A stretch of DNA of 64,000 bases from an uncultured Nitrososphaerales archaeon (lineage in GTDB: Archaea; Thermoproteota; Nitrososphaeria; Nitrososphaerales; Nitrososphaeraceae), in assembly GCA_963713605.1 (NCBI GenBank), contig CAVQMO010000001.1, positions 96,001-160,000 of the forward strand, read 5' to 3'. Positions within the stretch are counted from its first letter, which is position 1. Every line of letters begins with the position of its first letter. Both the position numbers and the translations under genes were made by a program. The notes under the pieces are model-generated. The model worked only from the letters and a program-made list of their open reading frames with translations. It did not search any database and was not told where the DNA came from. This document shows positions 1-64,000 of this stretch, in pieces.

Positions 1-1339
1 CGGAATTATTCCCAAGAAAGCGTTATACGAGCAAATCTGAAATCCTTCATATTCGTGTACAAGATCAATGTATTGATTACTAGAATAAAACGGCTTTAAG
101 TCTTGTTCTGGATAGAACAACACGCGTGACTTAGACGACTTGAACCTGGCAACCATCTCCCTGTATTGCTTTGCTTCTGGCCTGTAACAATCTATTGATT
201 CAAAGAAAAAAGCCGCCTTACTTTTGAATCTCTTGGTCCCAGATTCTATACTTGGATGATCTTTTATGTAAGCCAAGGCCTCCATGAGCTTTGGGTGGGA
301 GCGTGCTTTCTGTACTACATATTCCCACAGTCTGCCATCCACTATCGCTTGTTTCAATATATTGATCTCCAATTTCAAAATATACAGATTATGTTTTGCC
401 AGTTCAATTGTCCTAGTACCATGATCCATACTACGAAATTCCTTTGCAGAATGAAAAACTACATACAGGACAGCTACAAGGAAGATAGGTCAATTCATTG
501 AGTTTAGCAGTTCCATAGGGGGTAATGTATCTATTGTCACGTGCATATAATATATAGGAAGCAGAATCAAAGCTGTCGCATCCCAGCGCCACAGCAAGGG
601 AAATGGCAAGTGGGTGACCTGCCCCAAAAAGGTGTAAGGGTTTGTTGGGTATTGACTCCTTAGCTGTTAGGATCATCTTCGCCAATAACCGGAAATCATA
701 TGCCTCCATGACTTCGACAGGACTCCCAAGCGCAAAAAAATCGAATCCGAGTTTAGCAAGTTCCTTAGTGGAATACTTGATTAAATCGAGATGTTCTGCC
801 CCTTGAATAGTACCAACCCAAATTGGCCTCTTTATGTCACTCATTCCATCTGCAGCTAATTGATTTCGATGATCAAGTTGATTTTTAACTATATTTATAG
901 TGGATTTGGCATTTAGGAGTGTCTCCTCTACAAAATCTGTGGCACGCCCATAATCTAATCTATAGCCAGTTGGTCTGTCTAGCATCACGGGCAGATCACT
1001 TTTAATGTCAAATTGGAATTTTGCCATGGTTTCTGGCCCTATTTCAATATCGCCGTACTCCAACACCTGATACCCTCCCGAATCAGTCATTACTATTCCG
1101 TCAAAATCGATTAGATTATGTATACCACTTTGTATTGCTTGCTCTTTATGACGCTTAAGCGTAATATACGCATTGGTGATTACAGCATTGAATCCTAAAT
1201 CTCTTAAAAACTGAGGTCGTATTACTTGATCGATGGGATGAACAACAGGAAGAAAAGCCGGAGTCTCCAGGACTCCGTGCATTGTCTTCAATTGCCCTAT
1301 TCTACCTGCTAGGTCAGTATATCTGACCTCGAAGGACAA
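1..1339 (-). CDS. tgtA: Archaeosine tRNA-guanine transglycosylase (ArcTGT catalytic part); frameshift near 440, runs off window start
   Basis: ORF 431..1339 has GRIG..ETPAFLPV, MTDSGGYQ, HLFGAGHP, DSFDSASY and CxCxxC zinc motif; coding-like sequence continues in another frame to position 1. Confidence 0.9.
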
Positions 1340-1341
1340 AT

Positions 1342-1755
1342 TTACTTCCTGTTCTCCCTCATGAACTCATCATAAATGACTCTAACTCTATCGGCTGCTA
1401 AACCAGATCCTTCTTCTACACCAGTTTCTGTTACTTTTATCTTATCCATAACTATAATCGCGCCCACATCCTCTCTAATCCTTACAAGACCGGGAAAAAC
1501 CTTGGAGAGTCTTTCGGAAAGGGCTTTAAAATCAAAGGGCTTCTCCATTAGTTTAATCTCCTTCACATATACTCCATTGATGATCATTTTCAGTATTCCA
1601 GTACCTTCAACGTCATTTAGGACCAAGTCAAGTCTCTCGTCGATGCCAGTTAAAGTTCCTTTATATACTCTCTGATCGGAAGTTTCTACAGAAACCTTTT
1701 TACCAAGAAACTGAATCGCTTCTTCCCCAAATTTGCGTATTAACACTGTGGACAT
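1342..1755 (-). CDS. Sm-like (Lsm) RNA-binding protein with C-terminal extension (SmAP3 type)
   Basis: Sm motif (VSVETSDQRVYKGTLTGIDERLDLVL..MIING) plus ~65 aa C-terminal domain; directly upstream of tgtA. Confidence 0.85.
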   Translation of the reverse strand: MSTVLIRKFGEEAIQFLGKKVSVETSDQRVYKGTLTGIDERLDLVLNDVEGTGILKMIINGVYVKEIKLMEKPFDFKALSERLSKVFPGLVRIREDVGAIIVMDKIKVTETGVEEGSGLAADRVRVIYDEFMRENRK

Positions 1756-1907
1756 AATCTTTACACCGGCTTTATAGACTTGGATATATATATTTGAATT
1801 ACAATGAGGGCGTGGCTAAGAAACATCATAAGAATACACAAGAACCAATTCCTCGGGTTACAATTGAATGACTCGGTGCCCACTGGATGACACGACGGTC
1901 TTAAAAA

Positions 1908-2526
1908 TTACGAATATTCTAGGAATCGTCCTACGTCACCTTTTTCGTATACCATAGATAGCCAATCTACAACCCCAATTTTTCTACTCGTCTTAATACT
2001 TATTAAGGAAATTATCTTCTCACAAACCTCTGCAGGTGTAGATTGAGTCGTATCTAACTCAGCGAGTTTTTCTATTCCAAAGCACTGTAACTGAGTCGTA
2101 CAGCGTTATTCCTAAAATTTCGCTGGCGACATTTTCTCTGATCTTTTCGGCAGAATATTTCCTGTTTTCTAAGGTGCTAAGAATGGCATATGGAGACTTG
2201 CGCAATACTACCGCTAAGTCAATCCATTCCTTTTTCAGGACATAAGGAGCTATATGCCCCACAATTATTGTTCTTTGTGATTCTCCAAGCTTCGACTCTA
2301 TAATATTTGCTATCTTATTTGAATCAATTTCTATGTTAGGTATTTGCAGAAAGGCATGATATTTAATAGCCAAATCATTAATATCAATAACCGTAAAGTC
2401 CAAAATTTTTCTTAGCTCCAACGCCGTGGTGTGTTTACCAACGCCGGGATTCCCAGTTATGACCAATCTAAATGAATCCGAAATATTGCCATCCAAAACG
2501 ACTTGATTATTAGACTTTGAATTCAT
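1908..2526 (-). CDS. Adenylate kinase, AK6/Fap7 family (frameshift near 2080)
   Basis: ITGNPGVGKHT P-loop, IIVGH, RKYSAEKIRENV; C-terminus ...IGVVDWLSMVYEKGDVGRFLEYS* read in another frame, stop at 1908-1910. Confidence 0.85.
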
Positions 2527-2776
2527 TTATGAAACTATCTATTGAGATTTTACATTTGCGAAATCTTCGAGATTAAGGAAATAAGATGGTGGCAAATAGT
2601 CAATATCTGTCAATCGAAATCGTGAAGGTGAAGTTATCGGATCTTTGAAATATCATATGCAAATCTGGAGATGCACAAGAGCAATATTATCTAATGTAGA
2701 TAAATTCTCTTCACACTTGCTTTGAGCGCTTTTCATATACCATTAAATCCCCCAATGACAGGATTGAAACCGAAAA

Positions 2777-3611
2777 TTAATCAAAGTGTACTTCCCATAG
2801 CTTATCACTTGCTCGCACAGAAGGTAGCCTGATATTATATTGAAACCCGCACTGATCAAGTATGTGCTCAAACTCAAATTTTTCAGTCTCTGAAATGGGA
2901 CCTTCTTTTTTTAACCAATTCATCAAGTGAGAATAGATTTTGTCTTTCAGGTTTTCGTCGCGCACATAGACGTACCAGAGGTTATGTGCAGATCGAAGGT
3001 CTGTCAGCAAATTTCTAAGGATACTGTCATTAATCAACTGTTGTGTATAGTATCTGTTCATTAACTCATGATTTACATCAATCCACGAAGGAGTCCGCCA
3101 CCAAGCAACACGGCTGTATCCAAATTCTTCATATTCACAACCACTATGGATTCCGCACTGTCCACCTTGGTCAAAAGTGGTTATGACACATTTGGCCATA
3201 TTCAGCTACACGAAGCCTGAAGTCTACCCCCGGCTCCATCCATCCAACGAATGCAACATCTATTGGTTGGCTCACACATTCTATCGGGAGTGACACAATG
3301 TGTTCAGGTTTGGGTCTGTTTAAGCGATAGTAAATTGTTGCGTCTTTTTCTATACCGATTGCGCTGGGGATATACCGAATGACTTTGTTAAGAAAGTCTC
3401 CATATCCACAGCCTATGTCCAAGTACTGCGGGTTGGAGGATATTGCTCTTGCAATAGTAACGATCCTCAAAACATCAATTTTGCGGTAGGCAAAGTATGT
3501 ACCTTCAAAAAAAGGAAAAATATATCGAGCGTGACCTTGATAGCGTGAACTTGTAGTAAAATTTAGATACTCTTGATATGCATTAAGCAAGTCCTGGCGA
3601 TCGAATGGCAT
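2777..3611 (-). CDS. Class I SAM-dependent methyltransferase, split by a frameshift
   Basis: YLDIGCGYG motif in 3171..3611; overlapping ORF 2777..3199 continues it. Confidence 0.7.
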
Positions 3612-3731
3612 ATGCTCCTTAGTCTACCTTTTTTGTTATATCTGTAATTAACTAATATACCAAACTCGACATAGTAAAATAATATCTTGTACCCCCAAAA
3701 GGCTTATTAACTTCCAATAGAATGTGGACAT

Positions 3732-3950
3732 ATGGTTAGAAAATTCGAAGAATGGTGGGCTACTGTTCCTGACGATTTGAAAAGGAAGAGTCGACAAGGT
3801 GATGAGCAAAACAAGCCATTGCTGAATCAGGTTAACTATGTACTATTGCATCTTCATTTAGCTGGGAAACATGATGCCAAGCCAAGTCACGATGAGCTGA
3901 AGGATTGGCTGCACAGCGGACAAGTAGATGTTCTTAGAATGAATAAATAA
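3732..3950 (+). CDS. Small hypothetical protein
   Basis: Clean 72 aa ORF with upstream TTATTAA and a T-rich tract after the stop. Confidence 0.7.
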   Translation: MVRKFEEWWATVPDDLKRKSRQGDEQNKPLLNQVNYVLLHLHLAGKHDAKPSHDELKDWLHSGQVDVLRMNK

Positions 3951-4075
3951 GTTTTTAGTAACTTTTTGCACCCGCTTTTTTTATTTCTTCAGCTTTTGCG
4001 TTGATATAACGCTGTTTTACGATTGACATAGTGTTTAAATACTCTTGAGGAGATGCACCATTAGTGAATTAGAAG

Positions 4076-4369
4076 ATGCCAATGGCCATAATCCCAGATA
4101 TAGACGAACAGAGATGTATTGGTTGTGCTCTCTGCGTAGAGATTTGTACAGCTTTAGGTCCAGATGTGCTCAGAGTAAAGCCAGTAGAAGGATGGAAAAG
4201 AGGAAAAGCATTCATCTTTTATCCTGAAAGATGCATATCAGATGGCGCATGCTTAGGGGTATGTCCTACCCATGCGATATTCTGGATGAGACCTATGGAA
4301 TACACTTCAGGACAACCGATTCCTCTACACAAGAATGGTGTGTTTGAGAAAGGTTGGGAAGAAGGTTAG
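4076..4369 (+). CDS. 4Fe-4S dicluster ferredoxin
   Basis: CIGCALCVEIC and CISDGACLGVCP motifs; T-rich terminator-like tract ~4405-4423. Confidence 0.92.
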   Translation: MPMAIIPDIDEQRCIGCALCVEICTALGPDVLRVKPVEGWKRGKAFIFYPERCISDGACLGVCPTHAIFWMRPMEYTSGQPIPLHKNGVFEKGWEEG

Positions 4370-4769
4370 TAGGACCGAACAATCAAATTATCCTAACTAC
4401 CGCATTTTTTTTATATTTTTTTATGATCTTTTATTGTAATTGAATCAGATTAATCTGTAATAGCTGCAGTTAACACAGGCTATCTAATAACGGTTATCAG
4501 TTCAACCATTCACCCAATCAATTTTAATGAAGCTAAATTTCTGTGAACGACTCAGGCTTGTCATTTGTAGATAAAGTTCTAGTAGTTCCGTTATGTCAAC
4601 GTGATCCCTTGTTGCTTCTTACTCTTCCAAATCTGCAAATTGAAATGCACTAGGCAAAAACAACTTCCCTCTGCGAAGATTCTTATCTGCTCAGGCTAAG
4701 TTACGAGAGTCCTAGATTCGATGCATTCAAGACGATGGTATTTATAATCATGGAATATAGAAACTTAGA

Positions 4770-5528
4770 TTGGACATTTCAGAGTTTGTATCTTCATTAC
4801 CGGAAAATGTACTAACGGGTGATGATATATCTTTACCTGAAAGTGTAATAAGAAAAATCTTTAGATTTGGAGAGGTTAACAGTGATGATATCTTTTACCA
4901 TCTTGGCTGTGGGGTTGGGAATACGGTACAAATTGCTGCCAAGGAGTTTGGGGTGAAACGTTCTATCGGTGTCGAGATAAGAGATGAAATAGCCTCTGTG
5001 GCAGAAAAAAGGATAAGAAGGCTGAAGAATGCACAAATAATTGTTGAAGATATCAGAAACGTTAGTCTTTCTGACGCGACAGTAGTTTTGTTTTGGTTTA
5101 ATGATGAACAAATAGCAGATAAAATGACGGCGAAATTCAAGAAAGAGACAAAGGAAAACATCAGGATACTAACAATTCTATCCCCGCTTGGATTGATCAA
5201 ACCATCAAAAGTAAATTTTCCGTTCTTCATGACTATGAAACCTTTTGAATTTTATCGTGACTTGCAGGAGCAGATTGAAATCATTCACGGTACCAAATGC
5301 CTAGATTTTACAGGATCATGGAATATAGCAAGTAGATATATTACGGAAATGGAAGTAGTCCCAGGAGAGCACCAGCGATTCGTGACCATGGTTCAATGCA
5401 TGGTTATCTGGATAAACGCTTGGAACATAGGTATTGCATGCGAAAGCGAAATACCTCCCCCAGTGAAAGCTTATATTGGAATTTTGAAGGAGTTCTTCAA
5501 TTTGGACTTGTCAAGTATGATACAATAG
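4770..5528 (+). CDS. SAM-dependent methyltransferase-like protein
   Basis: DIFYHLGCGVG, SIGVEI, ATVVLFW motifs. Confidence 0.8.
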   Translation: MDISEFVSSLPENVLTGDDISLPESVIRKIFRFGEVNSDDIFYHLGCGVGNTVQIAAKEFGVKRSIGVEIRDEIASVAEKRIRRLKNAQIIVEDIRNVSLSDATVVLFWFNDEQIADKMTAKFKKETKENIRILTILSPLGLIKPSKVNFPFFMTMKPFEFYRDLQEQIEIIHGTKCLDFTGSWNIASRYITEMEVVPGEHQRFVTMVQCMVIWINAWNIGIACESEIPPPVKAYIGILKEFFNLDLSSMIQ

Positions 5529-5615
5529 TCACTACGGAAACAACAGGGTTAGTCGTCCGATTTCTCAAAATGGTCAAAAGGCCTCAATCAATTGTCCGAA
5601 GGCTAAACATTTTCC

Positions 5616-5786
5616 CTAGGTGAAGGCTGGAAGTGATTCGCCCAACCCAGGACGCTCTTTCTCTAAACGAGCTATGTTGCGTGACATGTATTCCATAGTA
5701 CCAGGGATATGACACTTGCACACACATTCTTCACAATCAATATGATTTCCGTTTTTACAATTATTAGATAATTCCTTTCTATTCAT
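5616..5786 (-). CDS. Small Cys/His-rich hypothetical protein (56 aa from MNRKE)
   Basis: C-x4-H-x2-C-x2-C-x-C-x-C-H cluster; ATG at 5786 inside ORF 5616..5873. Confidence 0.55.
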   Translation of the reverse strand: MNRKELSNNCKNGNHIDCEECVCKCHIPGTMEYMSRNIARLEKERPGLGESLPAFT

Positions 5787-5933
5787 CGTACATTTGACTA
5801 TGTAGACTAATTTTAATTTTATCAACCATAGAAGCTTTTCGTTCGTAACAATTTTCATACCAGAACGAAACAAACCAGAGCATTTACGCTTCGAATATTA
5901 GATGCGCGTGTATAGACGGGTGATAAGCAAGGC

Positions 5934-6580
5934 TTAGAGTTCATAGAATAAGATTATTTCCCCATTTGTATGCTTTTTTACATCTCTAAGCTTTAGCGGT
6001 ATGCCTTTAGAAATCCGATCGCAACCTTCACCCTCTACTAATGTGACTGCAGATCTCCCCCCAACAATCCGAGGAGACATCGTAATTATTAATTCGTCAA
6101 CAATACCAAGTTTTAGAACGGACCAATTTAGCTCTCCTCCTCCCTCCACTAAAATCCTCTTATAACCCATCTCTTCCAACATTCTGAAAACCTTCCTAAG
6201 CTCAACCTTATTTCGTCCTGCAACTAGAACTTTTGCGCCAGTACCCTCTATCCGACTGATATTGTCAAAAGAAATCTTATGAGAGGCAGCCACTATGGTA
6301 TTTAATTCATTAGCTTTTTCAGGAGCCTAGAACTTGAAGGAATCCTCCCGGTGCTATCAACGACCACTCTTGTTGGAGACCTTGAAACGGCCGTGCCAAA
6401 TCTGACTGTCAGCTGGGGATCATCTGCAAGCACTGTAGAAATACCGACCATTATCGCGTCCGCAGAATTCCTTAATTGATGAACTCTTCTCAAATCAACG
6501 TTTGATGATATAGCTGAATTTCCGCTTTTAGTGGCTATTTTTCCATCAGCTGTCATTGCTGCATTAATAACAATCTTCAA
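5934..6580 (-). CDS. arfC: 2,5-diamino-6-(ribosylamino)-4(3H)-pyrimidinone 5'-phosphate reductase (RibD C-terminal/Rib7 type), frameshift near 6300
   Basis: INAAMTADGKIA, DAIMVGISTVLADDPQLTVR, ILVEGGGELN across two consecutive ORFs; last gene of rib operon. Confidence 0.9.
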
Positions 6581-6597
6581 TTATCTGACTGCCTCTT

Positions 6598-7869
6598 TCA
6601 CAAATTCACTGTTACAAATTCTCCGTTTATCATCAAACCCATGATTGAACTTTGGCCAGCCCTTTGCACTATAGATGCATAAGGATCGTGGATTGGAAAT
6701 AGGTCGACATGGTTCTTGTCAATAAACATTATGTCAGCGGATCGCCCAGGTTCGATGCAACCAGAATTCAAGTGAAGAATTTCGGCTCCATTAACTGTAG
6801 CCATCTTCAATATATCTCGCGCACTTATCTGATGTACACCCGTAGCCCTGGAAACCTTCCAAATGTAGTCCATTTCCTTGAATAAATCTGGGGAATTAAG
6901 CATAACGTTATCAGTTCCTAATCCGACTACGCAACCGTTGTTTATCATATCCGCAATTCTAGGGACACCACAACCTAGTAATCCATTAGATCTTGGACAA
7001 ACCACTATACCCATTTTATTTGTCGCTATAGCTGCAATGTCCTTATCATTCGCTTGCGTCATATGAATAACGAAGTCAGGCTGGAGGAACCTGATTGCTC
7101 TTTCAACTTCTGTCAACCCAGACTTCCTAATGGACAGTGCGGTCGTTTTTTGAGACTCGGCAGTATGGATCGCGAGTAATCTCTTGGTTCCCAGCCTATT
7201 TGTGCTATCGTAGTTTCTAACCGCCTTCGAATATTCGGTTAGCGACCGATCGGTATTTTCATTTGTCCCGCTTATTCCGAGTCCATCCGAAACATCAAGC
7301 ACATCAAACACCTCCTGTGTTAAAACTGAAGAATCTACCGATGATCCTTTATTTTCGGTACCTGAGTTAGAATGGAGATAGGGAGACTCAAAGTATTTCT
7401 CTATTCTACCCAAGACTAAAGGTTTAATTTTTAAGCCGGAGACAGCTCTCCTTAATAGCCTTACGCCATCCAGACCTCCCTCACGGAAATCTGCAAACGC
7501 TACAATTCCACCTTTTAACATCGAGATCGCGGTATTTCTCATGAATGCCTCGAGGTGGGTGGGATCAGTTCTGGAAAGGATCTTGCGTTTTATACCGACA
7601 ATTGGATCAACAGTGGACGACAAATCGGGATCTGAGGTAAAGTCCTTTGCAATGGAATCCCCGATGTGTGTGTGCGCATTTATGAGTCCCGGAACTAGCA
7701 AAAGACCTTCCGCATCAAAAATTGATGATTCCCTATCCATGGGGCTAAGTTCCCGATCAGTTCCAACCCTAGTAATGATACCATTGTCAGAGATCTGTAC
7801 GACTCCTCTTTCAACAAATATTAGATCTGGCCCTCTCAGAAGACTTGCATTCTTTATGAGAACAGGCAT
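6598..7869 (-). CDS. Metal-dependent amidohydrolase
   Basis: PGLINAHTHIGD, IHTAES, LGTDN motifs; inside rib operon. Confidence 0.9.
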   Translation of the reverse strand: MPVLIKNASLLRGPDLIFVERGVVQISDNGIITRVGTDRELSPMDRESSIFDAEGLLLVPGLINAHTHIGDSIAKDFTSDPDLSSTVDPIVGIKRKILSRTDPTHLEAFMRNTAISMLKGGIVAFADFREGGLDGVRLLRRAVSGLKIKPLVLGRIEKYFESPYLHSNSGTENKGSSVDSSVLTQEVFDVLDVSDGLGISGTNENTDRSLTEYSKAVRNYDSTNRLGTKRLLAIHTAESQKTTALSIRKSGLTEVERAIRFLQPDFVIHMTQANDKDIAAIATNKMGIVVCPRSNGLLGCGVPRIADMINNGCVVGLGTDNVMLNSPDLFKEMDYIWKVSRATGVHQISARDILKMATVNGAEILHLNSGCIEPGRSADIMFIDKNHVDLFPIHDPYASIVQRAGQSSIMGLMINGEFVTVNL

Positions 7870-8618
7870 TATATTTCATAAATTGAAACGTGTGTTCCAT
7901 TATCTCTTAATTCTCTAACTTTGTCAAGGGCCTTCGTTGCAATCATAGCAGCTTCTCTCCCTGTTTTTCCTTTTCCTATTCCACAATTAAGAGGAATACG
8001 TGTATCTTCTGTAATTTCAAGCAGTATGTTTTCTACTTCCTCTTTGAGTATATTGCTTGCTATCACCATGAAATTATCCCCTCCAAGATAAAAAGTAAGG
8101 CAATCCTTTTCCATAAATTTATCTACTAATCGCGAATATATGTCAAATATCATCGATGTTACTTGATAAGGGGACATTTCCAAATTCAGTTTACTGAGTC
8201 CACTAACATCGATATGCATTATCCGGATATCGGTCATATGATTTCCTACTCCATGTAAGTCATGTCCATAGATTCCTCGAGACGCGATTTGAACCCCCTT
8301 TTTTCGAGCTTCAAAAGCGCTTCTGTCTGCCTGAGTAGGAGTGTCACCGTATCCTAAGGCCATGGAAAAACCCAGCTGCGGATACAATTTGGTAAGCTTT
8401 CTTTGTATATCCACTAATTCTGAAATTAGCAATCCATTGGTGATAGCAAAGAATTCATCAAATCTATTGGGGTAGACAATGCAATGCTTTTCAGAAAATA
8501 GTCGCTGGATATCAAAATAAATCCTTGCTTGAAGCATTTGGAGTGCTGATTCTCGATCGCTGCCGAGAGTTAGAGTCCATGGACCATATCTATCAATCTT
8601 TATTATTGTCAAGTGCAT
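7869..8618 (-). CDS. gch3: GTP cyclohydrolase III
   Basis: YGPWTLTLGSDRE..LQMLQ, RFDEF, FYLGGDNFM motifs. Confidence 0.93.
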   Translation of the reverse strand: MHLTIIKIDRYGPWTLTLGSDRESALQMLQARIYFDIQRLFSEKHCIVYPNRFDEFFAITNGLLISELVDIQRKLTKLYPQLGFSMALGYGDTPTQADRSAFEARKKGVQIASRGIYGHDLHGVGNHMTDIRIMHIDVSGLSKLNLEMSPYQVTSMIFDIYSRLVDKFMEKDCLTFYLGGDNFMVIASNILKEEVENILLEITEDTRIPLNCGIGKGKTGREAAMIATKALDKVRELRDNGTHVSIYEI

Positions 8619-8624
8619 ATCTAA

Positions 8625-9092
8625 CTACACTATTACTTTCAAGGAAGTACTAAAACCAGATCTTTGCGTTTTTAATTTTTTTAGGCGTCGCGCCATGTTA
8701 ACTGCTGCAATTACTGTCCTTGATGAAATAATCTCAACTCGATGTCTTGCTTGTTGCAGAGTCATATCTGGCCCACTGATGCCAAGTATGACAGGTTTAC
8801 GATACTTTAATGAAAGATCAATGAAGCTCTTGGCTACACTATTGGCAATTAGCTCGTCATGTTTTGTTTCTCCTTTGATAATTGCCCCCAATGTGATTAC
8901 TGCATCAACATCCCTTCGTTTTAATAACTCGTTAATGATCAGTGGCATGTCGTAACAACCAGGGACGTAACACACATAGCTCAATGTGACATCGTTTTGC
9001 TTGTAAATGTTTTCTTTTGCAAGATCAGACATTTTATAAGTGATTTGTTTATTAAATTCAGATACAACTAAGGCAATCCTGATCTTGTCCAA
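8625..9092 (-). CDS. ribH: 6,7-dimethyl-8-ribityllumazine synthase
   Basis: IALVVSEFN, VPGCYDMP, LGAIIKGETKHDE. Confidence 0.95.
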   Translation of the reverse strand: MDKIRIALVVSEFNKQITYKMSDLAKENIYKQNDVTLSYVCYVPGCYDMPLIINELLKRRDVDAVITLGAIIKGETKHDELIANSVAKSFIDLSLKYRKPVILGISGPDMTLQQARHRVEIISSRTVIAAVNMARRLKKLKTQRSGFSTSLKVIV

Positions 9093-9101
9093 AGAATTTC
9101 G

Positions 9102-9785
9102 TTATACCGCCTTAGCATAATTTGTTAGTTGACTACCTTCGAGTATAAGGATGTTATTTTCGCTAGCATACTTTTGAGCCCCGCCGATGGTCAATGCACG
9201 ATGTGTATTTATGTCAAGCATCTCGCAAACGACAACTGAGTGAGTAAGTCCTGAGACTTGAGCCAAATACATACACAGTTCAGTATGACCTATTCTGTCA
9301 TTAAGTAGTCCCTTCGATGCAATCAAGATTGGAACATGACCTGGAGCCCTGAAGGAATTGGAAAACCTTTCTGGCCCATCCGAGTCAATGTTTCTACACA
9401 CCTCTGCAATTTTATTAATTGTTAACGCCCTGTCGTAATCAGTAATACCTGTATAGGTATCACGATGGTTCACAGAAATAGAAAAAGCAGATCGATCACC
9501 ATACGGGGACCTGCTAAAGGTAAGCTTCGAAAGCTCAGGAGCAGTAGTAGACATATGTTTTAAGATGTCATGCATATACATCAAGCCCAGTTTTGACGCA
9601 GCTTCATGGGTGATCGCAGTACAAATTAAACCACCTGCATGCCTGCGCATAATGGCAACGTGCATAGGGGTTACGAACTCCGCTGCGATTACCATATCGA
9701 CCTCATTCTCTCTCCCTTTGTCGTCATGGATAAGTACAAATTTACCGGCTGAGAGTGCGGCTATTGCATCTTCAAGTGAATACAA
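9102..9785 (-). CDS. ribB: 3,4-dihydroxy-2-butanone 4-phosphate synthase (archaeal type)
   Basis: DDKGRENEVDM, TGITDYDRALT, FRAPGHV, RIGHTE, VVCEM. Confidence 0.95.
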   Translation of the reverse strand: MYSLEDAIAALSAGKFVLIHDDKGRENEVDMVIAAEFVTPMHVAIMRRHAGGLICTAITHEAASKLGLMYMHDILKHMSTTAPELSKLTFSRSPYGDRSAFSISVNHRDTYTGITDYDRALTINKIAEVCRNIDSDGPERFSNSFRAPGHVPILIASKGLLNDRIGHTELCMYLAQVSGLTHSVVVCEMLDINTHRALTIGGAQKYASENNILILEGSQLTNYAKAV

Positions 9786-9830
9786 TCAAATATTAGTCGA
9801 CATCAATTTGTTATATATCTTACTAATTTT

Positions 9831-10457
9831 TTAGTTATTACCAATATTCTGGTAATTAATCACGTAGCGACATATCACATCAATCTCTATATTTACTAAA
9901 TCTCCTTGTTGCTTTAAACCTAATGTAGTATTTTCCAGCGTAAAGGGAATAAGTGAAACAGAAAATCTATTCTTTTTATCATCTACATCATTTGAGGTTA
10001 GACTTATCCCATCAATTGCAATAGAGCCTTTCTGGGCAATATAAGGCATGAGAGAATGATCTTCACATGTGATCCACATTTTTGTCTCTGTGTCTTTTCT
10101 TTTAACCTCGTCAATAATTCCCATTCCATCTGTATGCCCTAAAACGATGTGGCCTCCTAGTCTGTCGCCTAACCGTAGGCTCCTTTCGATATTAACTAAG
10201 TCTCCCTTTTTTAATTGTCCCATTTGTGATCTCCTAGTTGTCTCACGCACTAATTCGAATTCGACCATTTGGTTTCGTTTGTTTATAACTGTCAAACAGG
10301 TTCCATTGAGATTCATACTATCACCCAACTTGAGCCCTTTCAATAATCTTGCCGGGATTTTCAATTTTAGCCTCATGTGAGCAGATCGTCCCAAATTTTT
10401 TTTCAAGCTGGAGAGAGATCTCACCTCGCCTAACCCTTCAATAATTCCTGTAAACAT
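9831..10457 (-). CDS. ribE: Riboflavin synthase (bacterial alpha-chain type)
   Basis: N-terminal MFTGIIE, NGTCLTV, GGHIVLGHTDG, KGSIAIDGISLT. Confidence 0.95.
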   Translation of the reverse strand: MFTGIIEGLGEVRSLSSLKKNLGRSAHMRLKLKIPARLLKGLKLGDSMNLNGTCLTVINKRNQMVEFELVRETTRRSQMGQLKKGDLVNIERSLRLGDRLGGHIVLGHTDGMGIIDEVKRKDTETKMWITCEDHSLMPYIAQKGSIAIDGISLTSNDVDDKKNRFSVSLIPFTLENTTLGLKQQGDLVNIEIDVICRYVINYQNIGNN

Positions 10458-10794
10458 ATGTAGTTACAACGAAATGAACAAATAAGTGCATATTAAATCT
10501 CGCTAAGTTTTGCAGAGTGAGAATATCCTCAGGCTGTGTTTGTTGTAAATTTTGCATATTGCTAAAACGGGTAAATAGTTAGATATGGCTACTACTATCA
10601 ATATCTATGGGAATCAGTCATATGGAGGTATTATTTTGCAAGATACTTTCTCGTATGTGCATTAATCCGTCCTACAACCTTGAAGGATGTATCGCACGTA
10701 GTATTGTCCATGCAAATGCCTTTCGATCAATACATGGATGCAGATGTAACTAGTTAGCCCAAGAAGTGTGGTTGGTATCACAATATGATCGGTC

Positions 10795-11172
10795 CTATGA
10801 TCCCATCATTCCTGGTAGTTTGATGGGTGTTCTATACATCTTCGTCAGGTTCAGGCCCTCACTGGTGGTGACAGTAACGAAGTCAAGCGGGACGTTTCCG
10901 GGCGGAGATAACAGCATTTTCTGTCCTGGTGAAATTGATTCCACTGACTCAGTACTCTGTCCACCATAATTTATTACTACGTTGGTTAGAGGAAGCTTTC
11001 CTGTATTTGATAGTGTGACTCTTGCAGTACTAAAGAGGTTTTGTTCGTCCTTAAGAGGATCTATTTCAAGATTGTAATCCGCAGAAAATATGTTAAAACC
11101 ATAGACTACTATCAACACCCCTGACAACGCAATTATAGCACTTATAATAACAACGACAATACTACGACGCAT
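10795..11172 (-). CDS. Membrane-anchored hypothetical protein
   Basis: N-terminal hydrophobic helix then beta-rich domain (VTLSNTGKLPLTNV). Confidence 0.7.
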   Translation of the reverse strand: MRRSIVVVIISAIIALSGVLIVVYGFNIFSADYNLEIDPLKDEQNLFSTARVTLSNTGKLPLTNVVINYGGQSTESVESISPGQKMLLSPPGNVPLDFVTVTTSEGLNLTKMYRTPIKLPGMMGS

Positions 11173-11710
11173 CCTCTGTCTTACTTAGGTAGGAAGTGTA
11201 TTTAACATTTATCAGAAAGAATGAGCCACCTTACATGTTTGGCAAAACCGAGCCAACAATACTAAAAAAACGGTCGAGTAACTAAATCAATCTATCAAGA
11301 ACAAATTTACGCATTATTTACATTAAGGTCAATTTTAGACTGACAAAGGTTCGGTAGATAAAGGATATTCTGTTGCCATTGCTCACCAAAGTTGATTATT
11401 TTGCACAATGCTAAGGTCATAATACGCATCAAAAACACATAGGCTCCAGAAATTAATCTTCATTTTATTTTGAGTGCCTGAATTGAGTACATACATAGTA
11501 GTACTTAACACATGTAGCCTTGAGAAATTTCTATCTCAAAACATCTGTCATAAACAAAATATAGTCTAGATCGATGTATATTGCTTTTAAAGATAGGAGC
11601 TCTTGTTACAAGTCAGTTATTTTCATTCTTCCTGAACTCGCTTTACAAGCCTCTCAAGTAACATTAGGACGAATCTCACGTTTTGGTACAGGCTATTGTA
11701 GCAGGCGAGC

Positions 11711-13782
11711 TCAAGCCTTTGCATAAAATCCTGCTTTCCGTTCGAAGATTTGGCCATTTTGCATGGCTTTTCTTAGATAATTTTTTGCCTCATCTTCCGT
11801 AAATTTTCCAGTATTTATGAGTTCGTCAATGAAGTTTCTTTCACTTACGTCATTCTTATCTTCGCCTGCAAGGGCATTAAATATCTCTATAAATAGCTTC
11901 AGTTTAGAGACTTCGCTGTGTGGTTTACCGTGAAGTACCCCTAGATCTACCTTCCCAGTATTCACATCCATACCAGCCGTCTCTAGCATTCTTTGCACCA
12001 AATATATTGCACGTTCAGCATCATCAATTTCTACCATGTCCTTTAACAACAATCGGGCTCGAGCAGTCGCTAACCTCACGAGTCCTTCAAGTTGTCTGGG
12101 AGTAACAGTAATCATTCCCTCGGCTTCTACATTTCGCATTTTCATGTAATAGTCTTTAATTATATCCATTGCTTCATTCGATAGAGAAGGCTCGACTTGC
12201 TTTGCATATGCGAGATACTTACTAAGTAATTCTGTATCAATCGCGGGTTGAGCGAGCTCGATTAGCATCCCTATGAATTTCCAGAATATGGCTTGCGACC
12301 CGACTATCTTTTTCTCTTTCAGGAGTGTCCCGAACCACAAAAATAAGATCAAACCTCGTAAGGAGGGGGATAGGTAGATTAACGTTTTCTGTAATATTCT
12401 TGAAAGGATCGTATTTTCCATACATTGGGTTGGCAGCAGAAAGAATAGATGTTCTTGCATTCAACGTAGCTACGATTCCTCCTTTCGCAACAGAACAAGT
12501 TTGTTGTTCCATTACCTCATGTAACGCAGATCGATCTTCCGGTCTCATCTTATCAAATTCATCTATGCAAACCAATCCTTGATCGCCCAATACGACTGCT
12601 CCTGCCTCCAGCATCATTATACCGGATTTGTCCCTAATTACGGCTGCAGTTAGTCCGGCCGACAGTAGAGCCTCTCCCTGAAGTATAAAGCCCCCTAGGA
12701 GCTATCTTTGCCGCAAACTTTAGCATCTCTGATTTTGCTGTACCCGGGTCACCTACTAGGAAGACATTCATATCTCCTCTTCTGGTTGATCCGTCACTAA
12801 GTTTCTTTGTTAAACTACCAACGATCAAAAGTAATATGGACTCCTTTATCACTTCATGTCCGTATACATGTGGGGCGAATGATGCAATCAATTTATCATA
12901 TGCATCGGCTTTACTTGATACAGTTATGATTTGTCTTTCATCTTCGCTCCTTATGGTTAGACGCTCTATTGTGCGCGAGTCCTTATTGCCAGTTCCTCCA
13001 CCAAGATATTCTATATTATTGCCTTCCATTCTTAGTCTGAATAGACTGGTTCTGATCTGGGGAGAGACTTGTTCTTGTTCTATTCTTACGATTCCAGTTA
13101 GCATAATTCTGTCACCGGGACGACACTGATCGACAAGGTCTCCCATGACAGTCACTTCCACATAATGTGGCAATTGACCGGCAGGTAAATCCTCCGGAAG
13201 CTCTTGAAGTCGTACCAATTGGAAGTCGGTAAAGATACTATTCTCTGGATCCATCTCAAGCTCCTTTTCTGCACAATTCACGCATTTTGCCGGTTTCTTT
13301 AACAACAGACCTTTGAGCTGCGCTTCATTAATCGTTTGACAATTCGTACATCTATACCCGATCCTCTTGGCTAAGGGCTTAACTTCTGAAGATCTTACAA
13401 CCATACCCCAGACCCCTATTAGCTTATCGATCACCTCTGCGTTAATATCACGTAATGTTCTCTGAACAGAATAATTGCCAATCCTAACCTTTATTCTGTC
13501 GATTATTTCTTCAGCATAATCCGGATGAATCTCGTTCAATACTGTCAAGACTGCAGAGTTAAATGCTTCGAGCATGTCATCAGGATGATGGGTCATTTCC
13601 TTTGCAAGGTCAGGAGTAAAAGTATCAAAATCAATATAGTCAATTACAACAGATGTAGAGCCGAGAGCCATCATGTGATTTATTCTTTCAAAGTACTTGT
13701 AATTGCCTAGGTTATCCTTAAAACCTCTCAGAAATCTTTCAAGTTCATTAGATAACGATGCAGAGGTCTGCTGTTCAGTCAA
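11711..13782 (-). CDS. mcm: Replicative helicase MCM (two frameshifts, near 12650 and 12250)
   Basis: Zn finger [58 protein letters not shown] across three ORFs. Confidence 0.96.
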
Positions 13783-14321
13783 ATTTCCTTAAAACCTTCT
13801 TTTTGAACGCAATAGTCGACTCATGAATTAAATCATACAGTTCGCGCTCCTCCACTGATAATTTTTCTCTTATTGCCGGTGTTAATGTGGAGGTTGCAGA
13901 CCAACTTGACAATTTTTTCGATTCTCGATACTACGAATGAATTAAGTGATACAATTATTCTTTCCCGATCCTTTTCGTCTAATGAGGAGAGATAGTCGTT
14001 AACTCGGATGTAGAAGTCGGCGTTTATGCCAGAAAGATCGTGAGCCCTTGCAATTCTCTCCAAGTTGAGTGTTCTTGAAACGTAAGCGGCATCGTCCTTG
14101 TCGTTGATTGTGACTATTCCTGACTCCGAGAGGTTCTGCGCCAGCCACCGAGGAATCGAGCTAATGTCGCCTTCCTTCGAATCGATAACAATTTCATCCA
14201 GTGACACATTTAAAGCCTCCTTGTACTGCACTTTAACATCTTCTACTAGGTATCCCAACTTGTACGAATCTTGGATACTAGTCAGTCGCTTCTCATTCGA
14301 GAAACATTGGTAGTTTGCCAT
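13775..14321 (-). CDS. GINS subunit (Gins23/Psf2-like), frameshift near 3' end
   Basis: EGDISSIPRWLAQNL, DFYIRV; directly upstream of mcm; alternative frame stops at 13775-13777 overlapping the mcm start. Confidence 0.8.
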
Positions 14322-14614
14322 TTTATCACGCTCCTACTTTTAACTTAATCATTCGAGTTATATTTTTTCTTATGACAGTTTTATTTAAGCGGTGGGTAAA
14401 TCAAACGTAACGTACAGTAACCAAAAAATGAACATGACTTTGGAGTTTTCAGTAAACTTGAATAGCCGTTAACTCGTTGGTGCTTTGGCACCGGTTTTTC
14501 AATCATACCATAAAATACCTAATAAGAACTCATCATTTTTTTTAGATAAGTCCAAGGTTTACAACTCGAATGATCGCTATGCATGAGGAGAGTAGGCAAC
14601 TACATATTTGTGTG

Positions 14615-16427
14615 TCACAAATCCCGTAGTTCCTGCACATTTTTTTCAACTAAATCAAATCCCTGCTGCCAAAAGTCCCTGGAAGAGATGTCGATTCCTA
14701 TATCAGACAAAATTTCCTCTGTCTTACGAGAATCCTCCGGACGAAAGCAATTTGTAGTATTTAGGAATAAATGACAACTTTCCCTCTTTTCTGAATTGAT
14801 GGTAAAGAGACAGAACTAGCAAATTTCCGAATGAATACGCGTAGCAATAGAATGGACTATGATATAAGTGTGGAATGTATAGCCATTCCCATCGAAAATC
14901 ATCTGAAACAGTTACCGAATCACCGAACTGATCTTCAAGATTTTGTAAGTACAGGTCTGATACTTCGTTTATATTTGCATTCTTTTCAGTTATGGCCTTA
15001 TGAGCTTCAATCTCAAATAGGGTAAAGTAAGCTTGTCTCATAATAGTAGCGTACATATCATCGATCTGAGAAGCTAGCAGGACAGCTTTCTGCTCGCGTG
15101 TTAATTTGCTGATGAGTTTATCATTAAGGAGAATTTCAGCAAAGACTGACGCTGTTTCGGCCAAGGGTAATGGAGCGTGGGCAACAGATATTGGTTTATC
15201 TGAGGCTGCCATACTGTGTATAGCATGACCTAGTTCATGAGCCATAGTGCTAACATCTCTAATTCTACCATCAAAATTAAGAAGTATATATGGCGTAAGT
15301 TTTGGCGTAACCGTGTAACAGAAGGCGCCACCTTGTTTTGCTTTTCTTATTTCGGAATCCACATGTTTTTCATTGAATACTTTTGTTGCAAATTTACCAA
15401 ATCTAGGATCAAAATCAGAAAATGTGTCGATGACCGTGCTAACCGCGTTCTGGTAGCTAAATCTTTCCCGATACCTCCCACTGAGGGTTAGGGGCGCGTA
15501 CAAATGGTACCTGTGAAGCTTTTTGAGGCCTATCATCGCAGCTTTTTCTTTGAAGTACCTCTGGAATACCTTTGCATTAGAACGACAAGCTTGGAGAAGA
15601 GATTCTACGGTTGAATCATCTAGATTGTTGTATGTATTCCGTACCGAGATTGGTCTCTTAAATCCACGTAATTTTATGAATTCATCATGCCACTGTATCA
15701 CCTTATTGAAATAAATTTCGCCTAGGACACCACTATTCTTTTTGTATTCCTTTAGTAGCGACTTGTATGCTGACACCCTCTCTTCCTTCTTTGTGCTCCT
15801 AATCATCGAGAGCATCTTTTCCTTATTGTTGAATTTTTTTTCTATGACCAGTTTACCTTTTTTTAGCTGTACAACGAATTCTAGAGAGCTTGTCATTCTG
15901 TCGTATATCTTTGTGAGGGCTCCTGACCCGCTCACCTCCAGTGTACTAATAATCTTCTCTTCAGGTTCAGATAATGTGAATTTGGCCAGAAGCCGACTAT
16001 GTTTCAGATGCTCTCTATAAACAATCGGAGCAGAATTTATCAGACGTTCGGCGTTCAAATCATCAAGTTGTTTTTTAAACCAGATGTCAAAAAATAATAA
16101 GCGGTTTGATACGTCTGCTGACAGCATTTCCATCTTAGTTAGTAGGGCAGCGGCTTCGTTTGACGAGGTATCAGAGGCATATTTCAGATGGGCGTACCCA
16201 ACTGCAATACTGATCTGCTCATTTATTCCTTCAACAAGATTCATGAGTTTTTGAAATTGACTTGCAGAAATGCTCTCTTTAAGCATCCCACGTTCGCCTT
16301 CGATCCGCTTTGCAGCCTGCTCAATCGATTTTATCAGATTCTGTAATTCTTCTCCTTTATGGTTCTCTATCAACTGTGATAGATTCCATATTGTCGGTTT
16401 AGGTCGCATTAAAAGCGTCATACCCAT
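14615..16427 (-). CDS. pepF: Oligoendopeptidase F (M3B), frameshift near 14735
   Basis: HELGHAIH zinc motif, LAETASVFAE, HLYHSPFYCYAYSFG; C-terminus ..DFWQQGFDLVEKNVQELRDL* in another frame. Confidence 0.92.
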
Positions 16428-16598
16428 CAGCAGAATCCTATGAAGTGGTCACATATGTTTCTTGCATGTTCTGGTTTTAGCCTGATCCAATTGCATTGAT
16501 GTTTTCAGTTTTTGAAGAGAACAAACAGAAAGGTATCATTACAGATCTGCAATCTAATGTATGGCGATTCTTGCATTGTACTTTAGAAAACCAGTATT

Positions 16599-19002
16599 AT
16601 GTTTAATAATCGAATATTTGGAAATACTTTAGGATTGAGTCGAACTCATAGAATTGAAGAGAAGAAATGGAATTCCGATAATGAAGCGAAAATTCGTCAA
16701 AAATGGGAGAATGCTAGGACTGATAATACCCCAATCAATAGAGGACAGGCCCCTTTTGTAATCGATACTCCCCCTCCATACCCTTCAGGTCGGCCATGGC
16801 ATATCGGAGCAGCGGCTCATTATGCGCAGATCGATATGATAGCTAGGAGCGCTCGAATGAGGGGCTTCAACGTCCTGTTTCCAATAGGTATCGATCGAAA
16901 TGGTCTTCCAATTGAAATCTATACGGAAAAGAAATACAAAATTAGGATGAGGAAAACAGATAGGAGGAAATTCTTAGAATTGTGCAAGAGTGCTTTGGAC
17001 GAACTTGAACAAGAGATGATTGAGATTATGAAGTCGATTGGATTGAGTGCAGACTTCAAGAATTACTATAAGACCGATTCAAGTAAATTTAGAGCGCTAA
17101 CTCAAAGTACTTTCATAGAGCTGTGGAACAGGAAGTTGATCTACATTGCTAATAGGCCTAATAACCTATGTCCAGACTGCGGAACCACTATAGCAGATGC
17201 GGAAATTGTATACGAGGAAGTTCCCACCAAGCTCGTATACATGAATTTTAGTATAAAGGACGAAACAAAGGGAATAATAGTGGCATCAACTAGACCAGAA
17301 TTGCTTTTTGCTTGTCAAGCAGTTATAGTAAATCCTAATGACGAGCGCTATGCGGATATTGTAGGGAAGAAGGTATCTGTTCCTCTCTTCGACAAGCAAG
17401 TCCCAGTTTATGCACACCACTCAGCTAGACCAGAATTTGGAACTGGTGTAGTTATGGTCTGTAGTTATGGCGATCAGAATGACGTTTCATTATTTAGAGA
17501 GCTCGGATTGAAGGAAGTTATCGCTATAGATATCTATGGGCGCACTACAGTCGAAGCTGGCTCATATGCTAATCTTCCAATACAAGAAGCTAGAGTTAAG
17601 ATAATTTCTGACTTGAAGACAAACGGCTTTCTACAAAAAACCGAGGATATTATGCATAGAACTCCTTTATGCGAGAGAAGCAAAACTCCTGTGGAGATTG
17701 TTCCATTGCAAGATTATTACCTTAAACAAATTGAGTATATTCCCCAACTAAGGCAGCTGACAACCCATCTCAAGTTTTATCCTGAAATTCACAGACAAAT
17801 TCTAATGAACTGGCTTGATTCGGTTGCAACTGATTGGCCCATTTCAAGGAGACGATATTATGGAACAGAGATTCCTATCTGGTATTGTGTGAATTGCAAT
17901 TATCCCAACCTACCGCCCCCTGGCAAATATTACAGACCTTGGGAAGAGGATCCTCCATTTGATAAATGCACCAGTTGCGGAGCAGGAAAATTTGTTGGAG
18001 AAGAACGAACATTCGATACTTGGATGGACTCCAGCTTGACTGCTATATACATAGGTAAATATGGGGAATCAGATAGAATCCAACATCCTTACCCCGGTAC
18101 GATTAGACCCCAAGCAAAGGACATTGTTAGAACTTGGCTATACTATTCAATGCTACGTTGTGTTCAATTGACCGATAAGCTGCCTTGGTCAAAGGCCTGG
18201 ATAATGGGTTTTGGAGTTGACGAAAGGGGCGAGAAAATGAGTAAGAGCAGAGGTAATGCAATGGATCCTATACCTATAATCAATACATATGGGGCGGATG
18301 CGTTCAGATTCTGGTCAGCATCGGAATGTAATTTAGGCTATGATTTTCGGTGCTCTGAACAAAAGATATCAGTTGCAAAGAACTTCTTGTCTAAATTATG
18401 GAATGTTGCAAGGTTCATATCCTCGTTTGATAATGTCTCTGAAAAGCCAACAACTTTAGCTCCAAGTGACATGTGGTTGCTGGGAGAATTGCAGAAACTA
18501 GTTGAGGAATGTAGGATAGGATTTTCCGAATTCAATTTCTTTATTCCCTCGAACGCCATACGAGAATTCACCTGGAACGTTTTTGCAGACTCACTACATT
18601 GAGATGGTCAAGTGGAGGGCATACCTTGATGGGTCTAGTCAATCTCGGCAGTCATCGATCTATACCCTTCATAAAAGTATGACGACAATCCTTACATTGT
18701 TGGCCCCGATATGTCCGTATATAACCGAGGAGATCTGGACGAGCATGTATAGCAATGAAAATGAAAGCATCCATCTGCGTAAGCTACCAGAAGTAGAGGG
18801 AGATTACAGTGAGTATTCTAAGTATACGCAGCTAATTATCATTTTTAACTCCATGGTCTGGAACAAGAAAAAGTCTTTTATTTCTCCAGAAACCGGAAAG
18901 CCGCTATCACTAAAGGATCCTATAGAATTAGCGATTCCCGAGAACCTATTGCCTTTCGAAGAAGATCTAATTAAAATGCATAACATTAGCAGAGCAGTGT
19001 AA
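16599..19002 (+). CDS. valS: Valine--tRNA ligase (frameshift near 18590)
   Basis: IDTPPPYPSG, HIGA, DWPISRRRYYG, KMSKS; anticodon-binding domain in ORF 18583..19002. Confidence 0.95.
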
Positions 19003-19015
19003 CAAGGAATACGGA

Positions 19016-19927
19016 ATGTCCCTCTTGAACCTAAACATTGCAGTTACAGCGAGTAGGAGAGCAGGTGAGCTAGCCCAGATCATAAGATCGCTCGGAGGAA
19101 GGCCGTACATCGCTCCCACAACAGGAATCAAAAGAGAGGAATGTACCATTTTTGATGTATCAAAATTTATAGAACTCGCCAAGGAAAGCAGGCCAGATTT
19201 TGTCGTGTTTATGACAGGTCCAAGTGTATACTCACTAATCGATTTGTCCTCAGAACTTGGAAAGAAGGAACCATTAATCAATATACTTAGAAATACGATA
19301 TTGGTTGCACGAAGTCCAAAAACCCAGATGTCGCTATTTAATTTTGGCCTGAGGCCAATTCTAATCCCTAATCTAGATTATACATCTACTGGAGTGCTGA
19401 AGCTCTTCGAAAGTATGGGAGTGACGGAGAAGAAAATCGCAATCATCTGGCATGGTACCTCTTCCCGACATTTAGTTGATGGACTTGAGCGATTGAGAAA
19501 TAAGATTATTGAAGTACATGTGTACAGATATTCAGAAACCAATGATCTCAATGAAACCAGAATTCTCGAGTACATGGGTTTTAAATCCGTTCTAAGTGAT
19601 GAAACCGTGGTTACAAATCTGGTAAGGGATATAAATCTACGGAATATCGATGCTATAACCTTTACAAGTCCACCATCAGTTAGAGGACTGCTAAATTTTG
19701 CAAAGAGACACAAATTATGGGAAACTTTACAAAATTCACTTAATTCAATAACGATAGTCGTGGCGATTGGACCCTCCACGGCCAGTGAGCTAGACAAGAA
19801 CGGGGTAGTGGTGGATGTCGTTCCTCAAGTCTTTAAAATGAAACCAATGATCGATGCATTGACATTGTACATCCAAAGCGATACTGTCAATGAGAAAGTT
19901 AAAAGACTATCTCACTGCAGCAAATAA
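19016..19927 (+). CDS. hemD: Uroporphyrinogen-III synthase
   Basis: IAVTASRRA, DAITFTSPPSV, VAIGPSTA. Confidence 0.88.
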   Translation: MSLLNLNIAVTASRRAGELAQIIRSLGGRPYIAPTTGIKREECTIFDVSKFIELAKESRPDFVVFMTGPSVYSLIDLSSELGKKEPLINILRNTILVARSPKTQMSLFNFGLRPILIPNLDYTSTGVLKLFESMGVTEKKIAIIWHGTSSRHLVDGLERLRNKIIEVHVYRYSETNDLNETRILEYMGFKSVLSDETVVTNLVRDINLRNIDAITFTSPPSVRGLLNFAKRHKLWETLQNSLNSITIVVAIGPSTASELDKNGVVVDVVPQVFKMKPMIDALTLYIQSDTVNEKVKRLSHCSK

Positions 19928-20050
19928 AACATTTAGTATGATATGGCCCATTTCTGTGATAATTTCACGTTTTATCGATTTTTACTTTTATTTATTATAT
20001 CGCAAATATAGTTTGAAAACCTTATATCGTGAACTAATTTATACGAGCCT

Positions 20051-20398
20051 ATGAAGCGGATTGAGGCAATTATACCTAATGAAAAGATTAGCGCAGTAAA
20101 TGAAGCCTTCAAGAAGGCTGGTATAGGCGGATGTACCATCATGGAAGCAAAAGGCAGAGGTAAGGGTGAGAAGCCCATGGTTCAAAGTGGGAGAGGGACA
20201 AGTAGGTTTGTATCTGAATTTTCAGTCCGTGCCAATATCATTACAGTAGTTCCTGATTCCCAAGTAGAAAATGTGGTTAATGCAATACTGGACTCGGTAA
20301 GTACGGGCTCAGCAGGAGATGGAAAAATATTCATCTCTCCTGTTCTTGAGACGATAGATATAGGAACAAGACAACGTGGTGAAGAGGCGATTATTTAG
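20051..20398 (+). CDS. Nitrogen regulatory protein P-II (GlnB/GlnK family)
   Basis: MKRIEAII, KGRG T-loop, TGSAGDGKIFISPV, IGTRQRGEEAI. Confidence 0.95.
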   Translation: MKRIEAIIPNEKISAVNEAFKKAGIGGCTIMEAKGRGKGEKPMVQSGRGTSRFVSEFSVRANIITVVPDSQVENVVNAILDSVSTGSAGDGKIFISPVLETIDIGTRQRGEEAII

Positions 20399-21887
20399 AA
20401 GATAAAAGGGTGGGGCTTTTCTTTCTAAAGAATTTTTTAGTTTCACCGTACGTTTTGATATCCAATTGAGGAACCTTAACTATTATTGGAAGTTCCTGAA
20501 CCATTTTTCCGATTAAGAGTGAATGCCTCTGAGGAAGAGTCCTAACTATCGACCTGATCGTATCCTTGTCAACTAGTGAAATTTTAGAAATTCTTTCTAA
20601 GTCAGATTCATTCACGAAATTGAACAAGAAAATGTTGTCAACTTGCCTCAAGATCCCTTCTCCTAATGCCTCTGGGTGATTAGTAATAAACGTAGAATAA
20701 ATTCCAAAGTGACGCATTCTCGTGATAATGTCGTCCCAGTAGGTCTCTTTGATATACAGATGGGCTTCCTCCGCAAAGAGAAATATGGGGGGGATGACAT
20801 CGTTTCCCAGCAACTCAACCAATTTATTTAGTATCAACTCTACGACCATATGTCTTATGGTCGGTGCAAAAGTTCCCATTTTCACGATCATTGCCAGTCC
20901 ATGAACATTATTGGAAATCAAATTTTCGAATCTTAATCCATCATATTCATCATTTTTCTCGTCATTGAGAAATAGCCTCGAATTATATATCGTATGAAAC
21001 CTTGAGATTAATGCGTCACGAACAAGATCATTGAAATTCCAATTATTAATTGCATTTGAAAATGCTTCTAATGTTAGGACGTCTCTTTTGAAAAGATTAT
21101 CCCAAATTCTAAAGAACTCTCGCAATGATGTGGAAGGCATATCTAAAGCGTTCTTTAGCATGGAAGACACAGATGGTTTGCCACAATACTCTAATGAAAA
21201 GCGCAAATTCTTTCCTGGTTCAAGAAGAACGATCTTTGATTCAATATTTGAGCCCAAGCCATTGGTCTTAACTCCTAATCCCGTATATTCATTATTTAGA
21301 TCAAATACAAGAATAAATGCTCCATGTTCTAGGAGGGACTTAACAAGTAATTTTGACAAATGTGATTTACCCGATTCTTTCTTACCTGCAATGATGTTTA
21401 GCCTGCCATCAAGGTCTTCAGCGTATATCATAAACGGATCTTGACTATTACCAACGAAGCCGATCGAAATGGGAGACTCACCACCTCTGTTAAGTATATG
21501 ATTCAGTTCAGAAATTGAAAGACGTCTAATCCTCGAATTTACTCTCGAAGGTAACCAATTGATATCACTTGACATATTGGTACTTGCACCAACGGAAGAA
21601 CCTCTTATCTTGGCCTTGAAAAGTCTCGAATCGCGCACTACGCCTGATATTAATCCTATTTCTAACGGATCATATGATACTCCAGGACTGGTTGCGCGAA
21701 TTATTTCGTCTTTGACGATATCCTCAACAATAGATTGGTTCGAGAGATATTCTTCATTATATACTTGAACTATCAGTTCCCTTTTCATTTCAGTATCCTC
21801 AATCAGAAAGTAGTCGCCCTTGGAGACCATTTCTGATTTTACTGCCAACAGTATCAATTCATCATTCGTTTTTTGAAGGATTTTCAA
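20391..21887 (-). CDS. HerA-like (FtsK/HerA family) ATPase
   Basis: Walker A AGKKESGKS, VFDLNNEY, Walker B LFAEEAH, RMRHFG. Confidence 0.85.
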   Translation of the reverse strand: MKILQKTNDELILLAVKSEMVSKGDYFLIEDTEMKRELIVQVYNEEYLSNQSIVEDIVKDEIIRATSPGVSYDPLEIGLISGVVRDSRLFKAKIRGSSVGASTNMSSDINWLPSRVNSRIRRLSISELNHILNRGGESPISIGFVGNSQDPFMIYAEDLDGRLNIIAGKKESGKSHLSKLLVKSLLEHGAFILVFDLNNEYTGLGVKTNGLGSNIESKIVLLEPGKNLRFSLEYCGKPSVSSMLKNALDMPSTSLREFFRIWDNLFKRDVLTLEAFSNAINNWNFNDLVRDALISRFHTIYNSRLFLNDEKNDEYDGLRFENLISNNVHGLAMIVKMGTFAPTIRHMVVELILNKLVELLGNDVIPPIFLFAEEAHLYIKETYWDDIITRMRHFGIYSTFITNHPEALGEGILRQVDNIFLFNFVNESDLERISKISLVDKDTIRSIVRTLPQRHSLLIGKMVQELPIIVKVPQLDIKTYGETKKFFRKKSPTLLSSK

Positions 21888-22936
21888 ACAAACGAGACCC
21901 CCAAAATGTTCTTTCTAGTAGCAGTTTGGTCAACCTCTTCAGCGCCATAACTCCTTGATATGAATCCCTTTAATGATGAGACCTCTGTGGTAGTGAAAGT
22001 TGAAATGTGATGTGCAATCCTAAGTGATTCGGGATAGCTACGAAAGAGTATGTCATTTCCGATTAGTCTCTCTAAACATTCCAAATCATTACCATTCGCA
22101 GAGCATATGTCAGCTCGGAGGACATACTCATTTTCATTTTTTCCAAGTTTCACTAGCATATTATTACCCAATGTATTTCTTGCCAGACTCTTAATCACAC
22201 AATCCGTATCGATGCAAGCCGAGTAAGGCATTGTTTTAAGTAAACTTTCAAATTGATTAAGAATCGTCATGCTCGTGTTTTTAGACAACCCTATGACATC
22301 ATTATTACTTAAAGTGGACATTTCAATTACTTTGTTGATGGTACAGCTGTAATCCTCAAATACAGAGGGCCTCAGAGCTCCATCAATTAGTATTATCGAA
22401 TTATTCAAGCGGTTGGAGAGCACTAGTTGAATTGCTCTCTCTAATCTAATTCTGATAAGACGTTTGGCGATGCTGCTGTCAACGAGCAATAGATTTCCTA
22501 AATTATGATCTATTTTGGAGTTATCCAGGAATTCCTCGGTTAGATAGATGAGCATGGGGCCTAGCCTGATATGGCGTCGGATTCTTCTGCCGGATGATAT
22601 GACGACTCCAGATTTTGCAGCATACAACCTTCCTTCTTCCGTCCTCGCTAAATGAATAACACTTGAATCTATAGCGCTGATGTAGGTTATCTCCTCACTT
22701 GGTTGAAGGACCATAGGAGTCACTGCGCAAGCCTGTTCAAAGCTACCCTGCCTTCTAACTGGAACAGTCGTTTGTTCAATTGAATCAAAAATAATTCTTC
22801 TCCCCTTGAGGATTTCCTCTAATTGATTTGCCAAACACATTTTCATCGATTTTCTGAAAGTGTTTTCAAATTCTGTTATACAATCTTCCTCAAGATAGAA
22901 GTTTAAATGCGCATTTGCATTCATTTTGATCAACAA
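21884..22936 (-). CDS. NurA-like nuclease
   Basis: ISAIDSS, ILIDGAL, IGLSKNT, SYPESLRIAH motifs; 4 nt overlap with HerA-like gene. Confidence 0.8.
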   Translation of the reverse strand: MLIKMNANAHLNFYLEEDCITEFENTFRKSMKMCLANQLEEILKGRRIIFDSIEQTTVPVRRQGSFEQACAVTPMVLQPSEEITYISAIDSSVIHLARTEEGRLYAAKSGVVISSGRRIRRHIRLGPMLIYLTEEFLDNSKIDHNLGNLLLVDSSIAKRLIRIRLERAIQLVLSNRLNNSIILIDGALRPSVFEDYSCTINKVIEMSTLSNNDVIGLSKNTSMTILNQFESLLKTMPYSACIDTDCVIKSLARNTLGNNMLVKLGKNENEYVLRADICSANGNDLECLERLIGNDILFRSYPESLRIAHHISTFTTTEVSSLKGFISRSYGAEEVDQTATRKNILGVSFV

Positions 22937-23037
22937 TATCTGCGAACCGAACCTAATTAATGTTGCGCAAGATGCGCAAGATGCAAAGGAACAAGTTTAT
23001 CAAGGTGAACTTTTCCAACGTTGCTTGTTCAACATGA

Positions 23038-23538
23038 ATGATAGCCCCCCACCACTCAGCTGCGCAGTCGGATGAAGTGAAGATCAGGCTGAAGCACAAT
23101 GGATGGGAAGTCGAAATAACATGCGCAGAAAACAAAGTCAAGGAGGTGGTTCAAAACGTCCTTGATAGTATCGATCATCCAAGTCCATTGGATGAAAAGA
23201 ATGCGGTAGCTATTGGCGAACTTCAACATCAGGTTGAAAATATAAAAATGCTTATAGATTCTAACCCTATACCTCCTAGTAAAGAGGTAATTAGGAGAGA
23301 AAGAAAATCATCGCATAAAACAGGTATGACATGCAGAATACTTCTGGAAACACTATGGGGAGAAGGGTACTTCATTACCCAGCGACTCCTAGCAGAAATT
23401 CATGAAGAGTGACTGCGAAGGGGGTACAGCTACGACAGAACGGCTGTTTCACATTCACTAACCGATATGGTTAGAGAAGGCATTATAGTCCGAAATGGAA
23501 CCGCCCGTAATTATGTCTATTTACAGAAGACGACTTGA
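23038..23538 (+). CDS. Hypothetical protein with C-terminal winged-helix-like domain (frameshift near 23410)
   Basis: ORF 23038..23412 continues as ..GYSYDRTAVSHSLTDMVREGIIVRNGTARNYVY..*; real start possibly GTG 23076. Confidence 0.65.
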
Positions 23539-23580
23539 AATGAACTCGTTCAGGTAACAAACCTCATCATATATGATCAT

Positions 23581-24171
23581 CTATTCCAGTCCTTGTATTT
23601 TTTTCCGTCTTGCAAGCATAGAATTTAGCCAGCTGATTCCTGCGGTGGTGATTCGGTATGCTGGTAATTCACCGCCATTTCTGACGATGTCTCTTTGTAC
23701 GTATCCTACTTTAACCAATTCGGACAATCTTGAACTAATAGATTTTGATTTTAGACCCGTTGCTGATTGTAGGTCAGATATACGTAGTCTGTCATCCTCA
23801 GTCTTCCCTAATCCCTTTCCGATACGGGAAGCAACCAGTTGAAGGGCAACGATTTGTTTGTCTGAGAACTTTCTAAGTTCGACTCCGTCCAATATTGGAA
23901 TTATCTTCGGACCTTCGGGGGTAATCTTGATGATATCTGAATATGATTCAACAAGATCGGCAATAGTGTAATTAAGTGAAATCCTATTAGCCAGTTCCAA
24001 TGAGGGAATTTGTTTTGTCAGAAATGATATCACGGAAGTTATAACCGAATCTGCAGATCCATTAAACTGGACCCGAATATCGCCTATGCAGATTGAAACA
24101 TTTACGTTAGCTCCCGGGTCAGCAGTACTTCCGATTTCTTCCTTACCCCGATCACTTTGTTCGATAGACAC
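23581..24171 (-). CDS. Winged-helix DNA-binding protein
   Basis: LRISDLQSATGLKSKSISSRLSELVKVGYV...YRITTAG. Confidence 0.75.
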   Translation of the reverse strand: MSIEQSDRGKEEIGSTADPGANVNVSICIGDIRVQFNGSADSVITSVISFLTKQIPSLELANRISLNYTIADLVESYSDIIKITPEGPKIIPILDGVELRKFSDKQIVALQLVASRIGKGLGKTEDDRLRISDLQSATGLKSKSISSRLSELVKVGYVQRDIVRNGGELPAYRITTAGISWLNSMLARRKKIQGLE

Positions 24172-24341
24172 CAGATTTCACCTCACCTTCGAGATATTGA
24201 TTATAAATATATATGCGTATTTCTAAATACTCGCGCTTAGCTCTTGTACTGCAAGGAGGAGCAAAAATGTCCTTGCCGAATAGACCTTACGTGAAAAGAT
24301 AAATTAAACTTATTAATACAAGCTTAAGCATCGTCAAGGTT

Positions 24342-25691
24342 TTGAAATTGAGCGAATTATTGCATGAACAAGAATTAGGTGATTGGAGAAGAACCCATTA
24401 CTCTAGGGAGATTCTGCCTACTTTAGATACCAGGCAGATCACTGTAATGGGATGGGTTTCTAGCACAAGGAGCCACGGTAATATTCAATTTGTTGTAATA
24501 AGAGATCGACTAGGTGAAATACAAGTAACTGCAAAACGAGGCGAATGTTCAGACAAGGTTCTCGATCAACTCTCACGTATAAAGGAACACACGTCCTTAG
24601 CGGTCAGAGGGAAAGTTCGAGCACAAAATAGGTCACCCAATGGAATAGAGGTTATTCCCAACGAGGTAAGAATCTTCTCGTTGGCTAAGCAAGCAGCACC
24701 ATTTACCATCCAGGCAAATAAATCAACTGTAGGTATTGATACTCGCCTCGATCTTAGAGCTATAGATTTAAGGCGAAATTTTTTACGAAGCACATTTGGA
24801 ATCCGTCATACCACACTTAGTTCTGTTAGAGAGTTTCTTGATGCGAAAGGCTTTATTGAAGTCAACACACCCAAAATGATCGCAACAGCTACTGAAGGGG
24901 GAGCTGCCCTGTTTCCAATTTTCTACTATAACAAGGAGGCATACCTGGCACAAAGTCCCCAATTGTATAAGGAACAGCTCACGATGGCTTTTGAGAATCT
25001 CTACGAGATTGGACCTATTTTTAGAGCAGAGCCCTCAAGAACAAAAAGACACTTATCCGAAGCAACCTCGATTGACGTTGAACAGGCCTTCGCAGATTAC
25101 AATGACCTTATGGATTTACTAGAAGCAATGATCAAACATATTATCAAATCGATAAATGACAGACATCGGGATGATCTTCAAAGTATGCATAGCACATTGC
25201 CTAACATCAAGACGCCTTTCCCAAGATACAGGTACGATGAGATTATTGATAAGCTTCAAGCAAAAGGTGAACGTATCAGATGGGGTGACGATATCAACCC
25301 TCAGATTATAAAAGGACTTTCAAATGAAGTCTTCAACAGCGATACTTTTTACTACATAACAGAATGGCCCACTGCTATAAAACCATTCTATGTAAAGCCG
25401 ACTTCCAAATCTGACAAGTTTTGTGAATCATTTGATCTAATGTTTGGTTCTCTTGAAATCTCCTCTGGCAGTACCAGGATAAATAGGAAGGAGTCTCTTC
25501 TAGCAAGTATGAAAAAACAAGGGCTAAATACGGAATTGTTTGATTTCCATCTTAGAGTTTTTGATTATGGTGTTCCACCTCATGCAGGTTTCGGAGTAGG
25601 CATGGAAAGACTCATGATGGTACTCCTAAATATCGAGAATATCCGAGACGCTACATTCTATCCAAGGGATATTGATCGCCTTACCCCGTGA
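24342..25691 (+). CDS. aspS: Aspartate--tRNA(Asp/Asn) ligase, non-discriminating type
   Basis: OB fold, [31 protein letters not shown]; followed by gatCAB. Confidence 0.96.
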
Positions 25692-25711
25692 ATGAGGAGA
25701 ATTAAATCGGA

Positions 25712-25993
25712 ATGGTTTCAAAGGACGAGATAAGGCATTTAGGCTGGCTTGCAAGGTTAGACCTATCAGAGGAAGAGCTATCAAAATATGAATCTCAAAT
25801 TGATCGAATTATTCAACATTTTGACATCTTAGATAGCTTAGAATTAGATATCATGGAACCTACTTACTTGACTAAGTCGGTGCGCAACTTACGTCTCGAT
25901 AAAGCAAAGGATTTTGGCGAGAATGTACTTCCCAAAACCAAAAATAGAAAGGATGGCTATTTGAAAGGCCCTAAAAGTGATGTGAAACAATGA
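25712..25993 (+). CDS. gatC: Asp/Glu-tRNA amidotransferase subunit C
   Basis: EIRHLGWLARLDL, LRLD, DGYLKGPK; position before gatA. Confidence 0.9.
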   Translation: MVSKDEIRHLGWLARLDLSEEELSKYESQIDRIIQHFDILDSLELDIMEPTYLTKSVRNLRLDKAKDFGENVLPKTKNRKDGYLKGPKSDVKQ

Positions 25994-27435
25994 GTAGGCT
26001 ATGTGATCTCTCGATCGATGAGGTTACAGACGGTATAAGAAATCAACATTTTTCTGCAGAGGAATATGTATCCCAAACCCTGGAGCGTATAGCAAAACTA
26101 GATGTCGATATCAAGGCCTTTGTGGGTGTGAATACTGATGGCGCTATAGAATCTGCGCGGAGACTAGATAGCAAGATTCGTAGGGGAGAGAAGGTTGGCC
26201 ATTTGGCAGGTATCACAGTGGGTATAAAGGACAACATAAGCACCAAAGGATTAAGAACTACATGTGCTTCAAGGGTCTTGGCAGATTATGTCCCACCCTA
26301 TGACGCGACTGTAATTCGAAAATTGAAAGAATGCGATGCAATCATTATCGGAAAATTGAATTTAGATGAGTTTGCGATGGGTTCAACAACTGAGTTTAGT
26401 AATTTCGGACCTACAAGAAATCCGTGGAATCTAGATTATGTCACCGGTGGCTCATCGGGGGGTAGTGCGGCTGCTGTTGCAGCAGCCGAGTGCACCGCGT
26501 CATTAGGATCGGATACTGGGGGTTCAGTTAGATGTCCTGCAAGTTTCTGTTCAGTAGTAGGATTCAAGCCCACATATGGTTCGGTTAGTAGATATGGTTT
26601 AATAGCCTATTCTAATAGCCTGGAGCAAATTGGTCCAATTGCTCGAACAGTACCAGGTGTTGTCAGATTGATGAACGCAATTTCAGGAGTAGATCCTAAT
26701 GATGATACCACACGCACAGTGGCTTTGCCCTATTCTGTTGAAGCACCTAAAAATCATCTTCGGATAGCTTTACTAAACAATTTGACCGTCGATGCTCAAC
26801 CTGAAGTTTCCAAGTGTATATATTCCGCGATGGATACGCTGTCTTCAGCAGGATGCATCTGCGAGGAGTTAACATTAAACTCATTGGATTATGCTCTTGC
26901 TTCATACTACGTTATCGCTATGGCAGAAGCGAGTAGTAATCTTGCACGGTACGACAATATTCGTTACGGATTCAATTTGGATCCTGAAGGGTATGAATGG
27001 AATTCATATTTTGCGAAAGTAAGAAGTAATTTTGGCGAAGAAGTCAAAAGACGAATTATCGTCGGCACATATGTTCTCTCTTCAGGATACTATGGACGAT
27101 ATTATCTTAAGGCACAAAAAGTAAGAGCCTTGTTAAGACGAGAGTTCAAGTCGTTGTATTCCAAATATGATGTTATAATAGCTCCTACCATGCCTATACT
27201 ACCCTTTAGAATTGGTGAAAAAATAGGTGACCCGATAAAGCTTTATTACGTGGATATTGACACCGTTGTTTCCAATCTCACAGGAATGCCTGCAATTTCA
27301 ATACCTGCTGGGTTTAGCAATGGTCTCCCGATAGGTCTCCAAATTATGTCAGATGAATTTCAAGAACAGAAGATTTTTGATGCAGCTCTACTTTTCGAAA
27401 GAACGGCCAAAATTCAGGTGAGAACTCCATTATGA
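25990..27435 (+). CDS. gatA: Asp/Glu-tRNA amidotransferase subunit A
   Basis: IKDNI, GGSSGGSAAAV, GSDTGGSVRCPA, EASSNLARYD. Confidence 0.97.
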   Translation: MSRLCDLSIDEVTDGIRNQHFSAEEYVSQTLERIAKLDVDIKAFVGVNTDGAIESARRLDSKIRRGEKVGHLAGITVGIKDNISTKGLRTTCASRVLADYVPPYDATVIRKLKECDAIIIGKLNLDEFAMGSTTEFSNFGPTRNPWNLDYVTGGSSGGSAAAVAAAECTASLGSDTGGSVRCPASFCSVVGFKPTYGSVSRYGLIAYSNSLEQIGPIARTVPGVVRLMNAISGVDPNDDTTRTVALPYSVEAPKNHLRIALLNNLTVDAQPEVSKCIYSAMDTLSSAGCICEELTLNSLDYALASYYVIAMAEASSNLARYDNIRYGFNLDPEGYEWNSYFAKVRSNFGEEVKRRIIVGTYVLSSGYYGRYYLKAQKVRALLRREFKSLYSKYDVIIAPTMPILPFRIGEKIGDPIKLYYVDIDTVVSNLTGMPAISIPAGFSNGLPIGLQIMSDEFQEQKIFDAALLFERTAKIQVRTPL

Positions 27436-28865
27436 TGTCTACATACAGTACTAAAATTGGATTGGAAATCCATTGTCAACTTACTGGTTTAAGAAGCAAG
27501 CTATTTTGTTCATGCCATTGCAATTATCGTGAATACAGTCCCAATGAGAATATCTGTCCGACGTGCACAGGGCTTCCGGGCACCCTACCTCTATTGAATC
27601 AGACAGCAATAGAAATAGCGGCAATGGTTTGCATGGCTTTAAGGTGTACTATTCCAAATAATATACTATTCTACAGAAAGAACTATTTCTATTTAGATCT
27701 ACCTAAGAATTTTCAACTTACCCAATATAATGCCCATGGAATTACCAGCATTGGTGTAGATGGGTTGCTGGGATATGGACAAGGAGAAACTAGAATACGT
27801 AGAGTTCAGCTCGAAGAGGACCCTGGTAGATTATCATATATGAATGGAAGTTCAGGCTCACTAATCGACTACAACCGGGCTGGAATACCCCTTGTGGAAA
27901 TCGTGACCGAGCCAGATTTTCATGACCCAAAAGATGTGAGATTATTTCTGAATAAATTAGCATCGATAGTTGAACACCTGGGAGTTTGTGATACGAGCCT
28001 TGAAGGAGCAGTTAGATGCGACGCGAATATTTCCATAGGTGATTCAAGAAGAGTTGAAATAAAAAACGTCTCTTCCTTTGGAGATGTCGAAAAGGCTCTC
28101 AAGTTTGAAATGACCAGGCAAAAAGCTATGCTTAATTATGAAATGGAAATCAGAGGTGAAACCAGACATTGGGACGAACAAAGAAAAATAACCAAGCAGT
28201 CAAGGACCAAGGAAGAGGAACAAGACTACAGATACTTTTACGAGCCAGATATACCATCAATTCAGATCGATGAGGATTATTTGAAGGAATTACACTCAAA
28301 AATGCCTGAGCTTCCAGATGAACGGAAAGAACGGTTTATCAATTATTATAAACTTACGGAGCACGTCTCCAAAGTATTAATAGATCATAAAGATCTCGCA
28401 GATTACTTCGAGGAGTCAGTCAAGATCTATTTTGCCCCCAAAGAAATAGCAAATATTATCGTGACTGACCTTATGAGCTATGCAGATGACAATTCTAAGA
28501 AACTTGGATCTCCAATAAGGAACATAAAGATGACACCCAAACAATTAGCTGAAATAGCTCGAATGATAAAGGAAGGGATCGTTAATAGAAAAACTGCTAA
28601 GCAAATCCTATATGAAGCTGTATTATCAGGCAAATTAATAACTCCAAGTGAAAATGACACGAATTTTAGAAAGATCAACGATGAGGGCCTAATATTGCGT
28701 TCTATTGAAAATGTCTTTGAGGCAGAGTCCATAGCAGTGCTTGATGCAAGAAAAAATCCTAATGTATCCAACTATCTGCTCGGAAAGGTGATGGAACTCA
28801 CTAAGGGCAGAGTTGATCCAGGGCGTGCATTAAGCCTAATCAACAAAAAGTTGTTGGAATACTAA
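27432..28865 (+). CDS. gatB: Asp/Glu-tRNA amidotransferase subunit B
   Basis: IGLEIHCQL, RKNYFYLDLPK, DYNRAGIPLVEIVTEPD, DYRYFYEPD. Confidence 0.97.
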   Translation: MMSTYSTKIGLEIHCQLTGLRSKLFCSCHCNYREYSPNENICPTCTGLPGTLPLLNQTAIEIAAMVCMALRCTIPNNILFYRKNYFYLDLPKNFQLTQYNAHGITSIGVDGLLGYGQGETRIRRVQLEEDPGRLSYMNGSSGSLIDYNRAGIPLVEIVTEPDFHDPKDVRLFLNKLASIVEHLGVCDTSLEGAVRCDANISIGDSRRVEIKNVSSFGDVEKALKFEMTRQKAMLNYEMEIRGETRHWDEQRKITKQSRTKEEEQDYRYFYEPDIPSIQIDEDYLKELHSKMPELPDERKERFINYYKLTEHVSKVLIDHKDLADYFEESVKIYFAPKEIANIIVTDLMSYADDNSKKLGSPIRNIKMTPKQLAEIARMIKEGIVNRKTAKQILYEAVLSGKLITPSENDTNFRKINDEGLILRSIENVFEAESIAVLDARKNPNVSNYLLGKVMELTKGRVDPGRALSLINKKLLEY

Positions 28866-28930
28866 ATAGGTAGAGAAAATCATGATCCAGCTTATTATTA
28901 ATTAACGCTTGATGGTAATTAGGACTATAA

Positions 28931-29269
28931 TCACGTTGTCAGATTAATTATCGCTTGAGCCAGATCGCCCTTTGAATCGGTAAGTGCTTGAATAGCTCTA
29001 TCCTTACTGACGCTCGCTTGCTGCATCACCAGCACAACGTCCTCCTCTTTGAATGACGGAACTTCTTTTTGTCTTTCTTCGATATCTGTTGCAACTACCT
29101 GAAAAATGGTACTATCCTTTCCTTTCATTTCAACTACTTGCGGTTTTATAAGATAAAGTTCTTTAGTTTCTGTTCGAATAACGACTTCTTCAATTTCGCC
29201 CATTTCTTTCATCTCTAGCCCCATTTTATCTAACATTCGTCTCATTTCGCGGTTACCACCTCGCATCAT
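28931..29269 (-). CDS. nac: Nascent polypeptide-associated complex protein
   Basis: RRMLDKMGLEM..EEVVI NAC domain and UBA-like EEDVVLVMQQA..GDLAQAI. Confidence 0.93.
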   Translation of the reverse strand: MMRGGNREMRRMLDKMGLEMKEMGEIEEVVIRTETKELYLIKPQVVEMKGKDSTIFQVVATDIEERQKEVPSFKEEDVVLVMQQASVSKDRAIQALTDSKGDLAQAIINLTT

Positions 29270-29739
29270 ACAAATCCTTCTGTACTTGTCCCGCTTTTTA
29301 TTCCTTGTCTAACCCTTACCGCAACCCCGGTATCAAACCCTTTCATCATATTTGACGCAAATCTTGCACGTCCTACAGCCAAAATCTTTTCGTTATCATC
29401 TATAACTACAACGTCTGACCCAACTTTAACGTTAGACCCACACCATTTTACGTGTTTGCAAAAAAGGGAGCGTCCTTCGCTAACGAAGGGAACAGCTTCC
29501 TGAATTGGTATAACACAATTTGTTTTGAATAGCGGGTTCTTCATCAAGAGCTCAGCTCCCGAAAGTGTTAGAGCTATTCCACCGTCCGTCCTTAAAGTCC
29601 CAGCCAGTTGATTGTCAAAACTAAAGCTCTTTATGCGTCCAGTTCTTCTCGAAAAGTCGAAGGTAGTTGATTTTGGGAGGATAAAATATGCGCCGAATAA
29701 TGCGTTCAAATGATGGCGAATTTTCTCGTGAGGGTCCAC
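29266..29739 (-). CDS. PUA-domain protein resembling ArcTGT C-terminal (C2/C3) domains
   Basis: SRRTGRIK, FVSEGRSLFCKHV, AVGRA, GVAVRVR; likely start GTG 29739 within ORF 29266..29928. Confidence 0.8.
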   Translation of the reverse strand: MDPHEKIRHHLNALFGAYFILPKSTTFDFSRRTGRIKSFSFDNQLAGTLRTDGGIALTLSGAELLMKNPLFKTNCVIPIQEAVPFVSEGRSLFCKHVKWCGSNVKVGSDVVVIDDNEKILAVGRARFASNMMKGFDTGVAVRVRQGIKSGTSTEGFV

Positions 29740-29843
29740 AGAAATAGGATCCAATAGAACCTTAACTGGAATATTTGGATAAATATGTTTTTGATTAAAT
29801 GATCTATATAGGAAAAAATACAAATATATAGTTCGCCTTACTA

Positions 29844-30924
29844 GTGTTTGCGGTGACATCGACGGAAAATACGCAGTCTTCTGATCAAAGGGAAGAGACC
29901 CGGAAGATACAATACACAGGAGGATCATCTTTTATCGTCTCTTTACCCAAGAGATGGATTCAGGAATTAGGACTCAAACAGGGAGATCACGTCTTGATTT
30001 CGAGACAAGCAAACTCATTCTTGCAGATCTCGCCTGCCTCGCGTAGATCAATAAAGGAGCAAAAAGAAGCTACTATTGAAGTACTAAATGAAAACAATCC
30101 ATACTATCTTGCTAGAAAATTGGTTTCTCTTTATTTCCTCGGCTATCATATGATTCACATTTTTCCAAAAGAAAACAACAGATTAACCAGTGATCAACGA
30201 GATGTAATCAAAGATTTAGTCCGACGACTTTTGATGGGGACAGAGATTATTGCAGACTCAGCCAGTGGAATGACTTTGCAAGTCCTAATCAATTTACTGG
30301 ATCTATCAGTTGACGCAGCTTTCAAGAGAATGATTCTTATTGCAAAGTCGATGCACGCTGACGTCATGCTGTCAATGAAGGAGAACAATATAGAATTAGC
30401 TGAGAGAGGTACTTAAGTCGGATGATGAAGTTGACCGATTTAGCTTTTACATAGTTAGGCAGCTAAATATTGCAATTAAGAACGAATATCTACTTAGTGA
30501 AATTGGTTTGCAAGACTCTAGGAGCTGCTTGGGATATAGATTAATTACTAAATTTGCAGAAAGAATAGCAGATCATGCGGTGTTAATAGCTAAAGAACTA
30601 ATAGATTCTAGACGACCGGTTAATCTAGATATCGTGAAAAGGATTACTGCAATGAGCAATTTTGCTTTGGGAGTATTGGATGAAGCCTGTTTGTCCATGT
30701 TTAAACAGGATTATAATTCAGCTGACAAGGCAATCGAGAAGGCGCGAGAAATTGATTATTTAGAAAAGTCAATCATGAATGGTTTAAGCAATTTGAGGAA
30801 CATGAATGATATTTATCGAGTAAAAATAATAACTGAAAACCTTCGAAGAGTCGCAGAATACTCGAGCGATATCGCAGAAATCGTACTCAATATGACGGTC
30901 CAGCAAACTTTAAAGAAAGGCTAA
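29844..30924 (+). CDS. AbrB-PhoU phosphate uptake regulator (frameshift near 30410)
   Basis: RKIQYTGGSSFIVSLPKRW AbrB domain; DDEVDR, ERIADHA and RRVAEYSSDIAE PhoU motifs. Confidence 0.9.
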
Positions 30925-30949
30925 AACAGGTTAATTTAAGGGCTTAAAC

Positions 30950-31435
30950 TTGCCAACGTCTTCATCATCATCATTTTGCGAAGTGTGCGGGCGACAGGTT
31001 AACGAGGATTTTAAGGTTGTAGTGATTGAAGGAACGATCTTTAGAGTGTGTTCTCAATGTTCTAGGCGAGGAAAGCCCTACAATCCAGGGATCACTAAAA
31101 CCAATAAACCATCAATCAATTCTTCGACACAATCAACATTTCGCCAGCCTCTTACTAAAAACCAACCAGTAGTCAAGAAGCGAGGATATTCGAGTAATAG
31201 ACTCCAACTTACCGACGAAACGTTACTGTCACAAGATTTTGGAAGAATGATTCGAGAAGCACGTATGAAAAAGGGGTTTACCCATGAACAGCTAGCCATA
31301 AAGATGAGTGAAAAGGCCTCACTCCTTAAGAAGATAGAGACAGGGGCATTGAAGCCAGACGAGTTGCTTGCAAAGAAGTTTGAAAGGTATCTCCAAATAA
31401 AACTATACGTGTCAGCTGATGAGGAACAAGAATAG
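30950..31435 (+). CDS. mbf1: Archaeal multiprotein bridging factor 1
   Basis: CEVCG..VCSQC zinc ribbon plus HTH IREARMKKGFTHEQLA..KIETG.LKP. Confidence 0.9.
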   Translation: MPTSSSSSFCEVCGRQVNEDFKVVVIEGTIFRVCSQCSRRGKPYNPGITKTNKPSINSSTQSTFRQPLTKNQPVVKKRGYSSNRLQLTDETLLSQDFGRMIREARMKKGFTHEQLAIKMSEKASLLKKIETGALKPDELLAKKFERYLQIKLYVSADEEQE

Positions 31436-31568
31436 ATCAGAGGCGACCTTATCTAATTTCAAAAGCATACGTTTCTTTCAAAAATACATGAGATTCCGAT
31501 GAAGCAGTAGCCATTGTATGAATCATAGTCAGGAAAAGACTAACTATTGAGTATGAAAGAATATCTGA

Positions 31569-32717
31569 CTAGCCAGTTTGTTCTCTCTTAATTTCCTTCA
31601 TAACCTCCTGCAAATAGTCTTTCATTGCATCATAAGAGTCTTCCAATTCCCTTGCTTTAGTCTCTGTTTCATGCAATTCAGTCGTTCTCCTTTTTACCTC
31701 TCCTTGTAATATGTTGTTCCATTCCACAAGAATGAACACTAATACTACAATGGCCGCAAGCGTACCAGCAAGTAAGAGATAGATCTTGACCTCTTCTAAG
31801 TATAATGAATTCTGAATCTGAGAATATATATGAGTTGTTGGAGTAATAACCTGCAAAAAATATTGTGGTTCGCCGTTTACTAGCACAGGCTGTTGGGTAT
31901 TAATTCTTTCTCCAGCACCATAATCGTAGACGGCATAGGAAGGCTGAGAGAATGTGATCAACGATTTTGTTAAATTGTTAACGACCTCATTATGGTTGAC
32001 AGCGTCCTGAACTTCAGGACCAAAAAAGTTCAAGCCAACTAGACTCTTATTGAGCCCGTTGTACAGCAAATCTCCGTTTTTGTTGTATGAAACCAAGAAT
32101 CCTTCCTCAAAGTTCTCAATATTTTTATAATGGGAAAAAAAGGGATCTGCGAGAACTGAAGCTCCTATCGTCGCTATATATTCCCCCGAAAGTCTGTCGA
32201 AGACCGGATATGAGATAAATATCCTGTATAAACCCTGTCGCTCAAAACCATCAGAGAAAACCGTCGAATTGCTCTCCCTCGTCTGTCTTACCCAATCCCT
32301 AAATGACAAATCACTTCCTATAAGTGGTTCCCTCTCTTGTGCTAGTCCAACAGTCATCACATCGTTATTGTCCAAAATGAAAAGCCGGTTTATGATGTTA
32401 TCGTATTTATCAAACTCTTCTTGCATCAATTCTTTTAATGCTGGAGATGAGTATCCCCTCTCCTGCACGTATATCGAATTACCTAGACCATTCATCATGG
32501 CTATTACCCTTTCCAGATCAGAGCTCATATGTGTGCTAATTATCTTTGTATACTCCGTCTGTCTTCCTTTCTGTTGTTCAAAAATTCTGGTTTCGATATC
32601 TTGTTTAGTAATGTTCTGTATGAAAAATAGTGATGCAAACGAAAAGCCAACTATCAGCACTATTAGAACAAGTGTGATCTTTCTTATGTTCCTGCCTGCA
32701 AGATTAATTTTGATCAT
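31569..32717 (-). CDS. Membrane protein with extracellular Cache-like domain and short cytoplasmic coiled coil
   Basis: Two TM helices flanking a domain with DLSFRDWV and FISYPV; ends in coiled coil with no kinase domain. Confidence 0.8.
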   Translation of the reverse strand: MIKINLAGRNIRKITLVLIVLIVGFSFASLFFIQNITKQDIETRIFEQQKGRQTEYTKIISTHMSSDLERVIAMMNGLGNSIYVQERGYSSPALKELMQEEFDKYDNIINRLFILDNNDVMTVGLAQEREPLIGSDLSFRDWVRQTRESNSTVFSDGFERQGLYRIFISYPVFDRLSGEYIATIGASVLADPFFSHYKNIENFEEGFLVSYNKNGDLLYNGLNKSLVGLNFFGPEVQDAVNHNEVVNNLTKSLITFSQPSYAVYDYGAGERINTQQPVLVNGEPQYFLQVITPTTHIYSQIQNSLYLEEVKIYLLLAGTLAAIVVLVFILVEWNNILQGEVKRRTTELHETETKARELEDSYDAMKDYLQEVMKEIKREQTG

Positions 32718-32733
32718 AATATCTTAGCTACAG

Positions 32734-34068
32734 TTACCATCCCAATTTTTCTGCCGACCTCTCTGCTGCTTCATTTAATGCTTCTTTTGGGTCTCCATTA
32801 TGGTAGTAAACCTCATTGAGAGCTTCCCGAATTTCATCTGCAACAAGAGGGTATGCCGGTATAGCTGGCCTACTACCTCCTAATGGGATCATAGAAACCA
32901 TGTCATCATAGTATGGATTTATTTTTCTTAATTGTTCAGAAAATGGTCCTTCTCCTATAATTAGCTGCGTAGGGAGATATCCACTCTTCGCCAACCAAGG
33001 AGATAGAATGGGAGGTTCTAGCATCAATGAAATGAGTTCCCATGCCAGATCTTTGTTGGAGGATGTCTGAGGGATTGCAAATTGCCAACCACCCATTAGC
33101 GTTGCCGTGACTGTATCATTGTCTGGCGTGGGTAACTTCGGTATAAAACCGACATTAGGGAAATCCGCTGCACCTAGATTTGAGGGCAACCAAGATCCTT
33201 CAATCATTACCGAAAAATTTCTATCTGCGAATTCCTTTCCCCAACCGTGAGTCGTCTGTGGCTTTATTCCATCTTTCACCTGGTCTTGAATAAATGAAAG
33301 GGCTTTAACGCCTGCAGTGCTATTGAAAGCTGGAAACCAATAACTGCCTCCTGATGGATACCCTTCCTTTTGTTGGAGTATCTCTCCACCGAGCATCCAC
33401 AAATATGGATACCACACATCAGCAGAATGATTAGCCCCAGTGAGGTGAACCCCTCCAATACCTCTAGGTCCATGCGTAGAATTTAGTTTCTTTGCAGCTT
33501 CGATATATCCATTCCATGTAGTTAATGATCCGGGCTCTACCCCCGCCACCTCAAGTAAGTCCTTCCAATACCATATTCCTCTCACATCAGTCCATGCCCA
33601 AATACCATATACGGTGTTATTATAAATCATGCCATCTATGTTAGACTGGTAAAAGTCTGGGAGTCTTCCCCAATTCTCAGTCTTCTCTGTCAGATCCGTC
33701 AATAGCCCCTTATCCGCAAGTTCTCCCAACCAAATCTGATCGACACTTATTACGTCTAATGGAGTTCTGTTAGTTATAGAGTTCTCTATTTGCCTCTTTG
33801 TTTGAGAGTATGGGGTATCCGTATATTCGACCTCGATATTGAGATCAGGATGATTTACCCTCAACTTCTCGAGAGCATTATCTACAAGAGATTTTCCCAT
33901 CCCTTTTTTATTAAACTCATCAAACAGAACTCTCAAAGTAACATTTTCTCCATTCCCATTAGGGACTGGAGTTGTGGACGCGAAACTAGAATTTGATTCA
34001 TAAATACAAAAGGCCGTGAGGAATATACAATTGATAACTATTATAATACCAACTGAACGAGGCTCCAC
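32734..34068 (-). CDS. Extracellular solute-binding protein (sugar-binding family 1 type)
   Basis: N-terminal hydrophobic segment, DVISVDQIWLGELA, WYWKDLL, MIEGSW, LMGGW..KDLAWELI. Confidence 0.88.
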   Translation of the reverse strand: MEPRSVGIIIVINCIFLTAFCIYESNSSFASTTPVPNGNGENVTLRVLFDEFNKKGMGKSLVDNALEKLRVNHPDLNIEVEYTDTPYSQTKRQIENSITNRTPLDVISVDQIWLGELADKGLLTDLTEKTENWGRLPDFYQSNIDGMIYNNTVYGIWAWTDVRGIWYWKDLLEVAGVEPGSLTTWNGYIEAAKKLNSTHGPRGIGGVHLTGANHSADVWYPYLWMLGGEILQQKEGYPSGGSYWFPAFNSTAGVKALSFIQDQVKDGIKPQTTHGWGKEFADRNFSVMIEGSWLPSNLGAADFPNVGFIPKLPTPDNDTVTATLMGGWQFAIPQTSSNKDLAWELISLMLEPPILSPWLAKSGYLPTQLIIGEGPFSEQLRKINPYYDDMVSMIPLGGSRPAIPAYPLVADEIREALNEVYYHNGDPKEALNEAAERSAEKLGW

Positions 34069-34753
34069 TATGTTACATTCAAGGCTTTAAGTATTTATCA
34101 TTTTTGTTCTACTTACATGTCACTTTGATAAAGCCTGATTGCGAGCCCATTGGATGAATAAAATGTCAGTACAATAGGAGACTATTCGATATGGTATCCG
34201 CAGTAACTGGAGCTGTCCATGTCGAGATTCAGGAGTTCCAGCTGTCGACTACACCTCTTGTTCATGTTTTATGCGAGTGCATCCTAATTAAAGATATGGT
34301 CACCAGCTGCTTAACATTCGGAAAGGAGTACTCCATGTTTTGATAGGGGTACCTAAGTACCTGCGTTATTCCATATGTTCAAAATTGCTAACCGAACTAG
34401 ACACGGAACCTTTGGGACCTTATCCAAGAATCGTTCCGAATTTTAGGGTCATCCTCCATGTGACTGAAACTGCGTGACGATACTAATGAATTAGTTTCTT
34501 TCTATTGTTCTGTAGAGTGAAAGGGGAGGGACTTGGAAATTCAAGATTTCACATCGACAAATTTGCATTTCTTGAATAAATCTTAATTGAAGCCATAACT
34601 GGTTTCGCTTACTTCAAAGTACAGTTCTAGTTAATCAGAATCCTATCAGTAGTAATTAAGTACATACAATAAAGTACAAATTCGTCTCCTTTATTAAAGA
34701 CGCTAGCATTAAATTGCGACTACATAATGGACGATTCTTTCTGAATCTACCCT

Positions 34754-35101
34754 TTATCGCTTCCCAGATGATTCCCTCACTGCAAGACCATATTCAAGCC
34801 TTGATTTTTTGCGCATATATGGAATGAGCCTGTAATGGATTGAGTAAATCCAGGTCTTGTGCTCATAATCCTTCTTCAGGATATCCTTTATAAGCAATGA
34901 CACTAGCCCACCAGATAGCTTGGATACAGGGATAGTATTAATTTTACAAAATTCATTCCTCTTGCACTGATATTCCTTTAGCGTAAAATAAGGACGATTT
35001 ACTTGAATGATGAGAGGCCACACTATATACTCCCATACTAATCTCCGATAGTATGTAGAGTGGGCATGCTTTCCTTTCTCCTTAGTTCTAGATCTCATCA
35101 T
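34754..35101 (-). CDS. Hypothetical basic protein
   Basis: 115 aa ORF, possible winged-helix (SKLSGGLVSLLIKDIL..YSIHY). Confidence 0.6.
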   Translation of the reverse strand: MMRSRTKEKGKHAHSTYYRRLVWEYIVWPLIIQVNRPYFTLKEYQCKRNEFCKINTIPVSKLSGGLVSLLIKDILKKDYEHKTWIYSIHYRLIPYMRKKSRLEYGLAVRESSGKR

Positions 35102-35275
35102 TCACAGGCCAATATGAAATCAATAATCAGAAGTTAATTTATTATTTTTGATAGATGTGTGAGTGGTCGGCCTAGATGTATCCTGCAAGTGTGAGGGGAT
35201 CAAACGATACACTTTGGTTGGTTAAGATTTTACAGATTTGGCATTCAAAGCATCTTGAGTGAAGTATTCCTACCA

Positions 35276-35302
35276 CTAGTTGGGTTGATATAACCCAACT
35301 AG
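35276..35302. repeat. Perfect 11-bp inverted repeat downstream of FTR1
   Basis: CTAGTTGGGTT-gatat-AACCCAACTAG. Confidence 0.6.
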
Positions 35303-35383
35303 AGAGCAAATCTCCATGGATTGTATTTAGTGAATAGACCTCGCTCCTCTCTCCGTACCGCAGGTAGGCTTTGATGTCTCTAC

Positions 35384-37812
35384 CTATGACGATCTCATTC
35401 CACCCTTCTTTCTTTGTAGATCCGCCATAGATTTTCGTGCACTTTCGATAGCTTTCTGTCTTCGGGGCTTCAAAATCAGTATATAAAGGGAGCCTATCAA
35501 GTATATGGAAAGGAGAACAATTTGAGCAATCACAGATTCTAGTGTGGGATGGATACCTGTCATGGTTGCAAGGTTAATATCCAACCTAGGAACTATGCCG
35601 ACCAGTGGAGTAGTAGATACTATTCCTAATTCTTGCAATTCTCTGACTGCATTGCCCATGAATGCTATGGACATGTATGCTCCTATCCCCATGGTTAAGG
35701 CAAAGAGTACCCTTAAGGGCAACCTTCTGCCAAGCCTGTTGATTAAAATAGCAACACCAATGATCACCGCTAGTCCTATGACCATACCTGCAATAACATA
35801 CAACTCCATGTACTTTGCAAAGGATAGCATGGCTTGGTAAAACAAGACGGTTTCAAAACCTTCCCTATAGACCGTGAAAAACGCCAGAGCAACAAATACA
35901 ATTACACTACCCGTTGTAGTGGCCTTCCAGACCTTTGCTTTAACAAATTCGATCCATTTCTTGGTTTCGATCTTGTTTAGTACCCAGAAGCTCACCCAAA
36001 AAAGAACTGCTACAGCTGAAAGTCCAGCCACTGCCTCTATCAATTCCCTATTCGCTCCAGAAATCTCAATTACATACTGTGCCACAAACCAAGTTGCAGC
36101 TGTAGCAACTACTGCAATTAGAATCCCGTAGTAGACATGCTTTTTGAAGCGTGCATTTCTTGACGCTTGCAGATACGTTAGAATAGCGCCTATTATTAAG
36201 GCTGATTCAAGACCTTCTCTGAATATAATTGAAAAGGAAGTCGAGAATGCAATTGCAGGTGCCACAATTCCCACCCCGGACACAAGTCTCTCTGATTCGT
36301 CTAAGCCTCTTCTAATTTCTATGGTCTTTGCTTCGACTTCCTGTAGTGGTACATGCTCGCTGAAGTAGGTTCCTTAATTCAGCAAATCTAATCTCCATCT
36401 CAAGTGTAAAATCGGGGTCTATTGGCCTTAGCGGAATTTCAACGACTTCATAACTATCTAGATATGCCGACCGTGCGGCCAAAAGTGCACCTTCGTAATT
36501 CTTATTCTCATATATTCTAAGCATCTCACTTAGTTTCAATCTTATCCGGTCTATGTTGTTTCTCACAGATTCCTTTGCTGGATCATCTGCTTCTCCCATC
36601 TGCCGGAATTCGCCAGTATAAGTACCGAAGCCTTGCCTCAATCCTTGAATATTTGCAAGTGAAGACCCGCCGCTAGCTGTTGTATTAATATTCAAATTCG
36701 AACGGTATTCAGGATCATTTTTGAGCAAATCCTCAGCTTGGTCCAATTTGCCTAGGATAGCTGTGATAAAACCACTAATCCCTTGTGGAGATTGTTCCTC
36801 CCTTATCATTTGACGAAGTTCTTCCCTCATCTCTATTTCGATATCGAGCATCAAGTCGGGATCGTGTTTTTCGATAGGCGCTTCCAGATATTCGAAGTTA
36901 TCTAGATATGCTTTGATTGCAGTTGCGTCTGCAGCTTTATAGTCGCCCTCGTTCACCGACACAATAGTACTGTTAAGCAGATCCCTTGTAGTAGAAAAGT
37001 ATTTTGCCTGTTCTGATGCGCTCTCACTGCCACCACTTAAAGTTAGTTCCTCTGTAAAGTCTCGTTCAATTGCAGAAGCAACACTTACTACAGTATCAAA
37101 TGGAGTATCATTGTTCATACTTACCTGTATCTGTTGATAAAAAGATCTAATTTCATCTCGTCTCCTCTCATCAACGGAGTCCGCAACCCTTTCAAAATCT
37201 GCAAGTGACGTGTTTACCAACCCTAATGAGTTCTGAAGATTAAATGTGCTAGATTCATCCTGGATAGCTGAAGCGTTAGCTGAGCTTGTAGGATTGAATT
37301 GCGTCTTCCAGAAGCACAGCTGAGGCCTGCAGGAAAAATCCCTTATCTTCAGCAAAGCCTTGTCCTGCAATTGAGTTCGAGAGGCCGTTCAATAGGTTGT
37401 TTATCGTTACGACATCAGATTCTATATTGGAATTTGCGACTTCTGGGCTATTTGAAGCTCGAATCTTAATTGGAAAATCAGTAAGTAGTGCTTCAAGACT
37501 TTTTGAAGATGCTGGGTCTGTTTGACTTAATAAGGGCCTAATTACTGGGAAGGTAACCGAATGAGGAATATAGGCATGCTGGAATGCAGATTCGAGGTCA
37601 CCGCTGTTTAAACTATATTGCGTGAGGTTAAGTTGAGTTCCAATCCTTTCTAGATTGATGAAAACTATAAGTGGATCTGCCGATTGTTGGTTTTCGGCTG
37701 GTAGCTGCGCGATTCCATCATCGATAAAAAATGAGGAAATAACTAAGTTACTAGCAGCAAGAATCAAAAACGCTAAAAACAACGATTCTGTTAAGCGTCT
37801 GCTCAGACTCAT
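35384..37812 (-). CDS. FTR1-family iron permease with large extracellular N-terminal region (two frameshifts)
   Basis: REGLE and REGFE motifs in TM domain 35384..36283; signal helix and AYLD-motif domains in 36312..37812. Confidence 0.9.
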
Positions 37813-37815
37813 CTA

Positions 37816-37829
37816 TTAGGCTAACCTAA
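37816..37829. promoter_or_regulatory. DtxR/IdeR-like operator at FTR1 start
   Basis: TTAGGCTAACCTAA, 4-17 nt upstream of the FTR1 ATG. Confidence 0.75.
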
Positions 37830-37901
37830 GACTCACAAATAAATAGATTTCTTTTATTAGACATCGATTGGGTCATAGATGAAAATAATACTGTTTAAAT
37901 A

Positions 37902-37929
37902 TTAGGATTTCCTAATTAGGAAAGTCTAA
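37902..37929. promoter_or_regulatory. Tandem TTAG-N6-CTAA operators between TATA and ATG
   Basis: TTTAAATA (37894-37901), then TTAGGATTTCCTAA and TTAGGAAAGTCTAA, ATG at 37932. Confidence 0.75.
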
Positions 37930-37931
37930 CA

Positions 37932-38126
37932 ATGGAAAAGGCTTTCAAATTTCTCGAAAGTATAAATAAGAATGAAAAAATTGAAAAAGTTGAAGAAATA
38001 GATTTAACGACCTATATTTGTGACAATACTGATGGGATTTTGGATCCTTTAGACCAGATTACTTATGGATTGAACGAGGTTCAGGTTACGTACGGCAATG
38101 TGGTGGTCTTGAAAGATGCACCTTGA
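37932..38126 (+). CDS. Small acidic hypothetical protein
   Basis: 64 aa ORF directly after TATA and tandem operators. Confidence 0.65.
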   Translation: MEKAFKFLESINKNEKIEKVEEIDLTTYICDNTDGILDPLDQITYGLNEVQVTYGNVVVLKDAP

Positions 38127-38132
38127 TGAAAA

Positions 38133-38393
38133 ATGTCTCCGCCAAACTCTTCGGATAAAAATCCTATTGAGGATGACAAGGCCGATGAGGTGAAGGCGTT
38201 AATATCTAGATATATGCTTTTGAAAATTGAACAAAGAAAGATCGAGAATAAGTTGAATGAGGTAATAAAATACTATGACACCGAATCTCTTAGAATTATC
38301 TTCGAACCAATAGGTGACTCTATAATGGGAACCATTGGATTGGAACTTCCTCATAGGAAGAACGAAAAGGATATATCGCAGAATCAAACTTAA
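38133..38393 (+). CDS. Small hypothetical protein
   Basis: 86 aa ORF 6 nt after the preceding ORF, probable operon. Confidence 0.6.
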   Translation: MSPPNSSDKNPIEDDKADEVKALISRYMLLKIEQRKIENKLNEVIKYYDTESLRIIFEPIGDSIMGTIGLELPHRKNEKDISQNQT

Positions 38394-38630
38394 ATGCAGG
38401 CATATGCTGTTTATATTTAAAGGCTGATTCCGTTTTGAAGGCTAATTCCAAGTTGCAGCTGAATGCAGTTTCATTTCTTTGAATATATTAAATATCTTAT
38501 ATAAATCTGAGATTAAGGCTTAGAAAGATCATCAATTTTGTGATATCAGCAGGCGAAAGTGTAGAACGAATATTTTTAATATTATTTGGAATTATTTTGC
38601 GGTTTCTACAAATCTATCTACGCTTTATTA

Positions 38631-38644
38631 TTAGTTCGTACTAA
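38631..38644. promoter_or_regulatory. TTAG-N6-CTAA site upstream of the ferritin-gene TATA box
   Basis: TTAGTTCGTACTAA; TATA-like TTATTAAATA at 38656-38665; ATG 38697. Confidence 0.6.
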
Positions 38645-38696
38645 ATTGTTGAATATTATTAAATAGGAGTATATCTATATAGATATTGATTATAAA

Positions 38697-39182
38697 ATGG
38701 GCAAAATGGGAAAAGAAATAGCTGGCTCTGGTGTAGAAGGCACAATAGAGATGCTAAAGACTGCATATGCTGGAGAGTTGTCGGCGTTTCATTATTTCTG
38801 GTACGTTTCTCAGAATATAGAGGGACTAGGCGTGCTGGAACAAAAGTTTTTTGAAGAACGAGCAGATGAAGAACTGGGACACGCTAAAAAAGTCTCCGTT
38901 AGACTAATGCAGCTAGGAACTAATGCCAAAGACGACCCTGCCTTGTGGGAACAAGAAAGTGGATTGGGCAAACTACAACCTTCAAGGTATTTGACACTTC
39001 GAAGTGCTTTAGAGAAAGCTTTGGAATTCGAAAGGAGCGTTATCAAATTATACAATGATCTTGCGAATAACGTTAAGGATAAAGACCACGGTACCTACCA
39101 TCTGGCACTAGACTTACTTGATGCAGAGCTGGAGGACGAACAGACAATTGAGGACATACTCGCAAAGCTGGAAATCCATTGA
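38697..39182 (+). CDS. Ferritin-like protein (bacterioferritin/DPS-like)
   Basis: AYAGELSA..Y, DEELGHA..RL.QLG, ALEFE..I..Y, D..TY.L...L..E diiron-type motifs. Confidence 0.88.
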   Translation: MGKMGKEIAGSGVEGTIEMLKTAYAGELSAFHYFWYVSQNIEGLGVLEQKFFEERADEELGHAKKVSVRLMQLGTNAKDDPALWEQESGLGKLQPSRYLTLRSALEKALEFERSVIKLYNDLANNVKDKDHGTYHLALDLLDAELEDEQTIEDILAKLEIH

Positions 39183-39287
39183 GTACTTCTGCAATATTTT
39201 TTGACACTTTTTTCTTTCATTTCCTCAAATTAATTGTAAAGTAATTGAAGCTCTCAACCTTATTGTAAATAATCTTGTAAAAGTGGC

Positions 39288-40543
39288 TTAGCCCCATACT
39301 TTCTCCCTGAAAGTCCATTTCTTATTAAGTATAAAATTACTTATTGAAGCTGCAGCTACTGCACAAATGAGCGATAGATTATAAGATATTCCAGATTCAA
39401 CCATAAGATAGACTAACGTAAGCTGTATAGAAATCCCTAAAGAGCTGAAAATAAGAAACAACCCGTATTGTTTCAAAGTGTAAAGCACTGAAAACTTTTT
39501 GTCTTCAAACGTCCAAATCTTATTCAAGAGGAAATTAGTGGTTATTGAGACAGCTATTCCTATTGCGGTAGCCTGAACATACCAAAAATTAGCCAAGGTT
39601 CCATTAGAGAGTAGAAAAGAAACCAAGAAATTGATTACTAGTCCGCTGGCTCCTACAGTGAAGAACCTAGCTGCTTTTGACAGGAATAATACAGAATCTT
39701 CTGTGTTCTGTACCTCTCCAATCTTTTTTGCGATTTTCTTCCGTACTTGTATAGACTCCAAACTGCCTTAGTATAATCCACTAAGACCCTGAGATCCAGT
39801 TTACTATTCCCATATTTTCTCACAGTAAATGTATATGGAATCTCTTTTACGGTAACGTAACTCTGTTTCTTAACCAATATTTCAAGCAAAATCTTGAACC
39901 CTTGGGTATTGAAATCGATGTCCTTTAAAACATGACGTGGTAAAGCAAAAAATCCGGACATTGGGTCTCGAACTTCCTTTACGTTGAGGCCATACCTTGC
40001 AATTCCAGTCGCACCAAAACTAATTAAAAGTCTCTTTAATGGTACACCTACAATAGTGCCTCCCTTTGCGTACCTTGAACCAATCACGACACAATTAGAT
40101 TCGTTCTTGAGTTCACTTATGATGCGAGGTATAAGTTGAGGAGGGTGCGAAAAGTCAGCATCCATTACTAGTATGTTCTTCCCTCTCGAGGTCTTGATAC
40201 CATCAAGCACTGCACACATCAAGCCATCACGTCTCTGCCTATGAATAACCTTGATTGTCGGTGGGCGACTGTCGTTATGGCTTACGTCAAAATCACTCTC
40301 TAGTACAAACTTATCAACTAGAGAACCAGTCCCATCTGGAGAATTATCATCAATTATCAAAATTTCCGTCCTAATATCTTGAGGGATCTTGCTCGTAATT
40401 TCTCTTACTAGCCTGATGATATTTTCGCTTTCGTTATAGGTAGGTATAACAATTGACAAGAAAGTAGAGGATGTTTCTTCGATATGAGATGTCTCATTTT
40501 CTTGATGAGTTTGAAATAACTCAGCTGCTCTTTGATCCCTCAA
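39288..40543 (-). CDS. GT2 polyprenol-phosphate glycosyltransferase fused to GtrA domain (frameshift near 39720)
   Basis: SIVIPTYNE, IDDNSPDGT, MDADFSHPP, DPMSGFF; GtrA ARFFTVGASG..NFLLNKIWTF. Confidence 0.88.
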
Positions 40544-40676
40544 TGGTCGAATATGTTATAAAATATTATATATATATACTCCCGTTTGATTCTCAATAGA
40601 GAAAAACAAAATATGATAAATTGACGATCCTATTATAAGGTCAGAAAACTAAGATGTACATTTATCGATCTAAAAT

Positions 40677-41839
40677 ATGTTTAAATGTTTCAATAAAATT
40701 CGAATAAATTATAATATTTTGGCATCTGTTTTGATTCTAATGATGTTTTCGATGACATACTTAGGGCTTTCAATCCAAAATTATGCTTTGGCGTCGTTAC
40801 CTTGCGAAATTAGAAATGAAATGAAATCAGAGAATAGTGAAATTAACTTCTACTCATTAGTTCCGACCAATATTTCAGTAATGCCAGAATCATTACCTGC
40901 GGGTAACTTGTATCTTTCTCCAATTTTTTCTAACGGAACTGCCACGTATACCAGAAACCTGACCGATGAATTATTTCCCTTTCAACTAGATCGCATTGGA
41001 TCTCCAATGTCTCGTCCAACTACCGAAGTTGCTGCTCCGTTCTTGGTGATACTATTTACATAATATGTGGTTATGATGAGGGTGGTTGATATGGTAGAAT
41101 TGTACATTGCAACGTCTGATTCTTGGGGGAAGGGATTGCTCAACTACCTCTTCCGCTGCACCATACTTCTGCGGCTTCATATCAAGGTAAGATCTATGTC
41201 GCTGGAGGCTATACGGGAGATTGGCGCGAGCGACAGATTGTTTACTTATGATCCAACAACCAATGAATGGACTCAAGGTAAACCTATGCCTACTCCAAGA
41301 GGTTATCCTACTGCAAATTTCGTAAATGGTACCCTATGTCGTAGGAGGCGATGGCGGAGCTACTAATGAAAGGTCGTTGAATGCTACTTAATCATTTGAT
41401 CCTGTCACGAACAAATGGACTAGTCACGCCTCTATGCCCACAGCTAGGCATCACGCAGCATTCGCCGTAGTGGATGGTAAATTGTATGTAGTTGGAGGGA
41501 GAATTGGAGAGGAATTCAACAATGTAGATCTCGCTGAGGTGTATGACCCTGTTTTAGACAGTTGGACTACAAATCTTGAACCGAAGCCTTCAAAAAGAAG
41601 CGGAATAGGTGCGGTTTCATTAAATGGAGCAATCTACGTCCTGGGTGGAGAACTGACTCCAACCACTTTTCGATAATAACGAAACATACGATCCAGACAG
41701 GCATAAAGTCATTTTATTTTTTGCCGATAGCGACACGTCTAGCGATAACAAGCTTTTCATTTGCTCGGAGTGTAGAGCAAGGTGTAAATCTGAAGATTTG
41801 TTGAATGAACATATGTATGAAGAACATGGAAAGCAATAA
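40677..41839 (+). pseudogene. Kelch-repeat secreted protein, fragmented; last frame reads into a C2H2 finger
   Basis: Kelch fragments YDPTTNEW..MPTPR, MPTARHH..KLYVVGG, AIYVLGG in several frames; last frame FDNNETYDP...CSECRARCKSEDLLNEHMYEEHGKQ*. Confidence 0.65.
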
Positions 41840-42005
41840 TTAACGCTGATATGTTCCTCATATTTCATCCATTGCAGTTTGAATCTGTGTGTCCTTTTAT
41901 CCCATAAATCGACTGAATAGATCAGGCGGTCCAAATCATATGTCTTTAATTAGGTATTTTAATTGCGAAAGTCTCTCCAAAGAGAATCATAAACAAGGAT
42001 AAATA

Positions 42006-42033
42006 TTAGCCTAACCTAATTAGTATTAACTAA
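42006..42033. promoter_or_regulatory. Tandem TTAG-N6-CTAA operators
   Basis: TTAGCCTAACCTAA and TTAGTATTAACTAA after GATAAATA; no sizeable ORF downstream. Confidence 0.75.
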
Positions 42034-42034
42034 T

Positions 42035-42175
42035 ACGGTGAACAACTAACTATTGGAATGTCTGGGATTGGCATCTATGGAAATTCCAATAGAAGAACGC
42101 TGCAAACGCCAGGTCAGAAAATACACCTCCTACTCGATTGGATTATAACTACAACCTAACCCAATCGAGTAGGTC
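42035..42175 (+). ncRNA. Candidate iron-regulated small RNA (two hairpins)
   Basis: Inverted repeats 42050-42059/42083-42092 and 42129-42141/42161-42173; diverged copy at ~48035-48140. Confidence 0.4.
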
Positions 42176-42522
42176 TCCAACCAACTTGGTATGAACCAAA
42201 AGCATAGTTATTATCAAATATGAAGGGTATCTAGAAGTCTTAACATTCAATCATGTCGCATTGCAAGAGCCTACGTGTATCTCAGACCATCACTCAGAAA
42301 ATGAGCATATTGAACATTTGACACAAAAAGGTTCAATATATGCGATCTTGTTTGCGGTAAAGCTTATGAGGCTATCCACAATTAGTTGCCCCAATATTAT
42401 TCCCAAAGACAATAATTGCTCCTAAGCGAATACTCTAAAAAATGGACAAGAAAGAATGAAGTGGTTATTGGAAAGATAGGCGTGTGGCGTATCAACCGAA
42501 CAGTTGCTGTGCAGTAATCAAA

Positions 42523-42747
42523 TTACCACCAACTGTATTTACCAATTGTTGCAAGAGGTACTCTGGTTTCGATTGCATTTTGAATATCTTCTCTTATCAT
42601 TATTTCAGTTGCTTTCATCAAAGCTGGATTTAGTTGACCCAACGGAGCCTCTAGGAACTCGTAATTATCCAAATAAGCAATTTGTGCTAATTCCACTGCA
42701 CCAGTGAAATTCTGATTACCGTATCCTACTACTGCTTGATTTAACAA
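42523..42747 (-). pseudogene. Fragment of the AYLD-motif helical domain found in the FTR1 N-terminus
   Basis: AYLDNYEFLEAPL..E.MIRED versus AYLDNFEYLEAPI..E.EMREE in FTR1. Confidence 0.6.
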
Positions 42748-42824
42748 GCTCTGAATCGTAGAGATTAGTTCTAGTGGTTCGCTAGTTGAAAAGATAGTTT
42801 ACTTAATAGAATTTTTGATTGCCT

Positions 42825-43140
42825 CTATTTTCTAACGTGAACAGCGAGCCCATTTTCATTGAGACATGCCTCGATTGCTTTTATCTTGCTTCTATAATAG
42901 AGCACCTTCTTTCCATTATCATCTATAGATGCCCTCTCCACAGACAGAATCCCAGCTTTTACACAATCTACCTATCTTCTTGTAGGTTGAACTCAATGGT
43001 AGCTTATTCTCCGTTGAGATCTGAAGCACCGTCTTTGCTGAGTACATAGTCGATGTAATTATTTTATAAGTAATCATTTCTGCGACTTCTCTTAACAACA
43101 ATAATGAACTATTTTCTCCGTAATCAGTTGAAAGGCTCAT
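42825..43140 (-). CDS. ArsR-like winged-helix transcriptional regulator (frameshift near 42955)
   Basis: KTVLQISTENKLPLSSTYKKIGRL, continued by GILSVERASIDDNGKKVLYYRSKI..* in another frame. Confidence 0.7.
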
Positions 43141-43146
43141 TTCCGA

Positions 43147-43174
43147 TTAGACTAACCTAATTAGTGTAGCCTAA
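43147..43174. promoter_or_regulatory. Tandem TTAG-N6-CTAA operators in the divergent HTH/dehydrogenase promoter
   Basis: TTAGACTAACCTAA and TTAGTGTAGCCTAA; minus-strand ATTTAAATA at 43183-43175. Confidence 0.75.
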
Positions 43175-43181
43175 TATTTAA

Positions 43182-44562
43182 ATGCTATCCATTAGGCGAA
43201 CAATACTAATAATTAATGATCTCAAAGGTTTTCATCTATCTTCATTACCACAACCAACCAATAATTCTTCACCCATGCAAAAAATGCCAAGTCTGAGGGA
43301 TCCGAATCTAAGAGTTGAACTCGTTGCGAGTGGGCTAAAATATCCAACTGCTATGGCATTCGTAGGAAATGATGACATTCTTGTGCTAGAAAAAAATAAT
43401 GACACCATACGAAGGATTGTGAATGGCAAATTGTTCGATAAGCTTGTCTCTTGGATATCAATGTCGCAAATAAGGTAGAAAGAGGATTGCTAGGTATTGC
43501 AGTTGCAAATCAGACATTGGGAAATGATATGTTTAACAAGACAGTCTATCATTTTTATACTCAGTCTACTGAGGATGGTAACGACCTGTGCCCGGGCGCA
43601 ACTAGTTGTGGCATACAAATCCTATAGGTAATAGAGTGTATCGATACGAATGGACTGGTAGCGAGTTTGTAAGTATGAGTTTGATTTTAGATTTGCTAGT
43701 TGGACCAGGAGCAGACCATAATGGAGGTGTATTGAAAAAAGGACCTGTTGGCTCTTGTAGGAGATGGTGACAGTTGCTGGGAGTTTTGGTGTGCTGGACC
43801 TTTTGAAACAAGTACCGTGAACTCTGAATCATCCAATGTTGTTACAGGAACTCCCCCCGGACGGAAGAAGTGGAATTCTGAGGATAACACCATTTGGTGA
43901 ACCCGTACTGGAGGGAAAAAATGGTACCACTGGTGTTCTAGCCGATCATAGTCCTCTTAACAAATACTATGCATTTGGCATAAGAAATGGTTTTGGAATT
44001 GCGTTCGATCCGGTTACTAGTAAAGCTCTAGGATACCGAAAATGGACCTGGATATGGTGATGAAATCAACCTTGTGGAACCTGGATTCAATAGCGAATGG
44101 TTAAGGGTACAAGGATGGTGGCCAGTTACTACCTCAAACCCATTGCCTGCTGCTAGGGGATATTTTGCGGATGATATGGTAACGGTACCAGCAATTTTAG
44201 AAACCTTCGCAGACAAGGGAAAATATAGTAGTCCTGAATTTGCTTGGAATATGTCTGTCGGCGTAACAGCCTTAGGCTCTGGAAATGCACTAGGAGAAGA
44301 ATATGAAAATAATATGTTCGTAGCAGATTATAACAATGACTATTTGTATGATTTCGAATTAAGCGAGGACAGAACAAAGTTGGACCTTGAGGGTGAGCTT
44401 GTAGATAAGACTGCAAACGATAATGGGGAACTTGAAAAGGTGGCATTAGGGCAGGGATTTGGGGTTATTACCGATAATAAGGAAGGACCAGACGGGTATC
44501 TATATTTGCTGTCGCACATCCACGGAAACATTTACCGGATAGTTCCAAATTTGCCCACATAA
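43182..44562 (+). pseudogene. PQQ-dependent glucose/sorbosone dehydrogenase family protein, multiple frameshifts
   Basis: GLKYPTAMAF, ERGLLGIA, HNGG, YYAFGIRNGFGIAFDP, EGPDGYLY..GNIYRI in different frames. Confidence 0.75.
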
Positions 44563-44714
44563 TTCAAACATGCTTCGCATGTTGCTGTGCAATCCAAAAT
44601 TAGTATTCTCAGCTGCCATACAAATATTTATGTGTCGCATCGATATCTCCTTTCCCCGTGAATGATTTTCTATGGGTTGAGAATCATTAACAGCCTATTA
44701 TGACTCGGTATACT

Positions 44715-47305
44715 TTACTTCTTGATTACAGCAAGTACATCTTTTGAGGATGATTTTTGAACTTCATCCCTGATGACTTTAGAAAGATTCTCTGATGATG
44801 TGAGATTCGAAAAATCAATTAGACGAATATCATCCAAAAGGTGTACCTGTGGTGGAAGATCCCAGTGCTTGTCTTTTGTATTTTTGCTGTATCGGAACCT
44901 TTCATTTTTATCATCATTATATCCCTCTCTGTGATCAATTGAGCTTCCTAGCAAAGCAAGCAAGTCAGTCAAGACTTCCTGTTTGGTACCTTTGATAATG
45001 TTTACACCTGCTAAGGAAAGTCTTACCCGTCCAAACTTATCGAGAATCAATATAGAAATTCGCATTTTCTGAGAACGAGGGATAAACCCAAATAAATTCT
45101 TGACTTTTTTTTCACATTCAAATATGTGGTAATTCTTCAAATTAAAATCAACTCGTTTTACGGTCACATTCCTATTCGCTTCCATTATGTCGTCACCCGG
45201 GGCTTTTGAATTCGGGCTCGTCGCTGTCCCAAATAAATTCTTAGCGATGTCTTCAGCTTCATGTATGCTAATTTCCCTAGAATTCGATGTGCCTATGTCT
45301 AGGCTCATGTTACCTGTTGCGGTTACTCGCAGGAGAGATCGATCGCTAACATATTCTGATTGTACGGTAATAGACTCCGGTAGAGCGCCTTTAGCTAATG
45401 CTAAATCTTTCACTTCATCCATCATCATTGAGACCTCATCCGGTTTGGGATTCACATCAACTGTTTTCTCAAGTTCTTCATGAATCATAGCTGCCAGCTA
45501 CACCGATTGAAGATATAACCTCCGCATGTTGTGCTTTTTTATAATTCATATTAAGTGTCTTGGCTAGATGAGGAACAAGCACTGATGCGCCTCCGCCTCC
45601 TCCTACTAATATAAAATTACTGTTAGTAGTATTCCATTCTTTATTTCCAAAGCGGTTTTTATTCCCTGTCCTATTCAGTAAAAACCCTCTTGGTCTATTG
45701 TAGGTTAAATTGTATTCCTTCAACATAGGATTCATGATTTGCAAAACCTTGTCGGTCGCGATATCAAGTATCTGGTTGGCAGCTTTTTCCATCGAAGTAC
45801 CTATTTCTCTGGCAAGAATTGATAAGGCGATCTTAGCAGATTCGGAATTGCCTTTGGCATAATCGTCATCAGAGATCAAACCAAGCGCATTAGCGGCACA
45901 TGTAGTAGTTATGGCAAATAGCCTTTCTCTCAAATCCCCGTCTTTTTCTGATCCACTTCTGCCTCTAATTACAGCGTATACCATGCTTTGATCTTCGACA
46001 TTACTGTTGGACTCATTTACACTAGTTGAATGTTTGAGAACAGAGCCATCTTCTATCTCCGGCCGAAATTGTATTATCGTTCCTCCATCGAGCTGGGAAG
46101 GCTCTGCAAAACAGGAATACTCCAAGCCAGCTATGTGCGCGGATCGAGGACCCACATCTACTATTTTTCGCTTATCTTTTGACAACATCACTATAGAACC
46201 TCCAGCGACATTCACAACTCTTACATCCAATGATCTAATACATGTTGGATGTTGAACTATGGTTGCGTAGTTGACTTTGGGTTTACCATCTTTTATTACG
46301 CACACATTTGTCGAAGTCCCTCCAACCTCTACAAAAACCCCATTTAGTACCCTTAAGTGAAGAAGAGCCCCCGCTACACTTGCAGCAGGGCCTGAAAGAA
46401 CAGTTATAATGGGTTTTATCTCAAACGCACTGATATCTGTAACTCCTCCATCACCTTTCATTACCTTTATTGGTATATTCTTGGGAATTCCCAGCTTTTC
46501 TCTTACGGCATATTCAACAAACCTTGCTGTACTGGCAGCTTTGGGTAGTATACTTGCATTAATCACTGCAGTCATAGTTCGGATCTCAAGACCGTAAATC
46601 CCGGTCAGATCATGTGCTGCAATTATTGGAACCTTCTTTTTGTCACTTCCCGTATTACTTGACCTTGCAATATTTTCTACGAAATCTTCGTTACTGGGAT
46701 CGTCTACACCATATGCTTCGCTGATTACAAGTACCTCAGCTCCTTCGCGCACTAATTCGCAAATTGAAGATCTCACACTTTCTTCGCTCAAATAGGAGGA
46801 AGTGTCCAAGTACCTATAACAAGTCTTAATAGACTTTTTCCCGTTACCATCGAGTAGTATATCTTTTATATGTGTGCGTTTAATGATATTGGACTTCTCT
46901 AAGCTAACACCCATTCCTAAGATTCCCACTTTAGCTGTATCACCTTCGAGCAGGGCATTCACAGCCTGAGTAGTACGTATGAGATATGAGTTCCACTTCA
47001 GAATTTTGTATATGAAATTCATTCATGACATCTGATAGTGTTTGTAAAATGCCTGTTGAAACACCTTGATCTGATTTGTGGGTGGTAGGAAGAGTAGACT
47101 GTCCTAGAATACTCCCTGTGGCCATATCGATTGCAACTGCTTTGGTGAACGTGCCCCCGACATCGATACCAACTCTTATCCGCCTTTTCTTAGAATCTGG
47201 ATTGGTCCGATAATTGGCATGAGGAGAAATGTCGGCATTCTGGCTATGATCATCAGATTCTGCAATCTTATTTTGGTTCAGATATTCACGTTGTTCGCCA
47301 GACAT
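44715..47305 (-). CDS. Hydantoinase/oxoprolinase family ATP-dependent enzyme (two frameshifts)
   Basis: RVGIDVGGTFTKAV, TTQAVNALLEG, LSGPAASVAGA, EVGGTSTN, GGGGGA. Confidence 0.85.
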
Positions 47306-47323
47306 CCCTTATATACTCTCGAA

Positions 47324-47337
47324 TTAGTGTCACCTAA
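47324..47337. promoter_or_regulatory. TTAG-N6-CTAA operator of the hydantoinase-like gene
   Basis: TTAGTGTCACCTAA between minus-strand TTTAAATAAA (47362-47353) and ATG at 47305. Confidence 0.7.
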
Positions 47338-47625
47338 TTATCAGGATTTACCTTTATTTAAACCAATGATTGAGAACCGGAATATCATTCTTTAGGGTGT
47401 TGCATAATCTGAATAAACTAACAATTTATCCTTTCTAACTCGCGGCGGGCTATCAATTAGGGAAGGCCAATTTCTTTGCTATCCTAATGATGCTGAGGGT
47501 CTAGTTCTGCTACAATAGGCTCCAGTGGTATCCAATAATTGACAACACTTTATCACGAATGAAAATGTGAAATTATGGCCAGTGAAATGTTCCGACCTAG
47601 AAAAGATTGTTAGATAAAACATTGC

Positions 47626-47817
47626 ATGAGAACGCCTTATACCTATATAAGACCCATTGCGCACATAAGACGAACGATATTGAACAAGCCCAACATACGC
47701 AGTGATAGCGAAACGTCTAGAGATAACATGATTTTCATTTGCACCGAATGCAATGCTAGGTGTAGATCTGAAGAATTATTGAAGGAACATACGTATGAGG
47801 AACATGGAAAGCAATAA
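47626..47817 (+). CDS. Small C2H2 zinc-finger protein
   Basis: FICTECNARCRSEELLKEHTYEEH; paralogous to 41726-41839. Confidence 0.65.
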   Translation: MRTPYTYIRPIAHIRRTILNKPNIRSDSETSRDNMIFICTECNARCRSEELLKEHTYEEHGKQ

Positions 47818-48200
47818 TCAACTTTAACAATATAGCTCAAGGATTACAGTATGGATATCTGTCTACTTTTTGCCTTAGCCCGACTAAGTGAGACAACTAA
47901 ACCCATGGTTATTCGAAGGTGCATGAGTTTGGAAAAGTTCTCCTAAAGAGAATCATAAACAAAGATAAGTTAAATGTATTAGCCTCATCCTCTGATAAAG
48001 AGAATTACCCTCACCTAATTAGGTGTGGCTAATACATTTAACAATAACTATTGGAACTTATGGAAACGCTGATAGAAAGTCATATCATGCGGGATTGAGA
48101 ATACCTCCTTCTCGATTGGAATTTGACCACCGCCATCGAATTAAATGACGACATCTATTTCTTTACGTGAACTACGAGTCCATTTTCATTTAGACATGCC
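47700..48200. repeat. Diverged duplicate of the 41.7-42.9 kb module
   Basis: Shared C2H2 coding segment, AAAGAGAATCATAAACAA, operators, CTATTGGAA, ACCTCCTnCTCGATTGGA and HTH 3' end (48155-48200 vs 42825-42870). Confidence 0.8.
48005..48032. promoter_or_regulatory. Tandem operators (one degenerate)
   Basis: TTACCCTCACCTAA and TTAGGTGTGGCTAA. Confidence 0.65.
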
Positions 48201-48414
48201 TGATGTAATTAGGGGGGGACCAAATCTTGGATTGTCCGTTTCGTGGGAAATTGAAATCTAAAATGTAAATAAGATGGATTACGTATCGAAGAAAGGTTTC
48301 CACCGAAGATTTATCTACCTGCTATTTGTTAGTGAAGGTTTCAACACGTATAAATAATTGGAATATGATCCTGCATGAATTATATTCCTTTTCAGCATAA
48401 TCATAGATCCGAGA

Positions 48415-48579
48415 TTGGTCTCAAAGAATAAGCAGAAATTTGTGTCTAAGGAAGAGGAAGAATACCTAAAAAAGATTGCGGAGATATGTGAGAGTGTCAT
48501 TTGTAAGTCTTGTGGCCGTTTTAACATCAGACATTGCAGATTGTGCCGCAACTGTGGGAGCGAGCTCCGACTCGATTAA
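48415..48579 (+). CDS. Small zinc-ribbon protein (54 aa, not in ORF track)
   Basis: TTG start; MVSKNKQKFVSKEEEEYLKKIAEICESVICKSCGRFNIRHCRLCRNCGSELRLD*. Confidence 0.6.
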   Translation: MVSKNKQKFVSKEEEEYLKKIAEICESVICKSCGRFNIRHCRLCRNCGSELRLD

Positions 48580-49050
48580 AAGGGCCAAATTGTTAATTGA
48601 CGAATGATTGCATCACAAAATCCTGACCAGCGGTTCGAAACCTTTCTTCAAAGTATCGAAAGCTAATTCACACAACCCCCAATAAAAGACCGGTTGATAA
48701 ATATTCCTTTAAATGATATCTGTTGACCTAGAACAGATAAAGAATCCGTCAAATATCCTACAGCTCCATAGCCATATCTTGTTTATAATATGGTCTAGCA
48801 AAATCAAGAATATCAATTTTGAAGCTAGTCGACTCTAGTTAATATATGATTTAATTGCAGCGGATCAACTACAGAATTCAATTCAATGACTGCAACTTGA
48901 AGTACAAATACTACCATTCTATCGAACCATATTTGGGCAGATATTATGGGGTCATACTTAGAAATTATAGTATGATTCAGTTTTGTGCGCAAATCTTCTT
49001 GCTAAAAATAATTCAGTTCTCTGAGGGGCCAAAGACCAGTACATAATTAT

Positions 49051-49200
49051 AACATACACGTTACCTGATAGGGGATCTATTGTAAGTCATTCCAGCATTG
49101 AGAACTGTCCATTTTCTTGCCCCTCTTCACCCCATTCGGCAATACATGTCCTATTACTTGTGAATTTTTGTACACGATGGTTACCAGAATCAGTGATGTC
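49051..49200 (-). pseudogene. NHL-repeat gene remnant
   Basis: ITDSGNHRVQKFTSN..EWGEEGQENGQF..*LTIDPLSGNVYV with in-frame stop. Confidence 0.65.
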
Positions 49201-49331
49201 AGACACAGTCGCCTTGGTGAATTACCTTTACATCCGTAGGATTTTTATGCGATCTCAGTTTGGTTGGAATCGTACTAAAGTGTATTTGCTGCTGTATACG
49301 TCCGTATGAATCATCGTAGGCTTCGATTGGC

Positions 49332-49592
49332 TTATGAGTATATACTTAGCTTCTTCCTTCTCCTTTTGCTGCCCATCGGTTTTTTGGAGGAGGTTGGCAT
49401 TACGCGGGCATTGAGGAGAACTGAATTACAGATTGGACAGAAACCTTCGATTGCAGCTTTATGATTGGCAAGTCTTACATAGGAAGATGATCTAATATCT
49501 ACTACAAGTTTACAATTTGTGCAATACGCCCTTCGCATCGGCCTTGGAATCTCCCTGAGTAGTGTTCCAATCCTATTAATATTATCCTTCAT
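49332..49592 (-). CDS. Small basic zinc-ribbon protein (DUF5679-like)
   Basis: RAYCTNCK..LANHKAAIEGFCPICNS, basic tail. Confidence 0.65.
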   Translation of the reverse strand: MKDNINRIGTLLREIPRPMRRAYCTNCKLVVDIRSSSYVRLANHKAAIEGFCPICNSVLLNARVMPTSSKKPMGSKRRRKKLSIYS

Positions 49593-49774
49593 TCAGGGTA
49601 CTATTGATTTTTCCTGGATGGGGGGCATAGAAAGAGCTAGTACTTTGGGGCATTTTGGACGACAAAGTAAACAAGAAAAGAGACCCCTAAATCAATAACA
49701 CCATTGGATACGACTCTTAACTTATGAATCGATACAACCTATCAGAAGAAATAATGATCGTTTGTGTCTTGTTA

Positions 49775-50164
49775 TTAGTGAGCGGCCGAAAAGGAAAATT
49801 TCGTATTAAAAATGTTATTTTTCTCATCCTCTTCTGTTATAGAGCTACCAACTCCTCCGAATAGCGTGGCACGAAATTCATTTGACTCTCCCGTGCTGGT
49901 CACAGTATATTCATGTTTCCATAGATGGTTCGCTTGCAGCTTAATCCACGTTATGGGTAACGGGCTAGGAACGACCTTCACATTATCCCTGTAGAGGACC
50001 CCCATTACTGCTATTTCTCCAGCAGGCTGATTGCTGTCGTTAGCTACAACGTAGCGGATCGTAATACTAGAAGGATGATTTAGTGTTGATCCACTAGAAA
50101 CTGCTTTACCATTGCTCTGATCAATCAATTTGATCCATGCCTGGGTATCAGGAAATTCTGGCAT
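49775..50164 (-). CDS. CARDB/Ig-like beta-sandwich protein
   Basis: ITIRYVVANDSNQPAG..ITEEDEKNN. Confidence 0.6.
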   Translation of the reverse strand: MPEFPDTQAWIKLIDQSNGKAVSSGSTLNHPSSITIRYVVANDSNQPAGEIAVMGVLYRDNVKVVPSPLPITWIKLQANHLWKHEYTVTSTGESNEFRATLFGGVGSSITEEDEKNNIFNTKFSFSAAH

Positions 50165-50703
50165 ATCATGTAGCTAGGATTGAATCTTATAAACCTATAA
50201 CGCTATAGCGTTATATCCTATCCTCCAATGCTGAATCCATGCTAAACGTAATTCTCTATTCGAGGTACGATCCTATTTTTATCACCAAAGGGTTATACCA
50301 CTCATGTTCAGCTCGCACACTTCATGTAAAGACTAAAAGCATCCAATTCTAAGCTTATAGGAAGACCTAGATCAATTTCAAGGCGTCCGTGTACCCAAAA
50401 ATCAACGGTACATCATCTCGAGAGCACCCTCGCATAATATGACTCGGCGATAATATAATTGCTTGTAAGTTATGCTCAATTGGTGAGTACATTATAAAAT
50501 CAGTAGTGCTCTCTCACTCTGAATCCTCAGAATTCAACTTATTTGCCTCCATCCAAAGTTCATTTAATACCGAACTATTTTTCAATTTGTGGGGAGCCAA
50601 AAGGTAATATATGATAATACATTTCAGACTCGCGTAAACAGAGCATGAGTAAGGAGAGGCATGCAGTTAAGGAACACTCAAGACCCAGAACTATGCTTCC
50701 GAT

Positions 50704-50928
50704 CTAGGTCTTGCCCTCTGCTGACTCATGTTGTTTCTTCTCAAGTTCTGTAATTCGCTTCTCCAGATCCTGGACGTTACGGGTTGTCTTTACTTCTAAG
50801 ACTTGTTTCTCTTGTTCTGAGACTCGTTTTTCTAAATCGAAGATCCTATGATTTGTATCTAGGATTTCTTTAGTTAGACTAACAACTAATTGGCCTAGTG
50901 AGTTTATTTCTTCATCGTTCCTAACCAT
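50704..50928 (-). CDS. Small coiled-coil protein
   Basis: Repeated DLEKRVSEQEK / DLEKRITELEK. Confidence 0.6.
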   Translation of the reverse strand: MVRNDEEINSLGQLVVSLTKEILDTNHRIFDLEKRVSEQEKQVLEVKTTRNVQDLEKRITELEKKQHESAEGKT

Positions 50929-51597
50929 ATGAAGTCGGAGGGCTTAGCGAATATTTATCTGTCATCTCGTTTTTCGCATTAGAGAATTGTCTTGCACAAT
51001 CTTCGTCATAGGCACAAAAAATGGATTGTGTACAAATATTTAACAGAGGTAGGACCGTCATTGAAGTAAGTAAATGATCTACCTCCCACATTTTTATTGC
51101 ACCGTGTGTCTAATGCTGATTCCGAGCTTGTAGAATTAGTTTCCCACCAACCTACGATTACGTTATCATCAAAGTCGGTTGAATTGGAGGCGCTTGAATT
51201 TCTCAGATTAACTTTGCGTATGTTTGTCCACCATCTCCTAAAACTCTAAACATAACTTCCGAATTGTTGTTGGCCGGATCAATGATCCCTCCATATGACA
51301 TAGTTATTCAAATAGACCCATTTGCCAAGCCTTGATGAATAACGGCGCGAATATCCAAATACTAAGCTCAAAAGAAGGAAGAAGAACGGCAAGTAATGAA
51401 ATGTTCTCTTGATACGCGCATTGTTGATAATACATCTGATAATCCTGCTTCTAAATTTAGAAGATTCGCTTTTATCAACCTGATCTATATACCATCTCCT
51501 TTCACTAGACCCAACTTGTTGTATTTTTCGGTAGATGATCAATCAGGACAGCCTTTTGATCGATTTCGAACATTACCAATATTATAGATCAGGACCA

Positions 51598-51642
51598 CTC
51601 TTCTAATTCATTCTCTTCTTCTAACTCATTCTCTTCTTCTAA
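51598..51642. repeat. 18-bp tandem repeat (~2.5 copies)
   Basis: TTCTAA(T/C)TCATTCTCTTC; minus strand reads LEEENELEEENELEE in a gene remnant. Confidence 0.7.
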
Positions 51643-51966
51643 ATCCTGACTAACCTCTGGATAATGATCTATATGACTGAAGCCCTGTATGTATTCTAGA
51701 GTTCCTCCTCTTGTAGTCACATAAATAGCGGTGATAGGAGTCCATGCCTTATCCCCTATCGTAAGTGTTCCTTCAGTATAGTGTACTTAGGACCTGATAT
51801 TAGTCATGGTTAACGGTGCGTCAGATAAAGCGCTAACAGCTCTTGAGAAGTAGTGTAAGAAAATGGTATCCATTATCCGTCGTCCCGAAAATAACATATG
51901 TGGTTTATATTAATAATAATATAATAGCTGCCTTTATTTATCTAGTTATTCTATACGCTGTTATTA

Positions 51967-53719
51967 TTGACAGTGGCGAAAGATCATCATACTAATCAAT
52001 TTAAGGGGACTGGAGTGACTTACCGTGAAGAAAAAGTTGTAAAGACAACTTCACAATTATTAACTAATGCAGACAGAGTGGATTCATGCGGTGATTTTAA
52101 AGCTCCTTCCATACTTTTTGAAGCATACAAGGGTTTATCGCCTCAGTTCAAAGAGAGAGAAAAACATATCAAATTAAGATTTCTTACAGATATCAACAGA
52201 GATAATATTATCTATTGTAAAGAAATAATGAAGTTTGCCAAAGAGGTTCGTCACTTAGAGGGCGTTAAGGCAAACTTTTCTATCAGTAAAACGGAGTACA
52301 TTAGTATAATAACTTCAAATGAAGTGGAACAGTCGTCGTCACCGAAACAATCACAGATTCTATTCAGTAACGTCAAGGGAATTATAGAGCAGCAACAATA
52401 TCTCTTTGATAACCTGTGGGACAAGTCCACACCGGCCGAGCAGAAGATCAAAGAATTAGAAGAAGGCGTAGAAGCAGAATTCTTTGAAGTCGTAGACAGT
52501 AAGAAAATAAGTCAAATTCTGGCTGATTTAGCAAAATCAGTAAAGTATGAGATGCTGTTGTTACTTCCTAATGATAGGGCTATGTTGAGAGTGAGCAGAT
52601 TAGGAGTTATCGATAATCTGGTAAAGGCGTCCAAAAATAATGGCGTAACTATAAAGATTATCTGTCCATTATCTGAGGTAAGTTCACCTATTACAAATTG
52701 GATAAGCGATAATGCACCAGATATCCAAATTCTCAATGGCAATGACTCTCAACATGGAATATACATAGCCGATCGTGAAAAGTTTCTCAGGGTAGAGCTT
52801 GTAAAACCAGAAGTTGAGGTCTTTCATGAGGCAATTGGATTTGCTATATATTCCAATAATGAAAGGAGTGCAGACTTGTATAGATGGATGTTTGAACTGC
52901 TTTGGAATGAGAGAATGCTAAATCAAAAGGCAAGCAATACTAATGACATGCAACAGGAGTTTGTTAACATAGCAGCTCATGAATTGAGATCTCCAGCACA
53001 GTCTATAGTCGGGTACACAGAATTACTACTAACTGATCCTAGATATATTGAAATTGATAGGAATGAAGGATTTCTTGAAGCCGTATACAGGAATTCTATT
53101 AGACTAGGCAGACTCACAAAGGACTTTTTGGATGTTTCAAGAATTGAGAATCAAACATTCAAGCTGACATAAACAAAGATTTTGCTTGAATGATATCGTA
53201 CCAATAGTTGTACAAGATACTCAAAGGCAACATGTGCAAAAAAGGAGAATCCTAATCAATGGTAATATAGCAAGAACAATATCAGCATCAAGTAAGATAT
53301 CACGGCCACCACAAGAAGCAGAGCACTGTAACTATGATGATCGTAATATCTGTATTGACGCTGACCGAGAAAGAATAATTCAGGTAATTACCAATTTATT
53401 AGATAATGCTTTCAAATTTACTAAGGAAAACGATACTATATCGATCGTTATCCAGGTACGTGAAAATAAGCATATCAATAATACGAAGGAAGTTATAGTT
53501 AGTGTAAGCGATACGGGTCCGGGTATAGACAATGATATCATACCAAGCCTCTTTACGAAGTTCTGTACCAAGTCATTATCAATAACAAAAAACACCGGGA
53601 CTGGTTTAGGACTGTATATTTCAAAGAGCATTATTGAGGAACATGGTGGAAGGATTTGGGTAGAGAATAATGCTCATGAAAAAGGTGCTACCTTCGCATT
53701 TAGCTTGCCTATTGTATAG
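51967..53719 (+). CDS. Cytoplasmic sensor histidine kinase (frameshift near 53170)
   Basis: H-box EFVNIAAHELRSP; N, G1, G2 boxes NLLDNAFKF, DTGPGI, GTGLGLYISK. Confidence 0.92.
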
Positions 53720-53886
53720 GCGAATAGTAATAAATTTATATTAATAATGCTGTTAAATTTCCCTCTTATTGATTTTATGATGTCATTTTCTTATGATTTG
53801 CTAACAAATTTAAAAATTGATGAAAGCCTAAAATACTCATACACCCACATAGTAATTCTAATTGGAGGTTATTATCACAAGCTAAA

Positions 53887-54495
53887 TTGTTAATTGAGTA
53901 TAGGTCACTGAGGTTATTATTTGAAAGGAAGGAAACGAGAAGACAATTACATATGATAAATCATAGAGAGCCCCCATTCTCTTCTCCTTTTATACCCAAT
54001 CATGAATTTAGCAGATACCTTTCTTTTTTATTGAATTCTAACTCTGAAAATCGACTAAAAGATTATCATCCTGTTACACATACAACAATCCTTAACGACA
54101 AGTCTACTATACCTTCTCCTGTTGCTACGAGCAAAAGAATTTTGATAGTAGATGACGAACAAGACATTGGAAAATTATTTAAAGTAGCACTAGAGCGAGC
54201 CGGGTTTGTCGTAGATGTTTTTAATGATCCTTTAAAATCATTGTCTAGCTATAGGATTGGTGCATATGATTTATTGTTGCTAGATATTAAAATGCCACAG
54301 ATGAGTGGTTTTGAATTATATAATAAGATTAATCAAATTGATGATAAAGTCAAGGTGTGTTTTATGACTGCCTTTGAAGAATATTATGATGAATTCAAGA
54401 AACAATTTCCACATTTGAAAGAAACAGAATGTTTCATTAGAAAACCAATAGGTATGAATGACTTGATTAAAACTGTAAAATCACACTTAAATTAA
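53887..54495 (+). CDS. Response regulator with receiver domain only
   Basis: ILIVDDE, LLDIKMPQMSG, FMTA, FIRKP; true start probably downstream. Confidence 0.9.
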   Translation: MLIEYRSLRLLFERKETRRQLHMINHREPPFSSPFIPNHEFSRYLSFLLNSNSENRLKDYHPVTHTTILNDKSTIPSPVATSKRILIVDDEQDIGKLFKVALERAGFVVDVFNDPLKSLSSYRIGAYDLLLLDIKMPQMSGFELYNKINQIDDKVKVCFMTAFEEYYDEFKKQFPHLKETECFIRKPIGMNDLIKTVKSHLN

Positions 54496-55158
54496 AACTG
54501 AATTACCGATGGGATGCAGAGCAGCTGATATGCTAAATGATGCATTCAATGCAGAGCCTGTACAATAATCTTATTTCTTCCTATCTTTGAGTATGTATTT
54601 ATTCATACCTGGCATACTGATCTATGATTTTCAACACCAATTTAATATAATTCATTGTTCTCCCTAAGAATATCAATGATATCATCAGAATTGTACAAAT
54701 ATTGTATCTTAACTAATTGTCGATCAGTAGATTCTTTTAGTCTGGCGAGAGTTAAAATCAGTTTAGTTGAAGGTGAATAAAGAAGTATGAAAGATATCAA
54801 TGAAATAGATTACTGCGAAAATCCGGATCATGAATCAAAATTAGTACCTAATGTAAACTTCTTATTTTTTCAGGTAATCATTCTCCTGAAGTGGTTCTCC
54901 TTATCACTTTCTACCCCGAGGAGAAGAAATAAATTCGATTATATAATCATCCACTTCTATCTAGGTTTGAAAGAAGATGGTACTACTCATACACCTTATT
55001 CCTTTCAAGATCCTGCATTCCCGCTGCTAAAGCCATAAGTTGATCTATCTAATTTCTTGACTTCAGTTTGAGCTCTAGTTTCGTCCGTTGTTGTTATTTG
55101 TTTCTTAGCATTCTTGGTAACGGTATTACCTCTTGCCATATGGCATACTTATAATGCA

Positions 55159-56397
55159 TTAGCGATCTAATTGCGGAACGAAATACATGTCTCTTACCCG
55201 AAGTAAACAGTGACGACTGCTATTACAACTATTACAGCTATTATTACTATTGCTGCTGCAACATTCATGATTGATCTTTATGTTTAATTGTGGGAATGAT
55301 GACGATGACGATCCTCCTCCTAAGCTTGCGACTTGAATGTATTTATCAAATATTGGAAGAAGAATCTTAATGTATAAAGAAGACTGATGGTGATAATTCC
55401 AAGACACTACGCATCGAGTTCGACTTGACGATATTGCTATCTTCCTTATCGCAGAAACAATTTCTTTTATTAGATGTTTCGCTTCTTTACGATCAATGTT
55501 GGGATCATGAGTAAACATGTGCAATAAATCTGGAACAATTACTAGACACGTGTCAAGTTGTCTAATGATATTAGGTAATTCTTTAATAATTAGATTGGTT
55601 AGCTGATGGATTGTAAAAGCTCTACTTACAACTATTCTTTGTAAAGTCTCTTTTATGTCTAAACCATACTGCCTTATAAATTCTACAAATTGATAAAAAT
55701 CTAAACTATTTCCAGCATCCACAATTACTACATATGGCAATAAAAGTGGTGACGATGATGCTGATGATAAACTGAAGCCTTCTTGTCGCCGTAATAAAGA
55801 TAAAGAGTAGATACATAGTCTGGTCAAGAGAACATTTGTGAATTTTCTATTATTTTTGCTATGATTATTATCGCCAATTATAGCTAATGTATTGCCATCC
55901 GTATTAAGGTTCTGAAGAGAAGAATCTAAAGCCTCGATATCGAACATCAGTTTGCTAATAAATTCATCATACGCCGTCTGGAATTTTGATGAGAGTATTG
56001 GCGATTGTGATGCTAACGATCGTCTTTTGTGGTATTTGTCATATAGTTGCTGTGGTTGTGGTGGATTTTTCCATTCTTTTTTCAGAGTCTTTAGGATAGA
56101 ACCACATTTTGGGCATTCTTCTTCCACATTGATTGTCAAAAGATCCTGACATGCCTCTCCTATTGTCTTCTTTAGTAACGTTCCGCACTCTGAACAGGAG
56201 TATTCTAAGAGTTGGTAATTCATTCTGAATGAAGTGACCGCCATATAAGACCTTATAATGAGTAAGGTGTGTTGCCATGGGGGAGGGATAGTTAGGTTTG
56301 TCTTGAGATAAAATAGTTGTCCATTACCTGAATCAATATTGCACTGCAAAGACATCCTCGTACAGATATCTAGAATAAAAAATTGGAGTTCTAACAA
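55159..56397 (-). CDS. Zinc-ribbon plus inactive RecA/RadA-fold protein
   Basis: CSECG..CPKCG; VVIVDAGNSLDFY..LQRIVVSRAFTIHQL; no intact Walker A; real start probably ~56246. Confidence 0.65.
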   Translation of the reverse strand: MLELQFFILDICTRMSLQCNIDSGNGQLFYLKTNLTIPPPWQHTLLIIRSYMAVTSFRMNYQLLEYSCSECGTLLKKTIGEACQDLLTINVEEECPKCGSILKTLKKEWKNPPQPQQLYDKYHKRRSLASQSPILSSKFQTAYDEFISKLMFDIEALDSSLQNLNTDGNTLAIIGDNNHSKNNRKFTNVLLTRLCIYSLSLLRRQEGFSLSSASSSPLLLPYVVIVDAGNSLDFYQFVEFIRQYGLDIKETLQRIVVSRAFTIHQLTNLIIKELPNIIRQLDTCLVIVPDLLHMFTHDPNIDRKEAKHLIKEIVSAIRKIAISSSRTRCVVSWNYHHQSSLYIKILLPIFDKYIQVASLGGGSSSSSFPQLNIKINHECCSSNSNNSCNSCNSSRHCLLRVRDMYFVPQLDR

Positions 56398-56973
56398 AGC
56401 ATACTATACCAAGCCGGAATAAATTCGAAGATAACTTTCCTTAGTCTGTAGTTTCTATTCCCTATTATTAGATTAGCTTATCTAACGTTGTTGTCGTAAG
56501 GAAATAAGCAATTAGGCTGCTTCCCGATTTTGAAACCGGTCAATTAATTGAAATTGTGCGATTTCAGATATAGATGATCTAACTCAGCTGAGCTCTTGTA
56601 TCTTCCTATTTGTTACAAGTGTCTCCGCTTAACTCGTCTCTCATCTCCTCCTAATTCATCCGCCGTCTTTCGATGACATGATCAAAAAAACCTTTTTTAT
56701 AGTATACCATTCGATACTAATTTGAATCCAAAAATATAGAGGAATCTTGATTAGGGGTCGGCTACAGCTTTCACGACTAATGGATAATTGAACACGTCAA
56801 TCTCCTCCACCCTAAGTCTCAAATTCTGCTCTGTTCTGTACAATGGTAGCATTTATGCATTAGTTGGTGAATTACATTGCGACAATAACCCTCATCTTTG
56901 GGCATTTGCATTCAAATGTTAATTGCACTTCGCCTCGAATGGATCTAGTTACCGGAGAGCTCATTTCGCAAAT

Positions 56974-56995
56974 CCTCCGTCTTAAAGAGCGGAGG
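56974..56995. mobile_element. Hairpin resembling an IS200/IS605 end (remnant)
   Basis: CCTCCG-TCTTAAAGAG-CGGAGG; minus strand AAGCCTCCGCTCTTTAAGACGGAGG; no transposase seen. Confidence 0.3.
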
Positions 56996-57284
56996 CTTTA
57001 ACGAATCGGACAATCTTGCTATGTCGGTAAATGAGCTATGTGTAGAGCTCTGCAAAATGAACATTCACTAATAGCATGGTGCTTCTTGGAAGATCCATTT
57101 CCTTTCATATAATTTGATATCCTTAAAGGTAGAGCTAACTGGCTTTTACTGATAACTGAACGTTAGCAAATAAAAATGTAAACAATGAAGGATTATTACA
57201 ATTCTTCGGCTGTATAACTTGCAGTCGGTAATCTTACTGCTACTCGTAATATATAGATGGTTCATATAGACATATACAAATTTG

Positions 57285-57412
57285 TGGTGCGGTCACCGGG
57301 ATTTGAATTCCCGCCCTATCTTGATAAAAGATCGAGTCCCGGGTTACGGGCTAGCCTCGTATCTTAGGATACATGGAAGGCCAGTGTACTAACCAAACTA
57401 TACGATGACCGC
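57285..57412 (-). tRNA. tRNA-Gly(TCC) with two introns (37/38 and 53/54), encoded CCA
   Basis: Acceptor GCGGTCA/TGACCGC-ACCA, anticodon TCC at 57377-57375, introns 57353-57373 (21 nt) and 57308-57337 (30 nt), each with BHB-like motif. Confidence 0.92.
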
Positions 57413-57540
57413 ACATATATTTAGGCTCGCAAGCAATGGCTATTTATTTCTATGTTATAGTATTTTGTCCGTGATATATGCATCCTATGATCGGAGTTAC
57501 TTAAGCAAGGCTTATAATAACAACTTACAATGAAGCTTGT

Positions 57541-59023
57541 GTGATGAATGAATTAATTACCAAACATGGCAATCATAAAATTCAAAAGGTTAATGATTTT
57601 GAATTCCGGCTCGAAAAGAATGAAAGGAAAGGAATGAATGTTCCAGTTACCATTTTCTCAGACGATCTTCTAATTTCCAAAATGGTCACAGATCGAACGA
57701 TCGATCAAGCTGCTAATGTTGCCACACTCCCGGGCGTAAGAAAGCATGTCGTGGTCCTCCCTGACGGTCACGAGGGCTACGGTTTTCCTGTAGGAGGGGT
57801 TGCCGCAACCGATTTGGTCGAAGGCGTCATCAGTCCAGGAGGTGTTGGATATGACATTAACTGTGGTGTAAGACTGATCCGCACAAACCTGACTGAAAAA
57901 GATCTTTTGAAGAGAGGAATCAAAAAAGTAGTTGATGACCTCTTTAAGACCATACCTTCTGGCGTAGGAAAAACAGGTTCTATTAGATTAACGAAATCTA
58001 GTCTTGATGAAATTCTCGTTGAAGGTGTGAAATGGACTATTGAAAACGGGTACGGTTGGGAACAGGACGCTGAGGTTTGTGAGGAGGGAGGCAAGATGAT
58101 TGGAGCTGATCCAGATAGTGTTACGGAGACTGCTAAGAAGAGAGGGATGAACCAGCTAGGGAGTCTCGGTTCTGGAAATCACTTCCTAGAAATTCAGAAG
58201 ATAGATAAAATCCTTGATGAAAGGGCAGCAGACTGCTATGGGTTTAAATGAAATAGGCCAAGTGACAATTCTCATTCATTGCGGATCTAGAGGTTTAGGT
58301 CATCAAGTATGCAGTGATTACCTACGCCTTTCTGAAAGTATTTCAAGAAAGTACGAGTTAAAAGTAGTTGATAGAGAATTGGCTTGTGTTCCGAATAACT
58401 CTCAGGAGGGCATGAACTATCGGAAAGCAATGTATTCTGCACTCAATTTTGCTTGGTGCAATAGGCAATTAATTACACATTGGACGAGAAAGACATTTGG
58501 AAAACTGTTTGGTACAAGTGAACAAGGGCTGGATATGAACCTAGTATATGATGTCTCGCATAATATTGCCAAGATAGAGCGCTACTATATCAATGGCGAG
58601 GGAACACGTGATTTAATGATTCATCGTAAAGGCGCAACTAGGGCATTCCCTGCAGGGATGTCGCAGGTATCTGAAAGATATCGAGCCGTGGGCCAGCCAG
58701 TTATCATACCTGGATCTATGGGAACTGCAAGTTGGATTCTACTAGGCAATGAGAAATCCCTTGATTTGAGCTTCGGCTCTACCGCTCATGGTGCTGGAAG
58801 AACCATGTCAAGATCGGCCGCAAAGCGAACATACTCTTTGGATGAAGTCAGAAATAATCTCACAGATAAAGGTATTTATCTCAAAGCCCTATCTAAAGAA
58901 GGTATCGTGGAAGAAACACCGAATGCATATAAAGATGTTGATAGGGTCGCTGCAATTTCTCATTCTGTTGGAATTGCAACGAAGGTGGCAAGATTAGTCC
59001 CGTTAGGTGTAATGAAGGGTTGA
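57541..59023 (+). CDS. rtcB: tRNA-splicing ligase RtcB (frameshift near 58235)
   Basis: PDGHEGYGFPVGG, VGYDINCG, GSGNHF, HCGSRG, HRKGATR, HGAGR, AYKD. Confidence 0.96.
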
Positions 59024-59442
59024 AGTCAGAAGAGGATCCAGATTTAGAGATCATAAAAGCTCGAAAAATGCTGAAGCTCAGAGAGCAAGCTGCTGCCACA
59101 GAAAAGCGACGAAAAATCCAAGATGAATCCAAATCTGTAGAAAGGTCAAAGAAACAGACTTTTCTCAAATATCTTTATGACCGAGGGGACGAGGTATTGT
59201 CTGCGGCTGAATCTCAATTTCCGGCACAATCCATGGCGGTAATGAATCGCATACTCGACTTAATAGAAAGAGGAGACATACAGCAGAAAATATCGGGAGG
59301 AGAATTGTTGTCACTTTTCCGTATGTTGGGAGTGAACATCAGAATGAATACAACTATAAAAATCGAAGATCATGGCAAATTGGTTTCCTTTTCTGATAAG
59401 TTGAAGGCTGACAGTGTTAAAAATGAAATTGAAACCAATTAG
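59020..59442 (+). CDS. PDCD5-like dsDNA-binding protein
   Basis: DPDLEIIKARKM..L; 4 nt overlap with rtcB. Confidence 0.6.
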   Translation: MKSEEDPDLEIIKARKMLKLREQAAATEKRRKIQDESKSVERSKKQTFLKYLYDRGDEVLSAAESQFPAQSMAVMNRILDLIERGDIQQKISGGELLSLFRMLGVNIRMNTTIKIEDHGKLVSFSDKLKADSVKNEIETN

Positions 59443-59745
59443 ATTCCGTATGTCTTCAAAGTTCAGGTTCTAACCTATTTTAAGATTTCAGCCAGTTGTA
59501 TAGGGATGTTGGATTAATCCAATACCTCAGAAAGCAAGAACCCTATGATACTCTGTTCTAATTTTAAGTATCAATATCATCTCACTGAATTTGAGGCATC
59601 AGTAACTATAAAATATTAGAATAGTTATAATGCTTGTACTGTATCAGCTATCATGCGAAACCTAGTTTATCTAATGGAATCCCTGAGGCAGATATGTTTT
59701 AATTCGATTGTCAACTACTGATAGGAGTAACTATCTATTGAAAAA

Positions 59746-60492
59746 GTGCACCAAATGGATTACACAGAACTCATAAATATGACAAGAGGTTATCAACTTG
59801 GAGATATATCCAGTAACGAAAAGGCTCAAATTTACAGGATAATCAACTCTGAAGAATCAACTTATAGAATTGCATCATCAAAGTTTAGATTTCGACAGCA
59901 AAATTCCGAAGAAAGAAATGATTATACAGTATTAAAAAGGCTTATCGAGCTTCGATATGTTGAAGAAAATCAAGAACAGAGAAGAATATTCGGTGGAAGT
60001 ATGATATATAGGTTTACTACTCATGGTTTGCTTTATATTTTTGCAAACAAGCTAATCTACCCTCCTCAGCTACTCTTAAATTATAGTGTGAATAGCGTCC
60101 TCAAAACGCTTCTATTTCCGTATTTTGAAACTAAAACGATAAGTCAATGCACTGCTAGATTTTTTGAGGCAATTACTGAGTATTTGAATGAATGTGCAAG
60201 ATTATTGACAAATCAAAATGTCATTCTAAAATCCGAATTGGAAAGCCATGATAAAAGAGAAAACTCATTAAGATATGGATTAGAGGAATTAATCAAGGTA
60301 CTCGCAGTGAAGTTGGCCTTAATGTATAGTGAGTCAAATCTACTAACCATTTCTTCTGCACTTGCGCAAAATGACAGTGCAAGAGTCTCGCTATATGAAT
60401 TGGAAAGTTCAATGAAAGGTCTTATTGCTTCTGATAGGAAATTTATGCATATCTTGGAAAAAACCAAAGGTGAGCTTGATGAAATTAGATAA
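59746..60492 (+). CDS. Hypothetical protein with winged-helix-like segment
   Basis: LKRLIELRYVEE..IYRFTTHGLLYI. Confidence 0.6.
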   Translation: MHQMDYTELINMTRGYQLGDISSNEKAQIYRIINSEESTYRIASSKFRFRQQNSEERNDYTVLKRLIELRYVEENQEQRRIFGGSMIYRFTTHGLLYIFANKLIYPPQLLLNYSVNSVLKTLLFPYFETKTISQCTARFFEAITEYLNECARLLTNQNVILKSELESHDKRENSLRYGLEELIKVLAVKLALMYSESNLLTISSALAQNDSARVSLYELESSMKGLIASDRKFMHILEKTKGELDEIR

Positions 60493-61527
60493 ATATTAGG
60501 TTTAATACCTAGTCGCTATCGGACCTCTTTCATTTGCCTAAAGATCTTTATGCTTTCTTTCGACCACCATCTACCACGTGGATTAGGTGGTGCCTATTAT
60601 CCACTATCTATTCACTCAATGCGTTATCAAATCGAAACGAGAAACTCTACAATAATATTGTTAAATGCGTCTACCATGATTAATGGCAGTTCTTTGAGAG
60701 ATCTACTCTGACATGAACAACGATTACTAGATCTTCAGAATTAATAAATACATTTTGTATCATTAAGCAAGGTGTTTAAAGTGCTAAAATCGAACGCCCC
60801 ATCAATTGCAATGATATTTTTGAATTGTTGTTGCAGCATCGAGTTGCAGACACCAATGTACTCTAATATATATATATTAGTAAAAAAATTGCCAAGCAAT
60901 TTATTCAAAATTATGCATCGATGCTAATAACTATGGACACTCACCGAGAGGGGAGGTACCTAAGTTAGTGCACAAGCAGTAATCCGCTTGGTCCTCACCA
61001 ATTATAGTAAGATCTGCTCTAGTAAATTAAGGATCTAGTATTAATAGTTGAGGTTTACTTTTCCTGCCTTTTCCATTTTTGGATCGCACAATGAGCACGA
61101 TATATCCTTATTCTCGTTACCGCGTTTCATACTATAGAACTTTATCACACTATGATTGTATGATGGGGACGAGTCTGAAGATAAGGAATACCGATCAAAA
61201 AGAAACTTTGCACTAGTTTCATTACTTTTTATTCTTAGACGATTCATCACAATGTTAACTGCAATGTAGTCCTTCTTTGTATATATCCTCTTATCCTAGA
61301 TACTTAAGGCTTTAACCTGCTCTGTGAATTTGATGCCTTAGGACTCTTAGAGTTGTACTTTGCCTATTCATAGGAGCGAGTGGATTAGTCCTAAAATGTC
61401 AATGGTATTATTTTCTTACACAATAAGGGCAGTCATTTGTTTTTAATGTAATAATATCTGACAAACCATTGGCAAAAAATTGGGACAATAGGTTCTAAAC
61501 TATAGTCCCATAGACTCAAAATGTCTT

Positions 61528-62928
61528 CTAGGTCGTATAGACATATTCCCGTAATCCGGCTTTTTCAGTCGATTTTCCTCCTATCTTGATCAATACAAAT
61601 TCCTTATTGCTATGATTGATAGAATCAAACAATTCCCTTCCTATTCCTCTGTGTAATCCTTCATATTCCTCCATTGAAAGCTTCATTCTAGGGCCGATCT
61701 CCTCTTCTAGATTCATTGTAGTTACTATTTCCTTATAGGAAGGTTGAATTACACCACTGAAAACCATTGCACTGCTACCGCTACCATAGGAACCGAAGCC
61801 TACCCTTTTTCCATCCAAATCAGTTCCTCTCCTATATTCAAACTCTATCGAGCTTCTGAACCCCATATACATTGAAGCGGTATATAGATTGCCGATCAAT
61901 TCGGAAGCCTTTAAAGAGCTCGCCATTTTCTTCTCATAAGCCTCGTGGTAAAGGGTTGTCTGCATAAACAGTCTCCGAAACTTCTCATCTGCTTTCATAA
62001 ATTCTGTATCCGCTAGAATAGATTCAATGGTTCCCCTAGGATCTTTTGGAGAAGGCTCTTCTACCCCTACTTCCCTAATAACATCTTTCCATCTAGGAAG
62101 GTTTCTCCACTCGTGTCTTAAGAGGTATGCCAAAGCCTTCTCACCCATCCGTCTGTAGGGGAGATGAACACTGATTAGATCAATATGATCAGTAATGGAT
62201 TCTCCTTCCTTAAGGTCAATTAGACCGTATCTCAATGCCTTTTCTTTATAACTGTCAAAGGCCTTCCTGACCTGTATCAAATATAGCAGATTTGAATAAG
62301 TCCCATTGACCAAAGGCGTTTCTTTTCCGAATGGCCGGTAAAAATCATACTCATTACTAATAATAGTCGACGTGACCTTTTGATCGAAGGCCAGCAATCT
62401 CGGATTCTCCTTGATCAGCATGGCTACTGCACCAGCTCCCTGGGTGTATTCAGCTGTCGAACCAATATCGTACTTAGCAATATCACTAACAATCACAATT
62501 GCAGCTTTACCATTATTTTCTTCCGCACGTATCCAATTTGCATTGTCATATAGAGCGTAAGATCCGCTTACACATGCAAATTTGCATTCGATTCCCCCTG
62601 CGTGTTCAAAAGAACCTTCACCATAAACCTGCTCAAGCATCCCAATCACAAAAGAATTCATTGCTTTTGATTCGTCAAGTGCTGATTCGGTTGCTACATA
62701 CATTCTCCCGATATCTTGGGGTTGCAAACCATTCTTCTTCATTAATGTTAAGCAGGCGTTGGACGCCATACAGGCCGGATCTTGATTAACATCAACTATA
62801 GCCATTTTCCTAATCCCTATACCGTATTCTAGCTTCTGGGGGTCTATTCCCCTCGCCTCCGCAAACTCTTTACAATCTACATAGAGCTTAGGAACGTAGA
62901 TAGCCAGATCATCGATTCCTACTGGCAT
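61528..62928 (-). CDS. Hydroxymethylglutaryl-CoA synthase
   Basis: VATES..DESK, ECKFAC catalytic Cys, EYTQGAGAVA, HLPY, GNLYTAS, SYGSG. Confidence 0.95.
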   Translation of the reverse strand: MPVGIDDLAIYVPKLYVDCKEFAEARGIDPQKLEYGIGIRKMAIVDVNQDPACMASNACLTLMKKNGLQPQDIGRMYVATESALDESKAMNSFVIGMLEQVYGEGSFEHAGGIECKFACVSGSYALYDNANWIRAEENNGKAAIVIVSDIAKYDIGSTAEYTQGAGAVAMLIKENPRLLAFDQKVTSTIISNEYDFYRPFGKETPLVNGTYSNLLYLIQVRKAFDSYKEKALRYGLIDLKEGESITDHIDLISVHLPYRRMGEKALAYLLRHEWRNLPRWKDVIREVGVEEPSPKDPRGTIESILADTEFMKADEKFRRLFMQTTLYHEAYEKKMASSLKASELIGNLYTASMYMGFRSSIEFEYRRGTDLDGKRVGFGSYGSGSSAMVFSGVIQPSYKEIVTTMNLEEEIGPRMKLSMEEYEGLHRGIGRELFDSINHSNKEFVLIKIGGKSTEKAGLREYVYTT

Positions 62929-63059
62929 GATGACATGACTTGACCTTTATAGACAATTTAAAGGTACGTCTAAGCTTATTTGACAAACTATCTTAACTCG
63001 ATTGACAATAACAAATGTCTTCTTATACTGTAAAGAGTCCTCGACTAAGAAACAGACAA

Positions 63060-64000
63060 TCAAAAGTACCTAATTATGTTATAGTAGTTGTCCCTTTCGC
63101 ATGGTCTGTACCCTATCTGCTTTATGGACTCTATTATCTTGCTTGCGGTTAATTCGGTGGACCTTGCCCCAGTAGCGCTAACAACCTCTTCTCCAATAAG
63201 TGTTCCTCCGAAATCGTCTGCTCCATAATTCAAGGCCAGCTGAGCCATACCAATTCCGTTGGTTAGCCATGAGGACTGCAAATGATTAATCAACCCGTAA
63301 AAGACAATCCTAGAGATCGCAATCATCTTTAGTAATCCCAATCCACCTGAAGAATACCTCACAGAACCGTCAGATTGCATTTCAGTTTTGTTGGGCTCGA
63401 AACTCCAGGGTATAAATGACATGAAGCCTCGCGTTTTTTCCTGCAATCTCGCAATTAGGAGTAGATGATTCGCCCTCTGTTCTGTCGTCTCCACCGTGCC
63501 GTACATCATAGTAGCAGAAGACCTAATTCCAAGGCTATGAGCCTCCTCCATGATTCTTAACCACTCATCAGTCTTAATTTTCAATGGACTAATTATAGAT
63601 TTTACGTTATCATCCAGTATCTCTGCACCTGCACCAGGAAGCGAGTCAAGCCCAGCCGACTTCAATCTACGAAGAATTTCCCTTGTAGTACTCCTCTCTA
63701 CTCTCGCTATCATATCTATTTCAGATGCAGATAGACCGTGGATACCGATTTCAGGATATCGCCTTTTTATTTCTCTGAATACTTCTTCATAATACTCGAT
63801 TCTAAGATTTGGATTATGACCACCTTGGATGAGAATTTGAGTTATGCCATATGCCTCCTTAGCCCCATTCACACGCTCGAGTATATGCCTGAGAGACAAT
63901 GTGTATGATTCTGAATGCCCCGGAGGTCTATAGAATGCACAGAATTTGCAATACGTTACACATACGTTGGTATAATTAAGTATAATATTATTAACAAAGC
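63060..64000 (-). CDS. mqnC: Cyclic dehypoxanthinyl futalosine synthase (radical SAM); 5' end outside window
   Basis: Frame is open to the window end with NYTNVCVTYCKFCAFYR; QGGHNP, SLPGAGAEIL, ATMMYG, GADDFGG. Confidence 0.85.
   Translation of the reverse strand, partial: FVNNIILNYTNVCVTYCKFCAFYRPPGHSESYTLSLRHILERVNGAKEAYGITQILIQGGHNPNLRIEYYEEVFREIKRRYPEIGIHGLSASEIDMIARVERSTTREILRRLKSAGLDSLPGAGAEILDDNVKSIISPLKIKTDEWLRIMEEAHSLGIRSSATMMYGTVETTEQRANHLLLIARLQEKTRGFMSFIPWSFEPNKTEMQSDGSVRYSSGGLGLLKMIAISRIVFYGLINHLQSSWLTNGIGMAQLALNYGADDFGGTLIGEEVVSATGARSTELTASKIIESIKQIGYRPCERDNYYNIIRYF

Follow-up and report, generated by a model that had tools for sequence, protein, structure and literature searches.

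What protein reads the 14-bp palindrome TTAG-N6-CTAA that recurs around an iron permease and a ferritin gene in this locus, and why does one of its tandem copies, at 42006, precede no gene but a conserved non-coding element? We analyzed the whole 64,000-nt stretch (the window), the rest of the genome (G000) and related genomes. Our results suggest that an iron-sensing repressor of ammonia-oxidising archaea (AOA) probably binds the palindromes. The features around them are as follows (coordinates in the window, strand).

35384..37812, minus: FTR1-family iron permease with N-terminal four-helix-bundle repeats (Pfam FTR1, E 2.8e-17)
37816..37829, unstranded: single operator separated from the FTR1 start codon by 3 nt; loci L064-L067 have it in the same position
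37894..37929, plus: TATA-like box (37894-37901) abutting a tandem operator (37902-37929), with the orf64 ATG 2 nt beyond
37932..38393, plus: two small genes of 64 and 86 aa (orf64/86), behind the tandem and conserved in relatives
38631..38644, unstranded: weak single operator, with the ferritin TATA-like box (38659-38665) 14 nt downstream
38697..39182, plus: ferritin-like (DPS-like) protein (Pfam Ferritin, E 1.2e-18)
42544..42789, minus: matched part of a stand-alone secreted four-helix-bundle gene, the same domain as the FTR1 N-terminus
42828..43140, minus: small winged-helix regulator gene with a frameshift near 42955 (104 aa in relatives)
43147..43182, minus: tandem operator (43147-43174) and abutting TATA-like box (43175-43182), 6 nt before the winged-helix start
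44715..47337, minus: frameshifted hydantoinase/oxoprolinase-family gene, with an operator (47324-47337) between TATA-like box and ATG
47626..48130, plus: duplicated segment with a small Cys/His zinc-finger-like ORF, a tandem (48005-48032, one mismatch) and a seedless RNA copy

Ten exact palindromes had been reported here by the initial annotation, and all are present where it placed them; its near match at 48005 is also real and departs from TTAG-N6-CTAA by one mismatch. Three of the four 28-bp tandem pairs it described are exact, while the fourth (48005-48032) contains that mismatch. It had treated 42006 and 48005 as separate loci; both lie in one duplicated segment of ~500 bp, so these tandems are not independent. 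The placement of sites between a TATA-like box and a start codon holds for the 37902, 43147 and 47324 loci, which stand before genes. It does not hold for the tandems at 42006 and 48005, upstream of non-coding DNA and neither before a start codon, nor for 38631, which lies upstream of the ferritin TATA-like box.

The window holds 12 matches to the motif, against a mean of 1.66 and a maximum of 5 in 100 shuffles; two of them (27693 and 45391) fall inside coding sequence and look like chance. Genome-wide, a scan that the initial annotation had proposed found 106 matches versus 82 expected, with 65-112 for other spacer lengths, and the single 14-mer is thus barely enriched. At each of the four thresholds applied, a weight matrix built from 40 half-sites of other genera gave fewer matches than the reversed version used as control; its top score in the whole genome is the single operator at 37816..37829. 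Outside the window, the genome carries one further exact tandem (C10:360115). With the single motif near background, we rejected a genome-wide operator network, and the word "network" overstated what is a small regulon. The probable main target, a conserved non-coding RNA complementary to ferredoxin starts, had gone unnoticed in that finding.

An exact abutting 28-bp tandem occurs in 32 of 61 genomes and never in the reversed control, and tandems adjoin the TATA-like boxes of FTR1, ZIP, four-helix-bundle and winged-helix genes. By a permissive test, a TATA-like hexamer lies no more than 22 nt away on one side of every one of the 53 distinct tandems examined, and in most cases it adjoins the tandem directly. 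The operator at 37816 would occupy a repressing position. The site at 38631, found at the same place in all six same-genus loci compared and intact in four, is a possible activating position for ferritin.

Frameshifts affect many of the locus's genes in the present assembly. The FTR1 fusion is one 803-aa ORF in relatives and is broken here by two frameshifts, the 803-aa ORFs of L064 and L066 mapping onto the window in three frames; the stand-alone bundle gene, 152 aa in relatives, is broken as well. A model of the bundle protein reached a pLDDT of about 98 over residues 61-150, and a fold search with it returned no PDB match at E≤0.001; the atlas yielded unnamed archaeal clusters only. The orf64/86 products hit no family above cut-off, and the atlas was blank for the 64-aa protein. 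The ferritin-like protein matched NCBIfam Arch_DPS at E 3.9e-15, below the family cut-off.

The tandem at 42006 appears to drive a small RNA that would pair with the start of ferredoxin messages, a reading based on the following elements.

41982..42033, plus: predicted small-RNA promoter, with a GAGAAT word (41982), a TATA-like box (41999-42005) and the tandem operator (42006-42033)
42030..42175, plus: predicted small RNA, its ends inferred from folding and an alignment of homologues
42060..42077, plus: bipartite seed, complementary to a ferredoxin start codon and first codons (Met-Pro ... Pro-Asp)
4076..4369, plus: 97-aa 4Fe-4S ferredoxin, one of three predicted targets
G000 C1:257109, minus, and C3:403590, plus: the other two predicted ferredoxin targets, from a complementarity ranking

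The GAGAAT word is conserved in the promoter of the predicted RNA. Within it, a stem (42050-42059/42083-42092) encloses the seed, a terminal stem is formed by 42129-42141/42161-42173, and a second conserved word lies at 42109-42117. In an alignment of 23 homologues, 96% of the cells are paired and five pairs show two-sided change. For the second word (RGTCA...CACC), no credible target was found among 20,559 starts or in five g14 genomes. An Rfam 15 scan of 37000-49000, including the RyhB, PrrF and MrsI models, gave no match at E≤1, and a bacterial promoter/terminator scan was uninformative. A C/D-box reading of the opposite strand was dropped by eye, as there is no conserved D box and no promoter. 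Eight RNA runs had small shares, and contigs from four were compared: they cover orf64/86, ferritin and parts of the FTR1, GT2, bundle and hydantoinase genes, and none falls on 41972-42438. Because such contigs cannot show absence, they neither support nor refute the small RNA.

Among 3,572 gene starts, two RNA copies ranked the three ferredoxins 1, 3, 6 and 1, 4, 7, and the same ferredoxin came first of 10,567 starts for both. The best rank in 12 shuffles was 28, and the seedless copy in the duplicated segment placed the ferredoxins at 838-925 of 3,572. Other Fe-S genes (SdhB-like, NuoI-like) were not among the predicted targets. Changes in the seed also follow changes in the ferredoxins. A Met-Thr start is matched by a seed change in four genomes (G034, G018, G168, G226), a CCG proline in G067 and a glycine codon in G254; G381 shows a G-U-only change, and genus g12 has lost the CT after the seed where the AG before the ferredoxin ATG is lost. 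Two of the matches to altered codons were predicted ahead of fetching the genes. The own-genus ferredoxin is the best or tied partner for most g1 copy-1 and g14 seeds; it is not the best for g8, g17, f4 and g12 seeds or g1 copy 2, and for three g12 seeds there is also no match to the Met-Thr paralog. When 25 seeds were set against their own ferredoxins, at most 2 of 300 shuffles reached the true score, a test that is partly circular because the seeds were chosen by pattern. The case for the targets rests on the start rankings and covariation instead. CCA use at the paired prolines was discarded as proof of selection: it is not diagnostic, being just as high in genomes of g2 and f13 that yielded no RNA.

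The RNA is predicted to repress its targets. It is unlikely that the operator and RNA are real while the RNA stabilises ferredoxin mRNAs or redirects their translation. There is an archaeal precedent in sRNA154, which stabilises some targets and blocks others (accessible part of PMC5867862), and in Nitrosopumilus maritimus under iron limitation most ferredoxins stay level (PMC12974425). In favor of the main reading, an abundant ferredoxin of N. maritimus falls under that condition (PMC12974425), the AUG and the bases just upstream are paired in nearly all duplexes, so that initiation should be blocked, and more Fe-S protein during iron shortage would be the less economical outcome.

As for the protein that binds the operator, no DtxR-family gene had been seen in the window, and the search proposed by the initial annotation found three elsewhere in the genome. 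The 14-mer equals the 14-bp single-dimer IdeR consensus (consensus in the accessible part of PMC8464063), and TTAG-N6-CTAA fits the ChIP-derived Haloferax TroR motif (from the portion of PMC10783522 available). The binder in this genome is most likely the DtxR protein encoded at C3:411488-411967. Aligned to MntR and SloR, it has Met and Cys at MntR Asp8/Glu99, with a primary site of Met10, Cys102, Glu105 and His106; the Pro and Gln of the DtxR recognition helix are present by the numbering of our own alignment. In relatives, a paralog of its gene is part of this locus or of operons that follow the operator; DtxR genes are so placed in G003, G005, G006, G009, G013, G014, G025, G029 and G054. 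Among genomes at least 90% complete, 22 of the 32 that have a close C3-type DtxR carry the tandem, as against 0 of 9 without one, although kin are not independent. Motif identity, an iron-type DtxR and linkage in relatives fit the DtxR/IdeR-type iron regulon first suggested for this locus.

The idea that the small winged-helix protein binds the tandem and autoregulates, with DtxR a bystander, we regard as improbable. Its gene is the commonest behind tandems, 0-6 nt away in 18 of 53, and has the operator with much greater regularity than dtxR: strong sites lie within 330 nt of 0 of 32 Met/Cys-type DtxR genes and within 1.5 kb of 2 of 32, the C3 gene of this genome lacks an operator of its own, and DtxR self-regulation is sporadic. 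However, in eight tandem-bearing genomes at least 95% complete (G016, G030, G031, G039, G044, G054, G056, G059), all with a close C3-type DtxR, winged-helix matches are only distant (E≥1e-13) and away from tandems, and the motif is the published DtxR-family word.

Equally improbable, in our view, is a DtxR that binds but senses Zn, Mn or Co instead of iron. ZIP genes stand behind tandems in L008, L010 and L015, a ZnuA gene lies near one in L027, and one family of target ferredoxins has zinc-containing ferredoxins among its relatives. The ancillary site appears degenerate, with Thr at the SloR His position and the ancillary histidines apparently missing, and a C-terminal Cys/His motif occurs in the AOA DtxR protein. 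Against another metal stand FTR1 and ferritin/Dps at the core of the regulon, a separate paralog in this genome (C15) that scores as MntR, and the Met/Cys primary site, which is the Fe-selectivity pair named in the accessible part of PMC10317159 and occurs in 32 of 41 surveyed DtxR genes.

The protein is nonetheless not IdeR proper. It has 159 aa, lacks an SH3-like domain and a full ancillary site, and scores 54.5 bits versus an NCBIfam IdeR equivalog cut-off of 290; its sites abut as 14+14 bp instead of forming a 19-bp site with dimers offset by 5 bp, an overlap of that offset occurring once among all sites of at least 11 bits in 20 loci plus the window region.

The non-coding element is kept in at least three Nitrososphaerales families while its flanks have diverged. 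In the loci that were retrieved by operator or by DtxR alone, each of the 17 seed hits (13 distinct places) follows an operator by at most 90 nt, and the seed element stands beside 12 of 53 tandems, always on a TATA side. Among 185,579 species genomes, the tandem-plus-seed pattern occurs in 25 stretches, 24 titled as Nitrososphaerales/Nitrosopumilales members and one as Thermoproteota. A scan of the order found the pattern in 35 of 401 genomes with 6 control matches; nine of the 30 loci fetched were left out as chance-like (L139-L142, L144, L145, L156, L157, L161). Bases outside the search pattern lengthen the complementarity, with CT after the seed in 48 and G before it in 51 of 58 distinct sequences, which include two that look like chance (L307 and L349). 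In the N. maritimus family (f13), 13 of 201 gave pattern hits and one copy, that of G254, is convincing; this family is mostly without a detectable copy, so the published ferredoxin drop needs another or a diverged mechanism. Least probable is that the element is an inverted ferredoxin scrap, an opposite-strand micro-ORF (Met-Pro-x-Pro-Asp) or a DNA site: the opposite strand is a short ORF in the window, several spacer lengths keep frame and an inverted gene fragment would explain the complementarity, but with spacers of 2, 5, 7, 8, 10 and 16 nt the frame is lost, the seed strand is the one that carries the TATA-like box, conservation across families exceeds that of the flanks, the seed tracks lineage-specific codons and keeps a G-U pair, the stems covary, and an origin as gene scrap is compatible with present function.

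We consider an Fe(II)-activated DtxR regulon with an iron-scarcity small RNA against ferredoxin starts to be the best explanation, and a probable one. TTAG(G)-N4-(C)CTAA would be the one-dimer site of the regulator. When iron is sufficient, one dimer, or two on a 28-bp tandem, would occupy the stretch from TATA box to transcript start, shutting off the FTR1, helical-bundle, winged-helix, orf64/86 and hydantoinase-like genes and the small RNA, and the ferritin/Dps gene may be activated from an operator upstream of its TATA box. Under iron scarcity, the RNA would be made, its seed would pair across the start codon of abundant 4Fe-4S ferredoxin mRNAs, and translation would be blocked or decay triggered, freeing iron.

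Among known systems, cyanobacterial IsaR1 is an iron-repressor-controlled sRNA acting on the ferredoxin petF, and RyhB requires Hfq. RyhB, PrrF and IsaR1 are bacterial and Fur-controlled, whereas the AOA RNA is archaeal and its control by the DtxR family is predicted. RyhB (enterobacteria) and PrrF (Pseudomonas) are iron-repressor-controlled sRNAs silencing Fe and Fe-S protein mRNAs (accessible part of PMC3516471). Mycobacterial MrsI, as far as the available part of PMC6016810 describes it, pairs with 5' ends of iron-protein mRNAs and spares iron; like the predicted AOA RNA it has a repressor site at its start, for IdeR in its case, and a hairpin-loop seed. Its seed is a 6-nt one acting in the 5' UTR and its targets are broad, whereas the AOA seed is bipartite, spans the AUG and first codons, and has ferredoxins as its only predicted targets; the empty Rfam scan gives no sequence likeness. 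Actinobacterial IdeR/DtxR, in the accessible parts of PMC8464063 and PMC10317159, shares the one-dimer consensus, the Met/Cys primary site, the recognition-helix Pro/Gln, and iron-uptake and storage targets. It differs in that two dimers overlap on 19 bp versus abutting 14+14 bp in AOA, where the protein is short and SH3-less and promoters are of the archaeal TATA type with mostly leaderless targets. Haloferax volcanii TroR is also an archaeal DtxR-family iron regulator with multiple sites per promoter, repressing uptake and activating dpsA; unlike the AOA tandems, its sites are placed about 100 nt upstream with a spacing of about 30 bp, it has siderophore targets, it belongs to a different phylum, and the portion of PMC10783522 available mentions no sRNA.

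The sequence combines a promoter covered by a putative repressor site, a non-coding, structured and conserved seed, and complementarity to iron-protein starts, all features of iron-sparing sRNAs. The best reading is thus a DtxR-repressed, RyhB/MrsI-like iron-sparing sRNA in Archaea, likely an iron-saving switch, a type of control most familiar from bacteria. With somewhat less assurance, we favor the view that AOA evolved such a trans-acting sRNA independently, that one bipartite seed silences two unrelated ferredoxin families and co-evolved with their first codons, and that the second conserved word of the promoter may bind another regulator.

AOA are drivers of nitrification, with a high iron demand tied to ferredoxins. 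Our literature search found no regulator for their ferredoxin drop under iron shortage and no archaeal iron-sparing sRNA; archaeal trans-acting sRNAs with known targets are few, according to the accessible part of PMC5867862. The finding offers a candidate regulator, an operator, a gene list and a possible post-transcriptional switch for the AOA iron response. A new iron-capture protein may be encoded by the secreted four-helix-bundle genes that follow the operator, and the RNA may serve as a ready iron-stress marker for soil and sediment metatranscriptomes. If the reading of independent evolution is true, AOA would possess a counterpart of RyhB for which targets can be named and compensatory variants exist in nature.

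The ten TTAG-N6-CTAA palindromes that the initial annotation had read as an iron-responsive operator network are all present in the window. With two further matches, both within coding DNA (27693 and 45391), the window holds 12 against 1.66 expected, the maximum among 100 shuffles being 5. Across the whole genome (G000), the single 14-mer is near background (106 observed vs 82 expected; 65-112 for other spacers), and a weight matrix gave fewer matches than its reversed control. The exact 28-bp tandem of two abutting sites occurs 4 times in 4.1 Mb: three times in the window, and once on another contig (C10:360115), beside an FTR1 N-terminal domain paralog with a single site of its own at the start. 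Since, in addition, one duplicated segment contains both the 42006 and 48005 tandems, the network holds within the window but not as a genome-wide enrichment, and its extent is that of a compact regulon. Exact tandems were found in 32/61 genomes (own included), with 0 for the reversed control, and in 26/36 family members.

We analyzed 53 distinct tandems from 50 loci. A TATA-like hexamer lies within 22 nt on one side of all 53, mostly abutting, although this test is permissive. Directly behind the tandem we observed a small wHTH gene (18/53), a non-coding element (12/53) or orf64 (7/53); the remainder are upstream of FTR1, ZIP or four-helix-bundle genes, among others. By occupying the DNA from TATA box to start, the site is placed for repression. 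The ferritin gene (38631) and a Dps gene of genome G039 differ in having the site upstream of the TATA-like box, so that activation like that by Haloferax TroR is possible there. In G039, one tandem (L079:2787-2872) is downstream of the TATA-like box of the RNA and, relative to the divergent Dps gene, upstream of its box; this single site could serve both to repress the RNA and to activate Dps. Tandems of families f9 and f4 also stand before ORFs (L072:4721-5413, L076:5864-6550, L078:4873-5523 and L077:5200-6228) that include a PhoU-like regulator and some that we take to be TFB/cyclin-like.

FTR1, a single 803-aa ORF in relatives, is frameshifted in the window, as are the wHTH, bundle, GSDH-like, glycosyltransferase and hydantoinase genes. 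Single frameshifts against relatives in at least 6 genes at 35384-47305 suggest assembly indels or locus decay. Other features of the locus are:

Window 36312-37812 and 42544-42789: four-helix-bundle domain, repeated, with a conserved AYLD..E motif (also in loci L005, L033, L071 and L073), stand-alone or FTR1-fused, nearly always with an operator upstream.
Window 37932-38393: orf64 and orf86, kept together behind the operator, G014 included.
Window 40800-41700: broken kelch-repeat gene, at whose place G003, G005 and G009 carry a second Fe-type dtxR before a zinc-finger ORF.

The four-helix-bundle protein, which has no match in Pfam, NCBIfam or PDB, is a candidate iron-capture protein. Contigs from RNA runs of relatives cover orf64 and orf86. 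No dtxR remnant was found at 40800-41700.

The genome has three DtxR genes (on C3, C15 and C5). That on C3 has Met and Cys at the positions of MntR Asp8 and Glu99, the pair named for Fe selectivity according to PMC10317159. The C15 paralog scores as MntR, and the C5 gene (C5:104326-104866) is stop-interrupted and MntR-like by eye. The locus itself includes a C3-type paralog in G003, G005, G006, G009 and G013, whereas in G014, G025, G029 and G054 one follows operator-led genes; single sites are immediately upstream of dtxR genes in G025, G027, G043, G051, G052 and G054. At a genome completeness of at least 90%, tandems are present in 22/32 genomes with a close C3-type gene and in 0/9 without. 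Against the DtxR assignment counts the rarity of strong sites near Met/Cys dtxR genes of the fetched loci (0/32 within 330 nt, 2/32 within 1.5 kb). The main alternative is that the wHTH protein binds the site in place of DtxR, but its only matches in eight near-complete tandem-bearing genomes are distant. As for DtxR, the IdeR site has been redefined on structural grounds as 14-bp TTAGGNNNNCCTAA per dimer (PMC8464063), and the ChIP motif of TroR, which represses uptake and activates dpsA, fits the same frame (PMC10783522). The regulon would work like those of IdeR and TroR, with the DtxR family in common. The predicted regulator is not IdeR proper, because it lacks the SH3 domain and its dimers would abut instead of overlapping.

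No ORF follows the 42006 tandem; we predict there a small RNA (~42030-42175) with a bipartite seed, TCTGG-N-TGGCAT(CT), complementary to the start region of ferredoxins. Where loci had been retrieved solely by their operator or DtxR, 17/17 seed matches (13 distinct places) are within 90 nt behind an operator. Tandem plus seed recurs in 25 stretches among 185,579 species genomes, with titles including Nitrososphaera, Nitrosopolaris, Nitrosomirales and Nitrosopumilus, and in 51 metagenomic stretches. At positions outside the search pattern, 58 distinct sequences conserve the first half-site TTAG (51), a TATA-like box (51), a G 5' of the seed (51) and CT 3' of it (48). Further members, in genera g3, g6, g11, g16 and g18, came from a profile search; of 201 genomes of the marine family, G254 alone has a convincing element, in two copies. 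In 23 own-genus-type homologues, pairing in the two stems is 96% and 5 changes are two-sided; 0/500 shuffles equalled this covariation, a figure inflated by kinship. Rfam gave no match, and none of the RNA contigs lies over the element. A conserved antisense micro-ORF was ruled out because spacers range from 2 to 16 nt.

In the region C10:358760-360300, a second seed-bearing copy stands behind the C10 tandem and is divergent from a gene for a secreted four-helix bundle; that gene has its own single operator. In the copy at 48033 the seed is lost. About half of RNA promoters have, 23-26 nt before the tandem, a word GAGAAT/AGAATC (window 41982-41988), which is within 45 nt in 31/62 and at exactly 24 nt in 23; among seedless tandem promoters 3/46 have it. 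It is possibly a second regulator's site. Another conserved word of the RNA (window 42109-42130; RGTCA, an A-run and CACC(TCC)) is anti-Shine-Dalgarno-like, and our search found no target for it.

Of 10,567 candidate starts, the top partner of either seed was one and the same 97-aa 4Fe-4S ferredoxin (-32.9 and -38.6 kcal/mol); three ferredoxins took places 1, 2 and 4 when energies were summed. Among 3,572 first-ATG starts they ranked 1, 3, 6 and 1, 4, 7 for the two copies, versus 28 for the best of 12 shuffles and 838-925 for the seedless copy. SdhB-like and NuoI-like starts scored near the mean. One seed half pairs with AG-AUG-CCA and the other with downstream Pro-Asp codons, at a distance that differs between two ferredoxin families.

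Seeds and targets also change together, in few events and with no statistic attached. From the RNAs we expected Met-Thr at the ferredoxin start in G034 and proline encoded by CCG in G067; both were confirmed in genes fetched afterwards, and G018 is concordant with G034. G168 and G226 carry an extra Met-Thr seed, genus g12 has lost both AG and CT, the G254 seed matches its own Met-Pro-Val-Gly paralog, and G381 retains one pair solely as G-U. Against this, an own-genus ferredoxin was the top partner, outright or jointly, only among the g1 copy-1 and g14 seeds, and there for most of them; the Met-Thr paralog went unmatched by three g12 seeds, and CCA use is equally high in lineages without detected RNA.

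Overall, we think it probable that the locus combines a DtxR iron regulon with a ferredoxin-masking RNA; binding, metal, transcription and sign are what we infer. With iron present, DtxR would shut off the RNA as well as the uptake genes, and it may turn on ferritin. With iron absent, both would be expressed and the RNA would mask the start codons of ferredoxins. In N. maritimus, whose family mostly lacks a detectable RNA copy, the most abundant ferredoxin goes down under iron limitation (PMC12974425). The RNA would work like RyhB and like MrsI, which has an IdeR site at its start and its seed in a loop (PMC6016810); the likeness proposed is one of function.

Our search of openly accessible papers found neither DtxR regulation in ammonia-oxidising archaea nor an archaeal iron-sparing sRNA. 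In accessible text, the single mention of iron in a review from 2018 concerns a cis-antisense RNA (PMC5867862), and PMC7289023 treats DtxR networks of haloarchaea only. Leyn and Rodionov 2015 covers Eury-, Cren- and Korarchaeota according to PMC10783522; it, or its supplement, may include sites of ammonia-oxidising archaea. The regulon would be a newly found member of the known DtxR type, and the RNA would make the whole a variant of its own.

What the first reader, a model, noticed from the sequence alone, without database searches (positions are those of the whole stretch)
41998..42175. Candidate iron-repressed small RNA (possible RyhB analogue), present in two copies with wobble-preserving changes
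Seen: a TATA-like GATAAATA and two perfect operators are followed by no real ORF (only 23-33 codon frames, not conserved in copy 2). Instead there are two hairpins: CTATTGGAAT/ATTCCAATAG (10 bp) and CCTACTCGATTGG/CCAATCGAGTAGG (13 bp). The copy after the 48005-48032 operators keeps CTATTGG (48048-48054), and its partner changes from CCAATAG to CTGATAG (48069-48075), which still pairs via two G-U wobbles on the + strand. Both copies keep ACCTCCT, an anti-Shine-Dalgarno-like sequence, at the base of hairpin 2. Known: bacteria use Fur-repressed sRNAs (RyhB, PrrF) for iron sparing. Inferred: an analogous sRNA here.
Basis: partly seen in the sequence, partly recalled or inferred. Interest (0 to 1): 0.75.

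Follow-up and report, generated by a model that had tools for sequence, protein, structure and literature searches.

The report
Operator-controlled anti-ferredoxin small RNA gene
This stretch of a soil ammonia-oxidising archaeon most likely encodes a small non-coding RNA, switched by a metal-type repressor site, whose conserved loop can pair with the start of ferredoxin messages and so may spare iron when it is scarce.

Summary
The element at 42028-42186 (+) is most likely a real, conserved non-coding RNA gene. Full-length homologues occur in 9 of 13 same-genus genomes. A divergent sister RNA lies on another contig of this genome. Related RNAs follow the same promoter and operator in 6 of 18 Nitrososphaeraceae genera, including Nitrososphaera. 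No reading frame is conserved. A 3' hairpin is kept with different sequences across genera.

The new result is a predicted target. The invariant core (GUCUGG-NN-UUGGCAUCU) is antisense to the 5'UTR, AUG and first codons of two paralogous 4Fe-4S ferredoxin genes, one of them in this window at 4076. These two genes rank 4th and 6th (copy-1 loop) and 1st and 11th (sister-RNA loop) of 6705 start regions.

The operator is two tandem TTAGG-N4-CCTAA units. The same unit sits in the promoter of the window's FTR1 iron-permease operon, which supports an iron link by context only.

"Copy 2" (48005-48150) is a decayed duplicate lacking the core. The anti-Shine-Dalgarno motif is poorly conserved. No usable expression evidence was obtained.

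The parts
41972..41987 (.). Upstream palindrome (family form TTCTC-N6/7-GAGAATC), about 12 nt before the TATA-like box. Possible second regulator site.
   Evidence: Conserved block in the genus alignment. Similar palindromes lie upstream of most RNA promoters in other genera (read by eye).
41998..42005 (+). TATA-like box GATAAATA (TTTAAATA in most other genera).
   Evidence: The same TATA-operator-start geometry occurs at 37894-37932 and, on the minus strand, at 43182-43138.
42006..42033 (.). Double operator: two tandem 14-bp units, TTAGCCTAACCTAA and TTAGTATTAACTAA. Family consensus TTAGGnnnnCCTAA, twice.
   Evidence: The pattern is found in 86 of 151 family genomes and 14 of 18 genera; the reversed control pattern gives 0.
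42028..42186 (+). Predicted small RNA, about 160 nt. The 5' end is inferred from the TATA distance and the 3' end is not mapped.
   Evidence: Covariance model hit at 42046-42186, 150.7 bits. Homologues in 9 of 13 same-genus genomes.
42050..42092 (+). Hairpin 1: a 10-bp stem enclosing a 23-nt loop that carries the core motif.
   Evidence: G.U pairs favour the + strand.
42060..42078 (+). Invariant core GTCTGGGATTGGCATCTAT, antisense to the ferredoxin start regions.
   Evidence: Invariant in 11 of 11 homologues. Shared with the sister RNA and with other genera. Pairing table.
42125..42131 (+). ACCUCCU, the anti-Shine-Dalgarno-like motif at the 5' foot of hairpin 2.
   Evidence: CACC is kept in 12 of 16 representatives and CACCUCC in 5 of 16, by my reading.
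42129..42173 (+). Hairpin 2: a 13-bp stem with a variable loop, extended by an outer helix (42112-42119 with 42174-42182). Terminator-like.
   Evidence: 16 of 16 representatives have a 9-14 bp stem at this place, with different sequences.
4074..4098 (+). Predicted target site on ferredoxin fdx-a mRNA: AGAUGCCAAU (4074-4083, over the AUG at 4076) and AUCCCAGA (4091-4098). The gene runs 4076-4369.
   Evidence: Pfam Fer4; rank 6 and 11 of 6705.
47994..48150 (+). Decayed duplicate ('copy 2'). It has a TATA-like box, operator units at 48005-48018 (TTAC..., imperfect) and 48019-48032, and a stem remnant. The core is deleted and the 3' arm of hairpin 2 is lost.
   Evidence: no model hit at E <= 10.
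43147..43182 (-). Double operator (43147-43174) and TTTAAATA (reverse complement of 43175-43182), driving the minus-strand winged-helix regulator gene (ATG at 43140) and the secreted-protein gene behind it.
   Evidence: RNA-run contigs cover 42488-43134.
37816..37929 (.). Divergent control region. A single unit, TTAGGCTAACCTAA (37816-37829), lies before the minus-strand FTR1 permease operon (ATG at 37812). A double operator (37902-37929) follows TTTAAATA and precedes a 64-aa ORF (37932).
   Evidence: (Pfam FTR1, 63.4 bits).

Best explanation
The element is the gene of a trans-acting antisense small RNA of about 160 nt on the + strand.

**Promoter.** It is an archaeal TATA-like box. Between that box and the transcription start lie two tandem TTAGG-N4-CCTAA operator units. 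When a metal-loaded repressor is bound there, it should block the polymerase. The repressor is either a DtxR-family protein or the small autoregulated winged-helix protein of the same regulon.

**Action.** When the metal (most likely iron) is scarce, the RNA is made. Its hairpin-1 loop exposes GUCUGGGAUUGGCAUCUAU. This pairs with the very short 5'UTR, the AUG and codons 2-3, and again with codons 7-8, of the two 4Fe-4S ferredoxin mRNAs. Pairing should block translation initiation and perhaps trigger decay, lowering demand for iron while the FTR1 uptake genes of the same regulon go up.

**Other parts.** Hairpin 2 with its U-rich tail ends and stabilises the transcript. The core looks like an inverted copy of the ferredoxin gene's 5' end, so the RNA probably arose from its own target.

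**Shown by computation:** conservation, structure, lack of a conserved reading frame, operator distribution, complementarity and its rank.

**Inferred:** transcription, the 5' and 3' ends, which protein binds the operator, which metal is sensed, and repression of ferredoxin.
For: **Conservation as its own unit**
- There are 10 full-length places in 9 of 13 same-genus genomes.
- A distant full-length homologue in another genus scores 34.1 bits (E 3.7e-4, 1.5e-5). It carries compensatory changes in both stems.
- In that genome the RNA lies between an FTR1 permease gene and the winged-helix gene, all on one strand. In this genus it is convergent with them. So the RNA moves together with its own promoter.

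**A family across genera**
- The operator followed within 70 nt by TTGGCATC is found in 28 of 238 genomes and 6 of 18 genera. The reversed control pattern gives 0.
- The Nitrososphaera forms are about 90 nt and contain no ATG.

**Structure**
- 96.9% of cells pair in the genus alignment.
- 405 of 418 cells pair on the + strand against 373 of 418 on the minus strand. 40 cells pair only on + (G.U) against 8 only on minus.
- A 3' stem of 9-14 bp is present in 16 of 16 representatives, with different sequences.
- Within Nitrososphaera, 2 stem pairs each show double changes in 3 of 8 sequences.

**Non-coding**
- The ATG frame stops at codon 7 in 3 homologues and at codon 14 in a fourth.
- The other frame loses its start codon in 2 homologues and is shifted in 2 (read by eye).

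**Target**
- Only 4 ORFs in the genome start on AGATGCCAA, and one of them is ferredoxin fdx-a. The paralogue fdx-b starts on ATAGATGCCA.
- Of 6705 start regions, fdx-b and fdx-a rank 4 and 6 for loop A, and 1 and 11 for loop B.
- In 19 of 20 RNA variants with a ferredoxin 5' end in hand, the longest Watson-Crick run against fdx-a (9-13 nt) spans the AUG.
- Lineage-specific changes lengthen the pairing: 12 nt in G008b, 13 nt in type B, and reach into the 5'UTR in G020 and G084.

**Metal link**
- The single operator unit lies between the TATA-like box and the ATG of the FTR1 operon.
- Elsewhere the operator precedes a ZIP transporter gene.
- A DtxR-family gene lies two genes upstream in G003.
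- The published 19-bp IdeR iron box contains the same TTAGG-N4-CCTAA unit twice, overlapping (consensus read in PMC4598388).
- In Nitrosopumilus maritimus, iron limitation lowers one abundant ferredoxin by an unknown mechanism (PMC12974425, passages).
Against: **Expression.** There is no usable expression evidence. Contigs of three RNA runs cover the neighbouring genes (42488-43134) but not the RNA. The one contig over 42055-42269 comes from a library that the tool marks as probably DNA.

**Covariation within the genus is weak.**
- Only 3 of 38 pairs have double changes.
- 23 to 46 of 500 shuffles reach the observed measures.
- Hairpin 2 has about as many minus-only as plus-only events. It could serve both strands.

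**Complementarity is not unique by raw score.**
- A genome-wide blastn-short search with the reverse complement finds random 14-15-mers that score higher than the ferredoxin sites.
- The two ferredoxins are paralogues and the RNAs share their motif by descent, so the ranks are not independent.
- The target was found by a post hoc motif search.

**The operator is not a canonical iron box.**
- Matches to the 19-bp iron box with up to 4 mismatches are not enriched: 15 observed against about 11 in shuffles.
- The DtxR-family protein scores as well for MntR (manganese) as for DtxR, both below cut-off.
- In 20 of 32 TATA-adjacent operator sites in other genomes the gene behind is the winged-helix regulator (judged by eye). 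That protein shows no evident metal site.

**Local decay.** In this genome the winged-helix and secreted-protein genes carry frameshifts.

**A possible ORF.** The sister RNA has a 42-codon ORF with a weak Shine-Dalgarno-like run.
Confidence: 0.5

Rival explanations
1. The small RNA is real and operator-controlled, but ferredoxin is not its main target or iron is not the signal. It could answer to manganese, zinc or copper. It could pair through the C-rich CACCUCC stretch with ribosome-binding sites of other mRNAs. It could also act as a protein sponge.
For: - Random sequences in the genome match the RNA's complement as well or better by raw score.
- The DtxR-family protein scores for MntR as well as for DtxR.
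- A ZIP transporter gene is in the regulon in another genus.
- CACC precedes hairpin 2 in 12 of 16 representatives (read by eye).
Against: - The only block kept across six genera is the one complementary to the ferredoxin start.
- Both ferredoxin paralogues rank in the top 11 of 6705 for both RNAs.
- An FTR1 iron permease operon carries the operator unit.
- CACCUCC itself is kept in only 5 of 16 representatives.
Confidence: 0.2
2. It is a small-protein gene, or a dual-function RNA. Candidates are the 33-codon ATG frame at 42058 or the 31-codon TTG frame at 42053. In the sister locus the candidate is a 42-codon frame behind a weak Shine-Dalgarno-like run.
For: - ORFs exist.
- Indels in the sister RNA's loop are multiples of three.
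Against: - The ATG frame stops at codon 7 in 3 homologues and at codon 14 in one.
- The TTG frame loses its start in 2 homologues and is frameshifted in 2.
- The 34 invariant nucleotides show no synonymous variation.
- The three-base indels lie in an (ATA)n run, which slippage explains.
- The Nitrososphaera forms have no ATG.
Confidence: 0.07
3. There is no functional RNA. The conserved blocks are DNA-level elements: regulator sites plus a bidirectional terminator between convergent genes. The promoter would then drive nothing of consequence.
For: - In this genome the minus strand folds as well as the plus strand.
- Hairpin 2 shows similar numbers of plus-only and minus-only events.
- In this genus the element faces the end of a convergent operon.
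- RNA contigs do not cover it.
Against: - In G020 and in Nitrososphaera the context is not convergent, yet the promoter, core and hairpin are kept.
- Hairpin 1 carries U.G pairs that would be A.C mismatches on the other strand.
- A DNA site would not explain a core that tracks the ferredoxin start sequence.
Confidence: 0.08
4. It is a decaying inverted fragment of a ferredoxin gene's 5' end, and the resemblance is a relic without function.
For: - The minus strand reads MPIPDI... and, in the sister locus, MPIACYPDI.... The ferredoxins begin MPMAIIPDI and MPVAIIPDV (read by eye).
- The locus in this genome holds several broken genes.
Against: - A relic would not stay invariant over 34 nt in 11 of 11 homologues while its flanks vary.
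- Nor would it persist behind the same operator in 6 genera.
- Only about 25 nt around the AUG are kept, with no ferredoxin promoter and none of the rest of the gene.
Confidence: 0.05

Closest known systems
MrsI (ncRv11846), the mycobacterial iron-sparing sRNA
   Same: It has a binding site for a DtxR-family repressor (IdeR) near its transcription start. Its seed lies in the apical loop of a 5' hairpin and a terminator hairpin ends it. It pairs with the 5' ends of mRNAs for iron-containing proteins (PMC6016810, passages read). The layout of the element here is the same.
   Different: MrsI is bacterial and unrelated in sequence. Its seed is 6 nt and its validated target is bfrA. Here the RNA is archaeal and the operator is two tandem 14-bp units rather than one 19-bp box. 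The complementarity is 9-13 nt plus a second block, the predicted target is ferredoxin, and nothing has been tested at the bench.
RyhB / PrrF (Fur-repressed iron-sparing sRNAs of enterobacteria and Pseudomonas)
   Same: The proposed logic is the same: a repressor lets go at low iron, and the sRNA then shuts down mRNAs of dispensable iron proteins (as summarised in PMC6016810).
   Different: There is no sequence or structure homology (0 Rfam matches at E <= 1). There is no Fur box and no bacterial promoter. Dependence on Hfq cannot be assumed in an archaeon.
IsrR of Staphylococcus aureus (iron-repressed sRNA)
   Same: [quoted passage not shown]
   Different: It is bacterial and unrelated in sequence. 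Its details were not read here.
IdeR/DtxR iron box (TTAGGTTAGGCTAACCTAA)
   Same: The published 19-bp consensus (PMC4598388, passage; PMC7174319, Table 1) holds the unit TTAGG-N4-CCTAA twice, offset by 5 bp. The operator here is built from that same unit. The copy at 37816-37829 equals positions 6-19 of the consensus.
   Different: Here two units stand in tandem, offset by 14 bp. The full 19-bp box is not matched better than chance. Which protein binds is unknown.

Membership tests
RyhB (Rfam family) or any other curated RNA family | A match to the family's covariance model | tested here: not met
   0 matches at E <= 1 for window 38000-52000, both strands, against 4227 Rfam families.
RyhB-like iron-sparing sRNA (functional class) | A promoter carrying the site of an iron-sensing repressor | tested here: inconclusive
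   The operator lies between the TATA box and the start. It is shared with the FTR1 operon. It is built of the iron-box unit. The 19-bp box is not enriched and the binder and the metal are unknown.
RyhB-like iron-sparing sRNA (functional class) | Base pairing with mRNAs of iron-containing proteins at or near the start codon | tested here: met
   This holds by computation only. Runs of 9-13 nt span the AUG of fdx-a in 19 of 20 RNA variants. The two ferredoxins rank 4 and 6, and 1 and 11, of 6705.
RyhB-like iron-sparing sRNA (functional class) | Induced at low iron, with targets going down | not testable with these tools
   No iron-series RNA data were available. Laid RNA-run contigs did not cover the element.
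Trans-encoded base-pairing sRNA gene | Own promoter and own 3' hairpin, conserved as a unit in different genomic contexts | tested here: met
   (16 of 16 representatives have a stem of 9-14 bp).
Trans-encoded base-pairing sRNA gene | No conserved reading frame | tested here: met
   Stops, lost starts and frameshifts are seen in the genus alignment. The Nitrososphaera forms have no ATG.
Trans-encoded base-pairing sRNA gene | A discrete transcript | tested here: inconclusive
   There is one 215-nt contig with 0 differences over 42055-42269, in a library labelled cDNA that the tool marks as probably DNA. Three RNA runs have no contig there.
Canonical DtxR/IdeR 19-bp iron box | A close match to TTAGGTTAGSCTAACCTAA | tested here: not met
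   The best operator matches carry 4 mismatches. The genome-wide count at up to 4 mismatches is 15, against about 11 in shuffles.

The most novel reading that the evidence does not exclude
This would be the first iron-sparing small RNA family of Archaea. The RNA would have been born as an inverted copy of the 5' end of the ferredoxin gene. It would sit under a DtxR-type operator shared with FTR1 and ZIP uptake genes. It is kept across Nitrososphaeraceae, including cultivable Nitrososphaera. It would silence the cell's abundant 4Fe-4S ferredoxins at low iron. That would supply the missing mechanism for the ferredoxin drop seen in iron-limited ammonia oxidisers.
Probability: 0.45. Interest if true: 0.85.

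Novelty: new variant of a known kind. Interest (0 to 1): 0.72.

Why it matters
**Iron economy of ammonia oxidisers.** Ammonia-oxidising archaea need unusually much iron, largely for ferredoxins, and their iron economy bears on nitrification in soils and oceans (PMC12974425, passages). How they regulate it is unknown.

**A testable circuit.** The result proposes one concrete circuit: operator, small RNA, ferredoxin start. It is conserved in genomes of the genus Nitrososphaera, which has cultivated members (that they are cultivated is recalled). It could be tested with a northern blot and a reporter assay.

**Novelty in print.** It would be an archaeal counterpart of RyhB or MrsI that evolved independently, and a clear case of a regulator RNA derived from its own target. 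My six literature searches found no description of such an RNA in the held library.

Tried and rejected
- **RNA runs.** One search and one laying of four runs. RNA contigs of X4, X5 and X8 lie only on 42488-43134. X2 has one 215-nt contig on 42055-42269 but is marked as probably DNA. Neither presence nor absence of the RNA can be concluded.
- **Whole-genome duplex scan.** I replaced it with blastn-short, in which the ferredoxin sites are not among the top hits, and with a scan of 6705 start regions.
- **Model R1 against the sister RNA.** It does not detect type B (best 6.4-9.6 bits, E 0.6-2.8). The two are linked only by shared motifs, operator and layout.
- **Canonical iron box.** No enrichment, so the operator is not filed as one.
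- **Coding in type B.** In-frame indels first suggested coding. I rejected this because they sit in an (ATA)n run.
- **Literature.** The paper on archaeal DtxR regulons (PMC4285986) is not held and may bear on the operator. Search one search returned nothing relevant.
- **Earlier findings of this scan.** Nothing for this genome or for these words.
Full report
**1. The observation**

The window is G000:C1:96001-160000 of a 4.09-Mb, 15-contig genome with about 39% G+C. Titled public records that carry the same element are uncultured Nitrososphaeraceae or Nitrososphaerales genomes, and for the shorter form Nitrososphaera.

- GATAAATA at 41998-42005.
- Two ATTAG-N6-CTAAT palindromes at 42005-42020 and 42019-42034.
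- Hairpin 1, arms at 42050-42059 and 42083-42092.
- Hairpin 2, arms at 42129-42141 and 42161-42173.
- ACCTCCT at 42125-42131.
- In the second copy, CTATTGG at 48048-48054 with CTGATAG at 48069-48075.

The + strand folds at -45.9 kcal/mol (z = -4.66). In this genome the minus strand folds just as well (z = -5.45), because both stems are perfect Watson-Crick pairs here.

**2. Copy 2 is a relic**

Aligning 41650-42330 with 47640-48320 shows a segmental duplication. It covers a small zinc-finger gene, the promoter block, the operators and the start of the element.
- Copy 2 lacks 15 nt of the hairpin-1 loop and the 3' arm of hairpin 2.
- From about 48160 it matches 42838-42878 by eye. I read that as a deletion of about 660 bp.
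- The covariance model built from the homologues finds copy 1 at 150.7 bits and nothing at copy 2 up to E = 10.

**3. Homologues and structure within the genus**

A DNA search of 61 genomes found 10 full-length places in 9 of 13 same-genus genomes, at 76-91% identity. One of these genomes, G013, is unpublished. It is one of 11 rows in everything that follows, and no conclusion rests on it alone.

In the 11-row alignment:
- 34 nt, GGAATGTCTGGGATTGGCATCTATGGAAATTCC, are essentially invariant.
- The linker and the hairpin-2 loop vary freely, with indels.

RNAalifold gives 38 pairs. Of the 418 cells, 96.9% pair.

Covariation inside the genus is weak. Only 3 pairs have changes on both sides, and 23-46 of 500 shuffles reach the observed measures.

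The strand can still be told. 9 of 11 sequences have U.G where this genome has U-A. Overall 405 of 418 cells pair on the + strand against 373 of 418 on the minus strand. 40 cells pair on + only and 8 on minus only. That structure was predicted on the + strand, which favours it somewhat. Hairpin 2 alone is about even.

**4. Not a protein gene**

Reading the alignment by eye:
- The ATG frame (42058) meets a stop at codon 7 in three homologues and at codon 14 in a fourth.
- The TTG frame (42053) loses its start in two homologues and is frameshifted in two.
- The Nitrososphaera forms have no ATG at all.

**5. A wider family**

Model R1 found the element in 11 of 151 family genomes, G000 included. 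That is 9 of 13 in this genus, 1 of 1 in genus g8, and 0 in the 16 other genera.

The g8 hit (G020, 34.1 bits) has compensatory changes in both stems: GGAAU/AUUCC becomes GGGAU/AUCCC, and CGAUUGG/CCAAUCG becomes CGGUUC/GAGCCG. There the RNA lies between an FTR1 permease gene and the winged-helix gene, all on one strand. Each has its own TATA box and double operator. In this genus the RNA is instead convergent with the winged-helix and secreted-protein operon. So the promoter and RNA move as one unit.

In the window's own genome a second, divergent member (type B) lies at C10:360114-360330. It has the same TATA-like box and double operator. It contains AUGUCUGG...AUUGGCAUCUGUAU and a hairpin beginning CCUACUCGG. 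Type B is conserved in 11 of 13 genus members and has a comparable predicted fold. R1 does not detect it.

The pattern "operator, then TTGGCATC within 70 nt" occurs in 28 of 238 family genomes and 6 of 18 genera. The reversed control pattern gives 0.

In Nitrososphaera the RNA is short. It has a single-stranded 5' part, GGAAGUCUGGC(A/G)UUGGCAUCUACC. Then come CACC(U/C)CC, a G+C-rich hairpin, and CCUAACC with a U-rich tail. Two of its stem pairs each show double changes in 3 of 8 sequences.

Across 16 representatives from 6 genera, all 16 have an uninterrupted 9-14 bp stem after the core, and the stem sequences differ. 13 of 16 beat every one of 20 shuffles. This cross-genus conservation of shape with changed sequence is the main structural evidence.

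**6. The operator**

The family-wide form is TTAGGnnnnCCTAATTAGGnnnnCCTAA. It is found in 86 of 151 genomes and 14 of 18 genera, with 0 for the reversed control. It always sits between the TATA box and the start, which is where an archaeal repressor would act (inference).

In 20 of 32 TATA-adjacent sites in other genomes, the gene behind it is a ~105-123-aa winged-helix protein. I recognised these by eye from their conserved N-terminal halves.
- Pfam gave weak TrmB matches below cut-off in 2 of 4 tested.
- NCBIfam gave weak Sta1/Lrs14 matches.
- So that regulator is autoregulated across the family.

Other genes behind the operator are a ZIP transporter, secreted proteins that share a domain with the N-terminus of the long FTR1 permease, and the RNAs.

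Sites in the window:

| Place | Form | What it precedes |
|---|---|---|
| 37902-37929 | double | a 64-aa ORF; a ferritin-like gene follows at 38697 |
| 42006-42033 | double | the small RNA |
| 43147-43174 | double | the winged-helix operon, minus strand |
| 48005-48032 | double | the relic (copy 2) |
| 37816-37829 | single unit | FTR1 operon, between its TATA-like box and ATG |
| 47323-47338 | single palindrome (ATTAG-N6-CTAAT) | a hydantoinase-like gene, minus strand (not followed up) |

The published IdeR iron box TTAGGTTAGGCTAACCTAA (PMC4598388, passage; PMC7174319, Table 1) contains this unit twice, overlapping. The copy before the FTR1 operon equals its positions 6-19. That each unit takes one repressor dimer is recalled, not checked.

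As a 19-mer the box is not enriched: 15 sites with up to 4 mismatches against about 11 in shuffles.

A DtxR-family gene (Pfam Fe_dep_repress and Fe_dep_repr_C) lies two genes upstream of the RNA in G003. In G000 its homologue is on contig C3.

Which protein binds, and which metal it senses, remain open. Iron is the reading that fits FTR1, the ferritin-like gene and the predicted target.

**7. The predicted target**

The block common to all RNA forms, UUGGCAUCU preceded by (G)UCUGG, is the reverse complement of AGAUGCCAA...CCAGA, which holds a start codon.

Only 4 ORFs of 60 aa or more in the genome begin on AGATGCCAA. One is a 97-aa two-cluster 4Fe-4S ferredoxin at window 4076 (fdx-a; Pfam Fer4). 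Its paralogue at C1:257109 (fdx-b) begins ATAGATGCCAGTC...CCAGAT.

Both genes and their 10-12-nt leaders are nearly invariant across the family.

Duplex energies were computed against 6705 candidate start regions (ORFs of 90 aa or more, spurious ones included). The ranks were:

| RNA loop | fdx-b | fdx-a |
|---|---|---|
| A (this element) | 4 | 6 |
| B (sister RNA) | 1 | 11 |

Across 20 RNA variants from 14 genomes with ferredoxin 5' ends in hand, the longest Watson-Crick run against fdx-a is 9-13 nt. It spans the AUG in 19 of them. The exception is the type-B variant of the unpublished G013, whose run covers +2 to +11.

Variation goes with the target:
- Type B's GCAAUUGGCAUCU gives 13 nt with the ATT form of fdx-a.
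- The second type-A copy of G008 (CUAUAU) gives 12 nt with the AUAUAG leader of fdx-b.
- G020 and G084 extend into the leader through UAUUCAC.
- One type-B copy of G011 carries AACUGG, which fits fdx-b's CCAGU (partly by eye).

On the minus strand the core reads like the ferredoxin N-terminus (MPIPDI, MPIACYPDI against MPMAIIPDI). So the RNA probably arose from an inverted copy of its target's 5' end (inference).

Caveats:
- The search that found the target was post hoc.
- The two ferredoxins and the RNAs are each related by descent.
- A plain alignment search finds random 14-15-mers elsewhere that score higher.

**8. Expression**

Nothing usable was obtained. RNA-run contigs from two studies cover the winged-helix and secreted-protein genes (42488-43134). 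One 215-nt contig with no differences covers 42055-42269, in a library the tool marks as probably DNA.

**9. Comparison and novelty**

Rfam has no matching family.

The nearest described system in layout is MrsI of mycobacteria. It has an IdeR site at the start, a seed in the loop of a 5' hairpin, a terminator, and pairing to the 5' ends of iron-protein mRNAs (PMC6016810, passages). RyhB and PrrF share the logic only.

My searches of the held library found no small RNA of this kind in archaea. Supplements and subscription journals were not covered.

In Nitrosopumilus maritimus, iron limitation lowers one abundant ferredoxin by an unknown route (PMC12974425, passages). Orthology with the ferredoxins here was not tested.

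**10. Verdict**

| Claim | My odds |
|---|---|
| Real, conserved small RNA gene | about 0.85 |
| Ferredoxin is a direct target | about 0.6 |
| The signal is iron | about 0.55 |
| The whole chain | about 0.5 |

Noticed in passing
G000:C10:360097-360347 (locus L012:1490-1740): A second, divergent member of the RNA family (type B) sits behind the same TATA-like box and double operator. It lies next to a 325-aa secreted protein that shares the FTR1-N-terminal-like domain. It is conserved in 11 of 13 genus members.
   Followed up: yes
window 35384-37845: A minus-strand operon encodes an FTR1 iron permease (35384-36283) and two upstream proteins without a family. A single operator unit, TTAGGTTAGCCTAA on its own strand, lies directly before its ATG at 37812.
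   Followed up: partly
window 41972-41987; loci: A second palindrome (TTCTC-N6/7-GAGAATC) lies about 10-20 nt upstream of the TATA box of most of the RNA promoters across genera. I did not see it at the winged-helix gene promoters. It may be a site for a second regulator.
   Followed up: partly
window 42523-43140, 43182-44562, 41067-41676: Several genes around the RNA are broken in this assembly: the winged-helix regulator, the 152-aa secreted protein, a PQQ-dehydrogenase-like gene and a Kelch-repeat gene. RNA contigs of relatives show one T fewer in the T4 run at 42956-42959 and 8 extra bases at 42550-42552. So some breaks may be assembly errors at homopolymers. The genome's 87% completeness despite only 15 contigs would fit that.
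   Followed up: partly
window 37932-38393: Two small ORFs (64 and 86 aa) without a family stand directly behind a perfect TTTAAATA and double operator, upstream of a ferritin-like gene (38697-39182). They are unknown members of the regulon.
   Followed up: no
window 47323-47338: A single ATTAG-N6-CTAAT palindrome next to a TTTAAATA on the minus strand lies before a hydantoinase/oxoprolinase-like gene (47305 downwards, itself split).
   Followed up: no
window 41726-41840 and 47626-47817: A small C2H2-like zinc-finger gene (52-63 aa) always precedes the RNA promoter in this genus and was duplicated with it. In copy 1 no start codon opens the frame.
   Followed up: no
loci L121-L131: In Nitrososphaera the last operator half (GCCUAAU) could pair with AUUGGC of the core if it is transcribed. 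That would be a possible self-masking helix, and it depends on the unmapped start site.
   Followed up: no
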